Shown: positions 1 to 51,393 of the stretch, piece after piece
Numbering within the stretch: position 1 is the first letter of the stretch
Layout: every line of letters begins with the position of its first letter
From: Naegleria gruberi
Lineage: Eukaryota
Length of the DNA: 51,393 nucleotides
Direction: 5' to 3' (one strand)
Assembly (NCBI GenBank): GCA_000004985.1
Contig: GG738939.1
Position numbers and translations under genes: made by a program
Notes under the pieces: generated by a model
What the model saw: the letters and a program-made list of their open reading frames with translations, nothing else
Told to the model about the DNA's origin: nothing
The model's database searches: none

Positions 1-424
1 CAAACCCAAACCGCGAACCCAAACCCAAACCCAAACCCAAACCCAAACCCAAACCCAAACCCAAACCCAAACCCAAACCCAAACCCAAACCCAAACCCAA
101 ACCCAAACCCAAACCCAAACCCAAACCCAAACCCAAACCCAAACCCAAACCCAAACCCAAACCCAAACCCAAACCCAAACCCAAACCCAAACCCAAACCC
201 AAACCCCCAAACCCAAACCCAAACCCAAACCCAAACCCAAACCCAAACCCAAACCCAAACCCAAACCCAAACCCAAACCCAAACCCAAACCCAAACCCAA
301 ACCAAACCCAAACCCAAACCCAAACCCAAACCCAAACCCAAACCAAAACCCAAACCCAAACCCAAACCCAAACCCAAACCCAAACCCAAACCCAAACCCA
401 AACCAAAACCCAAACCCAAACCCA
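1..424 (+). repeat. Telomeric repeat array, (CCCAAA)n of about 70 units; G-strand TTTGGG lies on the minus strand, the orientation expected for a left chromosome end
   Basis: Seen directly: near-perfect hexamer CCCAAA repeated from nt 1 to 424. Variant units occur at 11-14 (GCGAAC), about 205 (CCCCCAAA), about 301 (CCAAA), and about 345 and 405 (CCAAAA). The array starts at the window edge and the C-rich strand reads 5'->3' inward, as at a left telomere. Confidence 0.9.
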
Positions 425-445
425 GAACTAAAAATAGAATTCTTC

Positions 446-476
446 TAAACCCAACCTTCAAACCCTAGCCCAAAAT
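446..476. repeat. Degenerate telomere-like repeats in the telomere to subtelomere transition
   Basis: ctaaacccaaccttcaaaccctagcccaaaa: decayed CCCAAA/CCCTAAA-like units immediately proximal to the perfect array. Confidence 0.5.
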
Positions 477-3400
477 TATAAAATTATTCAAATATTATTA
501 AATTTTATATCATTCGATTGCAAATCATGAGTAGAACAACGTGGTATATTTAGTTTTTCAATTTATAAAATATTAACTTTGTAAATAGTGTCAGATTAAA
601 ATTGTTAAAATGAAACCATAGGAAGAATGATAATTTCAAAATCCTTTAATGAGATTATATAGTCAATATCATCGTTAACAATATTCATAATCACTTTCAT
701 ATAAAATTTCAAAAGTTCATGTCTGTAGATATAAAAGTATAGAGTGAAAAGGGAAGTTGTGAGGTACAATAGGTCAACTATAACTTTTGAGTTTCTCATC
801 TAAACATATTGAATCCTGACATGAAAATGTTCCATTTGATGAGTACATATCGAATATCAAATTTATTTTAACTTTCATATTTACAGATTTCTTCCCTCAA
901 CCATCATGGTCAACTATGATGAAAAGGATGAAATCTTGAAAAAGAACCACCTATTGAAACTTTACCATAATAATTTAGATGATATATAATGATATAGAAT
1001 TTAATTTCATGTACTNNNNNNNNNNNNNNNNNNNNNNNNNNNNNNNNNNNNNNNNNNNNNNNNNNNNNNNNNNNNNNNNNNNNNNNNNNNNNNNNNNNNN
1101 NNNNNNNNNNNNNNNNNNNNNNNNNNNNNNNNNNNNNNNNNNNNNNNNNNNNNNNNNNNNNNNNNNNNNNNNNNNNNNNNNNNNNNNNNNNNNNNNNNNN
1201 NNNNNNNNNNNNNNNNNNNNNNNNNNNNNNNNNNNNNNNNNNNNNNNNNNNNNNNNNNNNNNNNNNNNNNNNNNNNNNNNNNNNNNNNNNNNNNNNNNNN
1301 NNNNNNNNNNNNNNNNNNNNNNNNNNNNNNNNNNNNNNNNNNNNNNNNNNNNNNNNNNNNNNNNNNNNNNNNNNNNNNNNNNNNNNNNNNNNNNNNNNNN
1401 NNNNNNNNNNNNNNNNNNNNNNNNNNNNNNNNNNNNNNNNNNNNNNNNNNNNNNNNNNNNNNNNNNNNNNNNNNNNNNNNNNNNNNNNNNNNNNNNNNNN
1501 NNNNNNNNNNNNNNNNNNNNNNNNNNNNNNNNNNNNNNNNNNNNNNNNNNNNNNNNNNNNNNNNNNNNNNNNNNNNNNNNNNNNNNNNNNNNNNNNNNNN
1601 NNNNNNNNNNNNNNNNNNNNNNNNNNNNNNNNNNNNNNNNNNNNNNNNNNNNNNNNNNNNNNNNNNNNNNNNNNNNNNNNNNNNNNNNNNNNNNNNNNNN
1701 NNNNNNNNNNNNNNNNNNNNNNNNNNNNNNNNNNNNNNNNNNNNNNNNNNNNNNNNNNNNNNNNNNNNNNNNNNNNNNNNNNNNNNNNNNNNNNNNNNNN
1801 NNNNNNNNNNNNNNNNNNNNNNNNNNNNNNNNNNNNNNNNNNNNNNNNNNNNNNNNNNNNNNNNNNNNNNNNNNNNNNNNNNNNNNNNNNNNNNNNNNNN
1901 NNNNNNNNNNNNNNNNNNNNNNNNNNNNNNNNNNNNNNNNNNNNNNNNNNNNNNNNNNNNNNNNNNNNNNNNNNNNNNNNNNNNNNNNNNNNNNNNNNNN
2001 NNNNNNNNNNNNNNNNNNNNNNNNNNNNNNNNNNNNNNNNNNNNNNNNNNNNNNNNNNNNNNNNNNNNNNNNNNNNNNNNNNNNNNNNNNNNNNNNNNNN
2101 NNNNNNNNNNNNNNNNNNNNNNNNNNNNNNNNNNNNNNNNNNNNNNNNNNNNNNNNNNNNNNNNNNNNNNNNNNNNNNNNNNNNNNNNNNNNNNNNNNNN
2201 NNNNNNNNNNNNNNNNNNNNNNNNNNNNNNNNNNNNNNNNNNNNNNNNNNNNNNNNNNNNNNNNNNNNNNNNNNNNNNNNNNNNNNNNNNNNNNNNNNNN
2301 NNNNNNNNNNNNNNNNNNNNNNNNNNNNNNNNNNNNNNNNNNNNNNNNNNNNNNNNNNNNNNNNNNNNNNNNNNNNNNNNNNNNNNNNNNNNNNNNNNNN
2401 NNNNNNNNNNNNNNNNNNNNNNNNNNNNNNNNNNNNNNNNNNNNNNNNNNNNNNNNNNNNNNNNNNNNNNNNNNNNNNNNNNNNNNNNNNNNNNNNNNNN
2501 NNNNNNNNNNNNNNNNNNNNNNNNNNNNNNNNNNNNNNNNNNNNNNNNNNNNNNNNNNNNNNNNNNNNNNNNNNNNNNNNNNNNNNNNNNNNNNNNNNNN
2601 NNNNNNNNNNNNNNNNNNNNNNNNNNNNNNNNNNNNNNNNNNNNNNNNNNNNNNNNNNNNNNNNNNNNNNNNNNNNNNNNNNNNNNNNNNNNNNNNNNNN
2701 NNNNNNNNNNNNNNNNNNNNNNNNNNNNNNNNNNNNNNNNNNNNNNNNNNNNNNNNNNNNNNNNNNNNNNNNNNNNNNNNNNNNNNNNNNNNNNNNNNNN
2801 NNNNNNNNNNNNNNNNNNNNNNNNNNNNNNNNNNNNNNNNNNNNNNNNNNNNNNNNNNNNNNNNNNNNNNNNNNNNNNNNNNNNNNNNNNNNNNNNNNNN
2901 NNNNNNNNNNNNNNNNNNNNNNNNNNNNNNNNNNNNNNNNNNNNNNNNNNNNNNNNNNNNNNNNNNNNNNNNNNNNNNNNNNNNNNNNNNNNNNNNNNNN
3001 NNNNNNNNNNNNNNNNNNNNNNNNNNNNNNNNNNNNNNNNNNNNNNNNNNNNNNNNNNNNNNNNNNNNNNNNNNNNNNNNNNNNNNNNNNNNNNNNNNNN
3101 NNNNNNNNNNNNNNNNNNNNNNNNNNNNNNNNNNNNNNNNNNNNNNNNNNNNNNNNNNNNNNNNNNNNNNNNNNNNNNNNNNNNNNNNNNNNNNNNNNNN
3201 NNNNNNNNNNNNNNNNNNNNNNNNNNNNNNNNNNNNNNNNNNNNNNNNNNNNNNNNNNNNNNNNNNNNNNNNNNNNNNNNNNNNNNNNNNNNNNNNNNNN
3301 NNNNNNNNNNNNNNNNNNNNNNNNNNNNNNNNNNNNNNNNNNNNNNNNNNNNNNNNNNNNNNNNNNNNNNNNNNNNNNNNNNNNNNNNNNNNNNNNNNNN

Positions 3401-6400
3401 NNNNNNNNNNNNNNNNNNNNNNNNNNNNNNNNNNNNNNNNNNNNNNNNNNNNNNNNNNNNNNNNNNNNNNNNNNNNNNNNNNNNNNNNNNNNNNNNNNNN
3501 NNNNNNNNNNNNNNNNNNNNNNNNNNNNNNNNNNNNNNNNNNNNNNNNNNNNNNNNNNNNNNNNNNNNNNNNNNNNNNNNNNNNNNNNNNNNNNNNNNNN
3601 NNNNNNNNNNNNNNNNNNNNNNNNNNNNNNNNNNNNNNNNNNNNNNNNNNNNNNNNNNNNNNNNNNNNNNNNNNNNNNNNNNNNNNNNNNNNNNNNNNNN
3701 NNNNNNNNNNNNNNNNNNNNNNNNNNNNNNNNNNNNNNNNNNNNNNNNNNNNNNNNNNNNNNNNNNNNNNNNNNNNNNNNNNNNNNNNNNNNNNNNNNNN
3801 NNNNNNNNNNNNNNNNNNNNNNNNNNNNNNNNNNNNNNNNNNNNNNNNNNNNNNNNNNNNNNNNNNNNNNNNNNNNNNNNNNNNNNNNNNNNNNNNNNNN
3901 NNNNNNNNNNNNNNNNNNNNNNNNNNNNNNNNNNNNNNNNNNNNNNNNNNNNNNNNNNNNNNNNNNNNNNNNNNNNNNNNNNNNNNNNNNNNNNNNNNNN
4001 NNNNNNNNNNNNNNNNNNNNNNNNNNNNNNNNNNNNNNNNNNNNNNNNNNNNNNNNNNNNNNNNNNNNNNNNNNNNNNNNNNNNNNNNNNNNNNNNNNNN
4101 NNNNNNNNNNNNNNNNNNNNNNNNNNNNNNNNNNNNNNNNNNNNNNNNNNNNNNNNNNNNNNNNNNNNNNNNNNNNNNNNNNNNNNNNNNNNNNNNNNNN
4201 NNNNNNNNNNNNNNNNNNNNNNNNNNNNNNNNNNNNNNNNNNNNNNNNNNNNNNNNNNNNNNNNNNNNNNNNNNNNNNNNNNNNNNNNNNNNNNNNNNNN
4301 NNNNNNNNNNNNNNNNNNNNNNNNNNNNNNNNNNNNNNNNNNNNNNNNNNNNNNNNNNNNNNNNNNNNNNNNNNNNNNNNNNNNNNNNNNNNNNNNNNNN
4401 NNNNNNNNNNNNNNNNNNNNNNNNNNNNNNNNNNNNNNNNNNNNNNNNNNNNNNNNNNNNNNNNNNNNNNNNNNNNNNNNNNNNNNNNNNNNNNNNNNNN
4501 NNNNNNNNNNNNNNNNNNNNNNNNNNNNNNNNNNNNNNNNNNNNNNNNNNNNNNNNNNNNNNNNNNNNNNNNNNNNNNNNNNNNNNNNNNNNNNNNNNNN
4601 NNNNNNNNNNNNNNNNNNNNNNNNNNNNNNNNNNNNNNNNNNNNNNNNNNNNNNNNNNNNNNNNNNNNNNNNNNNNNNNNNNNNNNNNNNNNNNNNNNNN
4701 NNNNNNNNNNNNNNNNNNNNNNNNNNNNNNNNNNNNNNNNNNNNNNNNNNNNNNNNNNNNNNNNNNNNNNNNNNNNNNNNNNNNNNNNNNNNNNNNNNNN
4801 NNNNNNNNNNNNNNNNNNNNNNNNNNNNNNNNNNNNNNNNNNNNNNNNNNNNNNNNNNNNNNNNNNNNNNNNNNNNNNNNNNNNNNNNNNNNNNNNNNNN
4901 NNNNNNNNNNNNNNNNNNNNNNNNNNNNNNNNNNNNNNNNNNNNNNNNNNNNNNNNNNNNNNNNNNNNNNNNNNNNNNNNNNNNNNNNNNNNNNNNNNNN
5001 NNNNNNNNNNNNNNNNNNNNNNNNNNNNNNNNNNNNNNNNNNNNNNNNNNNNNNNNNNNNNNNNNNNNNNNNNNNNNNNNNNNNNNNNNNNNNNNNNNNN
5101 NNNNNNNNNNNNNNNNNNNNNNNNNNNNNNNNNNNNNNNNNNNNNNNNNNNNNNNNNNNNNNNNNNNNNNNNNNNNNNNNNNNNNNNNNNNNNNNNNNNN
5201 NNNNNNNNNNNNNNNNNNNNNNNNNNNNNNNNNNNNNNNNNNNNNNNNNNNNNNNNNNNNNNNNNNNNNNNNNNNNNNNNNNNNNNNNNNNNNNNNNNNN
5301 NNNNNNNNNNNNNNNNNNNNNNNNNNNNNNNNNNNNNNNNNNNNNNNNNNNNNNNNNNNNNNNNNNNNNNNNNNNNNNNNNNNNNNNNNNNNNNNNNNNN
5401 NNNNNNNNNNNNNNNNNNNNNNNNNNNNNNNNNNNNNNNNNNNNNNNNNNNNNNNNNNNNNNNNNNNNNNNNNNNNNNNNNNNNNNNNNNNNNNNNNNNN
5501 NNNNNNNNNNNNNNNNNNNNNNNNNNNNNNNNNNNNNNNNNNNNNNNNNNNNNNNNNNNNNNNNNNNNNNNNNNNNNNNNNNNNNNNNNNNNNNNNNNNN
5601 NNNNNNNNNNNNNNNNNNNNNNNNNNNNNNNNNNNNNNNNNNNNNNNNNNNNNNNNNNNNNNNNNNNNNNNNNNNNNNNNNNNNNNNNNNNNNNNNNNNN
5701 NNNNNNNNNNNNNNNNNNNNNNNNNNNNNNNNNNNNNNNNNNNNNNNNNNNNNNNNNNNNNNNNNNNNNNNNNNNNNNNNNNNNNNNNNNNNNNNNNNNN
5801 NNNNNNNNNNNNNNNNNNNNNNNNNNNNNNNNNNNNNNNNNNNNNNNNNNNNNNNNNNNNNNNNNNNNNNNNNNNNNNNNNNNNNNNNNNNNNNNNNNNN
5901 NNNNNNNNNNNNNNNNNNNNNNNNNNNNNNNNNNNNNNNNNNNNNNNNNNNNNNNNNNNNNNNNNNNNNNNNNNNNNNNNNNNNNNNNNNNNNNNNNNNN
6001 NNNNNNNNNNNNNNNNNNNNNNNNNNNNNNNNNNNNNNNNNNNNNNNNNNNNNNNNNNNNNNNNNNNNNNNNNNNNNNNNNNNNNNNNNNNNNNNNNNNN
6101 NNNNNNNNNNNNNNNNNNNNNNNNNNNNNNNNNNNNNNNNNNNNNNNNNNNNNNNNNNNNNNNNNNNNNNNNNNNNNNNNNNNNNNNNNNNNNNNNNNNN
6201 NNNNNNNNNNNNNNNNNNNNNNNNNNNNNNNNNNNNNNNNNNNNNNNNNNNNNNNNNNNNNNNNNNNNNNNNNNNNNNNNNNNNNNNNNNNNNNNNNNNN
6301 NNNNNNNNNNNNNNNNNNNNNNNNNNNNNNNNNNNNNNNNNNNNNNNNNNNNNNNNNNNNNNNNNNNNNNNNNNNNNNNNNNNNNNNNNNNNNNNNNNNN

Positions 6401-6499
6401 NNNNNNNNNNNNNNNNNNNNNNNNNNNNNNNNNNNNNNNNNNNNNNNNNNNNNNNNNNNNNNNNNNNNNNNNNNNNNNNTTCAATGAACAAATGTGGTA

Positions 6500-7075
6500 T
6501 CATGAATTTCTGCATATCCTCCTTGATGAGATTGAGGCTCCCTTCAATTGTTTGATCTCTTCTGTATTAATTTTTGTAAAGGTAGTGGAGGATAAACTTG
6601 TGCAATCTTGTGTAATTTGTAACTCGTCTCCAAGTGCTAGATCACAACTAGAATCATAGATCACATACATTGTTTTAAAATTTTCTGGTTTGGTAACAAT
6701 GGAATGTAATTGCACTTTACGACTGGCAAGGTACTTGTCAACTACCACAAATTGAGAGTCTTTCTTGAGTTGTTCTGGTAAACTGTTTTGAAGAGCTGAC
6801 TTGTTCTCAGTTGTTTGGGAATGATTAATATTCAAATCAGAGTCTTTCTTGAGTTTGTTTGTAAGAGATGACTCTGACTTGTTCTCTGCACGGAAAGGAT
6901 GTTTCCTTCCTTTACTTTTCTTTTTTAAAACTTGGAAACCTTTAGAATCATCATCTGATGTTATGAAATCTTCATCAGTAGAAGGAGGAGCAACATTTTC
7001 TTGCTTGTGAGAAGAAGTGGATTCTATTTCTTGATCGTTATCGCTTGTGAGTAGGTTGAAACTGTTGAAAGACAT
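6500..7075 (-). CDS. Hypothetical protein, 191 aa, Ser/Asp/Lys-rich and low-complexity, with no recognisable domain
   Basis: Genuine ATG at 7075..7073 (revcomp ATGTCTTTCAAC) and TGA stop at 6502..6500. Complete ORF in visible sequence. Divergent from the gene at 7244 with a 168-bp spacer. Confidence 0.5.
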   Translation of the reverse strand: MSFNSFNLLTSDNDQEIESTSSHKQENVAPPSTDEDFITSDDDSKGFQVLKKKSKGRKHPFRAENKSESSLTNKLKKDSDLNINHSQTTENKSALQNSLPEQLKKDSQFVVVDKYLASRKVQLHSIVTKPENFKTMYVIYDSSCDLALGDELQITQDCTSLSSTTFTKINTEEIKQLKGASISSRRICRNS

Positions 7076-7243
7076 TCGAAACTATTTTGTTAATTGTGTG
7101 TAAAGATGTTGTTGTTGTATTTTTTTGTAACAAGTACTTAAAAAGAAAGTGAAAATTCATGATTATTTATTATCATCCTCGATGAAACAAATTCCTACTT
7201 GTTGAATTAAGGCAAGGGTATTTGCAAAAATACAAATAAAAAA

Positions 7244-7465
7244 ATGTCCAAACATGTTTCCTCAAGCAACAGCACTAAGGTACCAAGAACTCAAGAAATA
7301 AAAAGAGAAAAGAACAAAGAATCCGACGATGAGGAAATCAAAATTGAAGAAAAGCTTCAACAACAGGAATACCAATTGTTGTCATCATCCAATACATTAA
7401 ATAGCAAAATGAGAAGAGAAGGCTCTGTGATGGTTTATGAAAGTTTTTACACATCAGAAAATAAT
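7244..7465 (+). CDS. 5' end of a protein-coding gene (N-terminal 74 aa: MSKHVSSSNSTKVPRTQEIKREKNKESDDEEIKIEE...), continuing into the masked block
   Basis: ATG at 7244 in an A-rich context (aaaaaaaATGtcc). The open frame runs to the mask edge at 7465. The product is charged and low-complexity, with no recognisable domain in the visible part. Confidence 0.4.
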
Positions 7466-10400
7466 NNNNNNNNNNNNNNNNNNNNNNNNNNNNNNNNNNN
7501 NNNNNNNNNNNNNNNNNNNNNNNNNNNNNNNNNNNNNNNNNNNNNNNNNNNNNNNNNNNNNNNNNNNNNNNNNNNNNNNNNNNNNNNNNNNNNNNNNNNN
7601 NNNNNNNNNNNNNNNNNNNNNNNNNNNNNNNNNNNNNNNNNNNNNNNNNNNNNNNNNNNNNNNNNNNNNNNNNNNNNNNNNNNNNNNNNNNNNNNNNNNN
7701 NNNNNNNNNNNNNNNNNNNNNNNNNNNNNNNNNNNNNNNNNNNNNNNNNNNNNNNNNNNNNNNNNNNNNNNNNNNNNNNNNNNNNNNNNNNNNNNNNNNN
7801 NNNNNNNNNNNNNNNNNNNNNNNNNNNNNNNNNNNNNNNNNNNNNNNNNNNNNNNNNNNNNNNNNNNNNNNNNNNNNNNNNNNNNNNNNNNNNNNNNNNN
7901 NNNNNNNNNNNNNNNNNNNNNNNNNNNNNNNNNNNNNNNNNNNNNNNNNNNNNNNNNNNNNNNNNNNNNNNNNNNNNNNNNNNNNNNNNNNNNNNNNNNN
8001 NNNNNNNNNNNNNNNNNNNNNNNNNNNNNNNNNNNNNNNNNNNNNNNNNNNNNNNNNNNNNNNNNNNNNNNNNNNNNNNNNNNNNNNNNNNNNNNNNNNN
8101 NNNNNNNNNNNNNNNNNNNNNNNNNNNNNNNNNNNNNNNNNNNNNNNNNNNNNNNNNNNNNNNNNNNNNNNNNNNNNNNNNNNNNNNNNNNNNNNNNNNN
8201 NNNNNNNNNNNNNNNNNNNNNNNNNNNNNNNNNNNNNNNNNNNNNNNNNNNNNNNNNNNNNNNNNNNNNNNNNNNNNNNNNNNNNNNNNNNNNNNNNNNN
8301 NNNNNNNNNNNNNNNNNNNNNNNNNNNNNNNNNNNNNNNNNNNNNNNNNNNNNNNNNNNNNNNNNNNNNNNNNNNNNNNNNNNNNNNNNNNNNNNNNNNN
8401 NNNNNNNNNNNNNNNNNNNNNNNNNNNNNNNNNNNNNNNNNNNNNNNNNNNNNNNNNNNNNNNNNNNNNNNNNNNNNNNNNNNNNNNNNNNNNNNNNNNN
8501 NNNNNNNNNNNNNNNNNNNNNNNNNNNNNNNNNNNNNNNNNNNNNNNNNNNNNNNNNNNNNNNNNNNNNNNNNNNNNNNNNNNNNNNNNNNNNNNNNNNN
8601 NNNNNNNNNNNNNNNNNNNNNNNNNNNNNNNNNNNNNNNNNNNNNNNNNNNNNNNNNNNNNNNNNNNNNNNNNNNNNNNNNNNNNNNNNNNNNNNNNNNN
8701 NNNNNNNNNNNNNNNNNNNNNNNNNNNNNNNNNNNNNNNNNNNNNNNNNNNNNNNNNNNNNNNNNNNNNNNNNNNNNNNNNNNNNNNNNNNNNNNNNNNN
8801 NNNNNNNNNNNNNNNNNNNNNNNNNNNNNNNNNNNNNNNNNNNNNNNNNNNNNNNNNNNNNNNNNNNNNNNNNNNNNNNNNNNNNNNNNNNNNNNNNNNN
8901 NNNNNNNNNNNNNNNNNNNNNNNNNNNNNNNNNNNNNNNNNNNNNNNNNNNNNNNNNNNNNNNNNNNNNNNNNNNNNNNNNNNNNNNNNNNNNNNNNNNN
9001 NNNNNNNNNNNNNNNNNNNNNNNNNNNNNNNNNNNNNNNNNNNNNNNNNNNNNNNNNNNNNNNNNNNNNNNNNNNNNNNNNNNNNNNNNNNNNNNNNNNN
9101 NNNNNNNNNNNNNNNNNNNNNNNNNNNNNNNNNNNNNNNNNNNNNNNNNNNNNNNNNNNNNNNNNNNNNNNNNNNNNNNNNNNNNNNNNNNNNNNNNNNN
9201 NNNNNNNNNNNNNNNNNNNNNNNNNNNNNNNNNNNNNNNNNNNNNNNNNNNNNNNNNNNNNNNNNNNNNNNNNNNNNNNNNNNNNNNNNNNNNNNNNNNN
9301 NNNNNNNNNNNNNNNNNNNNNNNNNNNNNNNNNNNNNNNNNNNNNNNNNNNNNNNNNNNNNNNNNNNNNNNNNNNNNNNNNNNNNNNNNNNNNNNNNNNN
9401 NNNNNNNNNNNNNNNNNNNNNNNNNNNNNNNNNNNNNNNNNNNNNNNNNNNNNNNNNNNNNNNNNNNNNNNNNNNNNNNNNNNNNNNNNNNNNNNNNNNN
9501 NNNNNNNNNNNNNNNNNNNNNNNNNNNNNNNNNNNNNNNNNNNNNNNNNNNNNNNNNNNNNNNNNNNNNNNNNNNNNNNNNNNNNNNNNNNNNNNNNNNN
9601 NNNNNNNNNNNNNNNNNNNNNNNNNNNNNNNNNNNNNNNNNNNNNNNNNNNNNNNNNNNNNNNNNNNNNNNNNNNNNNNNNNNNNNNNNNNNNNNNNNNN
9701 NNNNNNNNNNNNNNNNNNNNNNNNNNNNNNNNNNNNNNNNNNNNNNNNNNNNNNNNNNNNNNNNNNNNNNNNNNNNNNNNNNNNNNNNNNNNNNNNNNNN
9801 NNNNNNNNNNNNNNNNNNNNNNNNNNNNNNNNNNNNNNNNNNNNNNNNNNNNNNNNNNNNNNNNNNNNNNNNNNNNNNNNNNNNNNNNNNNNNNNNNNNN
9901 NNNNNNNNNNNNNNNNNNNNNNNNNNNNNNNNNNNNNNNNNNNNNNNNNNNNNNNNNNNNNNNNNNNNNNNNNNNNNNNNNNNNNNNNNNNNNNNNNNNN
10001 NNNNNNNNNNNNNNNNNNNNNNNNNNNNNNNNNNNNNNNNNNNNNNNNNNNNNNNNNNNNNNNNNNNNNNNNNNNNNNNNNNNNNNNNNNNNNNNNNNNN
10101 NNNNNNNNNNNNNNNNNNNNNNNNNNNNNNNNNNNNNNNNNNNNNNNNNNNNNNNNNNNNNNNNNNNNNNNNNNNNNNNNNNNNNNNNNNNNNNNNNNNN
10201 NNNNNNNNNNNNNNNNNNNNNNNNNNNNNNNNNNNNNNNNNNNNNNNNNNNNNNNNNNNNNNNNNNNNNNNNNNNNNNNNNNNNNNNNNNNNNNNNNNNN
10301 NNNNNNNNNNNNNNNNNNNNNNNNNNNNNNNNNNNNNNNNNNNNNNNNNNNNNNNNNNNNNNNNNNNNNNNNNNNNNNNNNNNNNNNNNNNNNNNNNNNN

Positions 10401-13400
10401 NNNNNNNNNNNNNNNNNNNNNNNNNNNNNNNNNNNNNNNNNNNNNNNNNNNNNNNNNNNNNNNNNNNNNNNNNNNNNNNNNNNNNNNNNNNNNNNNNNNN
10501 NNNNNNNNNNNNNNNNNNNNNNNNNNNNNNNNNNNNNNNNNNNNNNNNNNNNNNNNNNNNNNNNNNNNNNNNNNNNNNNNNNNNNNNNNNNNNNNNNNNN
10601 NNNNNNNNNNNNNNNNNNNNNNNNNNNNNNNNNNNNNNNNNNNNNNNNNNNNNNNNNNNNNNNNNNNNNNNNNNNNNNNNNNNNNNNNNNNNNNNNNNNN
10701 NNNNNNNNNNNNNNNNNNNNNNNNNNNNNNNNNNNNNNNNNNNNNNNNNNNNNNNNNNNNNNNNNNNNNNNNNNNNNNNNNNNNNNNNNNNNNNNNNNNN
10801 NNNNNNNNNNNNNNNNNNNNNNNNNNNNNNNNNNNNNNNNNNNNNNNNNNNNNNNNNNNNNNNNNNNNNNNNNNNNNNNNNNNNNNNNNNNNNNNNNNNN
10901 NNNNNNNNNNNNNNNNNNNNNNNNNNNNNNNNNNNNNNNNNNNNNNNNNNNNNNNNNNNNNNNNNNNNNNNNNNNNNNNNNNNNNNNNNNNNNNNNNNNN
11001 NNNNNNNNNNNNNNNNNNNNNNNNNNNNNNNNNNNNNNNNNNNNNNNNNNNNNNNNNNNNNNNNNNNNNNNNNNNNNNNNNNNNNNNNNNNNNNNNNNNN
11101 NNNNNNNNNNNNNNNNNNNNNNNNNNNNNNNNNNNNNNNNNNNNNNNNNNNNNNNNNNNNNNNNNNNNNNNNNNNNNNNNNNNNNNNNNNNNNNNNNNNN
11201 NNNNNNNNNNNNNNNNNNNNNNNNNNNNNNNNNNNNNNNNNNNNNNNNNNNNNNNNNNNNNNNNNNNNNNNNNNNNNNNNNNNNNNNNNNNNNNNNNNNN
11301 NNNNNNNNNNNNNNNNNNNNNNNNNNNNNNNNNNNNNNNNNNNNNNNNNNNNNNNNNNNNNNNNNNNNNNNNNNNNNNNNNNNNNNNNNNNNNNNNNNNN
11401 NNNNNNNNNNNNNNNNNNNNNNNNNNNNNNNNNNNNNNNNNNNNNNNNNNNNNNNNNNNNNNNNNNNNNNNNNNNNNNNNNNNNNNNNNNNNNNNNNNNN
11501 NNNNNNNNNNNNNNNNNNNNNNNNNNNNNNNNNNNNNNNNNNNNNNNNNNNNNNNNNNNNNNNNNNNNNNNNNNNNNNNNNNNNNNNNNNNNNNNNNNNN
11601 NNNNNNNNNNNNNNNNNNNNNNNNNNNNNNNNNNNNNNNNNNNNNNNNNNNNNNNNNNNNNNNNNNNNNNNNNNNNNNNNNNNNNNNNNNNNNNNNNNNN
11701 NNNNNNNNNNNNNNNNNNNNNNNNNNNNNNNNNNNNNNNNNNNNNNNNNNNNNNNNNNNNNNNNNNNNNNNNNNNNNNNNNNNNNNNNNNNNNNNNNNNN
11801 NNNNNNNNNNNNNNNNNNNNNNNNNNNNNNNNNNNNNNNNNNNNNNNNNNNNNNNNNNNNNNNNNNNNNNNNNNNNNNNNNNNNNNNNNNNNNNNNNNNN
11901 NNNNNNNNNNNNNNNNNNNNNNNNNNNNNNNNNNNNNNNNNNNNNNNNNNNNNNNNNNNNNNNNNNNNNNNNNNNNNNNNNNNNNNNNNNNNNNNNNNNN
12001 NNNNNNNNNNNNNNNNNNNNNNNNNNNNNNNNNNNNNNNNNNNNNNNNNNNNNNNNNNNNNNNNNNNNNNNNNNNNNNNNNNNNNNNNNNNNNNNNNNNN
12101 NNNNNNNNNNNNNNNNNNNNNNNNNNNNNNNNNNNNNNNNNNNNNNNNNNNNNNNNNNNNNNNNNNNNNNNNNNNNNNNNNNNNNNNNNNNNNNNNNNNN
12201 NNNNNNNNNNNNNNNNNNNNNNNNNNNNNNNNNNNNNNNNNNNNNNNNNNNNNNNNNNNNNNNNNNNNNNNNNNNNNNNNNNNNNNNNNNNNNNNNNNNN
12301 NNNNNNNNNNNNNNNNNNNNNNNNNNNNNNNNNNNNNNNNNNNNNNNNNNNNNNNNNNNNNNNNNNNNNNNNNNNNNNNNNNNNNNNNNNNNNNNNNNNN
12401 NNNNNNNNNNNNNNNNNNNNNNNNNNNNNNNNNNNNNNNNNNNNNNNNNNNNNNNNNNNNNNNNNNNNNNNNNNNNNNNNNNNNNNNNNNNNNNNNNNNN
12501 NNNNNNNNNNNNNNNNNNNNNNNNNNNNNNNNNNNNNNNNNNNNNNNNNNNNNNNNNNNNNNNNNNNNNNNNNNNNNNNNNNNNNNNNNNNNNNNNNNNN
12601 NNNNNNNNNNNNNNNNNNNNNNNNNNNNNNNNNNNNNNNNNNNNNNNNNNNNNNNNNNNNNNNNNNNNNNNNNNNNNNNNNNNNNNNNNNNNNNNNNNNN
12701 NNNNNNNNNNNNNNNNNNNNNNNNNNNNNNNNNNNNNNNNNNNNNNNNNNNNNNNNNNNNNNNNNNNNNNNNNNNNNNNNNNNNNNNNNNNNNNNNNNNN
12801 NNNNNNNNNNNNNNNNNNNNNNNNNNNNNNNNNNNNNNNNNNNNNNNNNNNNNNNNNNNNNNNNNNNNNNNNNNNNNNNNNNNNNNNNNNNNNNNNNNNN
12901 NNNNNNNNNNNNNNNNNNNNNNNNNNNNNNNNNNNNNNNNNNNNNNNNNNNNNNNNNNNNNNNNNNNNNNNNNNNNNNNNNNNNNNNNNNNNNNNNNNNN
13001 NNNNNNNNNNNNNNNNNNNNNNNNNNNNNNNNNNNNNNNNNNNNNNNNNNNNNNNNNNNNNNNNNNNNNNNNNNNNNNNNNNNNNNNNNNNNNNNNNNNN
13101 NNNNNNNNNNNNNNNNNNNNNNNNNNNNNNNNNNNNNNNNNNNNNNNNNNNNNNNNNNNNNNNNNNNNNNNNNNNNNNNNNNNNNNNNNNNNNNNNNNNN
13201 NNNNNNNNNNNNNNNNNNNNNNNNNNNNNNNNNNNNNNNNNNNNNNNNNNNNNNNNNNNNNNNNNNNNNNNNNNNNNNNNNNNNNNNNNNNNNNNNNNNN
13301 NNNNNNNNNNNNNNNNNNNNNNNNNNNNNNNNNNNNNNNNNNNNNNNNNNNNNNNNNNNNNNNNNNNNNNNNNNNNNNNNNNNNNNNNNNNNNNNNNNNN

Positions 13401-16400
13401 NNNNNNNNNNNNNNNNNNNNNNNNNNNNNNNNNNNNNNNNNNNNNNNNNNNNNNNNNNNNNNNNNNNNNNNNNNNNNNNNNNNNNNNNNNNNNNNNNNNN
13501 NNNNNNNNNNNNNNNNNNNNNNNNNNNNNNNNNNNNNNNNNNNNNNNNNNNNNNNNNNNNNNNNNNNNNNNNNNNNNNNNNNNNNNNNNNNNNNNNNNNN
13601 NNNNNNNNNNNNNNNNNNNNNNNNNNNNNNNNNNNNNNNNNNNNNNNNNNNNNNNNNNNNNNNNNNNNNNNNNNNNNNNNNNNNNNNNNNNNNNNNNNNN
13701 NNNNNNNNNNNNNNNNNNNNNNNNNNNNNNNNNNNNNNNNNNNNNNNNNNNNNNNNNNNNNNNNNNNNNNNNNNNNNNNNNNNNNNNNNNNNNNNNNNNN
13801 NNNNNNNNNNNNNNNNNNNNNNNNNNNNNNNNNNNNNNNNNNNNNNNNNNNNNNNNNNNNNNNNNNNNNNNNNNNNNNNNNNNNNNNNNNNNNNNNNNNN
13901 NNNNNNNNNNNNNNNNNNNNNNNNNNNNNNNNNNNNNNNNNNNNNNNNNNNNNNNNNNNNNNNNNNNNNNNNNNNNNNNNNNNNNNNNNNNNNNNNNNNN
14001 NNNNNNNNNNNNNNNNNNNNNNNNNNNNNNNNNNNNNNNNNNNNNNNNNNNNNNNNNNNNNNNNNNNNNNNNNNNNNNNNNNNNNNNNNNNNNNNNNNNN
14101 NNNNNNNNNNNNNNNNNNNNNNNNNNNNNNNNNNNNNNNNNNNNNNNNNNNNNNNNNNNNNNNNNNNNNNNNNNNNNNNNNNNNNNNNNNNNNNNNNNNN
14201 NNNNNNNNNNNNNNNNNNNNNNNNNNNNNNNNNNNNNNNNNNNNNNNNNNNNNNNNNNNNNNNNNNNNNNNNNNNNNNNNNNNNNNNNNNNNNNNNNNNN
14301 NNNNNNNNNNNNNNNNNNNNNNNNNNNNNNNNNNNNNNNNNNNNNNNNNNNNNNNNNNNNNNNNNNNNNNNNNNNNNNNNNNNNNNNNNNNNNNNNNNNN
14401 NNNNNNNNNNNNNNNNNNNNNNNNNNNNNNNNNNNNNNNNNNNNNNNNNNNNNNNNNNNNNNNNNNNNNNNNNNNNNNNNNNNNNNNNNNNNNNNNNNNN
14501 NNNNNNNNNNNNNNNNNNNNNNNNNNNNNNNNNNNNNNNNNNNNNNNNNNNNNNNNNNNNNNNNNNNNNNNNNNNNNNNNNNNNNNNNNNNNNNNNNNNN
14601 NNNNNNNNNNNNNNNNNNNNNNNNNNNNNNNNNNNNNNNNNNNNNNNNNNNNNNNNNNNNNNNNNNNNNNNNNNNNNNNNNNNNNNNNNNNNNNNNNNNN
14701 NNNNNNNNNNNNNNNNNNNNNNNNNNNNNNNNNNNNNNNNNNNNNNNNNNNNNNNNNNNNNNNNNNNNNNNNNNNNNNNNNNNNNNNNNNNNNNNNNNNN
14801 NNNNNNNNNNNNNNNNNNNNNNNNNNNNNNNNNNNNNNNNNNNNNNNNNNNNNNNNNNNNNNNNNNNNNNNNNNNNNNNNNNNNNNNNNNNNNNNNNNNN
14901 NNNNNNNNNNNNNNNNNNNNNNNNNNNNNNNNNNNNNNNNNNNNNNNNNNNNNNNNNNNNNNNNNNNNNNNNNNNNNNNNNNNNNNNNNNNNNNNNNNNN
15001 NNNNNNNNNNNNNNNNNNNNNNNNNNNNNNNNNNNNNNNNNNNNNNNNNNNNNNNNNNNNNNNNNNNNNNNNNNNNNNNNNNNNNNNNNNNNNNNNNNNN
15101 NNNNNNNNNNNNNNNNNNNNNNNNNNNNNNNNNNNNNNNNNNNNNNNNNNNNNNNNNNNNNNNNNNNNNNNNNNNNNNNNNNNNNNNNNNNNNNNNNNNN
15201 NNNNNNNNNNNNNNNNNNNNNNNNNNNNNNNNNNNNNNNNNNNNNNNNNNNNNNNNNNNNNNNNNNNNNNNNNNNNNNNNNNNNNNNNNNNNNNNNNNNN
15301 NNNNNNNNNNNNNNNNNNNNNNNNNNNNNNNNNNNNNNNNNNNNNNNNNNNNNNNNNNNNNNNNNNNNNNNNNNNNNNNNNNNNNNNNNNNNNNNNNNNN
15401 NNNNNNNNNNNNNNNNNNNNNNNNNNNNNNNNNNNNNNNNNNNNNNNNNNNNNNNNNNNNNNNNNNNNNNNNNNNNNNNNNNNNNNNNNNNNNNNNNNNN
15501 NNNNNNNNNNNNNNNNNNNNNNNNNNNNNNNNNNNNNNNNNNNNNNNNNNNNNNNNNNNNNNNNNNNNNNNNNNNNNNNNNNNNNNNNNNNNNNNNNNNN
15601 NNNNNNNNNNNNNNNNNNNNNNNNNNNNNNNNNNNNNNNNNNNNNNNNNNNNNNNNNNNNNNNNNNNNNNNNNNNNNNNNNNNNNNNNNNNNNNNNNNNN
15701 NNNNNNNNNNNNNNNNNNNNNNNNNNNNNNNNNNNNNNNNNNNNNNNNNNNNNNNNNNNNNNNNNNNNNNNNNNNNNNNNNNNNNNNNNNNNNNNNNNNN
15801 NNNNNNNNNNNNNNNNNNNNNNNNNNNNNNNNNNNNNNNNNNNNNNNNNNNNNNNNNNNNNNNNNNNNNNNNNNNNNNNNNNNNNNNNNNNNNNNNNNNN
15901 NNNNNNNNNNNNNNNNNNNNNNNNNNNNNNNNNNNNNNNNNNNNNNNNNNNNNNNNNNNNNNNNNNNNNNNNNNNNNNNNNNNNNNNNNNNNNNNNNNNN
16001 NNNNNNNNNNNNNNNNNNNNNNNNNNNNNNNNNNNNNNNNNNNNNNNNNNNNNNNNNNNNNNNNNNNNNNNNNNNNNNNNNNNNNNNNNNNNNNNNNNNN
16101 NNNNNNNNNNNNNNNNNNNNNNNNNNNNNNNNNNNNNNNNNNNNNNNNNNNNNNNNNNNNNNNNNNNNNNNNNNNNNNNNNNNNNNNNNNNNNNNNNNNN
16201 NNNNNNNNNNNNNNNNNNNNNNNNNNNNNNNNNNNNNNNNNNNNNNNNNNNNNNNNNNNNNNNNNNNNNNNNNNNNNNNNNNNNNNNNNNNNNNNNNNNN
16301 NNNNNNNNNNNNNNNNNNNNNNNNNNNNNNNNNNNNNNNNNNNNNNNNNNNNNNNNNNNNNNNNNNNNNNNNNNNNNNNNNNNNNNNNNNNNNNNNNNNN

Positions 16401-19400
16401 NNNNNNNNNNNNNNNNNNNNNNNNNNNNNNNNNNNNNNNNNNNNNNNNNNNNNNNNNNNNNNNNNNNNNNNNNNNNNNNNNNNNNNNNNNNNNNNNNNNN
16501 NNNNNNNNNNNNNNNNNNNNNNNNNNNNNNNNNNNNNNNNNNNNNNNNNNNNNNNNNNNNNNNNNNNNNNNNNNNNNNNNNNNNNNNNNNNNNNNNNNNN
16601 NNNNNNNNNNNNNNNNNNNNNNNNNNNNNNNNNNNNNNNNNNNNNNNNNNNNNNNNNNNNNNNNNNNNNNNNNNNNNNNNNNNNNNNNNNNNNNNNNNNN
16701 NNNNNNNNNNNNNNNNNNNNNNNNNNNNNNNNNNNNNNNNNNNNNNNNNNNNNNNNNNNNNNNNNNNNNNNNNNNNNNNNNNNNNNNNNNNNNNNNNNNN
16801 NNNNNNNNNNNNNNNNNNNNNNNNNNNNNNNNNNNNNNNNNNNNNNNNNNNNNNNNNNNNNNNNNNNNNNNNNNNNNNNNNNNNNNNNNNNNNNNNNNNN
16901 NNNNNNNNNNNNNNNNNNNNNNNNNNNNNNNNNNNNNNNNNNNNNNNNNNNNNNNNNNNNNNNNNNNNNNNNNNNNNNNNNNNNNNNNNNNNNNNNNNNN
17001 NNNNNNNNNNNNNNNNNNNNNNNNNNNNNNNNNNNNNNNNNNNNNNNNNNNNNNNNNNNNNNNNNNNNNNNNNNNNNNNNNNNNNNNNNNNNNNNNNNNN
17101 NNNNNNNNNNNNNNNNNNNNNNNNNNNNNNNNNNNNNNNNNNNNNNNNNNNNNNNNNNNNNNNNNNNNNNNNNNNNNNNNNNNNNNNNNNNNNNNNNNNN
17201 NNNNNNNNNNNNNNNNNNNNNNNNNNNNNNNNNNNNNNNNNNNNNNNNNNNNNNNNNNNNNNNNNNNNNNNNNNNNNNNNNNNNNNNNNNNNNNNNNNNN
17301 NNNNNNNNNNNNNNNNNNNNNNNNNNNNNNNNNNNNNNNNNNNNNNNNNNNNNNNNNNNNNNNNNNNNNNNNNNNNNNNNNNNNNNNNNNNNNNNNNNNN
17401 NNNNNNNNNNNNNNNNNNNNNNNNNNNNNNNNNNNNNNNNNNNNNNNNNNNNNNNNNNNNNNNNNNNNNNNNNNNNNNNNNNNNNNNNNNNNNNNNNNNN
17501 NNNNNNNNNNNNNNNNNNNNNNNNNNNNNNNNNNNNNNNNNNNNNNNNNNNNNNNNNNNNNNNNNNNNNNNNNNNNNNNNNNNNNNNNNNNNNNNNNNNN
17601 NNNNNNNNNNNNNNNNNNNNNNNNNNNNNNNNNNNNNNNNNNNNNNNNNNNNNNNNNNNNNNNNNNNNNNNNNNNNNNNNNNNNNNNNNNNNNNNNNNNN
17701 NNNNNNNNNNNNNNNNNNNNNNNNNNNNNNNNNNNNNNNNNNNNNNNNNNNNNNNNNNNNNNNNNNNNNNNNNNNNNNNNNNNNNNNNNNNNNNNNNNNN
17801 NNNNNNNNNNNNNNNNNNNNNNNNNNNNNNNNNNNNNNNNNNNNNNNNNNNNNNNNNNNNNNNNNNNNNNNNNNNNNNNNNNNNNNNNNNNNNNNNNNNN
17901 NNNNNNNNNNNNNNNNNNNNNNNNNNNNNNNNNNNNNNNNNNNNNNNNNNNNNNNNNNNNNNNNNNNNNNNNNNNNNNNNNNNNNNNNNNNNNNNNNNNN
18001 NNNNNNNNNNNNNNNNNNNNNNNNNNNNNNNNNNNNNNNNNNNNNNNNNNNNNNNNNNNNNNNNNNNNNNNNNNNNNNNNNNNNNNNNNNNNNNNNNNNN
18101 NNNNNNNNNNNNNNNNNNNNNNNNNNNNNNNNNNNNNNNNNNNNNNNNNNNNNNNNNNNNNNNNNNNNNNNNNNNNNNNNNNNNNNNNNNNNNNNNNNNN
18201 NNNNNNNNNNNNNNNNNNNNNNNNNNNNNNNNNNNNNNNNNNNNNNNNNNNNNNNNNNNNNNNNNNNNNNNNNNNNNNNNNNNNNNNNNNNNNNNNNNNN
18301 NNNNNNNNNNNNNNNNNNNNNNNNNNNNNNNNNNNNNNNNNNNNNNNNNNNNNNNNNNNNNNNNNNNNNNNNNNNNNNNNNNNNNNNNNNNNNNNNNNNN
18401 NNNNNNNNNNNNNNNNNNNNNNNNNNNNNNNNNNNNNNNNNNNNNNNNNNNNNNNNNNNNNNNNNNNNNNNNNNNNNNNNNNNNNNNNNNNNNNNNNNNN
18501 NNNNNNNNNNNNNNNNNNNNNNNNNNNNNNNNNNNNNNNNNNNNNNNNNNNNNNNNNNNNNNNNNNNNNNNNNNNNNNNNNNNNNNNNNNNNNNNNNNNN
18601 NNNNNNNNNNNNNNNNNNNNNNNNNNNNNNNNNNNNNNNNNNNNNNNNNNNNNNNNNNNNNNNNNNNNNNNNNNNNNNNNNNNNNNNNNNNNNNNNNNNN
18701 NNNNNNNNNNNNNNNNNNNNNNNNNNNNNNNNNNNNNNNNNNNNNNNNNNNNNNNNNNNNNNNNNNNNNNNNNNNNNNNNNNNNNNNNNNNNNNNNNNNN
18801 NNNNNNNNNNNNNNNNNNNNNNNNNNNNNNNNNNNNNNNNNNNNNNNNNNNNNNNNNNNNNNNNNNNNNNNNNNNNNNNNNNNNNNNNNNNNNNNNNNNN
18901 NNNNNNNNNNNNNNNNNNNNNNNNNNNNNNNNNNNNNNNNNNNNNNNNNNNNNNNNNNNNNNNNNNNNNNNNNNNNNNNNNNNNNNNNNNNNNNNNNNNN
19001 NNNNNNNNNNNNNNNNNNNNNNNNNNNNNNNNNNNNNNNNNNNNNNNNNNNNNNNNNNNNNNNNNNNNNNNNNNNNNNNNNNNNNNNNNNNNNNNNNNNN
19101 NNNNNNNNNNNNNNNNNNNNNNNNNNNNNNNNNNNNNNNNNNNNNNNNNNNNNNNNNNNNNNNNNNNNNNNNNNNNNNNNNNNNNNNNNNNNNNNNNNNN
19201 NNNNNNNNNNNNNNNNNNNNNNNNNNNNNNNNNNNNNNNNNNNNNNNNNNNNNNNNNNNNNNNNNNNNNNNNNNNNNNNNNNNNNNNNNNNNNNNNNNNN
19301 NNNNNNNNNNNNNNNNNNNNNNNNNNNNNNNNNNNNNNNNNNNNNNNNNNNNNNNNNNNNNNNNNNNNNNNNNNNNNNNNNNNNNNNNNNNNNNNNNNNN

Positions 19401-22400
19401 NNNNNNNNNNNNNNNNNNNNNNNNNNNNNNNNNNNNNNNNNNNNNNNNNNNNNNNNNNNNNNNNNNNNNNNNNNNNNNNNNNNNNNNNNNNNNNNNNNNN
19501 NNNNNNNNNNNNNNNNNNNNNNNNNNNNNNNNNNNNNNNNNNNNNNNNNNNNNNNNNNNNNNNNNNNNNNNNNNNNNNNNNNNNNNNNNNNNNNNNNNNN
19601 NNNNNNNNNNNNNNNNNNNNNNNNNNNNNNNNNNNNNNNNNNNNNNNNNNNNNNNNNNNNNNNNNNNNNNNNNNNNNNNNNNNNNNNNNNNNNNNNNNNN
19701 NNNNNNNNNNNNNNNNNNNNNNNNNNNNNNNNNNNNNNNNNNNNNNNNNNNNNNNNNNNNNNNNNNNNNNNNNNNNNNNNNNNNNNNNNNNNNNNNNNNN
19801 NNNNNNNNNNNNNNNNNNNNNNNNNNNNNNNNNNNNNNNNNNNNNNNNNNNNNNNNNNNNNNNNNNNNNNNNNNNNNNNNNNNNNNNNNNNNNNNNNNNN
19901 NNNNNNNNNNNNNNNNNNNNNNNNNNNNNNNNNNNNNNNNNNNNNNNNNNNNNNNNNNNNNNNNNNNNNNNNNNNNNNNNNNNNNNNNNNNNNNNNNNNN
20001 NNNNNNNNNNNNNNNNNNNNNNNNNNNNNNNNNNNNNNNNNNNNNNNNNNNNNNNNNNNNNNNNNNNNNNNNNNNNNNNNNNNNNNNNNNNNNNNNNNNN
20101 NNNNNNNNNNNNNNNNNNNNNNNNNNNNNNNNNNNNNNNNNNNNNNNNNNNNNNNNNNNNNNNNNNNNNNNNNNNNNNNNNNNNNNNNNNNNNNNNNNNN
20201 NNNNNNNNNNNNNNNNNNNNNNNNNNNNNNNNNNNNNNNNNNNNNNNNNNNNNNNNNNNNNNNNNNNNNNNNNNNNNNNNNNNNNNNNNNNNNNNNNNNN
20301 NNNNNNNNNNNNNNNNNNNNNNNNNNNNNNNNNNNNNNNNNNNNNNNNNNNNNNNNNNNNNNNNNNNNNNNNNNNNNNNNNNNNNNNNNNNNNNNNNNNN
20401 NNNNNNNNNNNNNNNNNNNNNNNNNNNNNNNNNNNNNNNNNNNNNNNNNNNNNNNNNNNNNNNNNNNNNNNNNNNNNNNNNNNNNNNNNNNNNNNNNNNN
20501 NNNNNNNNNNNNNNNNNNNNNNNNNNNNNNNNNNNNNNNNNNNNNNNNNNNNNNNNNNNNNNNNNNNNNNNNNNNNNNNNNNNNNNNNNNNNNNNNNNNN
20601 NNNNNNNNNNNNNNNNNNNNNNNNNNNNNNNNNNNNNNNNNNNNNNNNNNNNNNNNNNNNNNNNNNNNNNNNNNNNNNNNNNNNNNNNNNNNNNNNNNNN
20701 NNNNNNNNNNNNNNNNNNNNNNNNNNNNNNNNNNNNNNNNNNNNNNNNNNNNNNNNNNNNNNNNNNNNNNNNNNNNNNNNNNNNNNNNNNNNNNNNNNNN
20801 NNNNNNNNNNNNNNNNNNNNNNNNNNNNNNNNNNNNNNNNNNNNNNNNNNNNNNNNNNNNNNNNNNNNNNNNNNNNNNNNNNNNNNNNNNNNNNNNNNNN
20901 NNNNNNNNNNNNNNNNNNNNNNNNNNNNNNNNNNNNNNNNNNNNNNNNNNNNNNNNNNNNNNNNNNNNNNNNNNNNNNNNNNNNNNNNNNNNNNNNNNNN
21001 NNNNNNNNNNNNNNNNNNNNNNNNNNNNNNNNNNNNNNNNNNNNNNNNNNNNNNNNNNNNNNNNNNNNNNNNNNNNNNNNNNNNNNNNNNNNNNNNNNNN
21101 NNNNNNNNNNNNNNNNNNNNNNNNNNNNNNNNNNNNNNNNNNNNNNNNNNNNNNNNNNNNNNNNNNNNNNNNNNNNNNNNNNNNNNNNNNNNNNNNNNNN
21201 NNNNNNNNNNNNNNNNNNNNNNNNNNNNNNNNNNNNNNNNNNNNNNNNNNNNNNNNNNNNNNNNNNNNNNNNNNNNNNNNNNNNNNNNNNNNNNNNNNNN
21301 NNNNNNNNNNNNNNNNNNNNNNNNNNNNNNNNNNNNNNNNNNNNNNNNNNNNNNNNNNNNNNNNNNNNNNNNNNNNNNNNNNNNNNNNNNNNNNNNNNNN
21401 NNNNNNNNNNNNNNNNNNNNNNNNNNNNNNNNNNNNNNNNNNNNNNNNNNNNNNNNNNNNNNNNNNNNNNNNNNNNNNNNNNNNNNNNNNNNNNNNNNNN
21501 NNNNNNNNNNNNNNNNNNNNNNNNNNNNNNNNNNNNNNNNNNNNNNNNNNNNNNNNNNNNNNNNNNNNNNNNNNNNNNNNNNNNNNNNNNNNNNNNNNNN
21601 NNNNNNNNNNNNNNNNNNNNNNNNNNNNNNNNNNNNNNNNNNNNNNNNNNNNNNNNNNNNNNNNNNNNNNNNNNNNNNNNNNNNNNNNNNNNNNNNNNNN
21701 NNNNNNNNNNNNNNNNNNNNNNNNNNNNNNNNNNNNNNNNNNNNNNNNNNNNNNNNNNNNNNNNNNNNNNNNNNNNNNNNNNNNNNNNNNNNNNNNNNNN
21801 NNNNNNNNNNNNNNNNNNNNNNNNNNNNNNNNNNNNNNNNNNNNNNNNNNNNNNNNNNNNNNNNNNNNNNNNNNNNNNNNNNNNNNNNNNNNNNNNNNNN
21901 NNNNNNNNNNNNNNNNNNNNNNNNNNNNNNNNNNNNNNNNNNNNNNNNNNNNNNNNNNNNNNNNNNNNNNNNNNNNNNNNNNNNNNNNNNNNNNNNNNNN
22001 NNNNNNNNNNNNNNNNNNNNNNNNNNNNNNNNNNNNNNNNNNNNNNNNNNNNNNNNNNNNNNNNNNNNNNNNNNNNNNNNNNNNNNNNNNNNNNNNNNNN
22101 NNNNNNNNNNNNNNNNNNNNNNNNNNNNNNNNNNNNNNNNNNNNNNNNNNNNNNNNNNNNNNNNNNNNNNNNNNNNNNNNNNNNNNNNNNNNNNNNNNNN
22201 NNNNNNNNNNNNNNNNNNNNNNNNNNNNNNNNNNNNNNNNNNNNNNNNNNNNNNNNNNNNNNNNNNNNNNNNNNNNNNNNNNNNNNNNNNNNNNNNNNNN
22301 NNNNNNNNNNNNNNNNNNNNNNNNNNNNNNNNNNNNNNNNNNNNNNNNNNNNNNNNNNNNNNNNNNNNNNNNNNNNNNNNNNNNNNNNNNNNNNNNNNNN

Positions 22401-25400
22401 NNNNNNNNNNNNNNNNNNNNNNNNNNNNNNNNNNNNNNNNNNNNNNNNNNNNNNNNNNNNNNNNNNNNNNNNNNNNNNNNNNNNNNNNNNNNNNNNNNNN
22501 NNNNNNNNNNNNNNNNNNNNNNNNNNNNNNNNNNNNNNNNNNNNNNNNNNNNNNNNNNNNNNNNNNNNNNNNNNNNNNNNNNNNNNNNNNNNNNNNNNNN
22601 NNNNNNNNNNNNNNNNNNNNNNNNNNNNNNNNNNNNNNNNNNNNNNNNNNNNNNNNNNNNNNNNNNNNNNNNNNNNNNNNNNNNNNNNNNNNNNNNNNNN
22701 NNNNNNNNNNNNNNNNNNNNNNNNNNNNNNNNNNNNNNNNNNNNNNNNNNNNNNNNNNNNNNNNNNNNNNNNNNNNNNNNNNNNNNNNNNNNNNNNNNNN
22801 NNNNNNNNNNNNNNNNNNNNNNNNNNNNNNNNNNNNNNNNNNNNNNNNNNNNNNNNNNNNNNNNNNNNNNNNNNNNNNNNNNNNNNNNNNNNNNNNNNNN
22901 NNNNNNNNNNNNNNNNNNNNNNNNNNNNNNNNNNNNNNNNNNNNNNNNNNNNNNNNNNNNNNNNNNNNNNNNNNNNNNNNNNNNNNNNNNNNNNNNNNNN
23001 NNNNNNNNNNNNNNNNNNNNNNNNNNNNNNNNNNNNNNNNNNNNNNNNNNNNNNNNNNNNNNNNNNNNNNNNNNNNNNNNNNNNNNNNNNNNNNNNNNNN
23101 NNNNNNNNNNNNNNNNNNNNNNNNNNNNNNNNNNNNNNNNNNNNNNNNNNNNNNNNNNNNNNNNNNNNNNNNNNNNNNNNNNNNNNNNNNNNNNNNNNNN
23201 NNNNNNNNNNNNNNNNNNNNNNNNNNNNNNNNNNNNNNNNNNNNNNNNNNNNNNNNNNNNNNNNNNNNNNNNNNNNNNNNNNNNNNNNNNNNNNNNNNNN
23301 NNNNNNNNNNNNNNNNNNNNNNNNNNNNNNNNNNNNNNNNNNNNNNNNNNNNNNNNNNNNNNNNNNNNNNNNNNNNNNNNNNNNNNNNNNNNNNNNNNNN
23401 NNNNNNNNNNNNNNNNNNNNNNNNNNNNNNNNNNNNNNNNNNNNNNNNNNNNNNNNNNNNNNNNNNNNNNNNNNNNNNNNNNNNNNNNNNNNNNNNNNNN
23501 NNNNNNNNNNNNNNNNNNNNNNNNNNNNNNNNNNNNNNNNNNNNNNNNNNNNNNNNNNNNNNNNNNNNNNNNNNNNNNNNNNNNNNNNNNNNNNNNNNNN
23601 NNNNNNNNNNNNNNNNNNNNNNNNNNNNNNNNNNNNNNNNNNNNNNNNNNNNNNNNNNNNNNNNNNNNNNNNNNNNNNNNNNNNNNNNNNNNNNNNNNNN
23701 NNNNNNNNNNNNNNNNNNNNNNNNNNNNNNNNNNNNNNNNNNNNNNNNNNNNNNNNNNNNNNNNNNNNNNNNNNNNNNNNNNNNNNNNNNNNNNNNNNNN
23801 NNNNNNNNNNNNNNNNNNNNNNNNNNNNNNNNNNNNNNNNNNNNNNNNNNNNNNNNNNNNNNNNNNNNNNNNNNNNNNNNNNNNNNNNNNNNNNNNNNNN
23901 NNNNNNNNNNNNNNNNNNNNNNNNNNNNNNNNNNNNNNNNNNNNNNNNNNNNNNNNNNNNNNNNNNNNNNNNNNNNNNNNNNNNNNNNNNNNNNNNNNNN
24001 NNNNNNNNNNNNNNNNNNNNNNNNNNNNNNNNNNNNNNNNNNNNNNNNNNNNNNNNNNNNNNNNNNNNNNNNNNNNNNNNNNNNNNNNNNNNNNNNNNNN
24101 NNNNNNNNNNNNNNNNNNNNNNNNNNNNNNNNNNNNNNNNNNNNNNNNNNNNNNNNNNNNNNNNNNNNNNNNNNNNNNNNNNNNNNNNNNNNNNNNNNNN
24201 NNNNNNNNNNNNNNNNNNNNNNNNNNNNNNNNNNNNNNNNNNNNNNNNNNNNNNNNNNNNNNNNNNNNNNNNNNNNNNNNNNNNNNNNNNNNNNNNNNNN
24301 NNNNNNNNNNNNNNNNNNNNNNNNNNNNNNNNNNNNNNNNNNNNNNNNNNNNNNNNNNNNNNNNNNNNNNNNNNNNNNNNNNNNNNNNNNNNNNNNNNNN
24401 NNNNNNNNNNNNNNNNNNNNNNNNNNNNNNNNNNNNNNNNNNNNNNNNNNNNNNNNNNNNNNNNNNNNNNNNNNNNNNNNNNNNNNNNNNNNNNNNNNNN
24501 NNNNNNNNNNNNNNNNNNNNNNNNNNNNNNNNNNNNNNNNNNNNNNNNNNNNNNNNNNNNNNNNNNNNNNNNNNNNNNNNNNNNNNNNNNNNNNNNNNNN
24601 NNNNNNNNNNNNNNNNNNNNNNNNNNNNNNNNNNNNNNNNNNNNNNNNNNNNNNNNNNNNNNNNNNNNNNNNNNNNNNNNNNNNNNNNNNNNNNNNNNNN
24701 NNNNNNNNNNNNNNNNNNNNNNNNNNNNNNNNNNNNNNNNNNNNNNNNNNNNNNNNNNNNNNNNNNNNNNNNNNNNNNNNNNNNNNNNNNNNNNNNNNNN
24801 NNNNNNNNNNNNNNNNNNNNNNNNNNNNNNNNNNNNNNNNNNNNNNNNNNNNNNNNNNNNNNNNNNNNNNNNNNNNNNNNNNNNNNNNNNNNNNNNNNNN
24901 NNNNNNNNNNNNNNNNNNNNNNNNNNNNNNNNNNNNNNNNNNNNNNNNNNNNNNNNNNNNNNNNNNNNNNNNNNNNNNNNNNNNNNNNNNNNNNNNNNNN
25001 NNNNNNNNNNNNNNNNNNNNNNNNNNNNNNNNNNNNNNNNNNNNNNNNNNNNNNNNNNNNNNNNNNNNNNNNNNNNNNNNNNNNNNNNNNNNNNNNNNNN
25101 NNNNNNNNNNNNNNNNNNNNNNNNNNNNNNNNNNNNNNNNNNNNNNNNNNNNNNNNNNNNNNNNNNNNNNNNNNNNNNNNNNNNNNNNNNNNNNNNNNNN
25201 NNNNNNNNNNNNNNNNNNNNNNNNNNNNNNNNNNNNNNNNNNNNNNNNNNNNNNNNNNNNNNNNNNNNNNNNNNNNNNNNNNNNNNNNNNNNNNNNNNNN
25301 NNNNNNNNNNNNNNNNNNNNNNNNNNNNNNNNNNNNNNNNNNNNNNNNNNNNNNNNNNNNNNNNNNNNNNNNNNNNNNNNNNNNNNNNNNNNNNNNNNNN

Positions 25401-28400
25401 NNNNNNNNNNNNNNNNNNNNNNNNNNNNNNNNNNNNNNNNNNNNNNNNNNNNNNNNNNNNNNNNNNNNNNNNNNNNNNNNNNNNNNNNNNNNNNNNNNNN
25501 NNNNNNNNNNNNNNNNNNNNNNNNNNNNNNNNNNNNNNNNNNNNNNNNNNNNNNNNNNNNNNNNNNNNNNNNNNNNNNNNNNNNNNNNNNNNNNNNNNNN
25601 NNNNNNNNNNNNNNNNNNNNNNNNNNNNNNNNNNNNNNNNNNNNNNNNNNNNNNNNNNNNNNNNNNNNNNNNNNNNNNNNNNNNNNNNNNNNNNNNNNNN
25701 NNNNNNNNNNNNNNNNNNNNNNNNNNNNNNNNNNNNNNNNNNNNNNNNNNNNNNNNNNNNNNNNNNNNNNNNNNNNNNNNNNNNNNNNNNNNNNNNNNNN
25801 NNNNNNNNNNNNNNNNNNNNNNNNNNNNNNNNNNNNNNNNNNNNNNNNNNNNNNNNNNNNNNNNNNNNNNNNNNNNNNNNNNNNNNNNNNNNNNNNNNNN
25901 NNNNNNNNNNNNNNNNNNNNNNNNNNNNNNNNNNNNNNNNNNNNNNNNNNNNNNNNNNNNNNNNNNNNNNNNNNNNNNNNNNNNNNNNNNNNNNNNNNNN
26001 NNNNNNNNNNNNNNNNNNNNNNNNNNNNNNNNNNNNNNNNNNNNNNNNNNNNNNNNNNNNNNNNNNNNNNNNNNNNNNNNNNNNNNNNNNNNNNNNNNNN
26101 NNNNNNNNNNNNNNNNNNNNNNNNNNNNNNNNNNNNNNNNNNNNNNNNNNNNNNNNNNNNNNNNNNNNNNNNNNNNNNNNNNNNNNNNNNNNNNNNNNNN
26201 NNNNNNNNNNNNNNNNNNNNNNNNNNNNNNNNNNNNNNNNNNNNNNNNNNNNNNNNNNNNNNNNNNNNNNNNNNNNNNNNNNNNNNNNNNNNNNNNNNNN
26301 NNNNNNNNNNNNNNNNNNNNNNNNNNNNNNNNNNNNNNNNNNNNNNNNNNNNNNNNNNNNNNNNNNNNNNNNNNNNNNNNNNNNNNNNNNNNNNNNNNNN
26401 NNNNNNNNNNNNNNNNNNNNNNNNNNNNNNNNNNNNNNNNNNNNNNNNNNNNNNNNNNNNNNNNNNNNNNNNNNNNNNNNNNNNNNNNNNNNNNNNNNNN
26501 NNNNNNNNNNNNNNNNNNNNNNNNNNNNNNNNNNNNNNNNNNNNNNNNNNNNNNNNNNNNNNNNNNNNNNNNNNNNNNNNNNNNNNNNNNNNNNNNNNNN
26601 NNNNNNNNNNNNNNNNNNNNNNNNNNNNNNNNNNNNNNNNNNNNNNNNNNNNNNNNNNNNNNNNNNNNNNNNNNNNNNNNNNNNNNNNNNNNNNNNNNNN
26701 NNNNNNNNNNNNNNNNNNNNNNNNNNNNNNNNNNNNNNNNNNNNNNNNNNNNNNNNNNNNNNNNNNNNNNNNNNNNNNNNNNNNNNNNNNNNNNNNNNNN
26801 NNNNNNNNNNNNNNNNNNNNNNNNNNNNNNNNNNNNNNNNNNNNNNNNNNNNNNNNNNNNNNNNNNNNNNNNNNNNNNNNNNNNNNNNNNNNNNNNNNNN
26901 NNNNNNNNNNNNNNNNNNNNNNNNNNNNNNNNNNNNNNNNNNNNNNNNNNNNNNNNNNNNNNNNNNNNNNNNNNNNNNNNNNNNNNNNNNNNNNNNNNNN
27001 NNNNNNNNNNNNNNNNNNNNNNNNNNNNNNNNNNNNNNNNNNNNNNNNNNNNNNNNNNNNNNNNNNNNNNNNNNNNNNNNNNNNNNNNNNNNNNNNNNNN
27101 NNNNNNNNNNNNNNNNNNNNNNNNNNNNNNNNNNNNNNNNNNNNNNNNNNNNNNNNNNNNNNNNNNNNNNNNNNNNNNNNNNNNNNNNNNNNNNNNNNNN
27201 NNNNNNNNNNNNNNNNNNNNNNNNNNNNNNNNNNNNNNNNNNNNNNNNNNNNNNNNNNNNNNNNNNNNNNNNNNNNNNNNNNNNNNNNNNNNNNNNNNNN
27301 NNNNNNNNNNNNNNNNNNNNNNNNNNNNNNNNNNNNNNNNNNNNNNNNNNNNNNNNNNNNNNNNNNNNNNNNNNNNNNNNNNNNNNNNNNNNNNNNNNNN
27401 NNNNNNNNNNNNNNNNNNNNNNNNNNNNNNNNNNNNNNNNNNNNNNNNNNNNNNNNNNNNNNNNNNNNNNNNNNNNNNNNNNNNNNNNNNNNNNNNNNNN
27501 NNNNNNNNNNNNNNNNNNNNNNNNNNNNNNNNNNNNNNNNNNNNNNNNNNNNNNNNNNNNNNNNNNNNNNNNNNNNNNNNNNNNNNNNNNNNNNNNNNNN
27601 NNNNNNNNNNNNNNNNNNNNNNNNNNNNNNNNNNNNNNNNNNNNNNNNNNNNNNNNNNNNNNNNNNNNNNNNNNNNNNNNNNNNNNNNNNNNNNNNNNNN
27701 NNNNNNNNNNNNNNNNNNNNNNNNNNNNNNNNNNNNNNNNNNNNNNNNNNNNNNNNNNNNNNNNNNNNNNNNNNNNNNNNNNNNNNNNNNNNNNNNNNNN
27801 NNNNNNNNNNNNNNNNNNNNNNNNNNNNNNNNNNNNNNNNNNNNNNNNNNNNNNNNNNNNNNNNNNNNNNNNNNNNNNNNNNNNNNNNNNNNNNNNNNNN
27901 NNNNNNNNNNNNNNNNNNNNNNNNNNNNNNNNNNNNNNNNNNNNNNNNNNNNNNNNNNNNNNNNNNNNNNNNNNNNNNNNNNNNNNNNNNNNNNNNNNNN
28001 NNNNNNNNNNNNNNNNNNNNNNNNNNNNNNNNNNNNNNNNNNNNNNNNNNNNNNNNNNNNNNNNNNNNNNNNNNNNNNNNNNNNNNNNNNNNNNNNNNNN
28101 NNNNNNNNNNNNNNNNNNNNNNNNNNNNNNNNNNNNNNNNNNNNNNNNNNNNNNNNNNNNNNNNNNNNNNNNNNNNNNNNNNNNNNNNNNNNNNNNNNNN
28201 NNNNNNNNNNNNNNNNNNNNNNNNNNNNNNNNNNNNNNNNNNNNNNNNNNNNNNNNNNNNNNNNNNNNNNNNNNNNNNNNNNNNNNNNNNNNNNNNNNNN
28301 NNNNNNNNNNNNNNNNNNNNNNNNNNNNNNNNNNNNNNNNNNNNNNNNNNNNNNNNNNNNNNNNNNNNNNNNNNNNNNNNNNNNNNNNNNNNNNNNNNNN

Positions 28401-30854
28401 NNNNNNNNNNNNNNNNNNNNNNNNNNNNNNNNNNNNNNNNNNNNNNNNNNNNNNNNNNNNNNNNNNNNNNNNNNNNNNNNNNNNNNNNNNNNNNNNNNNN
28501 NNNNNNNNNNNNNNNNNNNNNNNNNNNNNNNNNNNNNNNNNNNNNNNNNNNNNNNNNNNNNNNNNNNNNNNNNNNNNNNNNNNNNNNNNNNNNNNNNNNN
28601 NNNNNNNNNNNNNNNNNNNNNNNNNNNNNNNNNNNNNNNNNNNNNNNNNNNNNNNNNNNNNNNNNNNNNNNNNNNNNNNNNNNNNNNNNNNNNNNNNNNN
28701 NNNNNNNNNNNNNNNNNNNNNNNNNNNNNNNNNNNNNNNNNNNNNNNNNNNNNNNNNNNNNNNNNNNNNNNNNNNNNNNNNNNNNNNNNNNNNNNNNNNN
28801 NNNNNNNNNNNNNNNNNNNNNNNNNNNNNNNNNNNNNNNNNNNNNNNNNNNNNNNNNNNNNNNNNNNNNNNNNNNNNNNNNNNNNNNNNNNNNNNNNNNN
28901 NNNNNNNNNNNNNNNNNNNNNNNNNNNNNNNNNNNNNNNNNNNNNNNNNNNNNNNNNNNNNNNNNNNNNNNNNNNNNNNNNNNNNNNNNNNNNNNNNNNN
29001 NNNNNNNNNNNNNNNNNNNNNNNNNNNNNNNNNNNNNNNNNNNNNNNNNNNNNNNNNNNNNNNNNNNNNNNNNNNNNNNNNNNNNNNNNNNNNNNNNNNN
29101 NNNNNNNNNNNNNNNNNNNNNNNNNNNNNNNNNNNNNNNNNNNNNNNNNNNNNNNNNNNNNNNNNNNNNNNNNNNNNNNNNNNNNNNNNNNNNNNNNNNN
29201 NNNNNNNNNNNNNNNNNNNNNNNNNNNNNNNNNNNNNNNNNNNNNNNNNNNNNNNNNNNNNNNNNNNNNNNNNNNNNNNNNNNNNNNNNNNNNNNNNNNN
29301 NNNNNNNNNNNNNNNNNNNNNNNNNNNNNNNNNNNNNNNNNNNNNNNNNNNNNNNNNNNNNNNNNNNNNNNNNNNNNNNNNNNNNNNNNNNNNNNNNNNN
29401 NNNNNNNNNNNNNNNNNNNNNNNNNNNNNNNNNNNNNNNNNNNNNNNNNNNNNNNNNNNNNNNNNNNNNNNNNNNNNNNNNNNNNNNNNNNNNNNNNNNN
29501 NNNNNNNNNNNNNNNNNNNNNNNNNNNNNNNNNNNNNNNNNNNNNNNNNNNNNNNNNNNNNNNNNNNNNNNNNNNNNNNNNNNNNNNNNNNNNNNNNNNN
29601 NNNNNNNNNNNNNNNNNNNNNNNNNNNNNNNNNNNNNNNNNNNNNNNNNNNNNNNNNNNNNNNNNNNNNNNNNNNNNNNNNNNNNNNNNNNNNNNNNNNN
29701 NNNNNNNNNNNNNNNNNNNNNNNNNNNNNNNNNNNNNNNNNNNNNNNNNNNNNNNNNNNNNNNNNNNNNNNNNNNNNNNNNNNNNNNNNNNNNNNNNNNN
29801 NNNNNNNNNNNNNNNNNNNNNNNNNNNNNNNNNNNNNNNNNNNNNNNNNNNNNNNNNNNNNNNNNNNNNNNNNNNNNNNNNNNNNNNNNNNNNNNNNNNN
29901 NNNNNNNNNNNNNNNNNNNNNNNNNNNNNNNNNNNNNNNNNNNNNNNNNNNNNNNNNNNNNNNNNNNNNNNNNNNNNNNNNNNNNNNNNNNNNNNNNNNN
30001 NNNNNNNNNNNNNNNNNNNNNNNNNNNNNNNNNNNNNNNNNNNNNNNNNNNNNNNNNNNNNNNNNNNNNNNNNNNNNNNNNNNNNNNNNNNNNNNNNNNN
30101 NNNNNNNNNNNNNNNNNNNNNNNNNNNNNNNNNNNNNNNNNNNNNNNNNNNNNNNNNNNNNNNNNNNNNNNNNNNNNNNNNNNNNNNNNNNNNNNNNNNN
30201 NNNNNNNNNNNNNNNNNNNNNNNNNNNNNNNNNNNNNNNNNNNNNNNNNNNNNNNNNNNNNNNNNNNNNNNNNNNNNNNNNNNNNNNNNNNNNNNNNNNN
30301 NNNNNNNNNNNNNNNNNNNNNNNNNNNNNNNNNNNNNNNNNNNNNNNNNNNNNNNNNNNNNNNNNNNNNNNNNNNNNNNNNNNNNNNNNNNNNNNNNNNN
30401 NNNNNNNNNNNNNNNNNNNNNNNNNNNNNNNNNNNNNNNNNNNNNNNNNNNNNNNNNNNNNNNNNNNNNNNNNNNNNNNNNNNNNNNNNNNNNNNNNNNN
30501 NNNNNNNNNNNNNNNNNNNNNNNNNNNNNNNNNNNNNNNNNNNNNNNNNNNNNNNNNNNNNNNNNNNNNNNNNNNNNNNNNNNNNNNNNNNNNNNNNNNN
30601 NNNNNNNNNNNNNNNNNNNNNNNNNNNNNNNNNNNNNNNNNNNNNNNNNNNNNNNNNNNNNNNNNNNNNNNNNNNNNNNNNNNNNNNNNNNNNNNNNNNN
30701 NNNNNNNNNNNNNNNNNNNNNNNNNNNNNNNNNNNNNNNNNNNNNNNNNNNNNNNNNNNNNNNNNNNNNNNNNNNNNNNNNNNNNNNNNNNNNNNNNNNN
30801 NNNNNNNNNNNNNNNNNNNNNNNNNNNNNNNNNNNNNNNNNNNNNNNNNNNNNN

Positions 30855-33019
30855 GGTATCTACGTTGGCAGCAATGAATCCGAAATCCTTTCTATTGGTG
30901 AATTTAGATATCGAAGGAGCTTATGACTCTGTTGAAGTTTCTGTTATTGAATTAGCTCTAAAACATTGCAAATTTCCAATTAATTTAATTCAATTTATTA
31001 TTAATTCTTACAAAGAACACACTCTACAACTTGAAATCAATAACCACTTGTCCGAACCAATTACAAAATCCAGGGGAATCCCACAAGGTTGTCCATTATC
31101 ACCCCTGATTTATGATTGTATAACACAATTAATTATTGACAAAAGTATAGATGTTTGGAAATTACCAAAAGATCCTTGTAATCTTAATGCAAACGAAATA
31201 GGTATCCTTGGTTTTGCAGATGATATGTATCTTATTGCTGACACATCTGATATTAATACCGATTATAACGAAAGATTAAATGAATTAGATAGATGGGTAA
31301 CTGATCTTGCGTTAAAAATCAACCCTTCTAAATCAGTTGCAACAATACTGACTGAAAATGAATTGGATATAACCCCAAAAATTAATAATGTGAAAATTCC
31401 AATTCAGAAAAATATCAGAGTATTAGGTCATTATCCTTGGGAAGACCAACTTGTACAAGAAGATATTGAAAAAAGAATTTCCCTGTTTGAACTTTCCCTA
31501 AAATATCTTCCAATTAGATCATTAGAAATAAGAAATTTTAGAAAAGTAATCCAAGCTAAAGTATTGAGCCTATTCACACATATTACTCGTAGTAATGTTA
31601 TTTCAACCAAATATTGTGATAGAATTAATATTGCAATTAGACAAGCAATAAGAAGAAGAGGTAACTTACATTCAGCTACATCTACAGATTGGTTTCACTT
31701 ACCACTAGATCAAGGAGGTCTTAATATCCCTAAAATTGATGAATTTATTGAAAGACTACACATTAAGACCATTATGCAATTGAGAAATCAAAGAAATACC
31801 CTTGTCAGAAAAGCGTTTAACTGGGGAATTGATAATATTTCAAATTATAATTCAATATTCCATCAAATGAATCAAAGTTTGAAGCATTTTGACTTAACAT
31901 TTAATCAAAACTCAATAGAACCTTTAAGACCTTCAATTCTACAAGGTCAAAACTTTGAAATTTATACTGATGGATCGAAAATGGATGAAAATTCGACAGG
32001 ATTTGGTATCTACTTTCATAAAGGGGTAATTGAAGGAAATGAACAATTAAGCTTTAATATCGATGGAAGATACTCTCATAATGTAGCTGAATTGACTGCA
32101 ATTCTTATGGCTTCTAAATTATTACCTAATAATTCAAAAGCTACTATATTTACAGACAGCAAAATATCTATTGATATTCTAAATCCAAGATATGATGGGA
32201 AATTTTCCATTTTTAAAGATGAATTTTATAGAACAATATTTGATAAGAATTTGAAAATTAAATTGGAAAAGGTAAAAGGACATGTTGATCCTAATAATAT
32301 AATCGTTGATGAATTAGCCAAAAAGGGTTCGAAACAATATAATATTTCCATTGATATTAGAAAGCTTCTTCCTAATGCCATGTATTTAGAAAATAATGGA
32401 ACCATTATATTTGATCTACAGAATTATTTGAAAGGTATTCAAAGAGATAGGAGAGCTACCATTGCTAGAGATAAATCCAACCTAATTATAACCAAGGGAT
32501 GGTCCTCAGCAAATATCAAATACCTAAATTCTCATTTAGAACCTTACACCAAATTCTGTATCTGGAGAAACATGACAAATAATCATATTAGACAATACAA
32601 ACCCGTAAGCTGCTCGCACTGTGGAAGAATAGTTGAATTAGAACATTATATTTATTACTGTCCTGAAATGAGTGAAAAGCGAAACTACTTCTTGAATAAG
32701 TTCTATGAAATAACAAAATATAGAGCAATATTACATGATAGAAATGAATTTAGGTTTTCAAACAGATGGAAAGGATTCTTGATTAATCATAGAGGATTAT
32801 TAGATGAGAACAATCAAGATGAAATTAGAAGAAAATATCCATCAATTATTAGAAACTGGGTGGAAATTCAATCTTTACTGTCGTTACTTGTTGGTAAAGC
32901 ACATAAGAGATATTATCGTGATTTTCTTAAAACAAGAAAGAAAAACAAGAAGAAAACCAAAGAATAATCTATTTCGATTTCTAAAAAGATCCAATGGGTC
33001 TTTAATAAAGTTCAAAATA
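30855..33019 (+). mobile_element. Non-LTR (LINE-like) retrotransposon, copy A, 3' portion only; the 5' part is masked
   Basis: ORF2 C-terminal part with RT motifs (LVNLDIEGAYDSV, FADDMYLIA), an RNase H domain (FEIYTDGSK...AELTAIL...FTDSK...GHVDPNNIIVDELAKKG) and a CCHC knuckle (CSHCGRIVELEHYIYYCPE). 30855-31290 is 100% identical to 39566-40001 of copy B. A-rich 3' terminus ...gttcaaaataa. Confidence 0.9.
30856..32967 (+). CDS. LINE ORF2 C-terminal fragment (reverse transcriptase, RNase H, CCHC zinc knuckle); TAA stop at 32965-32967
   Basis: Frame continuous from the mask edge to the TAA. YxDD-type FADD motif, RNase H D/E/D/H residues, C-x2-C-x9-H-x4-C. The M at 30865 in the ORF track is a TTG codon (Leu), not a start. 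Confidence 0.9.
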   Translation, partial: VSTLAAMNPKSFLLVNLDIEGAYDSVEVSVIELALKHCKFPINLIQFIINSYKEHTLQLEINNHLSEPITKSRGIPQGCPLSPLIYDCITQLIIDKSIDVWKLPKDPCNLNANEIGILGFADDMYLIADTSDINTDYNERLNELDRWVTDLALKINPSKSVATILTENELDITPKINNVKIPIQKNIRVLGHYPWEDQLVQEDIEKRISLFELSLKYLPIRSLEIRNFRKVIQAKVLSLFTHITRSNVISTKYCDRINIAIRQAIRRRGNLHSATSTDWFHLPLDQGGLNIPKIDEFIERLHIKTIMQLRNQRNTLVRKAFNWGIDNISNYNSIFHQMNQSLKHFDLTFNQNSIEPLRPSILQGQNFEIYTDGSKMDENSTGFGIYFHKGVIEGNEQLSFNIDGRYSHNVAELTAILMASKLLPNNSKATIFTDSKISIDILNPRYDGKFSIFKDEFYRTIFDKNLKIKLEKVKGHVDPNNIIVDELAKKGSKQYNISIDIRKLLPNAMYLENNGTIIFDLQNYLKGIQRDRRATIARDKSNLIITKGWSSANIKYLNSHLEPYTKFCIWRNMTNNHIRQYKPVSCSHCGRIVELEHYIYYCPEMSEKRNYFLNKFYEITKYRAILHDRNEFRFSNRWKGFLINHRGLLDENNQDEIRRKYPSIIRNWVEIQSLLSLLVGKAHKRYYRDFLKTRKKNKKKTKE

Positions 33020-33036
33020 ATTTTTTTTTATTTGTG
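33020..33036 (+). repeat. 17-nt junction motif aTTTTTTTTTATTTGTG at the 3' boundary of LINE copy A, identical to the motif at the 5' boundary of copy B
   Basis: Exact 17/17 match to 36536..36552. Flanking sequence diverges immediately on both sides. The minus-strand reading is CACAAATAAAAAAAAAt. Confidence 0.8.
33027..33032 (-). promoter_or_regulatory. Candidate AATAAA polyadenylation signal for the minus-strand sterol desaturase gene, lying inside the LINE junction motif
   Basis: Plus-strand tttatt at 33027-33032 reads AATAAA on the minus strand, about 96 nt downstream of the TAA at 33130..33128. Confidence 0.35.
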
Positions 33037-33127
33037 GAATTGAACTCCGAAATAGTACAACTCCGGATTGAACTATAAAGTTCCTTATTTGTCAAGTGTT
33101 TAGTATTGAACACTGATGCTTACAAGG

Positions 33128-33968
33128 TTATTCTTGATGAATTTTATTCGATTCTGCTAGTTTCTTCTTTTGTTGTTTGAGTTTCCACTCAAAGAATCCA
33201 CCACAAGTTCCACACCAAATATCCCACCACATGAAATTCGATGAAAATACTCCACTACATCTACGATGATGAAAATCATGAAAATCAGCACCTCCAATTA
33301 AGTTTGGCGCCAAATTATTCGGAGAAAATGGGAAATCAAAGCCCGAATGAGTTTCACAAGCTGCCAATTGTCTAAGGTTGACAAAGATTAAGAGAGTAAG
33401 GAAGTGTGGACGGAGGAGAAGAGGTCCTAGAAAGGTGGCGAATCCAAGTATTAAAATTTCTAAGGGATGGGCGAAACTAGTGGAAAGTATAGTTGGAGAT
33501 TCGAATTCGTGATGGATTTTGTGGATGACGTGGTAGGCCCATGGTGTGTGAAGCCACCTATGGAACCAGTAGTGAGCTGTGTCTTCCATGAAGAAACAGA
33601 AAGCTAATTGAAGGAGAAGAACTTTCCAATTTGGGATATTCGAAACTTCGAGACTAAAGTAGTCAATTTGAGTAAGAAAGTGAAAAGCAACTGCATACAT
33701 TGGAAGAATCACCAAAAAGTAAATAAATAACAAATAGAATGTTGCCTTAACAATTTTCATTCCACTATTTTTCCTTTTCTGAAATAGTTTCGTCAAGGTT
33801 TCCAATAAAAATTTATATACTTACTGGTTGAATCTTATATTTCCTCAGAAAATCAAAGTCGCACCACTCTACCAACCACATCAATCCACTAGGAATGAAA
33901 TAATTCAAAAACAAAATGACAAATGGCAAGACAATTGTCACCATCGTGAGTGAATAATTCTCCAACAT
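33128..33968 (-). CDS. Fatty acid hydroxylase / sterol desaturase superfamily protein (ERG25/MSMO1-like C-4 methylsterol oxidase type). Two exons, join(33968..33825, 33778..33128), 264 aa
   Basis: Three histidine boxes (HRWLH, HKIHH, HDFHH) and N-terminal TM helices. Exon 1 starts at ATG 33968 and has 48 codons. A 46-nt intron (33824..33779, GTAAGT...TTTCAG) is phase 0/0 and removes an in-frame TAA. Exon 2 runs to TAA 33130..33128. The M at 33805 in the ORF track is a TTG codon inside the intron. Confidence 0.75.
33779..33824 (-). other. Spliceosomal intron, 46 nt, GTAAGT...TTTCAG
   Basis: The donor GT at 33824/33823 directly follows codon 48 (CCA). The acceptor AG at 33780/33779 precedes in-frame AAA AGG. 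Without splicing the frame hits TAA after 3 codons. Confidence 0.6.
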
Positions 33969-35940
33969 GAAATCCACAATTTCACCATTCCACCATCAAA
34001 GAATATTCAATTCTGATAAGTTATCATCTGGATAATCTGTTGATATATTAGATTCATNNNNNNNNNNNNNNNNNNNNNNNNNNNNNNNNNNNNNNNNNNN
34101 NNNNNNNNNNNNNNNNNNNNNNNNNNNNNNNNNNNNNNNNNNNNNNNNNNNNNNNNNNNNNNNNNNNNNNNNNNNNNNNNNNNNNNNNNNNNNNNNNNNN
34201 NNNNNNNNNNNNNNNNNNNNNNNNNNNNNNNNNNNNNNNNNNNNNNNNNNNNNNNNNNNNNNNNNNNNNNNNNNNNNNNNNNNNNNNNNNNNNNNNNNNN
34301 NNNNNNNNNNNNNNNNNNNNNNNNNNNNNNNNNNNNNNNNNNNNNNNNNNNNNNNNNNNNNNNNNNNNNNNNNNNNNNNNNNNNNNNNNNNNNNNNNNNN
34401 NNNNNNNNNNNNNNNNNNNNNNNNNNNNNNNNNNNNNNNNNNNNNNNNNNNNNNNNNNNNNNNNNNNNNNNNNNNNNNNNNNNNNNNNNNNNNNNNNNNN
34501 NNNNNNNNNNNNNNNNNNNNNNNNNNNNNNNNNNNNNNNNNNNNNNNNNNNNNNNNNNNNNNNNNNNNNNNNNNNNNNNNNNNNNNNNNNNNNNNNNNNN
34601 NNNNNNNNNNNNNNNNNNNNNNNNNNNNNNNNNNNNNNNNNNNNNNNNNNNNNNNNNNNNNNNNNNNNNNNNNNNNNNNNNNNNNNNNNNNNNNNNNNNN
34701 NNNNNNNNNNNNNNNNNNNNNNNNNNNNNNNNNNNNNNNNNNNNNNNNNNNNNNNNNNNNNNNNNNNNNNNNNNNNNNNNNNNNNNNNNNNNNNNNNNNN
34801 NNNNNNNNNNNNNNNNNNNNNNNNNNNNNNNNNNNNNNNNNNNNNNNNNNNNNNNNNNNNNNNNNNNNNNNNNNNNNNNNNNNNNNNNNNNNNNNNNNNN
34901 NNNNNNNNNNNNNNNNNNNNNNNNNNNNNNNNNNNNNNNNNNNNNNNNNNNNNNNNNNNNNNNNNNNNNNNNNNNNNNNNNNNNNNNNNNNNNNNNNNNN
35001 NNNNNNNNNNNNNNNNNNNNNNNNNNNNNNNNNNNNNNNNNNNNNNNNNNNNNNNNNNNNNNNNNNNNNNNNNNNNNNNNNNNNNNNNNNNNNNNNNNNN
35101 NNNNNNNNNNNNNNNNNNNNNNNNNNNNNNNNNNNNNNNNNNNNNNNNNNNNNNNNNNNNNNNNNNNNNNNNNNNNNNNNNNNNNNNNNNNNNNNNNNNN
35201 NNNNNNNNNNNNNNNNNNNNNNNNNNNNNNNNNNNNNNNNNNNNNNNNNNNNNNNNNNNNNNNNNNNNNNNNNNNNNNNNNNNNNNNNNNNNNNNNNNNN
35301 NNNNNNNNNNNNNNNNNNNNNNNNNNNNNNNNNNNNNNNNNNNNNNNNNNNNNNNNNNNNNNNNNNNNNNNNNNNNNNNNNNNNNNNNNNNNNNNNNNNN
35401 NNNNNNNNNNNNNNNNNNNNNNNNNNNNNNNNNNNNNNNNNNNNNNNNNNNNNNNNNNNNNNNNNNNNNNNNNNNNNNNNNNNNNNNNNNNNNNNNNNNN
35501 NNNNNNNNNNNNNNNNNNNNNNNNNNNNNNNNNNNNNNNNNNNNNNNNNNNNNNNNNNNNNNNNNNNNNNNNNNNNNNNNNNNNNNNNNNNNNNNNNNNN
35601 NNNNNNNNNNNNNNNNNNNNNNNNNNNNNNNNNNNNNNNNNNNNNNNNNNNNNNNNNNNNNNNNNNNNNNNNNNNNNNNNNNNNNNNNNNNNNNNNNNNN
35701 NNNNNNNNNNNNNNNNNNNNNNNNNNNNNNNNNNNNNNNNNNNNNNNNNNNNNNNNNNNNNNNNNNNNNNNNNNNNNNNNNNNNNNNNNNNNNNNNNNNN
35801 NNNNNNNNNNNNNNNNNNNNNNNNNNNNNNNNNNNNNNNNNNNNNNNNNNNNNNNNNNNNNNNNNNNNNNNNNNNNNNNNNNNNNNNNNNNNNNNNNNNN
35901 NNNNNNNNNNNNNNNNNNNNNNNNNNNNNNNNNNNNNNNN

Positions 35941-36537
35941 AACTATTCCAATAATGTTACTTATACTGCAATTCACAAAATTTAAATATTTTGTGCTAAT
36001 TCTGACTGACCCATTATCAATTATTAAGTTTGACATTTTCACACTTGGCATTCCTTCCATAATGAATAGTTTCGTATTTCTAATTATTAAATATTCAAGT
36101 TCCAAATTAATATTCTTTGAAAATTGAATAAATTCATCACACTCAATTACTGATAGAGAATCTGTTTCGAATGATTTCATTCTAAATGTTTGAAAACTAT
36201 TAAATATTTGATAATCCTGCAAATTATATGAACATCGCTTCATTTCTCCCATCACCATCACATCCAATATTCGAAACTCATCTATTTTCACATTTTCCAC
36301 AATAAAATTCACAATTTGCATAAAATCACCACATGGATCATCGGGTGAGAAACAGGCTTTGGAAGTTGTATTCGAAATTCCATCATCATTCAAGTAGAAA
36401 AACAATTCATTATCATCTATTAGATTGTGTGATGAAATTAAATTCGAATTTTCGGAAGAACACAAGCAAACACCAATCATCGATGATGATAGCATCAAAA
36501 AGGCGAGAAGCAGGGTTATATGTTGTGGTGATGACAT
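35941..36537 (-). CDS. N-terminal part of a secreted leucine-rich protein (signal peptide MSSPQHITLLLAFLMLSSSMIGVCLC); continues into the masked block
   Basis: ATG 36537..36535 in context aaaaaaaaATGTCATCA. Hydrophobic signal peptide. Downstream Leu/Ile/Asn-rich repeat-like segments (ELEYLIIRNTKLFIMEG..NLIIDNGSVRIS..LNFVNCSISNI). The frame is open to the mask edge. The track shows the same frame reaching a stop at 34054, but that stretch is masked. Confidence 0.55.
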
Positions 36538-36552
36538 TTTTTTTTATTTGTG
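36536..36552 (+). repeat. 17-nt junction motif aTTTTTTTTTATTTGTG immediately 5' of LINE copy B
   Basis: Identical to 33020..33036. The first T (36537) is the complement of the A of the minus-strand ATG of the secreted leucine-rich gene. Confidence 0.8.
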
Positions 36553-36565
36553 CGAAGTAAAAAAA

Positions 36566-37948
36566 ATGTCTAAACATCATCCTCCGTGGATTACAAAGAA
36601 CATAACAAAAGCAGGCCCCAGCTCTGCCAGAAATCTAAAGTCCACTAAAAGTCACACTAAGGAATTAATTTCCGTACCTAAAAATAATTTAAATTTTAAT
36701 TTTAAAATGTCTTATGCTGATGTTGTTAAACAAATTCCGAGATCGGAATCAAAATTGAAATCGGAATCAAAACAAATCGTGATTGCCAACCGAACTATTA
36801 ATATCAAGTCGGTTAATTTAAATTCAAGACAAAAAAAATTCAGTAGAAATATTAAGATGTCAGATAATAAGCAAATCGACTACGAAACTTGTATTTCAGT
36901 ATTTGTCCAACAACCAAATGAAGCATTTGAAGATTTAATTGTTAAGGAGGTTGGTCACTTATGTAATAGAATTTATGTTCCAGAATTGAAACCAAAACTT
37001 GTTCAATTAATTATAGATAGCAAAGAAAATTATCAAGAAGCAATAAGAATTCTCAATAATATGGTTACAAAAACTAATACGAAATTCCTTCCTTCCCCTA
37101 TGAACTTTACTCCAACTAATCATACCGTCAAATATCATTCAGAAAAATTAGATTTTATTAATCACCAAATTTCTAATATTATTGATGCAGTATGGCATAG
37201 TAAGATTAATATCTCACAAATGAATCTCAGTTTTGATAGAACTACTCAAATCTACAAGTTAAGAGTTGCTCTTATTAACTCAAATGGAAAAGATGAGCTA
37301 TTGAAAAATGGTTTTCAAGAATATAAGTCAATGGATCAAATTCTTAAAGAATGTCAATTTGAAGCCACCTGCAATTTCCCTACATCATTCCAAGAAAAGG
37401 ATATCATTGAGGCAGTTAAAGAAATTAGTAAATTGGCTGACGTTCAATTTCGTCGCAGTAACCTTACTATTACCAAGTTGAAAGCAACCTATCTCCATAA
37501 TAGAGAATATTATGCAGTTAATTACAAACTTCAAAACGAAGAGGAATTGAAAGCATTTATATCAAAGGCGATTAGATGTAAGGGATCTAAAGATAATTCC
37601 AAGAAAATCTTTAAAAGATTTAAATCTACTGCTGAATACTTGAAGAAGAAATTACAATCAAATAATACTGATAACCATGAAAATTTAACCAGTAGTTCTA
37701 TCATTATTGATATTAATAAGAGACTTACTAGAATGGAAGAGAAAATTGAAACTCAAGTTGCAAAGACTTCTAATCATGAACTAAAATTACAAAATTTTGA
37801 TGAAAGAATGAACAAGTTCTTAGAAAGTTTGGAACAATTAAGATTTTTAACAATGAATTTCAAGAATATTGGTAATGCAAAGGAAGGTATGAACGACGAA
37901 GGCTATGAGGATTACAATCCTCATGTAAATCACTCTCGTTATGATTGA
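36566..37948 (+). CDS. LINE ORF1 protein, about 460 aa, Lys/Asn-rich with a predicted coiled-coil C-terminal region
   Basis: First in-frame ATG at 36566 (aaaaaaATGTCTAAACATCAT), TGA at 37946-37948. No recognisable zinc knuckle. Heptad-like segment MEEKIETQVAKTSNHELKLQNFDERMNKFLESLEQL. Confidence 0.7.
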   Translation: MSKHHPPWITKNITKAGPSSARNLKSTKSHTKELISVPKNNLNFNFKMSYADVVKQIPRSESKLKSESKQIVIANRTINIKSVNLNSRQKKFSRNIKMSDNKQIDYETCISVFVQQPNEAFEDLIVKEVGHLCNRIYVPELKPKLVQLIIDSKENYQEAIRILNNMVTKTNTKFLPSPMNFTPTNHTVKYHSEKLDFINHQISNIIDAVWHSKINISQMNLSFDRTTQIYKLRVALINSNGKDELLKNGFQEYKSMDQILKECQFEATCNFPTSFQEKDIIEAVKEISKLADVQFRRSNLTITKLKATYLHNREYYAVNYKLQNEEELKAFISKAIRCKGSKDNSKKIFKRFKSTAEYLKKKLQSNNTDNHENLTSSSIIIDINKRLTRMEEKIETQVAKTSNHELKLQNFDERMNKFLESLEQLRFLTMNFKNIGNAKEGMNDEGYEDYNPHVNHSRYD

Positions 37949-40001
37949 TTTAAAATCTACTATCCGTGTGGGATGCTATAATGTAAATGGTCTAATTAGG
38001 ACAGGAAATTCTAAAGAAAAACTCATACAACCAATTAATGCAATGTGTAGATCTAATGGTATTCACATAATGTGTATAACAGAAACACATATCAATAATT
38101 ATGAATCTCAACAGAAATGTTATAATGAGTGTAATGGACATATTCTATTCAATTCCTTAATGAATACAAGAAAAGCTTGCAAGGGAACAGCAATTCTTCA
38201 TTTCTTAAATAACAAGAGAAAGAGATTTATTTCTAATCATAATATCATCAATGGTAAATTACAATGGTTTCGTTTCAAATCTAGAAACAAGATATTTAAT
38301 ATCATTGCGGGCTATTTATCAGGGAAAAAGGAAGAAGAAGATGATGATCAATTAGCTATGTCTCATATTATTGAAATTATGACTAAATTTAATGATGAAT
38401 ATTTTATTATAGCTGGTGATTTGAATATTGATAGTAATAACCCTATTTCCAAAAGAGATAAAGAATGGATGAATCTTCTAAAACAACTCAATATGTATGA
38501 AGACAAACAGCTTAGTCAAATATCATATAGAAGAAAACAGAAAGACAAGATCATTGAAACACACCCAGACCATATATTTGTATCAAATAATTTGAAAATA
38601 ATTGGAGGGAAAAGTCTACCATCTATAACTCACAATGATCATATACCTTTTTATATAGACATTCAATATGATTGCGATCCGACTTGGAGGGCATCTATTT
38701 CAAGGAAACATATAGAAACGTTATGTAGTACAATTAATCAAGAAACCTATTTATCATTTGATGAACTAGAACGGAATATTAAGAATAATTTTTTAAAGTA
38801 TTCATATAGGAATGATAAGCTTAATGTTAAATTCCTTTCGTCTAGAAAGCGAAAAGATATTAGAAGAATAGAATCAAAAATCAGAGAAATAATGGACAAA
38901 AAAGATCCAAAACAAGAACAGGAATTAATTACACTCCAAACAGAACTGAAAACTGTTTATAGAGAGGCTGCAAAAGAAATAAGAACAAATCTATTGGATC
39001 AATTTAATAGCCATAATTCTTCAGCAATGTACAGATTTGATAGACACCTTAAAGAAAAGACAATTAATTGGAATGAAATCTCATTTGATGAATCGACAGT
39101 TGTCAACTTCTTTCAGGATAAATTTACATCAAAAGTTGAAGATATTAATTTCATTCCAAGTAGGTCAACAATTAAGTATGGACCAAAAAGAATCAAATTT
39201 AAATTGGAAACTATCAAAAAAGCCCTTTTAAGAATGAGTTCTAATACTCCAGGAACAGATAATATTCCATTGTCTATAATAAGAGGTTTAAAAGATGAAC
39301 ATCTTCAACTCATTTGTGACAAATTTAATCAGTGCTTGGATAATGGTAATATTCCTTTGGAATGGAAAAATGGTTGGGTAAAATTAATTCCTAAACGAGA
39401 CATTATTTCTCTCAAAGATATTCGTCCGATTACTATCCTTCCAATTATGTATAGATTAATGTTTAATATTATTGCTTTTAAATTAAGGAAATGGGCTTCA
39501 GAGAATATAAATATACGTCAACAAGCATTTATACCAAAGAGGAATACCCTTAATCATGCAATATTGGTATCTACGTTGGCAGCAATGAATCCGAAATCCT
39601 TTCTATTGGTGAATTTAGATATCGAAGGAGCTTATGACTCTGTTGAAGTTTCTGTTATTGAATTAGCTCTAAAACATTGCAAATTTCCAATTAATTTAAT
39701 TCAATTTATTATTAATTCTTACAAAGAACACACTCTACAACTTGAAATCAATAACCACTTGTCCGAACCAATTACAAAATCCAGGGGAATCCCACAAGGT
39801 TGTCCATTATCACCCCTGATTTATGATTGTATAACACAATTAATTATTGACAAAAGTATAGATGTTTGGAAATTACCAAAAGATCCTTGTAATCTTAATG
39901 CAAACGAAATAGGTATCCTTGGTTTTGCAGATGATATGTATCTTATTGCTGACACATCTGATATTAATACCGATTATAACGAAAGATTAAATGAATTAGA
40001 T
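37941..40001 (+). CDS. LINE ORF2, N-terminal part: apurinic/apyrimidinic-type endonuclease domain and beginning of reverse transcriptase (partial; continues into the mask)
   Basis: ATG at 37941 lies within ATGATTGA and overlaps the ORF1 stop, in the +2 frame. Endonuclease motifs as above. RT motifs FIPKRNTLNHAI..LVNLDIEGAYDSV. Predicted full ORF2 is about 1245 aa, ending at 41678 by homology with copy A. Confidence 0.9.
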
Positions 40002-43000
40002 NNNNNNNNNNNNNNNNNNNNNNNNNNNNNNNNNNNNNNNNNNNNNNNNNNNNNNNNNNNNNNNNNNNNNNNNNNNNNNNNNNNNNNNNNNNNNNNNNNN
40101 NNNNNNNNNNNNNNNNNNNNNNNNNNNNNNNNNNNNNNNNNNNNNNNNNNNNNNNNNNNNNNNNNNNNNNNNNNNNNNNNNNNNNNNNNNNNNNNNNNNN
40201 NNNNNNNNNNNNNNNNNNNNNNNNNNNNNNNNNNNNNNNNNNNNNNNNNNNNNNNNNNNNNNNNNNNNNNNNNNNNNNNNNNNNNNNNNNNNNNNNNNNN
40301 NNNNNNNNNNNNNNNNNNNNNNNNNNNNNNNNNNNNNNNNNNNNNNNNNNNNNNNNNNNNNNNNNNNNNNNNNNNNNNNNNNNNNNNNNNNNNNNNNNNN
40401 NNNNNNNNNNNNNNNNNNNNNNNNNNNNNNNNNNNNNNNNNNNNNNNNNNNNNNNNNNNNNNNNNNNNNNNNNNNNNNNNNNNNNNNNNNNNNNNNNNNN
40501 NNNNNNNNNNNNNNNNNNNNNNNNNNNNNNNNNNNNNNNNNNNNNNNNNNNNNNNNNNNNNNNNNNNNNNNNNNNNNNNNNNNNNNNNNNNNNNNNNNNN
40601 NNNNNNNNNNNNNNNNNNNNNNNNNNNNNNNNNNNNNNNNNNNNNNNNNNNNNNNNNNNNNNNNNNNNNNNNNNNNNNNNNNNNNNNNNNNNNNNNNNNN
40701 NNNNNNNNNNNNNNNNNNNNNNNNNNNNNNNNNNNNNNNNNNNNNNNNNNNNNNNNNNNNNNNNNNNNNNNNNNNNNNNNNNNNNNNNNNNNNNNNNNNN
40801 NNNNNNNNNNNNNNNNNNNNNNNNNNNNNNNNNNNNNNNNNNNNNNNNNNNNNNNNNNNNNNNNNNNNNNNNNNNNNNNNNNNNNNNNNNNNNNNNNNNN
40901 NNNNNNNNNNNNNNNNNNNNNNNNNNNNNNNNNNNNNNNNNNNNNNNNNNNNNNNNNNNNNNNNNNNNNNNNNNNNNNNNNNNNNNNNNNNNNNNNNNNN
41001 NNNNNNNNNNNNNNNNNNNNNNNNNNNNNNNNNNNNNNNNNNNNNNNNNNNNNNNNNNNNNNNNNNNNNNNNNNNNNNNNNNNNNNNNNNNNNNNNNNNN
41101 NNNNNNNNNNNNNNNNNNNNNNNNNNNNNNNNNNNNNNNNNNNNNNNNNNNNNNNNNNNNNNNNNNNNNNNNNNNNNNNNNNNNNNNNNNNNNNNNNNNN
41201 NNNNNNNNNNNNNNNNNNNNNNNNNNNNNNNNNNNNNNNNNNNNNNNNNNNNNNNNNNNNNNNNNNNNNNNNNNNNNNNNNNNNNNNNNNNNNNNNNNNN
41301 NNNNNNNNNNNNNNNNNNNNNNNNNNNNNNNNNNNNNNNNNNNNNNNNNNNNNNNNNNNNNNNNNNNNNNNNNNNNNNNNNNNNNNNNNNNNNNNNNNNN
41401 NNNNNNNNNNNNNNNNNNNNNNNNNNNNNNNNNNNNNNNNNNNNNNNNNNNNNNNNNNNNNNNNNNNNNNNNNNNNNNNNNNNNNNNNNNNNNNNNNNNN
41501 NNNNNNNNNNNNNNNNNNNNNNNNNNNNNNNNNNNNNNNNNNNNNNNNNNNNNNNNNNNNNNNNNNNNNNNNNNNNNNNNNNNNNNNNNNNNNNNNNNNN
41601 NNNNNNNNNNNNNNNNNNNNNNNNNNNNNNNNNNNNNNNNNNNNNNNNNNNNNNNNNNNNNNNNNNNNNNNNNNNNNNNNNNNNNNNNNNNNNNNNNNNN
41701 NNNNNNNNNNNNNNNNNNNNNNNNNNNNNNNNNNNNNNNNNNNNNNNNNNNNNNNNNNNNNNNNNNNNNNNNNNNNNNNNNNNNNNNNNNNNNNNNNNNN
41801 NNNNNNNNNNNNNNNNNNNNNNNNNNNNNNNNNNNNNNNNNNNNNNNNNNNNNNNNNNNNNNNNNNNNNNNNNNNNNNNNNNNNNNNNNNNNNNNNNNNN
41901 NNNNNNNNNNNNNNNNNNNNNNNNNNNNNNNNNNNNNNNNNNNNNNNNNNNNNNNNNNNNNNNNNNNNNNNNNNNNNNNNNNNNNNNNNNNNNNNNNNNN
42001 NNNNNNNNNNNNNNNNNNNNNNNNNNNNNNNNNNNNNNNNNNNNNNNNNNNNNNNNNNNNNNNNNNNNNNNNNNNNNNNNNNNNNNNNNNNNNNNNNNNN
42101 NNNNNNNNNNNNNNNNNNNNNNNNNNNNNNNNNNNNNNNNNNNNNNNNNNNNNNNNNNNNNNNNNNNNNNNNNNNNNNNNNNNNNNNNNNNNNNNNNNNN
42201 NNNNNNNNNNNNNNNNNNNNNNNNNNNNNNNNNNNNNNNNNNNNNNNNNNNNNNNNNNNNNNNNNNNNNNNNNNNNNNNNNNNNNNNNNNNNNNNNNNNN
42301 NNNNNNNNNNNNNNNNNNNNNNNNNNNNNNNNNNNNNNNNNNNNNNNNNNNNNNNNNNNNNNNNNNNNNNNNNNNNNNNNNNNNNNNNNNNNNNNNNNNN
42401 NNNNNNNNNNNNNNNNNNNNNNNNNNNNNNNNNNNNNNNNNNNNNNNNNNNNNNNNNNNNNNNNNNNNNNNNNNNNNNNNNNNNNNNNNNNNNNNNNNNN
42501 NNNNNNNNNNNNNNNNNNNNNNNNNNNNNNNNNNNNNNNNNNNNNNNNNNNNNNNNNNNNNNNNNNNNNNNNNNNNNNNNNNNNNNNNNNNNNNNNNNNN
42601 NNNNNNNNNNNNNNNNNNNNNNNNNNNNNNNNNNNNNNNNNNNNNNNNNNNNNNNNNNNNNNNNNNNNNNNNNNNNNNNNNNNNNNNNNNNNNNNNNNNN
42701 NNNNNNNNNNNNNNNNNNNNNNNNNNNNNNNNNNNNNNNNNNNNNNNNNNNNNNNNNNNNNNNNNNNNNNNNNNNNNNNNNNNNNNNNNNNNNNNNNNNN
42801 NNNNNNNNNNNNNNNNNNNNNNNNNNNNNNNNNNNNNNNNNNNNNNNNNNNNNNNNNNNNNNNNNNNNNNNNNNNNNNNNNNNNNNNNNNNNNNNNNNNN
42901 NNNNNNNNNNNNNNNNNNNNNNNNNNNNNNNNNNNNNNNNNNNNNNNNNNNNNNNNNNNNNNNNNNNNNNNNNNNNNNNNNNNNNNNNNNNNNNNNNNNN

Positions 43001-43819
43001 NNNNNNNNNNNNNNNNNNNNNNNNNNNNNNNNNNNNNNNNNNNNNNNNNNNNNNNNNNNNNNNNNNNNNNNNNNNNNNNNNNNNNNNNNNNNNNNNNNNN
43101 NNNNNNNNNNNNNNNNNNNNNNNNNNNNNNNNNNNNNNNNNNNNNNNNNNNNNNNNNNNNNNNNNNNNNNNNNNNNNNNNNNNNNNNNNNNNNNNNNNNN
43201 NNNNNNNNNNNNNNNNNNNNNNNNNNNNNNNNNNNNNNNNNNNNNNNNNNNNNNNNNNNNNNNNNNNNNNNNNNNNNNNNNNNNNNNNNNNNNNNNNNNN
43301 NNNNNNNNNNNNNNNNNNNNNNNNNNNNNNNNNNNNNNNNNNNNNNNNNNNNNNNNNNNNNNNNNNNNNNNNNNNNNNNNNNNNNNNNNNNNNNNNNNNN
43401 NNNNNNNNNNNNNNNNNNNNNNNNNNNNNNNNNNNNNNNNNNNNNNNNNNNNNNNNNNNNNNNNNNNNNNNNNNNNNNNNNNNNNNNNNNNNNNNNNNNN
43501 NNNNNNNNNNNNNNNNNNNNNNNNNNNNNNNNNNNNNNNNNNNNNNNNNNNNNNNNNNNNNNNNNNNNNNNNNNNNNNNNNNNNNNNNNNNNNNNNNNNN
43601 NNNNNNNNNNNNNNNNNNNNNNNNNNNNNNNNNNNNNNNNNNNNNNNNNNNNNNNNNNNNNNNNNNNNNNNNNNNNNNNNNNNNNNNNNNNNNNNNNNNN
43701 NNNNNNNNNNNNNNNNNNNNNNNNNNNNNNNNNNNNNNNNNNNNNNNNNNNNNNNNNNNNNNNNNNNNNNNNNNNNNNNNNNNNNNNNNNNNNNNNNNNN
43801 NNNNNNNNNNNNTCATTAG

Positions 43820-44224
43820 TCAACTGCAAAATTAACTATTCTTAATATTAGTTGCAATCGAATTAATGATGAAGGAGCCAAATCACTTAGTCAATTGAAC
43901 CAATTAACAAACCTAAACATTAGACTAAACGAAATTGGAGATGAAGGCGCCAAATTTATTGGAAAAATGCAAAATCTAACTCTCCTCACCATTGATCACA
44001 ATCAAATTCAAACTCAGGGTGCAAAGTATCTCAGTAACTTGGTCAACTTGAAAACTTTATACATTCATGGAAATGAAAATATTGAAAGGGAAGGTTCCAA
44101 GGCAATTAGTGAAATGAAAGAGTTGAGAAGTGTAAAACTCGATCATATTCATATATTGTATGCAAATGTTAGATTTGGAATGAATGTTTCAGTTTCGTAT
44201 TACAACAAAAATAATTACATTTAA
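43820..44224 (+). CDS. Terminal exon of an RNI-type leucine-rich-repeat protein (24-aa repeats LxxLxLxxNxIGDEGAKxL). Upstream exons lie in the masked block
   Basis: Acceptor tcattAG|TCAACTGC at 43818/43819, with an in-frame TAG immediately upstream, so this is an exon start. Four or more tandem 24-residue LRRs. TAA at 44222-44224. AATAAA at 44228-44233. Confidence 0.65.
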   Translation, partial: STAKLTILNISCNRINDEGAKSLSQLNQLTNLNIRLNEIGDEGAKFIGKMQNLTLLTIDHNQIQTQGAKYLSNLVNLKTLYIHGNENIEREGSKAISEMKELRSVKLDHIHILYANVRFGMNVSVSYYNKNNYI

Positions 44225-44227
44225 TTG

Positions 44228-44233
44228 AATAAA
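44228..44233 (+). promoter_or_regulatory. AATAAA polyadenylation signal of the LRR gene
   Basis: gaATAAAc, 4 nt after the stop codon. Confidence 0.4.
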
Positions 44234-44335
44234 CAACAATTTCAATTTCTTACTCTGTTACAATTAAATATCAGTATGATATATATTTGAGTATAGGGGA
44301 AAAATTAATAGCATTGTAAAATATTAAATATATAT

Positions 44336-44797
44336 TTAGTCAACTTGTAACAATTTCAATAAATTCTCATAGTGCTCCATATCCCTTTCAATTCCATTAA
44401 TAATTTCCATCCACCACAATGAGGTTTCATCATATCCATACTCTTGCTCATGTTCTTCCCTCGATTTTTCACACTCTTTTCGATCCAATTCCAAATCTGA
44501 TAAAATCTTGAGAATTCCATCTTTCATTTCCTTCTTCATTTCTATCAAGTCAATAAATTGTTGTTGTGGTGAATTTGTATTTTCATCAAATTTCTTCTCC
44601 AAAATCTCCAGCATCATATTTGGAATTAAAAGACGATTGTAATATTCATTCCATAAATTTCTCCAAAAAATTCTGGAATTCATTACAATATTATGAGTTG
44701 ACCGATCGATTTGTAATATCGTTCCGAGGTGTTTTATGGAGAGAAAGTTGAAAATCTCTATGAGCACCTCTGGAGGCAAATCACTAAATGATGACAT
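44336..44797 (-). CDS. Small F-box protein, 153 aa
   Basis: ATG 44797..44795 (aaaaaaaaaATGTCATCA). N-terminal F-box LPPEVLIEIFNFLSIKHLGTIL. Acidic C-terminal half. Stop at 44338..44336. Single exon. Confidence 0.7.
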   Translation of the reverse strand: MSSFSDLPPEVLIEIFNFLSIKHLGTILQIDRSTHNIVMNSRIFWRNLWNEYYNRLLIPNMMLEILEKKFDENTNSPQQQFIDLIEMKKEMKDGILKILSDLELDRKECEKSREEHEQEYGYDETSLWWMEIINGIERDMEHYENLLKLLQVD

Positions 44798-44853
44798 TTT
44801 TTTTTTTGATTTAATTTAGATCAGGCAAAGTTCATCAGTGTTTGAATTTAATC

Positions 44854-44877
44854 TTTCAGTTTCGAATTACAACAAAA
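44854..44877 (+). pseudogene. Relic of the 3' end of a paralogous LRR gene: 24-nt segment matching 44187-44210 at 23/24, including the last codons and stop region
   Basis: tttcagtttcgAattacaacaaaa versus tttcagtttcgTattacaacaaaa. Encodes ..SVSNYNKI* versus ..SVSYYNKNNYI*. Lies in the spacer between the F-box start and the sphingomyelinase stop. Confidence 0.4.
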
Positions 44878-44927
44878 TTTAGGAAGAAACTGTATTTCAA
44901 AGAAACCTAGGTGTTATTTTAGTTTAT

Positions 44928-45919
44928 TTAGACACAATATGGATGTTTTCTAGCCATATTATAATTCAGCTCAGTTGTGATACCCAAATGATCACTCGGA
45001 GTTGGAGTTGAATCTCCAAATAATTGGAGTTTGAAGGAATTATTGGAATTCCATTCCAAAATTCTACTAAATTTATCAACCATGATATGATCCATTCCAG
45101 TATTTCTTTCTGGATCATCAGAACAATCGCCAATTTCCCAATTTAATCCATTCACACAGAAAGTTGCCTTATTTGGATCAATTGACTGATATCCATATCC
45201 AGCAAGTGTTTCATAACCTTCTGGTTGCGTCAATGGTCCACTATTCAAATCACCAACCAAGATATTAGGTCTCTTCATGATAACCATCCTAGAAAACTCT
45301 GGTTGATACATTACTGGCAAGTCAATCCCAAAATTAAAAGGAAAGTGTGACTCCATAATAAATAATCCATTGATACACATCTCTAATAATCCTCTACTCA
45401 ATAAAAATGAAGGATAGGAAGTGTAATTGGCACGTGAGATTGGTGTCTTACTCAGAACCATCAATCCATTGGAGCCGTCATAGAGAAATTCCTGACCTGT
45501 GTGTCCAGGAGTGTAACAATTGGCTATATTCTTATTCTCAACGACAGATGTCAGGACACAGGATATACATTTAAAGTTTCCATAGGCAGCTCGACTCAAA
45601 AATTCAGCACAAGGTCCCAAAGTTGTCCACGAAAGTGTCAAATTTTTTTCACGGACACAATGAAGGAAAGGAAGAGCGAATCTATGGAATGAATCATCCG
45701 TACAAGATGCTTCATTCACAACTTCCTTGTGTCCATGGAAGGAGTATGGATATGAGGATTTCAGCTCTTCAGAAATTAGGTGGGAATGAGATTGGAGCCA
45801 AACTTCTTGGAGAAAGACTACATCGAGGTCTTTTGGTATGGTTTCTATGATTTTCTTGACATTGACTGGTGTGCCAGGTACTAGAGCAGTATTAAAGGAA
45901 GCAATCTTTAAGTTATGTA
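44928..45919 (-). CDS. Neutral sphingomyelinase-like Mg-dependent phosphodiesterase (SMPD2/ISC1-type EEP fold). The N-terminal few codons are masked and there is no C-terminal transmembrane anchor
   Basis: The frame is open from the mask edge: ..HNLKIASFNTALVPG..DLDVVFLQEVW..YPYSFHGH.. through MDHIMVDKF and PSDHLGITTEL to TAA at 44930..44928. It aligns by eye motif-for-motif with human SMPD2 (LRIFNLNCWGIP / LLEEVWSEQ / RIDYVLYK / PLSDHEALMATL). The M in the ORF track at 45719 is GTG (Val). Confidence 0.8.
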
Positions 45920-48900
45920 NNNNNNNNNNNNNNNNNNNNNNNNNNNNNNNNNNNNNNNNNNNNNNNNNNNNNNNNNNNNNNNNNNNNNNNNNNNNNNNNN
46001 NNNNNNNNNNNNNNNNNNNNNNNNNNNNNNNNNNNNNNNNNNNNNNNNNNNNNNNNNNNNNNNNNNNNNNNNNNNNNNNNNNNNNNNNNNNNNNNNNNNN
46101 NNNNNNNNNNNNNNNNNNNNNNNNNNNNNNNNNNNNNNNNNNNNNNNNNNNNNNNNNNNNNNNNNNNNNNNNNNNNNNNNNNNNNNNNNNNNNNNNNNNN
46201 NNNNNNNNNNNNNNNNNNNNNNNNNNNNNNNNNNNNNNNNNNNNNNNNNNNNNNNNNNNNNNNNNNNNNNNNNNNNNNNNNNNNNNNNNNNNNNNNNNNN
46301 NNNNNNNNNNNNNNNNNNNNNNNNNNNNNNNNNNNNNNNNNNNNNNNNNNNNNNNNNNNNNNNNNNNNNNNNNNNNNNNNNNNNNNNNNNNNNNNNNNNN
46401 NNNNNNNNNNNNNNNNNNNNNNNNNNNNNNNNNNNNNNNNNNNNNNNNNNNNNNNNNNNNNNNNNNNNNNNNNNNNNNNNNNNNNNNNNNNNNNNNNNNN
46501 NNNNNNNNNNNNNNNNNNNNNNNNNNNNNNNNNNNNNNNNNNNNNNNNNNNNNNNNNNNNNNNNNNNNNNNNNNNNNNNNNNNNNNNNNNNNNNNNNNNN
46601 NNNNNNNNNNNNNNNNNNNNNNNNNNNNNNNNNNNNNNNNNNNNNNNNNNNNNNNNNNNNNNNNNNNNNNNNNNNNNNNNNNNNNNNNNNNNNNNNNNNN
46701 NNNNNNNNNNNNNNNNNNNNNNNNNNNNNNNNNNNNNNNNNNNNNNNNNNNNNNNNNNNNNNNNNNNNNNNNNNNNNNNNNNNNNNNNNNNNNNNNNNNN
46801 NNNNNNNNNNNNNNNNNNNNNNNNNNNNNNNNNNNNNNNNNNNNNNNNNNNNNNNNNNNNNNNNNNNNNNNNNNNNNNNNNNNNNNNNNNNNNNNNNNNN
46901 NNNNNNNNNNNNNNNNNNNNNNNNNNNNNNNNNNNNNNNNNNNNNNNNNNNNNNNNNNNNNNNNNNNNNNNNNNNNNNNNNNNNNNNNNNNNNNNNNNNN
47001 NNNNNNNNNNNNNNNNNNNNNNNNNNNNNNNNNNNNNNNNNNNNNNNNNNNNNNNNNNNNNNNNNNNNNNNNNNNNNNNNNNNNNNNNNNNNNNNNNNNN
47101 NNNNNNNNNNNNNNNNNNNNNNNNNNNNNNNNNNNNNNNNNNNNNNNNNNNNNNNNNNNNNNNNNNNNNNNNNNNNNNNNNNNNNNNNNNNNNNNNNNNN
47201 NNNNNNNNNNNNNNNNNNNNNNNNNNNNNNNNNNNNNNNNNNNNNNNNNNNNNNNNNNNNNNNNNNNNNNNNNNNNNNNNNNNNNNNNNNNNNNNNNNNN
47301 NNNNNNNNNNNNNNNNNNNNNNNNNNNNNNNNNNNNNNNNNNNNNNNNNNNNNNNNNNNNNNNNNNNNNNNNNNNNNNNNNNNNNNNNNNNNNNNNNNNN
47401 NNNNNNNNNNNNNNNNNNNNNNNNNNNNNNNNNNNNNNNNNNNNNNNNNNNNNNNNNNNNNNNNNNNNNNNNNNNNNNNNNNNNNNNNNNNNNNNNNNNN
47501 NNNNNNNNNNNNNNNNNNNNNNNNNNNNNNNNNNNNNNNNNNNNNNNNNNNNNNNNNNNNNNNNNNNNNNNNNNNNNNNNNNNNNNNNNNNNNNNNNNNN
47601 NNNNNNNNNNNNNNNNNNNNNNNNNNNNNNNNNNNNNNNNNNNNNNNNNNNNNNNNNNNNNNNNNNNNNNNNNNNNNNNNNNNNNNNNNNNNNNNNNNNN
47701 NNNNNNNNNNNNNNNNNNNNNNNNNNNNNNNNNNNNNNNNNNNNNNNNNNNNNNNNNNNNNNNNNNNNNNNNNNNNNNNNNNNNNNNNNNNNNNNNNNNN
47801 NNNNNNNNNNNNNNNNNNNNNNNNNNNNNNNNNNNNNNNNNNNNNNNNNNNNNNNNNNNNNNNNNNNNNNNNNNNNNNNNNNNNNNNNNNNNNNNNNNNN
47901 NNNNNNNNNNNNNNNNNNNNNNNNNNNNNNNNNNNNNNNNNNNNNNNNNNNNNNNNNNNNNNNNNNNNNNNNNNNNNNNNNNNNNNNNNNNNNNNNNNNN
48001 NNNNNNNNNNNNNNNNNNNNNNNNNNNNNNNNNNNNNNNNNNNNNNNNNNNNNNNNNNNNNNNNNNNNNNNNNNNNNNNNNNNNNNNNNNNNNNNNNNNN
48101 NNNNNNNNNNNNNNNNNNNNNNNNNNNNNNNNNNNNNNNNNNNNNNNNNNNNNNNNNNNNNNNNNNNNNNNNNNNNNNNNNNNNNNNNNNNNNNNNNNNN
48201 NNNNNNNNNNNNNNNNNNNNNNNNNNNNNNNNNNNNNNNNNNNNNNNNNNNNNNNNNNNNNNNNNNNNNNNNNNNNNNNNNNNNNNNNNNNNNNNNNNNN
48301 NNNNNNNNNNNNNNNNNNNNNNNNNNNNNNNNNNNNNNNNNNNNNNNNNNNNNNNNNNNNNNNNNNNNNNNNNNNNNNNNNNNNNNNNNNNNNNNNNNNN
48401 NNNNNNNNNNNNNNNNNNNNNNNNNNNNNNNNNNNNNNNNNNNNNNNNNNNNNNNNNNNNNNNNNNNNNNNNNNNNNNNNNNNNNNNNNNNNNNNNNNNN
48501 NNNNNNNNNNNNNNNNNNNNNNNNNNNNNNNNNNNNNNNNNNNNNNNNNNNNNNNNNNNNNNNNNNNNNNNNNNNNNNNNNNNNNNNNNNNNNNNNNNNN
48601 NNNNNNNNNNNNNNNNNNNNNNNNNNNNNNNNNNNNNNNNNNNNNNNNNNNNNNNNNNNNNNNNNNNNNNNNNNNNNNNNNNNNNNNNNNNNNNNNNNNN
48701 NNNNNNNNNNNNNNNNNNNNNNNNNNNNNNNNNNNNNNNNNNNNNNNNNNNNNNNNNNNNNNNNNNNNNNNNNNNNNNNNNNNNNNNNNNNNNNNNNNNN
48801 NNNNNNNNNNNNNNNNNNNNNNNNNNNNNNNNNNNNNNNNNNNNNNNNNNNNNNNNNNNNNNNNNNNNNNNNNNNNNNNNNNNNNNNNNNNNNNNNNNNN

Positions 48901-49950
48901 NNNNNNNNNNNNNNNNNNNNNNNNNNNNNNNNNNNNNNNNNNNNNNNNNNNNNNNNNNNNNNNNNNNNNNNNNNNNNNNNNNNNNNNNNNNNNNNNNNNN
49001 NNNNNNNNNNNNNNNNNNNNNNNNNNNNNNNNNNNNNNNNNNNNNNNNNNNNNNNNNNNNNNNNNNNNNNNNNNNNNNNNNNNNNNNNNNNNNNNNNNNN
49101 NNNNNNNNNNNNNNNNNNNNNNNNNNNNNNNNNNNNNNNNNNNNNNNNNNNNNNNNNNNNNNNNNNNNNNNNNNNNNNNNNNNNNNNNNNNNNNNNNNNN
49201 NNNNNNNNNNNNNNNNNNNNNNNNNNNNNNNNNNNNNNNNNNNNNNNNNNNNNNNNNNNNNNNNNNNNNNNNNNNNNNNNNNNNNNNNNNNNNNNNNNNN
49301 NNNNNNNNNNNNNNNNNNNNNNNNNNNNNNNNNNNNNNNNNNNNNNNNNNNNNNNNNNNNNNNNNNNNNNNNNNNNNNNNNNNNNNNNNNNNNNNNNNNN
49401 NNNNNNNNNNNNNNNNNNNNNNNNNNNNNNNNNNNNNNNNNNNNNNNNNNNNNNNNNNNNNNNNNNNNNNNNNNNNNNNNNNNNNNNNNNNNNNNNNNNN
49501 NNNNNNNNNNNNNNNNNNNNNNNNNNNNNNNNNNNNNNNNNNNNNNNNNNNNNNNNNNNNNNNNNNNNNNNNNNNNNNNNNNNNNNNNNNNNNNNNNNNN
49601 NNNNNNNNNNNNNNNNNNNNNNNNNNNNNNNNNNNNNNNNNNNNNNNNNNNNNNNNNNNNNNNNNNNNNNNNNNNNNNNNNNNNNNNNNNNNNNNNNNNN
49701 NNNNNNNNNNNNNNNNNNNNNNNNNNNNNNNNNNNNNNNNNNNNNNNNNNNNNNNNNNNNNNNNNNNNNNNNNNNNNNNNNNNNNNNNNNNNNNNNNNNN
49801 NNNNNNNNNNNNNNNNNNNNNNNNNNNNNNNNNNNNNNNNNNNNNNNNNNNNNNNNNNNNNNNNNNNNNNNNNNNNNNNNNNNNNNNNNNNNNNNNNNNN
49901 NNNNNNNNNNNNNNNNNNNNNNNNNNNNNNNNNNNNNNNNNNNNNNNNNN

Positions 49951-50609
49951 TATCTACCCTCTTCTTATTGGAATAAAAACCAAAATCAATGTTAAAAGCA
50001 GCTTTTCCCAAAACGTCTATTCAACCAAGGTTGTGTTATGATATAACAGATCGACTCAGATCAGTAACTCATTGAGCTACGAAATTACTTACCCAATGTA
50101 AGATTCGAATATTCATTTACATCCAAAATCATAGATCCATTCTCTTTCAATCTCTCATTCCAAATTTCAAACAATAAATCACAAGACTTGTCAGCAACCT
50201 TACACACATACATTAAATTCTTTGGTGTGAAAGCTGCCGAACAAATCTTGTAATGTTTCTTCCATTTTTCAGTATTAGTAGCTGTCAAAATATTATCCTC
50301 TCCAAAGAAATTCACCACCTCATATCCTGGTTTCTCAAACAAATGACCCTTAGTAATGAAATATTCCTTCAACATTTTCGGATCACTAATAAAAACAAGT
50401 GGTGTGGTAGAAGTAGCAATACTCAAAGTTTGAGTTTCTGCATCTCCATACAACAAACAAGCCTTATCCAAATCCTCATCACTTGTTAGATAGAGATGAG
50501 TGGACAAGAAGGGAATTCTTATCGGAGAAAGTTCGAATACTTGCATCACCCCCGGAATGTGCTTAATTTTCGAGTGGATTTTATGGAGGGTGAATCGAAC
50601 AGTTTTCAT
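49951..50609 (-). CDS. Cytochrome P450, N-terminal region (CYP3-clan-like). Exon 1 50609..50093, intron 50092..50017, exon 2 50016..mask edge; continues into the mask
   Basis: ATG 50609..50607. Motifs IPG..PLVFISDPKMLKEYF..FGEDNILTATNTEKWKKHYKICSAAFTP (the W-x3-R/H-x7-F helix-C motif). Donor G|GTAAGT at 50093/50092 and acceptor aatAG|AC at 50018/50017 splice to ..EYSNLTLDVLGKAAFNIDFG.., the canonical TLDVIxxxAFG region. Reading through unspliced gives LTLGK*. Confidence 0.8.
50017..50092 (-). other. Spliceosomal intron, 76 nt, GTAAGT...AATAG, phase 1
   Basis: Splicing restores the conserved P450 sequence LTLDVLGKAAF. Unspliced read-through terminates at TAA 50087..50085. Confidence 0.65.
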
Positions 50610-50707
50610 AAAAAAGCATGAACCTAATTAAGGTTAGGAATTGTGAAATTTTCTATAAAAACAACTCAAAAAAACAATTTTTTCAAAATTTTCAAAAACA
50701 AAGCACA

Positions 50708-50998
50708 ATGACTCACAAATTCAAGAAAACTTATAACTCAAACCAAACAAGAAAATACGGCTATTATCACTGCACCGATTGTAACAGACATTGGGAAAGT
50801 GGGAATTCCTGGGAAGGTTTCACTCAACAATGTTCTCATTGCTTTCGACCAGTTTATGCCTACAAATTGGAGAGTTTAATTAGAAAAGATGAATTAGAAG
50901 AATTATTTGATGTGATTGATCGTTCAAAACCTCATCGTCAAGATTTATGTATGAAATGTCAAAAATTGGGATTTTATTGTAGGGAGAGTAAATATTAG
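50708..50998 (+). CDS. Small zinc-finger protein with a Zar1-like 3CxxC domain (97 aa from ATG 50708; an alternative upstream ATG at 50618 gives 126 aa)
   Basis: YGYYHCTDCNRHWESGNSWEGFTQQCSHCF...KPHRQDLCMKCQKLGFYC matches the Zar1/zf-3CxxC signature (YGYYHCKDC ... PHRQDLCGRCK). TAG at 50996-50998. AATAAA at 51021-51026. Confidence 0.6.
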   Translation: MTHKFKKTYNSNQTRKYGYYHCTDCNRHWESGNSWEGFTQQCSHCFRPVYAYKLESLIRKDELEELFDVIDRSKPHRQDLCMKCQKLGFYCRESKY

Positions 50999-51020
50999 AG
51001 AAAGTTTAATAAGGTTATTA

Positions 51021-51026
51021 AATAAA
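51021..51026 (+). promoter_or_regulatory. AATAAA polyadenylation signal downstream of the zf-3CxxC gene
   Basis: ttaAATAAAatg, 23 nt after the stop. Confidence 0.35.
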
Positions 51027-51240
51027 ATGCAAATCGTTTTGTAATTTTGTCACTTTCCATTTATAGAGTTTAATGATTTGTCATGGATCAACAATTTCAA
51101 TATCATTGTAAACTCTATGAAAGGTGAGTGTTGACCCCGCAAAATCACCTGATATCACTTGTTTTTGGCCAACAACACAGCGATATTGGTGACAGCTTTA
51201 AAAAATCATTCAAAAAAAAAACGACATCTGAAGGGCAAAC

Positions 51241-51393
51241 ATGCTGTTGAGTAACAGGTTGCATTATGCACTCTTGGTAGTGTTGGTATTATCCTCCCTC
51301 TTTGTGGTGTTGGCAGAACATGAACCTCTATCTGTCATTTCACAAAATCCTCCTTCGATGGCATTTGACAGCAATTTGAAATTGCCAAAAACA
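51241..51393 (+). CDS. 5' end of a gene encoding a protein with an N-terminal signal peptide (MLLSNRLHYALLVVLVLSSLFVVLA|EHEP...), partial at the window edge
   Basis: ATG 51241 (ggcaaacATGctg). 51 codons open to the window end. Hydrophobic core flanked by charged residues, with an AXA-like cleavage site. Confidence 0.45.
   Translation, partial: MLLSNRLHYALLVVLVLSSLFVVLAEHEPLSVISQNPPSMAFDSNLKLPKT

Follow-up and report, generated by a model that had tools for sequence, protein, structure and literature searches.

A TTTGGG repeat array of telomere type at one end of a Naegleria gruberi NEG-M scaffold

A six-base repeat that reads TTTGGG towards the edge of a DNA stretch raises two questions: which organism carries such an array, and whether the point where the letters begin is also the end of a chromosome. 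The stretch of DNA analysed here, 51,393 nucleotides in total and referred to as the window, is an entire scaffold of the 2010 assembly of Naegleria gruberi NEG-M, with the array at one end. Here it is proposed, with high confidence, that the array is a telomere at one end of this 51.4-kb scaffold, most likely made by telomerase. The bases analysed amount to 12,815 of the 51,393 (positions 1-1015, 6480-7465, 30855-34057, 35941-40001, 43813-45919 and 49951-51393), and all statements on the flanks, including genes, repeats and the subtelomere, cover these 12,815 bases, about 25% of the window.

Anatomy of the terminal array

Tandem Repeats Finder reports positions 1-424 as one array of period 6, having 70.3 copies, 96% matches and a score of 793, and a unit-by-unit parse of the same positions gives 63 perfect CCCAAA units out of about 70. 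A partial unit opens the array at base 1; on the + strand the array contains 212 A, 210 C and 2 G, but no T. The features of this end are as follows, the variant units being taken from the unit parse.

1-424, + strand: telomeric array of about 70 units, 63 of them perfect, with five variants
11-17, + strand (inside 11-23): variant unit CCGCGAA
204-211, + strand: variant unit CCCCCAAA
302-306, + strand: variant unit CCAAA
343-348 and 403-408, + strand: variant units CCAAAA
421-476, + strand: degenerate telomere-to-subtelomere transition of 56 bp, overlapping the last 4 bases of the Tandem Repeats Finder array
477-1015: AT-rich subtelomeric flank, without a convincing gene in the stretch examined

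The + strand carries the C-rich (CCCAAA)n; the G-rich (TTTGGG)n thus reads 5' to 3' towards base 1 and the scaffold end, as expected at the left end of a chromosome. With its A-less (TTTGGG)n repeat, the array belongs to the minisatellites of the T(n)A(m)G(o) telomere type and has the short (5-8 nt) G/T-rich tandem unit of such repeats; its end position and outward G-strand polarity were found at the scaffold level only. Searching for (CCCAAA)3 with at most 1 mismatch gave 62 matches, all on the + strand and all inside 18-426, versus 0 matches in 100 dinucleotide-preserving shuffles. An origin as a chance microsatellite is rejected. Additionally, the quadruplex rule G3-N(1-7) x4 has 14 non-overlapping matches inside the array.

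The distal units are homogeneous and the proximal ones degenerate, having four of the five variant units in the proximal half. The sole variant of the distal half, CCGCGAA, holds both G residues of the array and lies about six bases from the scaffold edge; it may correspond to a low-quality read end and not to a real variant unit. On the proximal side, telomere-like fragments (CCCAGAA, AAACCCAACC and AAACCCTAGCCCAAAA) persist in the transition at 421-476. The array length of 424 bp was probably set by the sequencing read length and would not represent the true telomere length. An earlier note on this DNA had described about 70 CCCAAA units running from the window edge in left-end orientation, with a few variants and a decayed proximal transition, and the repeat counts and the fragments listed above bear out this description.

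A second CCCAAA/TTTGGG array was not found elsewhere in the 12,815 bases examined, and neither were tandems of TTAGGC, TTAGGG or TTGGGG in the same bases. Tandems of CCCCAA are absent from the array at 1-424. The opposite end of the scaffold (51000-51393) consists of unique sequence without an array.

Host affinity, retroelement copies and prior record of the motif

Naegleria is a genus of heterolobosean amoeboflagellates, Heterolobosea being a branch of Discoba that has received little study. The flanks encode the following identifiable genes and elements.

6500-7075, - strand: first identifiable gene counted from the telomere, about 6 kb in, corresponding to XP_002668882.1 (NAEGRDRAFT_76193)
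33131-33944, - strand: C-4 sterol methyl oxidase gene with an FA_hydroxylase domain, in two exons, corresponding to XP_002668883.1
30855-33027: non-LTR (LINE-like) retroelement, copy A
36536-40001, continuing to about 41741: non-LTR (LINE-like) retroelement, copy B
36425-37948: ORF1 of the LINE-like element, whose ORF2 carries endonuclease, reverse transcriptase (RT) and RNase H domains

The open reading frame at 6500-7075 on the - strand is identical at every residue to the N. gruberi predicted protein XP_002668882.1. The sterol oxidase XP_002668883.1 of N. gruberi NEG-M is encoded with its residues 1-40 at 33944-33825 (100% identity) and its residues 37-256 at 33790-33131 (98.6% identity), and its next-best named relatives are from Naegleria lovaniensis (61% identity) and Acrasis kona (51% identity), both Heterolobosea. 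XP_002668883.1 is a member of the 90%-identity cluster to which the top hit of the hydroxylase belongs. The N. lovaniensis homologue of this fatty-acid hydroxylase lies on a contig of 775,596 bp, and the stretch examined around the gene stops about 73 kb from the nearer contig end. Pfam domains in the flanks are those of a fatty-acid hydroxylase, of F-box, LRR and 3CxxC zinc-ribbon proteins and of a cytochrome P450 N-terminus; a non-LTR retroelement is recognised as well, by its domains for endonuclease, reverse transcriptase and RNase H. Rfam and tRNA scans of the 12,815 bases examined gave zero hits.

The N. gruberi origin of the window is assigned because two annotated N. gruberi proteins are encoded in it. 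The gene content had appeared in the earlier note as that of a compact metazoan, even a nematode-like one; this was dropped, since the flank proteins are those of N. gruberi, the nearest named relatives belong to Naegleria and Acrasis, and tandems of TTAGGC/GCCTAA are absent from the 12,815 bases examined. The exclusion of a Paramecium-type ciliate in the earlier note is retained: the examined flanks have long standard-code open reading frames that match N. gruberi, and the array has no CCCCAA tandems, in place of the mixed TTGGGG/TTTGGG repeats and ciliate code of a ciliate origin.

The motif itself has a prior record. For N. gruberi, Fulneckova et al. 2013 (Genome Biol Evol 5:468, PMC3622300) give TTTGGG as candidate telomere repeat, and the genome cited there is that of Fritz-Laylin et al. 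2010. In that paper, 143 public genome assemblies were surveyed by string searches for six known repeat types and, where the strings failed, the 5' and 3' scaffold ends were viewed by eye for TG/CA-rich minisatellites, after which the terminal versus internal distribution of the repeats was judged; according to its authors, the terminal position still has to be confirmed by experiments. That TTTGGG also caps the other chromosome ends of N. gruberi is predicted from this survey of scaffold ends. In the searched literature, neither a later report on Naegleria telomere repeats beyond the 2013 paper nor an experimental validation of Naegleria TTTGGG ends (BAL31, terminal restriction fragments or TRAP) was found. 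Nanopore reads of N. gruberi are available, among them those used in PMC12695648.

The TTTGGG end of N. gruberi is already known, and its finding here is a rediscovery of the 2013 in silico result on the same assembly; only the unit-level anatomy of one end is new (63 perfect and five variant units, with a decayed junction of 56 bp). The two statements of the earlier note that the hexamer fits none of the obvious candidate organisms and that it may be an unreported telomere motif are not supported, given the N. gruberi origin of the window and this publication (PMC3622300), and no sequence feature demands the non-canonical maintenance mechanism offered as the other option. The discovery value is small, the link between motif and organism having been in print since 2013 from the same assembly. 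For telomere motifs that appear as orphans, the taxonomy of the flanking genes should be checked before novelty is claimed.

The two copies of the LINE-like element overlap in sequence, 30855-31290 being 100% identical to 39566-40001 over the 436 bp of overlap examined, at an offset of 8,711 bp. The best named relative of its ORF2 is a Naegleria fowleri protein with 38% identity. A 16-nt sequence, TTTTTTTTTATTTGTG, flanks copy B immediately on its 5' side (36536-36551) and copy A immediately on its 3' side (33012-33027), and the two sites resemble the two halves of the target-site duplication of a single insertion, one half at each copy. This arrangement suggests either a tandem duplication of 8.7 kb that includes the LINE or an assembly artefact.

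A metagenome contig of 2575 bp, k127_84016 (L001; ENA ERZ929261, PRJEB11402), is 97-98% identical to the regions of the sterol-oxidase and LRR genes, and was compared with window positions 33035-34054, 36492-36544 and 43815-44299. The contig joins window 36492-36544 to 33035 across a 16-base gap, which corresponds to an empty site without the LINE. Because k127_84016 carries this empty site, the insertion in NEG-M is suggested to be recent or polymorphic. Judged from its sequence, the same contig also shows that a very close relative of N. gruberi is present in the environmental sample from which it comes.

The proposed telomere and its alternatives

Templated synthesis by telomerase is expected to yield an array in which a six-base G/T-rich unit is repeated homogeneously and with strict strand polarity. 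Telomerase is taken here as the most likely origin of the array because of its homogeneous unit and strict polarity, together with the homogeneity of the distal units, the proximal variants and the decayed junction, and the scaffold end would correspond to the physical end of a chromosome. As part of the proposed mechanism, telomerase would add TTTGGG to the 3' end of the G-rich strand, using as a template a short CCCAAA-type stretch predicted in the telomerase RNA subunit, and the C-rich strand would be filled in after extension of the G-rich strand. Continuous resynthesis would keep the distal units homogeneous, and the proximal units, no longer renewed, may gather mutations.

The alternative that survives best is a telomere-like block of interstitial position or a truncation in the assembly; the real chromosome would then carry the array internally, with the scaffold breaking within it. 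Assemblies often break at repeats, 86 of the 120 metagenome (CCCAAA)6 loci described below are internal among the matches listed, and internal telomeric blocks are present in many genomes too, as noted in the survey of 2013 (PMC3622300). However, the left-end polarity, the decay on the proximal side only and the length of about 70 units argue against an internal position, as do the lack of another array copy in the 12,815 bases examined and the place of N. gruberi among the genomes given a candidate terminal repeat in the survey (PMC3622300). An interstitial block has unique sequence on both sides and, as the scaffold stands, there is no sequence distal to the array. An internal position is considered unlikely on these grounds.

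It is also quite unlikely that Naegleria ends are kept by something other than a conventional enzyme of TERT and telomerase RNA, for example, through recombination or an unusual template RNA. The more specific case in which a terminal TTTGGG array is kept up in an ALT-like manner, through recombination or break-induced replication and not by telomerase, is very unlikely. In its favour, the searched literature gave no report of Naegleria TERT, telomerase or telomerase RNA, nor of a heterolobosean telomerase RNA; however, the homogeneous six-base G/T-rich unit and the strict polarity fit templated telomerase synthesis, and ALT-type arrays usually have interspersed variants, whereas 63 of about 70 units are identical here. 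Least likely of all is a contaminant or chimeric end, for instance if the assembly had fused a ciliate telomere of the Paramecium type to Naegleria DNA. Paramecium telomeres do include TTTGGG as a repeat variant, but they mix it with TTGGGG, and the present array has no CCCCAA tandems. Its junction gives way to AT-rich sequence by gradual decay, and the first gene that could be identified, at a distance of about 6 kb, encodes an annotated N. gruberi protein.

TTTGGG among known telomere motifs and in metagenome contigs

As a telomere, the N. gruberi array shares with those of Paramecium the TTTGGG hexamer and the polarity of the G-rich strand towards the end, but it is pure TTTGGG, without TTGGGG units, and its host is a standard-code heterolobosean in contrast to the ciliate Paramecium. 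Similarly to the canonical TTAGGG, its repeat has six bases, three of them consecutive G, and belongs to the T(n)A(m)G(o) class; it is presumably telomerase-made. The two motifs are one base apart, with a change of A to T at position 3, which makes TTTGGG a derived motif within Discoba; TTAGGG is considered ancestral for eukaryotes and for Excavata (PMC3622300). Compared with the candidate telomere repeat of N. gruberi in the same source, the organism, the assembly, the motif and the kind of evidence (an oriented array at a scaffold end) are all alike, and there is no substantive difference (PMC3622300).

Motifs without A have also been reported in insects with TeloSearchLR, namely, TTTGGGTTTG in Hyposoter dolosus and TTTGG in Sitophilus oryzae (PMC12134996). 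These share with the N. gruberi repeat the T/G-only unit and the way in which they were found, through terminal stranded occupancy in sequence data; in contrast, they have other unit lengths and belong to unrelated lineages, so these motifs arose independently.

Scanning metagenome contigs for (CCCAAA)6 gave at least 120 loci. Among the matches listed, 34 of 120 have the array no more than 30 bases from a true contig end, and these terminal arrays have the telomeric polarity in 26 cases versus the opposite one in 8 (binomial p = 0.003). Given this terminal position and polar bias, TTTGGG behaves as a terminal and polar repeat also in environmental eukaryotes other than N. gruberi. The flank GC of the terminal arrays goes from 21% to 68%, so TTTGGG-type ends seem to be found in several unrelated environmental eukaryotes. 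None of the (CCCAAA)6 matches listed resembles the window by blastn or tblastx, and no second N. gruberi end was found among them.

One metagenome assembly, JAESGV01 (GenBank WGS), has at least 13 contigs that end in TTTGGG arrays, all with telomeric polarity (L008, L030, L032, L043, L055, L078, L079, L083, L084, L085, L103, L116 and L121). These thirteen contigs have a flank GC of 21-39% and long standard-code open reading frames. Contig L085 has a long retrotransposon-like open reading frame reading from the array and encodes two PPR proteins with a DYW-type C-terminus; in a homology search, one of these PPR proteins matched, besides itself, only PPR proteins of plants, with 19-25% identity. 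In contig L084, CCCCAA units are mixed with CCCAAA units near the junction. Outside this assembly, a marine-type contig with 63% GC (L052, Ga0163111_10301227) has in positions 1-120 a terminal CCCAAA array followed inwards by degenerate CCCTAA/CCCTAG, that is, TTTGGG distal to TTAGGG-like repeats, and this order could record a change of telomere motif in some eukaryote.

Follow-up and report, generated by a model that had tools for sequence, protein, structure and literature searches.

A young LINE near a Naegleria gruberi chromosome end, probably inserted once at a host start codon and then duplicated with its neighbour genes

We analysed a window of 51,393 nucleotides (the whole stretch of DNA considered here) from Naegleria gruberi contig GG738939.1 (assembly GCA_000004985.1) and found that both visible copies of a LINE occupy one insertion site, bordered on one side by the start codon of a host gene (geneX) and on the other by the 3' end of a gene for a fatty-acid (FA) hydroxylase. 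A closely related strain has the empty site. The two copies probably derive from one insertion that was later tandemly duplicated with its neighbour genes, as an 8,711-bp unit of geneX, LINE, and FA hydroxylase, and not from a telomere device. Most likely, the LINE inserted recently and is an ordinary young element in a subtelomeric duplication.

Visible sequence refers here to the window outside three N-masks (7466-30854, 34058-35940, and 40002-43812), which cover copy A in its 5' part and copy B in its 3' part. The visible 3' part of copy A (30855..33019, + strand) contains ORF2 from the RT palm through the RNase H and CCHC regions, followed by the 3'UTR. The visible 5' part of copy B (36553..40001, + strand) contains the 5'UTR, ORF1, and ORF2 through the APE endonuclease, the linker, and the RT to just past the FADD motif. 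The visible copies are offset by 8,711 bp, and from this layout the masked start of copy A would fall at ≈27842 and the masked end of copy B at ≈41730, followed by a target site duplication (TSD) at ≈41731-41747. The copies can be compared directly at 30855-31290 and 39566-40001, where 436 of 436 bases are identical, as claimed in the preliminary description; this is the sole long repeat among the visible segments.

Joining the visible parts of both copies gives a composite LINE of 5,178 bp on the + strand with intact ORF1 and ORF2. In copy B, a 5'UTR of 13 nt (36553-36565) precedes ORF1 (36566-37948, + strand), which is open over 460 aa, and the ATG of ORF2 (37941, + strand) overlaps the ORF1 stop codon (ATGATTGA). 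ORF2, joined from its two visible parts, is uninterrupted over 1,245 aa and ends in copy A, where the last base of its stop codon is at 32967 (+ strand). The 3'UTR of copy A (32968-33019, + strand) is 52 nt long with an AATAAA 12 nt from its end. The element has no poly(A) tail at its 3' end, which terminates in ...CAAAATA, and contains no terminal repeats (LTRs or TIRs); its sense strand is A-rich. Domain searches placed Exo_endo_phos at residues 13-227 of ORF2, RVT_1 at 483-734 (E 3e-27), and RNase_H at 908-1034 (E 9e-13), so ordered that the RNase H, with its DEDD residues, lies downstream of the RT. The catalytic motifs TETH, GDLN, NDH, FADD (at 662), and TDGS/AEL/TDS/VDELA were all found, as was a C-terminal CCHC of the form CX2CX7HX4C at 1128-1144. 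These domain and motif searches substantiated the earlier assignment of APE endonuclease, RT, RNase H, and CCHC regions to visibly intact reading frames. By contrast, a Pfam search of ORF1 returned no match even at E<=1, with no recognisable RRM or CTD and no CCHC pattern, and a single-sequence AlphaFold model of ORF1 (pLDDT 33) was unusable. Judged by its sequence, the element is an autonomous APE-type LINE (non-LTR retrotransposon).

Naegleria LINEs are, to our knowledge, almost undescribed, and the named database matches of the element are all "hypothetical protein". ORF2 is 49.6% identical to N. fowleri XP_044565688 (P0289; FDP41_012763), 45% to P0067 from ENA metagenomes, 34-37% to a second N. 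fowleri family (FDP41_010350 / XP_044567998), and 25% to Willaertia magna KAL9646436. Alignment scores are graded likewise, from 1,045-1,130 bits against the three closest full-length Naegleria-type ORF2s, through 615-641 bits against the second N. fowleri family and 184-212 bits against Willaertia, to ≈125 bits against the next LINEs. ORF1 is homologous in the relatives (24-30% identity, E 2e-31 to 8e-10), and the overlap of the ORF1 stop with the ORF2 start (ATGATTGA or ATGA) recurs across the lineage. A full-length, collinear ORF2 (APE-RT-RNase H-CCHC), a 5'UTR of 12-13 nt, and the lack of a poly(A) tail are also common to the window element and its N. fowleri and Willaertia relatives. In N. 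fowleri the relatives (35-50% ORF2 identity) are multi-copy, and their annotation there goes no further than hypothetical or "reverse transcriptase domain-containing" proteins. Sister families include 5'-truncated or internally deleted copies (L004, a 427-bp 3' fragment; L005; and L010, 5'-truncated with a 13-bp TSD). N. fowleri family A has an internal ATTTTTT 2 nt from its 3' end, whereas the window element lacks such a motif. Because it is at least 50% diverged from its relatives, the window element is a separate family in a different host species. On these comparisons the lineage to which it belongs is undescribed and has so far turned up only in Naegleria and Willaertia.

The junctions of the two copies are halves of a single site. 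A 17-bp TSD, ATTTTTTTTTATTTGTG, which begins with A followed by T9, lies 5' of copy B (36536..36552, + strand) and 3' of copy A (33020..33036, + strand), and this exact sequence occurs in the visible window only at 33020 and 36536. Upstream of copy B, geneX (35941..36537, - strand) is visible over its N-terminal 199 aa, which start like a signal peptide and have no Pfam match; its ATG, read on the - strand, corresponds to 36535-36537, and it is within this codon that the LINE target site starts. The 3' flank of copy A contains the visible 3' exon of a gene resembling FA hydroxylases and methylsterol monooxygenases (33128..34057, - strand; Pfam FA_hydroxylase, E 8e-25), whose protein is 99% identical to P0027, encoded on an ENA metagenome contig (ERZ929261; L002), and 61% identical to its N. 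lovaniensis counterpart. An LRR gene region (43815..44299, + strand) forms the right-hand single-copy flank of the duplication. The metagenome contig is 97-98% identical to the flanks and lacks the LINE. Its positions 1490-2506 match 34054-33035 at 97.2%, its positions 1-489 match 44299-43815 at 98.4%, and its end matches 36544-36492, with the geneX ORF kept. It therefore fuses the 5' flank of copy B (36492-36544) straight to the 3' flank of copy A (33035-34054) and continues into 43815-44299, the LRR gene lying ≈1 kb beyond the FA hydroxylase gene. This contig is a precise empty site in which the target is present once.

The empty site also bears on the age of the element. The perfect 17-bp TSD and the empty site in a 97-98% identical relative support the part of the preliminary description that regarded the element as young. 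The part that took copy identity as a sign of very recent transposition did not hold, in that copies at one shared site give no evidence of two recent transpositions. Moreover, the "100%" identity is a weak clock, because 0 differences in 436 bases allow a divergence of up to 0.68% (95% upper bound); N. fowleri copies of a related family are 99.4-99.7% identical and would often appear identical over 436 bp too.

The preliminary description proposed a LINE family that targets telomere-proximal DNA or aids end maintenance, with separate recent transpositions in a HeT-A/TART-like orientation. Several of the observations behind this proposal were reproduced. A tract of (CCCAAA)n with a few variant units occupies 1..432, outside the element, in an orientation that fits a left chromosome end; a published report on Naegleria gruberi gives TTTGGG as its candidate telomere repeat (PMC3622300). 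The visible parts lie 30.9-33.0 kb (copy A) and 36.6-40.0 kb (copy B) from the telomere, and the composite elements span 27-42 kb, so that neither copy is more than 42 kb away from a real telomere tract. Both are on the + strand with their 5' ends toward that tract, and they are identical where comparable. Nevertheless, we consider this proposal extremely unlikely. The insertion struck the start codon of a gene and left a 17-bp TSD, and its flanks are that codon and the 3' end of a gene, neither in nor adjoining telomeric repeats; (TTTGGG)n was found nowhere outside 1-432 in the window and at no related locus. The FA hydroxylase gene and geneX separate the two copies, so there is no head-to-tail array free of host genes, and the chromosome end is an ordinary short (TTTGGG)n, probably of the telomerase type. 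The five N. fowleri relatives that were fetched are chromosome-internal, 78-360 kb from contig ends, on both strands, without telomere repeats nearby and with housekeeping genes as neighbours (including enolase, condensin, kinesin, and dynactin). Finally, the shared orientation of the copies has no statistical weight, because there is effectively one independent insertion, and the 5' end of the LINE faces the telomere because the LINE is antisense to geneX, whose start codon was the target.

Because the copies share one insertion site, both probably lie in a tandem duplication, and two telomere-directed transpositions are not needed; what had been described as separate transpositions is probably a segmental duplication, a case that the preliminary description had itself listed as counting against its reading. 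With the flanks 5' of copy A and 3' of copy B under the masks, the duplication is deduced from three things, namely that the copies share a site, that they are spaced by a constant 8,711 bp, and that lengths agree: the gap at 40002-43812 accommodates the rest of the LINE, its TSD, a second hydroxylase copy, and ≈1 kb to within ≈50 bp. The same visible sequence would result if the geneX-hydroxylase pair had been duplicated beforehand as a 3.5-kb unit and this site-selective lineage had hit both start-codon motifs, or if gene conversion had spread one insertion. The repeated use of C|ATTTTTT at start codons by the lineage would make paralogous targets with like junctions. However, this scenario is unlikely, needing two particular sites among thousands of candidate motifs (≈1 AAAAAATG per 4-6 kb in an N. 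fowleri sample), and the metagenome contig runs from geneX through the hydroxylase to the LRR gene without the branch expected of a duplicated hydroxylase. That lack of a branch suggests that the duplication is as young as the insertion. An assembly artefact, in which haplotype or repeat mis-joining (for example, in a long-read assembly) falsely duplicated a single LINE locus, would likewise fit the visible sequence; perfect identity and an exact tandem layout are typical of such errors, and subtelomeres are error-prone. We regard it as quite unlikely, since no positive evidence points to it and subtelomeric segmental and tandem duplications are common, real features. Read-through transcription is expected of this element, because its polyadenylation signal is at its very end and it has no poly(A) tail, and copy B could have read through the weak terminal AATAAA into the hydroxylase region, the long RNA then being retrotransposed a few kb away as copy A. 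Such 3' transduction would make the 3' junction of copy A an exact copy of that of B. It would also mean that 1 kb or more of antisense gene sequence was carried along and that the RNA landed only a few kb from where it was made; the visible sequence shows no point at which such a carried segment stops, and the masked-gap fit shows only a hydroxylase copy after B, as both models predict. We therefore judge 3' transduction very unlikely and retain one insertion followed by tandem duplication as the probable history of the locus.

The insertion at a start codon recurs in the lineage. The 5' junction reads C|ATTTTTT in the window (36535-36552) and at six related loci (L003 and L006-L010), and wherever a gene call or ORF exists at the 5' junction (six cases: the window and L006-L010), the LINE is antisense on the start codon of a host gene; in the sense of the host gene, the target is AAAAAAAT|G. 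The distance from the LINE ATG to the host ATG is 26-28 nt in four of the six junctions (those measured). TSD lengths in relatives are 16 bp (L007 and L009), 13 bp (L010), ≈9 bp (L006), and 8 bp (L003). The truncated sister-family copy L004 apparently has A|ATTTTTT and no adjacent ATG. In the sampled N. fowleri DNA, roughly one AAAAAATG site in two is a start codon in any case, and the association rests on six junctions. We tentatively propose, as a possibility short of an even chance, that the lineage is specialised for the A-rich leader/ATG junction of protein-coding genes, with the nick inside the start codon (AAAAAAAT|G) and the LINE always antisense and head-to-head, and that TSD read-through guides priming. 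Such an arrangement, in which the ATGs are 26-28 nt apart and the LINE has a 5'UTR of 12-13 nt, would imply that promoter function is shared by the LINE and the host gene or comes from the LINE.

The window locus probably arose by a single insertion through target-primed reverse transcription (TPRT). The endonuclease would nick the sense strand of the host gene at 5'-AAAAAAAAAT|G-3', between the T and G of the ATG. Because the element carries its AAUAAA signal so close to its 3' terminus, LINE transcripts should extend into the downstream TSD. The oligo(A)T 3'-OH would probably anneal to this U-rich read-through sequence at the transcript 3' end. A second nick 17 bp away would yield the TSD, and ORF2 would probably be translated by stop/start coupling at the ATGATTGA overlap. 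Tandem duplication of the geneX-LINE-FA hydroxylase block would then give two identical copies in the same orientation, their telomere-facing direction being set by the orientation of geneX and not by telomere function.

The element resembles known LINEs in different respects. Like mammalian L1, it has two ORFs, an APE with a short A/T-rich nick consensus, and TPRT with variable TSDs, and the frequent 5' truncation of L1 is also seen among its sister families; the best collinear solved matches are human L1 EN (2v0r, E 1e-10) and L1 ORF2p. However, L1 lacks RNase H, ends in poly(A), nicks TTTT/AA, and has TSDs starting A-rich, whereas the window element has RNase H, a start-codon insertion, a TSD of A then a T-run, and an ORF1 with no RRM/CTD recognisable by Pfam. 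Membership of the L1 clade was rejected, the poly(A) tail and TTTT/AA nick both being absent (end ...CAAAATA; TSD A then T9). RNase H-bearing clades (I, LOA, Tad1, R1, and Ingi) share the APE-RT-RNase H order and C-terminal CCHC, but, compared by domain layout, ORF1 of the I/LOA/Tad1 type typically carries CCHC knuckles that the window ORF1 lacks. The R1 group (R1Bm, SART1, and TRAS1) is APE-type with a defined target. SART1 translates its ORF2 by way of overlapping stop/start codons, and the read-through 3' flank of R1Bm anneals to the target; the window element offers analogues in its ATGATTGA overlap and in a terminal AATAAA with the TSD after it. R1-group targets are multicopy repeats (28S rDNA and TTAGG telomere repeats), whereas the window lineage uses a short motif at single-copy gene starts, and the APE profile search did not match the TRAS1 and R1Bm EN structures. 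Dictyostelium TRE5/TRE3 are likewise APE-type LINEs of a compact, AT-rich protist genome that insert at a constant place with respect to host genes. In the case of TREs, protein-protein targeting directs integration to tens of bp from Pol III (tRNA) genes; in contrast, the window lineage is at the ATG of protein-coding genes, where a sequence motif may explain targeting. The likeness to Drosophila HeT-A/TART/TAHRE is one of orientation only, with the 5' end toward the chromosome end and the 3' end toward the centromere. The Drosophila elements lack TSDs, are strung head-to-tail at chromosome termini, and replace telomerase repeats, unlike the window, with its (TTTGGG)n terminus, TSD, and host genes between copies 27-42 kb from the end. 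Telomere-specific LINEs as a class (HeT-A/TART, SART/TRAS, and Giardia GilM/GilT) were rejected, there being neither insertion into telomeric repeats or a terminus nor a gene-free head-to-tail array.

The tempting idea that a LINE serves telomere maintenance in an organism of the telomerase type had no support and is now removed. Two identical copies close to a chromosome end can go back to one insertion that a subtelomeric duplication carried along. If true, a "start-codon-homing" LINE would represent a target class not described for non-LTR elements and, if confirmed genome-wide, a new target class among site-selective LINEs. Such confirmation would prompt one to ask how host promoters continue to function after disruption, or whether the LINE carries a bidirectional promoter at its 5' end, and biochemical studies would gain an APE endonuclease that is compact and has a defined nick site.

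Six visible stretches of the window were analysed (1-1015, 6480-7465, 30855-34057, 35941-40001, 43813-45919 and 49951-51393). Their sole long repeat joins 30855-31290 to 39566-40001, which are identical at 436/436 positions, as the preliminary description of two LINE copies had stated. These segments belong to copy A, whose 3' part is visible (30855-33019, +), and copy B, whose 5' part is visible (36553-40001, +). Joining the two parts through the 436-bp overlap gave a 5,178-bp composite element, 40% A in its sense strand and free of terminal repeats. Its + strand carries a 5'UTR of 13 nt, ORF1 (36566-37948, 460 aa), ORF2 (from 37941, 1,245 aa), which starts inside the ORF1 stop (ATGATTGA), and a 3'UTR of 52 nt, where AATAAA lies 12 nt from the end and a poly(A) tail is absent. 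ORF2 contains Exo_endo_phos, RVT_1 and RNase_H domains and a CX2CX7HX4C motif, and its catalytic residues are present. Judged by sequence, the element is a LINE of the APE type that also carries RNase H and, at the C-terminus, a CCHC, in agreement with the preliminary description, which had also noted that the ORFs are intact where visible.

The closest solved structures were R2 and L1 for the reverse transcriptase and human L1 EN for the endonuclease (E 1e-10); the TRAS1 and R1Bm endonuclease structures were unmatched in the same endonuclease comparison. The RNase H is similar to bacterial RNase HI. ORF1 lacked zinc knuckles; Pfam gave no match to it in any of four family members, at a cut-off as loose as E<=1, and its single-sequence AlphaFold model was unusable (pLDDT 33). 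Hairpins in the 3'UTR of the window element (32985-33005, AGAUCC-AAU-GGGUCU) and of L003, a metagenome locus of a sister family (5608-5627, GAAUCC-CAGUU-GGAUUC), were marginal against shuffled sequences (z -1.7 and -2.2).

In a word-index search, a single cluster from ENA metagenomes came out as close, with 45-47% identity, and the same type of protein search with ORF1 found zero matches; exact-protein queries with ORF1 and with a complete gene near it were likewise without a match. Scans of JGI metagenomes (by protein patterns and by a pattern of 23 nt from the 3'UTR), of IMG/VR and of GTDB genomes recovered no relatives. P0067, a member of the close cluster, is located on L003, a full-length element organized like that of the window, with ORF1 at 353-1900 and an RNase H-bearing ORF2 at 1897-5586. 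Three more loci (L001, L004 and L005) hold further copies of this family, one 99.1% identical, one 5'-truncated and one internally deleted; three distinct 3' flanks were seen (L003, L004 and L005), and L001 lies entirely inside the element. An exhaustive profile search returned 27 representatives at E < 1e-30 before scores fell to generic LINE reverse transcriptases. Among them, those with names comprised two Willaertia magna proteins and two Naegleria fowleri clusters of 30 and 14 members, spread over 18 or more contigs; the N. fowleri assembly GCA_008403515.1 has at least 44 annotated ORF2 fragments. Compared with the window element, ORF2 identity was 49.6% for the N. fowleri protein P0289, 45% for P0067, 34-37% for the second N. 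fowleri family and 25-28% for Willaertia, and ORF1 identity of relatives was 24-30%. Proteins P0138 (Artemia franciscana KAK2723435) and P0149 (Cordylochernes) were rejected as close relatives, their high scores reflecting 3-6 tandem RT fragments at ~24% identity. Database names gave no clade name, every match being "hypothetical" or unnamed. LINEs are a small RepeatMasker class (0.25%) in N. lovaniensis (PMC6125883), and few N. gruberi repeats are classifiable (PMC12344493). Literature searches gave no account of either Naegleria LINE families or LINEs that target start codons. The element is a new family in an essentially undescribed Naegleria/Willaertia LINE lineage.

The origin of the two copies was clarified by L002, a LINE-free ENA metagenome contig of 2,575 bp found by searching with the host fatty-acid hydroxylase gene that flanks copy A on its 3' side (best named matches in the protein search: Naegleria lovaniensis, 61%; Acrasis kona, 51%). 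The L002 hydroxylase protein is 99% identical, and the contig aligns to the window in reverse in three pieces at 97-98%: 1-489 to 44299-43815, 1490-2506 to 34054-33035, and 2523-2575 to 36544-36492. Read in window orientation, the first 53 nt of geneX, the host gene 5' of copy B (35941-36537, -), are fused directly to the sequence 3' of copy A; past this junction, the contig runs through the hydroxylase gene and reaches an LRR gene some 1 kb later. As aligned, L002 is the empty site. Moreover, the window has exactly two occurrences of the 17-mer ATTTTTTTTTATTTGTG, directly 5' of copy B (36536-36552) and directly 3' of copy A (33020-33036), and the pair is the target-site duplication (TSD) of one insertion. 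An offset of exactly 8,711 bp separates the copies; thus, the simplest layout is a tandem 2x [geneX-TSD-LINE-TSD-hydroxylase] with the LRR gene after it. The length of the masked gap (40002-43812) fits this layout: adding the 1,729-bp LINE remainder, the 17-bp TSD and the distance in L002 from the junction to the LRR match predicts 43763, compared with 43815 observed, a difference of 52 bp. L002 passes from hydroxylase to LRR gene without the branch expected from a duplicated hydroxylase, and therefore both the LINE and the duplication are probably missing from its source. GeneX has a signal-peptide-like N-terminus and no Pfam match; the insertion left it 15 nt of native leader, a state that both geneX copies would share under the duplication model.

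Thus, a single young insertion, duplicated together with its flanks in the subtelomere, best accounts for the copy pair. The preliminary description had named a segmental duplication with identical flanks as the reading opposed to its own, and the visible halves, the L002 junction and the shared 17-mer match such a duplication, with the 5' flank of copy A and the 3' flank of copy B masked. Because these two flanks are masked, three rivals remain, each of lower probability: independent insertions into already duplicated targets, transduction of 3' sequence, and a false duplication arising in assembly.

The preliminary description had also called the copying very recent. The family is indeed young and real, as indicated by the perfect TSD, the open ORFs and the empty site in a relative with flank identity of 97-98%; the 436-bp identity is a weak clock, since 0 differences in 436 bp limit divergence only to < about 0.7%.

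Proximity to a chromosome end and the orientation of the copies had suggested telomere-proximal targeting or a role in end maintenance. (CCCAAA)n with a few variant units fills window positions 1-~430, oriented as at a left chromosome end. For the heterolobosean Naegleria gruberi, TTTGGG has been reported as candidate telomere repeat (PMC3622300); this repeat and the named matches of the hydroxylase mark the host as a Naegleria-like amoeba. The variant units are CCGCGAA, CCCCCAAA, CCAAA and CCAAAA (12-18, 206-212, 301-306, 344-349 and 404-409). The chromosome terminus consists of ordinary short repeats; the LINE inserted outside telomeric DNA with a TSD, and host genes lie between the copies. 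Their shared orientation is uninformative, because it represents only one independent insertion. For the relatives, five near-full-length N. fowleri copies with coordinates were used, with ORF2 at 280.9-284.5 kb (+) of VFQX01000016.1 (912.9 kb; L006), 189.1-192.7 kb (-) of VFQX01000006.1 (988.5 kb; L007), 359.6-363.8 kb (+) of VFQX01000027.1 (730.9 kb; L008), 78.4-82.0 kb (-) of VFQX01000066.1 (723.1 kb; L009) and 505.6-509.1 kb (-) of VFQX01000035.1 (717.5 kb; L010). None of the five is closer than 78 kb to a contig end, and their neighbours include enolase, condensin, kinesin, dynactin and exosome genes. The 3' end faces the nearer contig end in 2/5, the 5' end in 2/5, and one copy is central; telomere repeats were found in none of the related loci. 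Telomere targeting and a role in end maintenance are accordingly rejected for want of support, the distribution being that of the N. fowleri relatives and not of the window's own genome. Further along the window, a 263-aa ORF (44931-45719, -) gave a weak endonuclease/exonuclease/phosphatase match below the Pfam cut-off (E 3.9e-4); a relationship to the LINE endonuclease was ruled out (BLASTP against the LINE APE domain, E 0.9), and the ORF is probably an ordinary host gene.

Mutual identity of 97.5-99.7% among L007-L010 permitted exact element boundaries. L007 reads ...ACC[ATTTTTTAGGAGGATG]AGCCC...LINE...TTCA[ATTTTTTAGGAGGATG], with a TSD of 16 bp; the TSDs of L009 and the 5'-truncated L010 are ATTTTTTTTGTTGTTC (16 bp) and ATTTTTTTCATGC (13 bp), and the 5' junction of L008, whose 3' end is lost, is ATTTTTTCGTCTTGTTG. 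L006, from the other N. fowleri family, gave C[ATTTTTTTT] (about 9 bp), L003 gave C[ATTTTTTT] (8 bp), and the window gave C[ATTTTTTTTTATTTGTG] (17 bp). In 9/9 3' junctions, a LINE terminus ending in A, without a poly(A) tail, is followed directly by a run of T5-T9. In L008 (9565-9700), the last 56 bp of the element are missing and unrelated sequence replaces the 3' TSD, which looks like a post-insertion deletion or rearrangement. The 5'-truncated L004 (920-950) has 24 unexplained nt that separate the start of LINE homology from what may be a short TSD (ATTTTTT); its target, A/ATTTTTT without an adjoining ATG, may be an exception to the motif pattern. N. fowleri family A ends in ...AATAAATATTTTTTCA (L007 9600-9640, L009 9530-9570, L010 9320-9360), which places a copy of the ATTTTTT target motif 2 nt from the 3' end; no such copy occurs near the terminus in the window and L003 families.

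An opposite-strand gene begins at the 5' junction in the window and in 5/5 N. fowleri loci, where the junctional C-A-T complements its annotated start codon. The genes concerned are geneX (window), a Nas2/PDZ gene (L006), Img2 (L007), Trm112p (L008), a 205-aa gene (L009) and a 1,923-aa gene (L010). The nick on the host-gene sense strand would therefore fall at AAAAAAAT/G. The gene-side TSD keeps the host ATG and 8-16 nt of leader, and the host and ORF1 ATGs stand divergently 26-28 nt apart (window 36535-36568, L007 4379-4410, L008 4358-4390, L009 4369-4402), compared with ~500-590 bp in natural divergent gene pairs at the same loci. The AAAAAATG motif is the usual Naegleria start context: among 12 other such sites in 78 kb of N. 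fowleri sequence, 6 are annotated starts. An endonuclease recognizing the motif only would be expected on start codons about half the time, and we observed 6/6 (P about 0.016). Thus, the motif preference of the lineage is well supported, and extra selectivity for start codons beyond the motif is suggestive only.

These junctions are consistent with the following mechanism. The TSD positions imply that the APE domain nicks at AAAAAAAT/G, with the nick on the AAAAAAATG strand expected between T and G. The terminal AATAAA would let transcripts extend into the downstream TSD (AUUUUUU...), and this read-through could pair with the oligo(A)T primer that a new target offers, to which it is complementary, by analogy with R1Bm, which reportedly uses read-through priming. 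Such priming would account for 3' junctions that are precise and lack a poly(A) tail. The TSD, the observed outcome, would come from a second nick at a distance of 8-17 bp, and the template would be degraded by RNase H. Termination-reinitiation at the conserved ATGA/ATGATTGA overlap is the probable route of ORF2 translation, as is said to occur in SART1. The element 5'UTR is 12-13 nt, and insertion cuts host genes off from their own promoters; purely as a hypothesis, the 5' end of the LINE might contain an internal or bidirectional promoter.

The lineage is thus set apart by its start-codon-context target, absent poly(A) tail and minimal 5'UTR. The start context of the LINE's own ORF1, AAAAAAAATG in the window (36558-36568) and TTAAAAAATG in N. 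fowleri L008 (4379-4390), matches the target motif, and therefore these elements could insert in one another's start codons, which would produce nesting or antisense pairs.

Follow-up and report, generated by a model that had tools for sequence, protein, structure and literature searches.

The window, by which we mean the whole stretch of DNA analysed, is a complete 51,393-nt draft scaffold of Naegleria gruberi NEG-M, 75% of which is N. Since it is the complete scaffold, its N runs are most likely assembly gaps and not masking. On the minus strand at 33131..33944 lies a C-4 sterol methyl oxidase gene (XP_002668883.1, identical to P0073; exons ~33944-33825 and 33790-33131), and frameshifted, low-quality sequence is present at the contig edge at 34057. 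Exact-protein look-ups of three versions of this protein (210 aa, 190 aa, and the annotated P0073) returned no record. The 3' flank of the gene (33037-33130) carries a short direct repeat, GAATTGAACTCCG...AACTCCGGATTGAACT (33037..33085, plus strand), largely kept in a LINE-free relative. An earlier sequence-only reading had reported a nested repeat at 33041-33085, and it is indeed present, as host 3' flank unrelated to the mobile element described below. The tRNA and Rfam scans of the window gave no matches, so the B-box-like motifs at 33037-33076, one of which is not conserved in the relative, do not indicate tRNA-gene targeting. Further along, also on the minus strand, are the 5' part of a gene with a signal-peptide-like N-terminus (MSSPQHITLLLAFLMLSSSMIGVC..., 35941..36537) and a segment of a leucine-rich repeat (LRR) gene (43815..44299). 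T-runs beside ATG codons recur.

The window also holds two stretches of a LINE. The first in coding order, on contig c4 (36553..40001, plus strand), comprises a 13-nt 5' UTR (CGAAGTAAAAAAA), ORF1 (36566-37948, 460 aa), and the start of ORF2 (from 37941) with the APE endonuclease and the beginning of the reverse transcriptase (RT). The second, on contig c3 (30855..33019, plus strand), holds the end of the RT, the RNase H, a C-terminal Cys/His motif, the ORF2 stop (32965-32967), and a 52-nt 3' UTR with a small hairpin and AATAAA. The end of c4 (39566..40001, plus strand) is identical to the start of c3 (30855-31290) at 436/436 positions, and this dovetail allows the two parts to be joined into one element of 5,178 nt that encodes APE endonuclease, RT, and RNase H. 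The joined ORF2 is intact (1,245 aa) and matches the Pfam families Exo_endo_phos, RVT_1, and RNase_H. Its RT resembles the R2 and L1 ORF2p structures, while ORF2 is only distantly similar to L1-type proteins. The nearest database protein is only 47% identical, and no relative above that level was found. The domain order APE–RT–RNase H–Cys/His would be compatible with several LINE clades. ORF1 gave no Pfam match and no homologues, exact-protein look-ups had no record for ORF1 or for an F-box-like ORF, and metagenome scans by protein and by exact 3'-end DNA had no match. A search of the literature on heterolobosean LINEs found nothing relevant. Because the sense strand of the element contains four runs of at least five T, Pol III transcription is an unlikely source of a U-tail.

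Both outer ends of these parts adjoin the same 17-mer, ATTTTTTTTTATTTGTG, which occurs on the plus strand at 33020-33036 and 36536-36552, as the sequence-only reading had stated; the two LINE ends in this match sit on different contigs. There are no other matches in the window, even with up to two mismatches. The repeat itself is identical at 17/17 positions, the bases just outside and just inside both copies differ, and the outer sides are unrelated (17/60 and 12/60 identities). The match is real, but the earlier suggestion that it is very unlikely by chance was overstated: when the visible 11.8 kb were simulated with a first-order Markov model, ~5% of the simulated sequences had some exact 17-nt direct repeat. 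The visible sequence of the window has three such pairs, namely this one, 6755/6839, and 36529/44789. The LINE boundaries had originally been derived from the 17-mer and had no independent basis at that point. The copy at the 5' end of the LINE (36536..36552, plus strand) is host sequence with a homologous single copy in the relative. It overlaps the minus-strand start codon of the signal-peptide gene (CAT, 36535-36537), to which it contributes the "AT" as its opening two bases. The copy at the 3' end (33020..33036, plus strand) lies between the last bases of the LINE (...AATAAAGTTCAAAATA) and the sterol methyl oxidase 3' flank.

The empty-site comparison proposed in the sequence-only reading was made with a LINE-free contig from a close relative (L002). 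Its identity to the window is 97.2% across the sterol methyl oxidase gene and 98.4% across the LRR gene, and it has a single, short, A/T-rich junction, which favours a target-site duplication (TSD). The sequence passes from the sterol methyl oxidase 3' flank to ...CATAGATTTTCGATTTTTAAAAAAAATG-TCC-ACA-CCA, the start of the signal-peptide gene, without a LINE. When the LINE and one 17-mer are removed, the window is colinear with L002 through the junction with one 10-nt indel; the 17-mer is consequently duplicated host DNA. Both of its ends (CACAAAT... and ...AAAAAAAAT) have host counterparts in L002, where the tract is T8 (A8 before the ATG) against T9 in the window. L002 is a homologous empty site in a relative and not an identical allele, with a diverged junction (27 nt versus 17 nt) and 90.6% identity over the first 53 nt of the downstream gene. 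The comparison also bears on two side roles suggested for the 17-mer. It does supply the A-rich start context of the secreted-protein gene, as the A8 before the same ATG in L002 shows, but a role as poly(A) signal for the sterol gene is weak because the AATAAA is not conserved there. As the insertion is missing from a relative that is 97-98% identical and the ORFs are intact, the element is young and possibly active.

We therefore regard it as highly probable that the two 17-mers are the left and right TSDs of a single target-primed LINE insertion, and that the two LINE parts (termed copies A and B in the sequence-only reading) do not represent independent insertions. The identity of the 17-mers is then automatic, since they are the left and right duplicates of one event. 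The pair is in that case a textbook TSD, and the apparent coincidence of two copies with the same 17-mer vanishes with one insertion event and a gappy draft scaffold. The first of the earlier interpretations, a TSD at a sequence-specific site, thus stands as to the duplication, given the single junction of L002, but a specific 17-nt site is neither needed nor supported.

Read from the anatomy of the junctions, the nick positions and priming steps would be as follows. The insertion point would lie between the sterol methyl oxidase 3' flank, on the right, and the A-run leader and ATG of the signal-peptide gene, on the left; the A9 leader of this gene is the T9 of the duplication. The first nick, by the APE endonuclease, would fall on the minus strand just where the A9 run stops on its 3' side (5'-CACAAATAAAAAAAAA(T)^GTC-3'), and the 3'-OH left there would prime reverse transcription, with the LINE RNA as template. 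A second cut, in the plus strand, would come 16-17 nt further on, after ATTTGTG, and fill-in would duplicate the staggered 16-17 bp on both sides. The length of the TSD is given as 16-17 bp because its first A can be assigned either to the element or to the duplication.

How many copies of the element the scaffold holds is a separate matter. Two LINE copies are not established: of A, just the 3' part is visible (30855-33019), and of B just the 5' part (36553-40001), and the sole sequence they have in common is the 436-nt overlap, which starts with the first base of one contig and stops with the other's last base. The two remaining junctions, 5' for A and 3' for B, fall within N runs, and no contig spans one copy together with both flanks. 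It had been proposed to unmask these junctions near 27842 and 41731, but with N runs that are most likely gaps there is nothing masked to reveal. In the deposited order, c3 lies left of c4 across a gap set at 1,883 nt, and the two LINE parts are 8,711 nt apart. In L002, the LRR segment is ~1 kb from the sterol methyl oxidase gene, a spacing which shows that the c4-c5 gap should contain c3-like sequence. If c3 is placed after c4, the distance to c5 is 1,044 nt, compared with ~995 nt between the same anchors in L002, a miss of ~50 nt. We give an even chance to A and B being one physical element, with c3 belonging after c4 in the c4-c5 gap, and a somewhat lower one to their being a recent tandem duplicate of a unit of LINE plus flank. 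Mate-pair support for the deposited position of c3, if present, would favour a real tandem duplication over mis-ordering. As a sign of tandem duplication, a second inter-LINE segment after B was sought, and the visible block at 43813-45919 contains no such copy; this test has been overtaken by the synteny with L002. For the N. gruberi assembly, the consequence is two contigs that are probably mis-ordered, or a collapsed 8.7-kb duplication, in addition to a truncated gene model.

To place the T-run in context, we can turn to four elements of a sister family from metagenomes, whose ORF2 is 47% identical to that of the window LINE. The 3' ends of all four read ...AATAA(A), followed by T5-7 and then unrelated flank; the window element ends ...CAAAATA(A), followed by T9, and has no poly(A) tail. 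Where the 5' end can be seen as well, the T-run there matches the one at the 3' end in length (9/9 in the window, 7/7 in L004, and 6/6 in a mini element in L005), and this length differs between elements. The tally covers a small sample of four elements, one of which relies on counting 24 nt as filler, and one empty site (T8 in L002). No source could be identified for these 24 nt, which in L005 separate the truncated copy from its T6 run. Five 3' junctions and three 5' junctions have nothing but the T-run in common, with unrelated flanks past it; the window's own family contributes a single insertion event, and the comparison of shared flanks rests on the sister family. The flanking repeat varies by insertion (T7 in L004, T6 in L005), the duplication length ranges from ~6 to 17 bp, and the family includes 5'-truncated and internally deleted copies. 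In the window element as in L004, 20 nt separate the T-run from the ORF1 ATG. A 12-nt match between contig ends in L004 (AATGAAATTGAA at 41 and 5745) was considered as a duplication and rejected, as homology between independent copies stops at L004 position 5652, within the T-run. In host DNA, runs of at least six T occur at only 0.0008 per strand-nt, and the chance of finding one within 10 nt is ~0.008 per junction.

The lineage thus appears, from these junctions, to prefer T-runs on the sense strand of the element, a polarity opposite to that of Zorro3 and L1. The earlier proposal that the endonuclease cuts next to a T-run survives in a looser form, with the 3' end always adjoining a T-run in the window element and its four sisters, but not as a 17-nt-specific site. 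A fuller version is more tentative, and we hold it to be possible but rather less than even: the lineage may home to sense-strand oligo(dT) runs, with an oligo(A) 3' end priming the first strand, perhaps by way of a U-run in transcripts that extend into the duplication beside the preceding copy, and may tend to land head-to-head just upstream of start codons, as at this locus. Landing in this orientation a few bases before an ATG would follow from the A-run that Naegleria genes often have directly before the ATG.

The T-run preference, together with a first nick apparently fixed at the edge of the run, also lends something to the idea that a site-specific or site-biased LINE inserted independently into two paralogous copies of the junction, each time with the same 17-bp duplication. 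The deposited scaffold, with LINE parts 8,711 nt apart, would agree with this, as would the FA-hydroxylase paralogues in the metagenome of the relative (L003, 64% amino acid identity). However, two insertions would require a prior host duplication and identical second-strand cuts twice, and the duplication length in the sister family varies from ~6 to 17 bp. No sequence shows two distinct copies, just the perfect dovetail of contig ends, and L002 has a single junction beside the LRR gene. Sister flanks share nothing past the T-run, which argues against a long recognition sequence. We consider two independent insertions improbable.

Even less probable is that the pair is a chance match of AT-rich, low-complexity DNA or a recombination hotspot. 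Three exact 17-nt pairs in one window and the recurrence of T-runs beside ATG codons speak for coincidence, but this match falls exactly at both ends of the element and extends seven bases past the T-run, and only ~5% of simulations yield any 17-nt repeat at all in 11.8 kb. The empty-site comparison fully accounts for the pair, and the hotspot raised in the sequence-only reading has no support, as nothing points to recombination other than the chance that the unit as a whole was duplicated. Least credible of all is the reading, also raised there, of the 17-mer as a terminal direct repeat of the element itself: a T-run borders both ends of every element examined and its 20-nt spacing to the ORF1 ATG recurs in L004, but the sequence occurs once in the unoccupied site of L002, the 17-mer holds two bases of a host start codon, the T-run length and the next bases match within an element and differ between elements, and homology of L005 to L004, as independent sister copies, ends inside the T-run (L004 5652).

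In the L1 paradigm, APE-type LINEs undergo target-primed reverse transcription with staggered nicks and generate duplications of 7-20 bp, and L1 itself primes on its poly(A) tail from a T-rich nick with the consensus 5'-TTTT/AA. Like L1 insertions, the window element encodes APE and RT, and the exact short direct repeat on its two borders occurs once where the element is missing; duplications differ in length from one insertion to another, and the sister family has truncated and deleted copies. Unlike L1, it lacks a poly(A) tail and ends ...AATAA(A) against a T-run, and the priming strand ends in an A-run. Neither a 3' poly(A) tail nor a duplication that is A-rich at its start on the sense strand, as expected of the L1 type, was found. 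Its RNase H domain and 13-nt 5' UTR are further differences from L1.

In R1Bm and the microsatellite-targeting LINEs of the Tx1/R1 group, read-through 3' sequence anneals to the target. Something similar may apply here, as every genomic copy is followed by a T-run and a transcript extending past AATAAA would carry a U-run, which could pair with the A-run primer and perpetuate T-run targeting. Unlike in these elements, the target is a genome-wide homopolymer and not a defined repeat or gene, and the flanks past the run are unrelated; the extended flanks shared on both sides that mark site-specific insertion of the R1/R2/Tx1 type are absent from the sister family. T-run targeting, opposite to that of known poly-A-targeting LINEs, is a small but consistent signal, and if confirmed it would widen the known range of site choice by LINE endonucleases and primers in compact genomes. 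The element is a possibly active LINE from a genome for which we found no description of a LINE family.

Another parallel is Zorro3, an L1-clade LINE of Candida albicans, which was shown from empty sites to integrate into homopolymer tracts of 9-12 bp (Goodwin et al. 2007, PMC1965478). Each end of Zorro3 has a homopolymer tract, the ORF1 ATG follows its tract after 5 bp, and insertion is believed to occur near Pol II promoters, in a genome that is compact and AT-rich (PMC1965478). The window element shares with it the homopolymer tract at either end and the very short 5' UTR. In Zorro3, however, the sense strand carries poly-A tracts, the poly-A tail pairs with a poly-T flap, and the tracts on the flanks become longer (PMC1965478), whereas the tract of the window element is sense-strand poly-T, as long on one side as on the other, and the duplication can run past the tract, here by ATTTGTG.

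The 17-mer ATTTTTTTTTATTTGTG occupies exactly plus-strand positions 33020-33036 and 36536-36552, and the outer flanks of its two occurrences bear no relation to each other, as the sequence-only reading had reported. No third site was found within the window with up to two mismatches tolerated. The claim that such a match is very unlikely by chance was overstated: when the visible 11.8 kb was simulated by a first-order Markov model, about 5% of the runs held some exact 17-nt direct repeat, and the real visible sequence holds three such pairs. The second (36529-36545 and 44789-44805) arises from an A-run plus ATGTCATCA gene starts. The third, AGAGTCTTTCTTGAGTT (6755-6771 and 6839-6855), lies within a minus-strand ORF (7075-6500) and is probably an internal coding repeat.

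The anatomy of the insertion and its empty site can be seen directly by comparison with L002, a 2,575-nt metagenome contig from a close relative, from which the LINE is absent. L002 encodes P0031, the second protein of the C-4 sterol methyl oxidase cluster. Its identity to the window is 98.4% in the leucine-rich repeat (LRR) gene (44299-43815), 97.2% in the sterol methyl oxidase gene together with the flank 3' of it (34054-33035) and, past 16 unaligned bases, 90.6% in the 53 nt with which the signal-peptide gene opens (36544-36492). On the minus strand, the single L002 junction reads ...GGAGTTTATTTC-CATAGATTTTCGATTTTTAAAAAAAAT-G TCC ACA CCA..., and, once the LINE and one 17-mer are taken out, the window reads ...GGAGTTCAATTC-CACAAATAAAAAAAAAT-G TCA TCA CCA.... 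Apart from a single 10-nt indel the two are colinear, and the 17-mer finds a host counterpart at each of its ends. It therefore represents host sequence that stood there once before the LINE arrived and now borders the element on both sides. The empty-site comparison that had been proposed thus marks the pair as a target-site duplication of 16-17 bp, the first A of the 17-mer being equally readable as the last base of the element. At 33037-33076 (minus strand), the tRNA B-box pattern GTTCRANNC is matched by both GTTCAATTC and GTTCAATCC, probably by coincidence; one is not conserved in L002, and no tRNA gene or Rfam family was detected in the window.

Joining the 5' part of the LINE (36553-40001, contig c4) to the 3' part (30855-33019, contig c3) through a 436-nt overlap gives an element of 5,178 nt. 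It has a 13-nt 5' UTR, an ORF1 of 460 aa (ATG at 36566) with no Pfam match and no relative detectable by homologue search, an uninterrupted, overlapping ORF2 of 1,245 aa with APE-type endonuclease, reverse transcriptase (RT) and RNase H, and a 52-nt 3' UTR containing AATAAA. Its RT shows a distant similarity to R2 and L1 ORF2p. This is a bona fide non-LTR retrotransposon, apparently intact.

The window is the entire scaffold of the 2010 draft assembly, and 38,578 of its 51,393 bases (75%) are N, in runs at 1016-6479, 7466-30854, 34058-35940, 40002-43812 and 45920-49950. We take these with confidence to be assembly gaps and the six visible blocks to be contigs. For example, the last ~100 nt before the block edge at 34057 (33945-34057, minus strand) carry two frameshifts relative to L002, which is what the low-quality read ends of a true contig edge look like. 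The gene there, which adjoins the LINE 3' end, is of the fatty-acid-hydroxylase family, and its 99%-identical protein cluster includes XP_002668883.1, the C-4 sterol methyl oxidase of N. gruberi NEG-M. The deposited model (256 aa) is N-terminally truncated and begins at an internal Met; the Naegleria lovaniensis homologue has 328 aa. This amoeba lineage carries multiple members of the family, and a paralogue with 64% aa identity lies on a contig (ERZ929261 k127_517326) from the same metagenome as L002. The scaffold opens with a (CCCAAA)n tandem array of ~530 nt (1-~530), and as TTTGGG is the candidate telomere repeat of N. gruberi (PMC3622300), it begins at a chromosome end, placing the LINE ~30-40 kb into a subtelomere.

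Two LINE copies sharing a junction motif had been described, but of copy A only the 3' part can be read, and of copy B only the 5' part, and all that they have in common is the overlap itself, where the opening 436 nt of c3 match the closing 436 nt of c4 at 436/436. The description reflects a gappy draft scaffold, or at most a local duplication. In the scaffold, c4, with the signal-peptide gene, lies between c3, with the sterol methyl oxidase gene, and c5, with the LRR gene; in L002, the latter two genes are ~1 kb apart. With the 436-nt dovetail used to set c3 after c4, the end of c3 falls at 42768, 1,044 nt short of c5; the same anchors are ~995 nt apart in L002, so c3-like sequence belongs in the c4-c5 gap. 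Probably, then, c3 (30855-34057) itself belongs there, as a single LINE whose contigs were wrongly ordered, an error made easy by the very sparse coverage, or else an 8.7-kb unit of LINE and flank was tandemly duplicated and its two c3 copies were collapsed by the assembler. That c3 and c4 are separated by a specific gap of 1,883 nt hints at real mate-pair links, which would speak for the duplication. The public record thus likely contains an assembly error at this NEG-M scaffold. Under either explanation both 17-mers come from one insertion event, so that their being identical does not call for site-specific recognition. Independent insertion at two paralogous junctions is possible but unparsimonious, as it would require identical second-strand cuts, yet duplication length varies in the sister family.

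That family, to which the nearest ORF2 relative (47% identity) belongs, comes from metagenome contigs: L004 holds a full-length element, L005 both a 5'-truncated copy and an internally deleted element of ~640 nt, and L006 a deleted copy. All elements end in ...AATAA(A). A T-run comes next (T7, T6, T6 and T5, with T9 in the window), beyond which the sequences are unrelated, and the homology of independent sister copies ends inside the run. The visible 5' ends (3/3) are preceded by a T-run equal in length to the 3' one: T9 plus ATTTGTG before CGAAGTAAAAAAAATG in the window, T7 plus CTGGCT before CGTCTTTCAAAAAAATG in L004, and T6 plus A before CGTCTTTCAAAAAAATA in the L005 mini element. Since the available host sequence has T≥6 runs at only 0.0008 per strand-nt, this association is far beyond chance. 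Run length is equal within an element and differs between elements, which is the behavior of a duplication and, together with the single host copy in L002, excludes a terminal direct repeat of the element; a recombination hotspot is likewise rejected. The mini element (L005 ~286-919) combines the LINE 5' end (CGTCTTTCAAAAAAAT...) with a diverged LINE 3' UTR, lacks ORFs and has T6 on either side; it is an internally deleted or non-autonomous derivative. The truncated copy begins 24 nt, of untraced source, after the T6 run that flanks the mini element and may, tentatively, have entered that same run. All the elements, of both families, also carry a small 3' UTR hairpin ~20-30 nt before the 3' end (window ~32985-33003, L004 ~5605-5628, L005 ~865-885). 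Covariation gives it weak support, with both partners of two pairs changed and fold z-scores of -0.25 to -1.9, and it may mark the RT entry site.

From these junctions, we infer that the minus strand would be nicked at the 3' edge of the A-run, the resulting 3'-OH priming cDNA synthesis, and that the plus strand would be cut 0 to 7 nt beyond the run, giving duplications of ~6-17 bp. Because an A-run primer cannot pair with RNA ending in ...AAUAA, priming would be complementarity-free, or the template would be a read-through transcript in which the duplication flanking the donor copy supplies a U-run. A U-tail made by Pol III termination is improbable, given four internal T≥5 runs on the element's sense strand. 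The T9 of the 17-mer is the A9 leader of the signal-peptide gene, the A-rich start context noted earlier, and the first two 17-mer bases fall in its start codon. Runs of 8-11 A directly precede the minus-strand ATGs at 36537 and 44797 and the ORF1 ATG at 36566, and the ATGTCATCA gene start occurs twice. Such a context may be widespread among gene starts in the genome, in which case a LINE that seeks T/A-runs would often hit gene leaders.

As a duplication this is ordinary for a LINE, and what remains of interest, from few junctions, is an apparent preference for T-runs in the reversed polarity, along with a Naegleria LINE that is young and possibly active. A target-site duplication had been suggested at a sequence-specific site; the duplication stands in its ordinary form, and the site specificity does not, given one insertion event. 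With unrelated flanks beyond the run across the two families, the lineage does not appear to be site-specific in the manner of R1/R2/Tx1 LINEs. Its closest verified behavioral analogue is Zorro3 of Candida albicans, which inserts into 9-12-bp poly-A tracts, as identified from empty sites, is bounded by a homopolymer tract on either side and carries a very short 5' UTR (PMC1965478). The polarity differs: in Zorro3 and L1 a T-rich primer meets a poly(A) tail, whereas the Naegleria LINE has a sense-strand poly-T tract and no poly(A) tail.

Follow-up and report, generated by a model that had tools for sequence, protein, structure and literature searches.

Probable recent insertion of a compact APE-type LINE directly upstream of an orphan gene near a Naegleria gruberi telomere

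Human L1 carries an antisense promoter (ASP) in its 5' UTR of about 900 nt, and this promoter drives chimeric transcripts of upstream genes. The Naegleria gruberi locus described here resembles it in that a LINE 5' end adjoins a divergent host gene, and the LINE 5' end, or its edge, is where a transcript of that gene would have to begin. The two differ, when compared by sequence alone, in the space available: the L1 promoter occupies its long 5' UTR, whereas the 5' UTR of the Naegleria element is 13 nt. The Naegleria RT is also distant from L1 ORF2p (E ~1e-14) and no closer to it than to R2. Membership of the L1 clade is rejected, as ORF1 has no Pfam match (no Transposase_22) and ORF2 contains RNase_H.

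APE-type LINEs with a C-terminal RNase H (I, Tad1 and ingi-like) share with the Naegleria element the ORF2 order of APE endonuclease, RT, RNase H and Cys/His motif, a separate ORF1 overlapping ORF2, and a target-site duplication of about 17 bp, which is typical of the class. Unlike them, the Naegleria element has an ORF1 without a Pfam family or detectable relatives (no Pfam match even at E<=10, and no homologue in either the protein database or JGI metagenome contigs; ORF2 likewise has no relatives in metagenome contigs). It also lacks a long poly(A) and is extremely compact, with a 52-nt 3' UTR besides its short 5' UTR.

Other LINEs are associated with chromosome ends, e.g. Giardia GilM/GilT, Chlorella Zepp, Bombyx SART/TRAS and Drosophila HeT-A/TART. 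The Naegleria LINE copies likewise lie within about 40 kb of a chromosome end, but they are not in telomeric repeats, form no head-to-tail arrays and have unique genes and a target-site duplication at their flanks, and the visible telomere-proximal sequence (430-1015) contains no LINE. A telomere-specific LINE is rejected on the evidence of these junctions and of that telomere-adjacent sequence. Dictyostelium TRE5/TRE3 offer a further parallel, for they too are LINEs of a protist whose compact genome leaves very little space between genes, so that insertion near a gene is consequential. TRE elements, however, target tRNA genes, and ARAGORN detects none in the readable part of the Naegleria window, which includes both junction flanks; a tRNA-gene-targeted LINE of the TRE type is rejected on that ground.

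The window, that is, the whole stretch of 51,393 nt that was analysed, is an entire scaffold of N. gruberi NEG-M, and 75% of it is masked. Its left end is a CCCAAA telomere, with (CCCAAA)n spanning positions 1 to ~425, which bears out the earlier description of the locus as subtelomeric; TTTGGG is the candidate N. gruberi telomere repeat (PMC3622300). The site where the orphan gene meets the LINE lies 36 kb from this telomere. Two parts of the LINE are readable:

30855 to 33019, plus strand: visible 3' part of LINE copy A (Pfam RVT_1 and RNase_H; identical to copy B over a 436-bp overlap)
36553 to 40001, plus strand: visible 5' part of LINE copy B (translations; Pfam Exo_endo_phos and RVT_1; predicted 3' end at ~41730 masked)

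Copy B begins at CGAAGTAAAAAAAATG, its 5' end at 36553 being defined from one insertion event. The 13-nt 5' UTR is followed by ORF1 (36566-37948, 460 aa) and by ORF2, whose start at 37941 gives an 8-nt overlap with ORF1. Pfam Exo_endo_phos matches residues 13-227 of the copy B ORF2 (E 1.7e-6). RVT_1 matches both copies (E 2e-21 in B, 4e-19 in A), and the PDB matches to the RT are the R2 and L1 ORF2p RTs. Copy A supplies the remainder: the end of the RT, RNase H (Pfam RNase_H in ORF2), a CX2CX7HX4C motif, the stop at 32965-32967, AATAAA at 33004-33009 and a terminal ...CAAAATA. After the AATAAA comes GTTCAAAATA(A). A length of 5178 bp is inferred from the overlap of the two copies, and ORF1 and ORF2 are both intact as far as they can be read. 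The element is apparently a full-length, compact APE-type LINE. An APE-type endonuclease, an RT, a target-site duplication and an empty site, which are features of this class, are present, the duplication flanks being read on two copies assumed to be duplicates.

The host gene beside copy B is an unannotated ORF on the opposite strand:

35941 to 36537, minus strand: visible N-terminal 199 codons of the orphan ORF (translation and codon usage; remainder masked)

CAT at 36535-36537 is the ATG of this ORF, as direct reading confirms for the start at 36537 given in the sequence-only reading. With an in-frame TAA 12 nt upstream of it, the ATG at 36537 is the first one. The ORF is open across 199/199 visible codons (chance ~5e-8 at this base composition), and host-like codon usage with a positive score is found solely in this frame. 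Its N-terminus, MSSPQHITLLLAFLMLSSSMIGVCLC, has a single hydrophobic core (residues ~6-20) followed by polar SSENSN, and a signal peptide is plausible. The length of 827 aa is a mechanical call, because 1883 of its bases are masked N (1.9 kb unreadable). The apparent stop of that call (34054) sits in sequence that belongs to the upstream region of an oxidase gene in L001, an environmental metagenome contig 97-98% identical to the locus.

The protein had also been credited with leucine-rich repeats, and its visible part gives this attribution no support: the 199 aa contain no Pfam LRR or other family even at E<=10, and leucine makes up 9.5% of the residues. Judged by its Pfam matches, the real LRR gene of the region is a plus-strand F-box/LRR gene ending at 44224, not the minus-strand ORF. 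A word-indexed search among 5.8 billion clusters finds no homologue of the latter. Exhaustive phmmer against 1.84 billion representatives returns P0017 as the sole match, a bacterial protein with five SLH repeats, each aligning to query residues 48-79; it is rejected as an artefact of summed repeat scores. A corresponding annotated NEG-M protein was not found in the protein database, and the single-sequence AlphaFold model of the 199 aa is unusable (pLDDT 38.7). Within these searches the gene is an orphan without homologues. It is also absent downstream of the oxidase gene in the N. lovaniensis locus L003 and in L002, which is a paralogue or orthologue at 70% identity.

One reading of these results is that the ORF is already non-functional or decaying, or that assembly of the 2010 Sanger scaffold accounts in part, as an artefact, for the two-copy structure, the arrangement of the two starts then having no biological consequence. 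The failed homologue searches, the missing annotated protein, the uninformative structure prediction and the 1.9 kb of masked ORF all fit it, as does the difficulty of assembling identical repeats close to the end of a scaffold. Against it stand the stop-free codons with host-like usage in that one frame, and the ATG, upstream in-frame stop and hydrophobic N-terminus are conserved in L001, which is an independent environmental contig. We consider this reading quite improbable.

Three features describe the junction:

36538 to 36565, no strand: 28-bp gap between the two ATGs, with host leader in 36538-36552 (15 bp) and LINE 5' UTR in 36553-36565 (13 bp, CGAAGTAAAAAAA)
36536 to 36552, no strand: left copy of the 17-bp target-site duplication ATTTTTTTTTATTTGTG (exact 17-mer also at 33020-33036; one homologous stretch in the empty site of L001)
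33020 to 33036, no strand: right copy of the 17-bp target-site duplication ATTTTTTTTTATTTGTG, directly after the 3' end of LINE copy A

Direct reading gives a gap of exactly 28 bp and places the ORF1 ATG at 36566, both in agreement with the earlier description. That description is refined in one respect: only the 13 bp from 36553 on are LINE, and the other 15 bp are the A-rich leader of the gene itself. The left 17-mer consists of the AT of the start codon plus this leader (CACAAATAAAAAAAA in gene sense). ATTTTTTTTTATTTGTG is present exactly twice in the window, against 0.16 occurrences expected at up to 2 mismatches, so the junction motif noted earlier is real. Its status as a target-site duplication is inferred across two copies assumed equivalent, the 3' end of B and the 5' end of A being masked. 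The junction region also contains a 12-nt perfect inverted repeat, GACATTTTTTTT/AAAAAAAATGTC, a consequence of the A-run+ATGTC context in which both ORFs start. This context is the usual one in the genome, and the small repeat and the head-to-head layout would be its by-products; neither would represent a bidirectional module that has evolved as such.

The empty site in L001 involves the neighbouring genes:

33037 to 33127, minus strand: native upstream region for the orphan gene and at once 3' flank for the oxidase gene (collinear with L001 2414-2506, 97%)
33128 to 33968, minus strand: C-4 sterol methyl oxidase gene (Pfam FA_hydroxylase; one short intron)
43820 to 44224, plus strand: 3' part of the F-box-like/LRR_6 gene (309 aa; Pfam LRR_6 and LRR_8; full ORF in L001)

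L001 runs from the sterol methyl oxidase gene through 116 bp to the ATG of the orphan gene, without a LINE; the oxidase gene, identical to XP_002668883.1 of N. gruberi NEG-M, is the upstream neighbour of the orphan gene in the uninterrupted locus. Positions 1490-2506 of the contig correspond to window 34054-33035 (97.2%), 2523-2575 to 36544-36492 (90.6%) and 1-489 to 44299-43815 (98.4%). When the LINE and one copy of the 17-mer are removed, the window aligns with L001 end to end (score 297), versus scores of 203 and 54 for the LINE-containing junctions. L001 is not an exact allele: a 10-nt indel and several substitutions set it apart within the motif region.

The sequence-only reading had proposed an insertion of the LINE immediately before the start codon, with the native upstream region now beyond the LINE. 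The uninterrupted order in L001 supports both claims, and 91 bp of the native upstream region (33037-33127) are seen abutting the 3' end of the sister copy, A. Comparison with a locus free of the insertion, which it had put forward as a check, gave the end-to-end alignment with the reconstructed pre-insertion sequence. By this comparison with L001, the LINE landed 15 bp upstream of the orphan-gene start codon in an ordinary transposon insertion.

The feature is probably the 5' junction left when a compact APE-type LINE, apparently full-length, inserted recently into a unit that was later tandemly duplicated, with putative loss of the promoter of this gene copy. Target-primed reverse transcription would have begun from a nick on the sense strand of the gene at the A-run/ATG boundary, and a second nick 17 bp upstream would have produced the 17-bp duplication. 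With the nicks so placed, the gene keeps its ATG and 15-nt leader. Beyond the leader come the 13 nt of LINE 5' UTR and then the ATG of ORF1 in the opposite direction, an order that accounts for the 28 bp. The native upstream region of ~106 bp and the sterol methyl oxidase gene would have been displaced by 5.2 kb, to the 3' end of the LINE. The whole gene-LINE-oxidase unit would then have been duplicated in tandem with a period of about 8.7 kb. Such a duplication would explain both the presence of one 17-mer at the 5' junction of B and at the 3' junction of A and the identity of the copies in their overlap. L001 places the LRR gene beside the oxidase gene, and the F-box/LRR gene of the window lies where predicted if the masked sequence right of LINE B contains a second oxidase copy: the model puts L001 position 1 (just past the LRR-gene stop) at window 44251, and the actual position is 44299.

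The shared 17-mer could also come from a site-specific LINE that recognises an A-run/ATG leader motif (CACAAATAAAAAAAAATG-like), with A and B inserted independently at the starts of paralogous genes. A possible target is A-run+ATGTC, which recurs as a start context, and ACAAATAAAAAAATG also stands upstream of an ORF at 7244. Independent events are not expected, however, to yield duplications equal in length and sequence, the LRR-gene spacing fits a duplicated unit to within 48 bp, and A and B are identical over their whole 436-bp overlap. The ORF at 7244 (MSKH..., after ACAAATAAAAAAATG) was tried as another LINE 5' end and rejected, its DNA and protein similarity to the element being no higher than that of shuffled controls, and with one kind of junction visible no target preference can be derived. 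Site specificity of this kind is highly unlikely, and a single insertion with later tandem duplication is retained.

The effect of such an insertion on expression depends on promoter size. Natural divergent gene pairs in the window have ATG-to-ATG distances of 98 bp (50610-50707) and 168 bp (7076-7243), which makes the 106-bp native upstream region plausible as a whole promoter. Under the preferred reading the gene copy would be promoterless and silent or weakly expressed, and its ORF would be intact only because the event is young.

Regulatory rewiring, raised in the sequence-only reading, is an alternative. The compact LINE 5' end, with a putative internal divergent or antisense promoter near the 13-nt UTR, would drive the orphan gene, and the chimeric unit would have been kept and amplified because it is expressed. 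The visible codons are intact, the ATG, leader and consensus start context are kept, promoters are tiny in this genome (one divergent pair shares just the 98 bp), the insertion-bearing unit is present at least twice, and LINE antisense promoters are known elsewhere, e.g. the human L1 ASP. The identity of the copies, however, makes the intact ORF uninformative on selection since the insertion. The antisense 5' end of the LINE shows no similarity to the native upstream region and is rejected as a native-promoter look-alike (alignment score 9, below the shuffle mean of 9.7), and the database search returned no annotated NEG-M counterpart. Transposons, to which 5mC is confined in Naegleria, are the marked compartment (PMC12695648), a silencing context that fits the preferred reading. 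Overall, rewiring appears unlikely.

A more specific candidate, very doubtful in our estimate, is that the compact LINE 5' end acts as a bidirectional promoter, keeping an orphan secreted-protein gene expressed after its ~106-bp promoter was displaced, while the gene-LINE unit amplifies in the subtelomere. Since the UTR is 13 nt long, the LINE promoter must be internal. In a stronger candidate version, the LINE would prefer to nick the A-run/ATG boundary of leaders and so regularly end head-to-head with genes. The preferred reading, insertion with loss of the native promoter, is ordinary transposon biology and reveals no new mechanism.

The locus is a clean, datable case, in a heterolobosean, of a LINE that entered a 5' leader; an empty site serves as reference, the target-site duplication is defined at 17 bp, and a tandem duplication followed. 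The locus can be used as a natural experiment on Naegleria promoter size, i.e. on whether a gene with 15 nt of native leader still fires, and to test whether transposon 5mC spreads into the adjoining gene. Recent LINE activity in N. gruberi, and amplification in its subtelomeres, could also be traced with it as a marker.

LINE copy B (36553-40001, readable 5' part, +) and the orphan gene (a minus-strand ORF readable at 35941-36537) stand head to head, as the sequence-only reading had it: CAT at 36535-36537 is the orphan start codon in plus-strand reading, ATG at 36566-36568 (+) opens LINE ORF1, and 28 bp (36538-36565) lie between them. That reading also proposed a comparison with a locus lacking the insertion, and this has been run on L001, a 2575-bp environmental metagenome contig (ENA ERZ929261) encoding a 99%-identical relative of the product of the neighbouring oxidase gene (33128-33968, -), an FA_hydroxylase gene that matches XP_002668883.1 ('C-4 sterol methyl oxidase [Naegleria gruberi strain NEG-M]') without a difference. 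By blastn, L001 matches the window in three collinear pieces.

Pieces of L001 matched to the window
L001 1-489, window 44299-43815, 98.4%: 3' part of a 309-aa F-box-like/LRR_6 gene
L001 1490-2506, window 34054-33035, 97.2%: oxidase gene and 3' flank
L001 2523-2575, window 36544-36492, 90.6%: orphan ORF, leader and codons 1-15

L001 carries an uninterrupted oxidase-to-orphan-gene locus: 116 bp separate the oxidase stop codon from ATGTCCACACCACAACAT..., which encodes MSTPQHATLLLAFLM, and no LINE is present. In the window, the oxidase 3' flank (33127 down to 33037) meets LINE copy A (30855-33019, readable 3' part, +) at its 3' end, which places the native upstream region beyond the LINE, and the orphan gene start (36537 downwards) adjoins the 5' end of copy B. 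With the LINE and one copy of a 17-bp motif taken out (33160-33037 joined to 36552-36480), the window aligns with L001 from one end to the other, differing by 11 mismatches and a single 10-nt indel, which bears out the claim that the LINE lies directly upstream of the ATG; the reconstructed joint scores 297 against L001, the LINE-containing junctions 203 and 54. The junction sequence of L001 differs from the window motif, so the contig did not arise by collapse of the two 17-mer copies during assembly. The L001 oxidase ORF stays open about 45 codons further upstream (MKSNISTDYPDDKLSELNFFDGG...); the homologous window stretch (33971-34057, -, against L001 1490-1571) is in another frame and contains a stop, and the NEG-M annotation starts the oxidase even later, at MVTIV.

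The 17-mer ATTTTTTTTTATTTGTG, the 'junction motif' of the sequence-only reading, occurs exactly twice (0.16 occurrences expected by chance).

Copies of the 17-mer
36536-36552, left copy, before LINE B: exact match to 33020-33036
33020-33036, right copy, after LINE A: exact match to 36536-36552

In gene sense the motif reads CACAAATAAAAAAAAAT(G): the A-rich leader belonging to the orphan gene, continuing into the start codon. It is a 17-bp target-site duplication, and the 28-bp gap therefore consists of 15 bp of host leader and a 13-bp LINE 5' UTR. Target-primed reverse transcription would imply a priming nick on the sense strand of the orphan gene, where the A-run meets the ATG, and a second nick 17 bp upstream of it.

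The two LINE copies would go back to a single insertion, followed by tandem duplication of an orphan gene-LINE-oxidase unit. This order is favoured because copies A and B are identical (no differences over a 436-bp readable overlap), because the same 17-mer stands at the 3' junction of A and the 5' junction of B, because the oxidase gene sits between the two LINEs, and because of the position of the LRR gene. In L001 the LRR gene adjoins the oxidase gene. The predicted layout to the right of LINE B is the element's end at 41730, the 17-mer, the 91-bp flank, a second oxidase copy and an intergenic region as in L001; it puts L001 position 1 (just past the LRR gene stop) at 44251, and the actual match is at 44299. 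This proximity indicates that the unit repeats with a period of ~8.7 kb. Tandem duplication thus seems to be the structure, with the relevant ends inside the masks 7466-30854 and 40002-43812.

Predicted LINE extents
~27842-33019, +, copy A (5' end inferred)
36553-~41730, +, copy B (3' end inferred)

The second oxidase copy would lie at ~41.8-42.7 kb, and additional units could lie inside the 23-kb mask (7466-30854). Confidence in the structural model is high.

Three quarters of the window are masked, and the readable stretches are 1-1015, 6480-7465, 30855-34057, 35941-40001, 43813-45919 and 49951-51393. It is a complete NEG-M scaffold with a telomere at one end, which puts the junction 36.5 kb in from the chromosome end. 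The left end (1-425) is a (CCCAAA)n tract of ~425 bp, in agreement with TTTGGG, which has been reported as a candidate telomere repeat of N. gruberi (PMC3622300). Variant units (CCCCCAAA, CCAAA, CCAAAA) occur occasionally in the tract, with a single CCGCGAA near its end.

Copies A and B, joined through their overlap, give a composite LINE of 5178 bp whose ORF2 reads through 1245 aa without interruption. ORF1 (36566-37948, +) encodes 460 aa, and ORF2 begins at 37941, sharing 8 nt with it (37941-37948, ATGATTGA). Copy B supplies the Exo_endo_phos and RVT_1 domains of ORF2 (Pfam); copy A supplies the end of RVT_1, RNase_H and a CX2CX7HX4C motif. The 5' UTR is 13 nt (36553-36565, CGAAGTAAAAAAA) and the 3' UTR 52 nt (32968-33019), ending AATAAA-GTTCAAAATA without a long A tail; ~99% of the element is coding. 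The LINE is APE-type: endonuclease, reverse transcriptase, separate ORF1, target-site duplication and empty site are all present. Unlike L1-type elements, it has no Transposase_22 match in ORF1 and does have RNase H in ORF2, and its reverse transcriptase is roughly as far from R2 as from L1 ORF2p. It is neither telomere-specific nor tRNA-targeted.

A 12-nt perfect inverted repeat (GACATTTTTTTT/AAAAAAAATGTC) spans the gap between the ATGs because the orphan ORF and LINE ORF1 use the same start context, an A-run followed by ATGTC. This context also occurs at the F-box gene (44797), at the ORF at 7244 and in the L001 allele. It looks like a Kozak-like consensus of the N. gruberi genome, judging from these sequences, and its sharing argues for 36566 as the genuine ORF1 start. 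The orphan gene start (36529-36545) and the F-box gene (44789-44805) have a 17-mer, AAAAAAAAATGTCATCA, in common; the A-run with ATG TC(N) (Met-Ser) recurs at 7238-7249 and at L001 2522-2535. The ORF at 7232-7465 (+), which begins MSKH... and follows ACAAATAAAAAAATG, resembles the junction motif and, over its first four residues, LINE ORF1. It was rejected as a LINE relative, its DNA and protein similarity lying within shuffled controls, and the likeness is a coincidence of the common start context.

The orphan ORF is open in 199 of 199 readable codons (chance ~5e-8), has host-like codon usage in that frame only, and is preceded by an in-frame TAA 12 nt upstream of its ATG. Its N-terminus has a hydrophobic core of the kind found in signal peptides, which makes a signal peptide plausible. 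The 'leucine-rich repeats' formerly ascribed to it are a wrong label: the 199 readable codons have no Pfam match even at E<=10. No homologue was found in a 5.8-billion-cluster database. An exhaustive search of 1.84 billion representatives returned a sole match, the bacterial SLH protein P0017, rejected for its repeat-inflated score. Residues 48-79 (36301-36396, -; YLNDDGISNTTSKACFSPDDPCGDFMQIVNFI) resemble the SLH-domain motif (GITNGTSD.TFSPD..CTRAQ.VTFL, P0017), probably by chance, the E-value being inflated by five repeats in P0017. A length of 827 aa was also rejected, as it was produced by reading through N. Modelling the 199 aa from the single sequence gave a pLDDT of 38.7 and no usable structure. 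A further ORF start with a signal-peptide-like N-terminus (MLLSNRLHYALLVVLVLSSLFVVLAEHE...) lies at 51246-51393 (+), and this ORF continues past the right scaffold end.

The native upstream region of the orphan gene is ~106 bp and also contains the oxidase gene's 3' end signals. This shortness is normal for the N. gruberi genome, as divergent pairs in the window with ATG-to-ATG distances of 98 bp (50610-50707, P450 / 3CxxC zinc-ribbon) and 168 bp (7076-7243) illustrate. Within the native upstream region, a direct repeat of CGGAGTT, 16 nt apart (TCCGGAGTTGTACTATTTCGGAGTTCAATTCC; 33041-33070, -), is conserved in L001 and could serve as a promoter element or as a signal for the 3' end.

After insertion, the orphan gene keeps 15 nt of leader, with LINE antisense sequence further upstream. 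The LINE's promoter, necessarily internal and 5'-proximal, might fire divergently and drive the gene, in a geometry similar to that by which the human L1 antisense promoter drives host genes; similarity between the LINE antisense 5' end and the native upstream region was sought and none was found, and such a driver is considered improbable. SL trans-splicing is not known from Heterolobosea, and the present analysis gave no sign of it for the orphan gene. The best reading, given roughly even chances, is that this copy lost its promoter and is silent or weak. 5mC in Naegleria is confined to transposons (PMC12695648), so the neighbourhood is unfavourable for the gene; the intact ORF is best read as reflecting a recent insertion.

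The core inference, that the LINE lies directly upstream of the ATG with the native upstream region beyond it, is correct and now well supported. Rewiring of the orphan gene by the LINE may be considered a possibility; the locus itself represents a recent and ordinary insertion of a LINE, with a duplication in the subtelomere afterwards.
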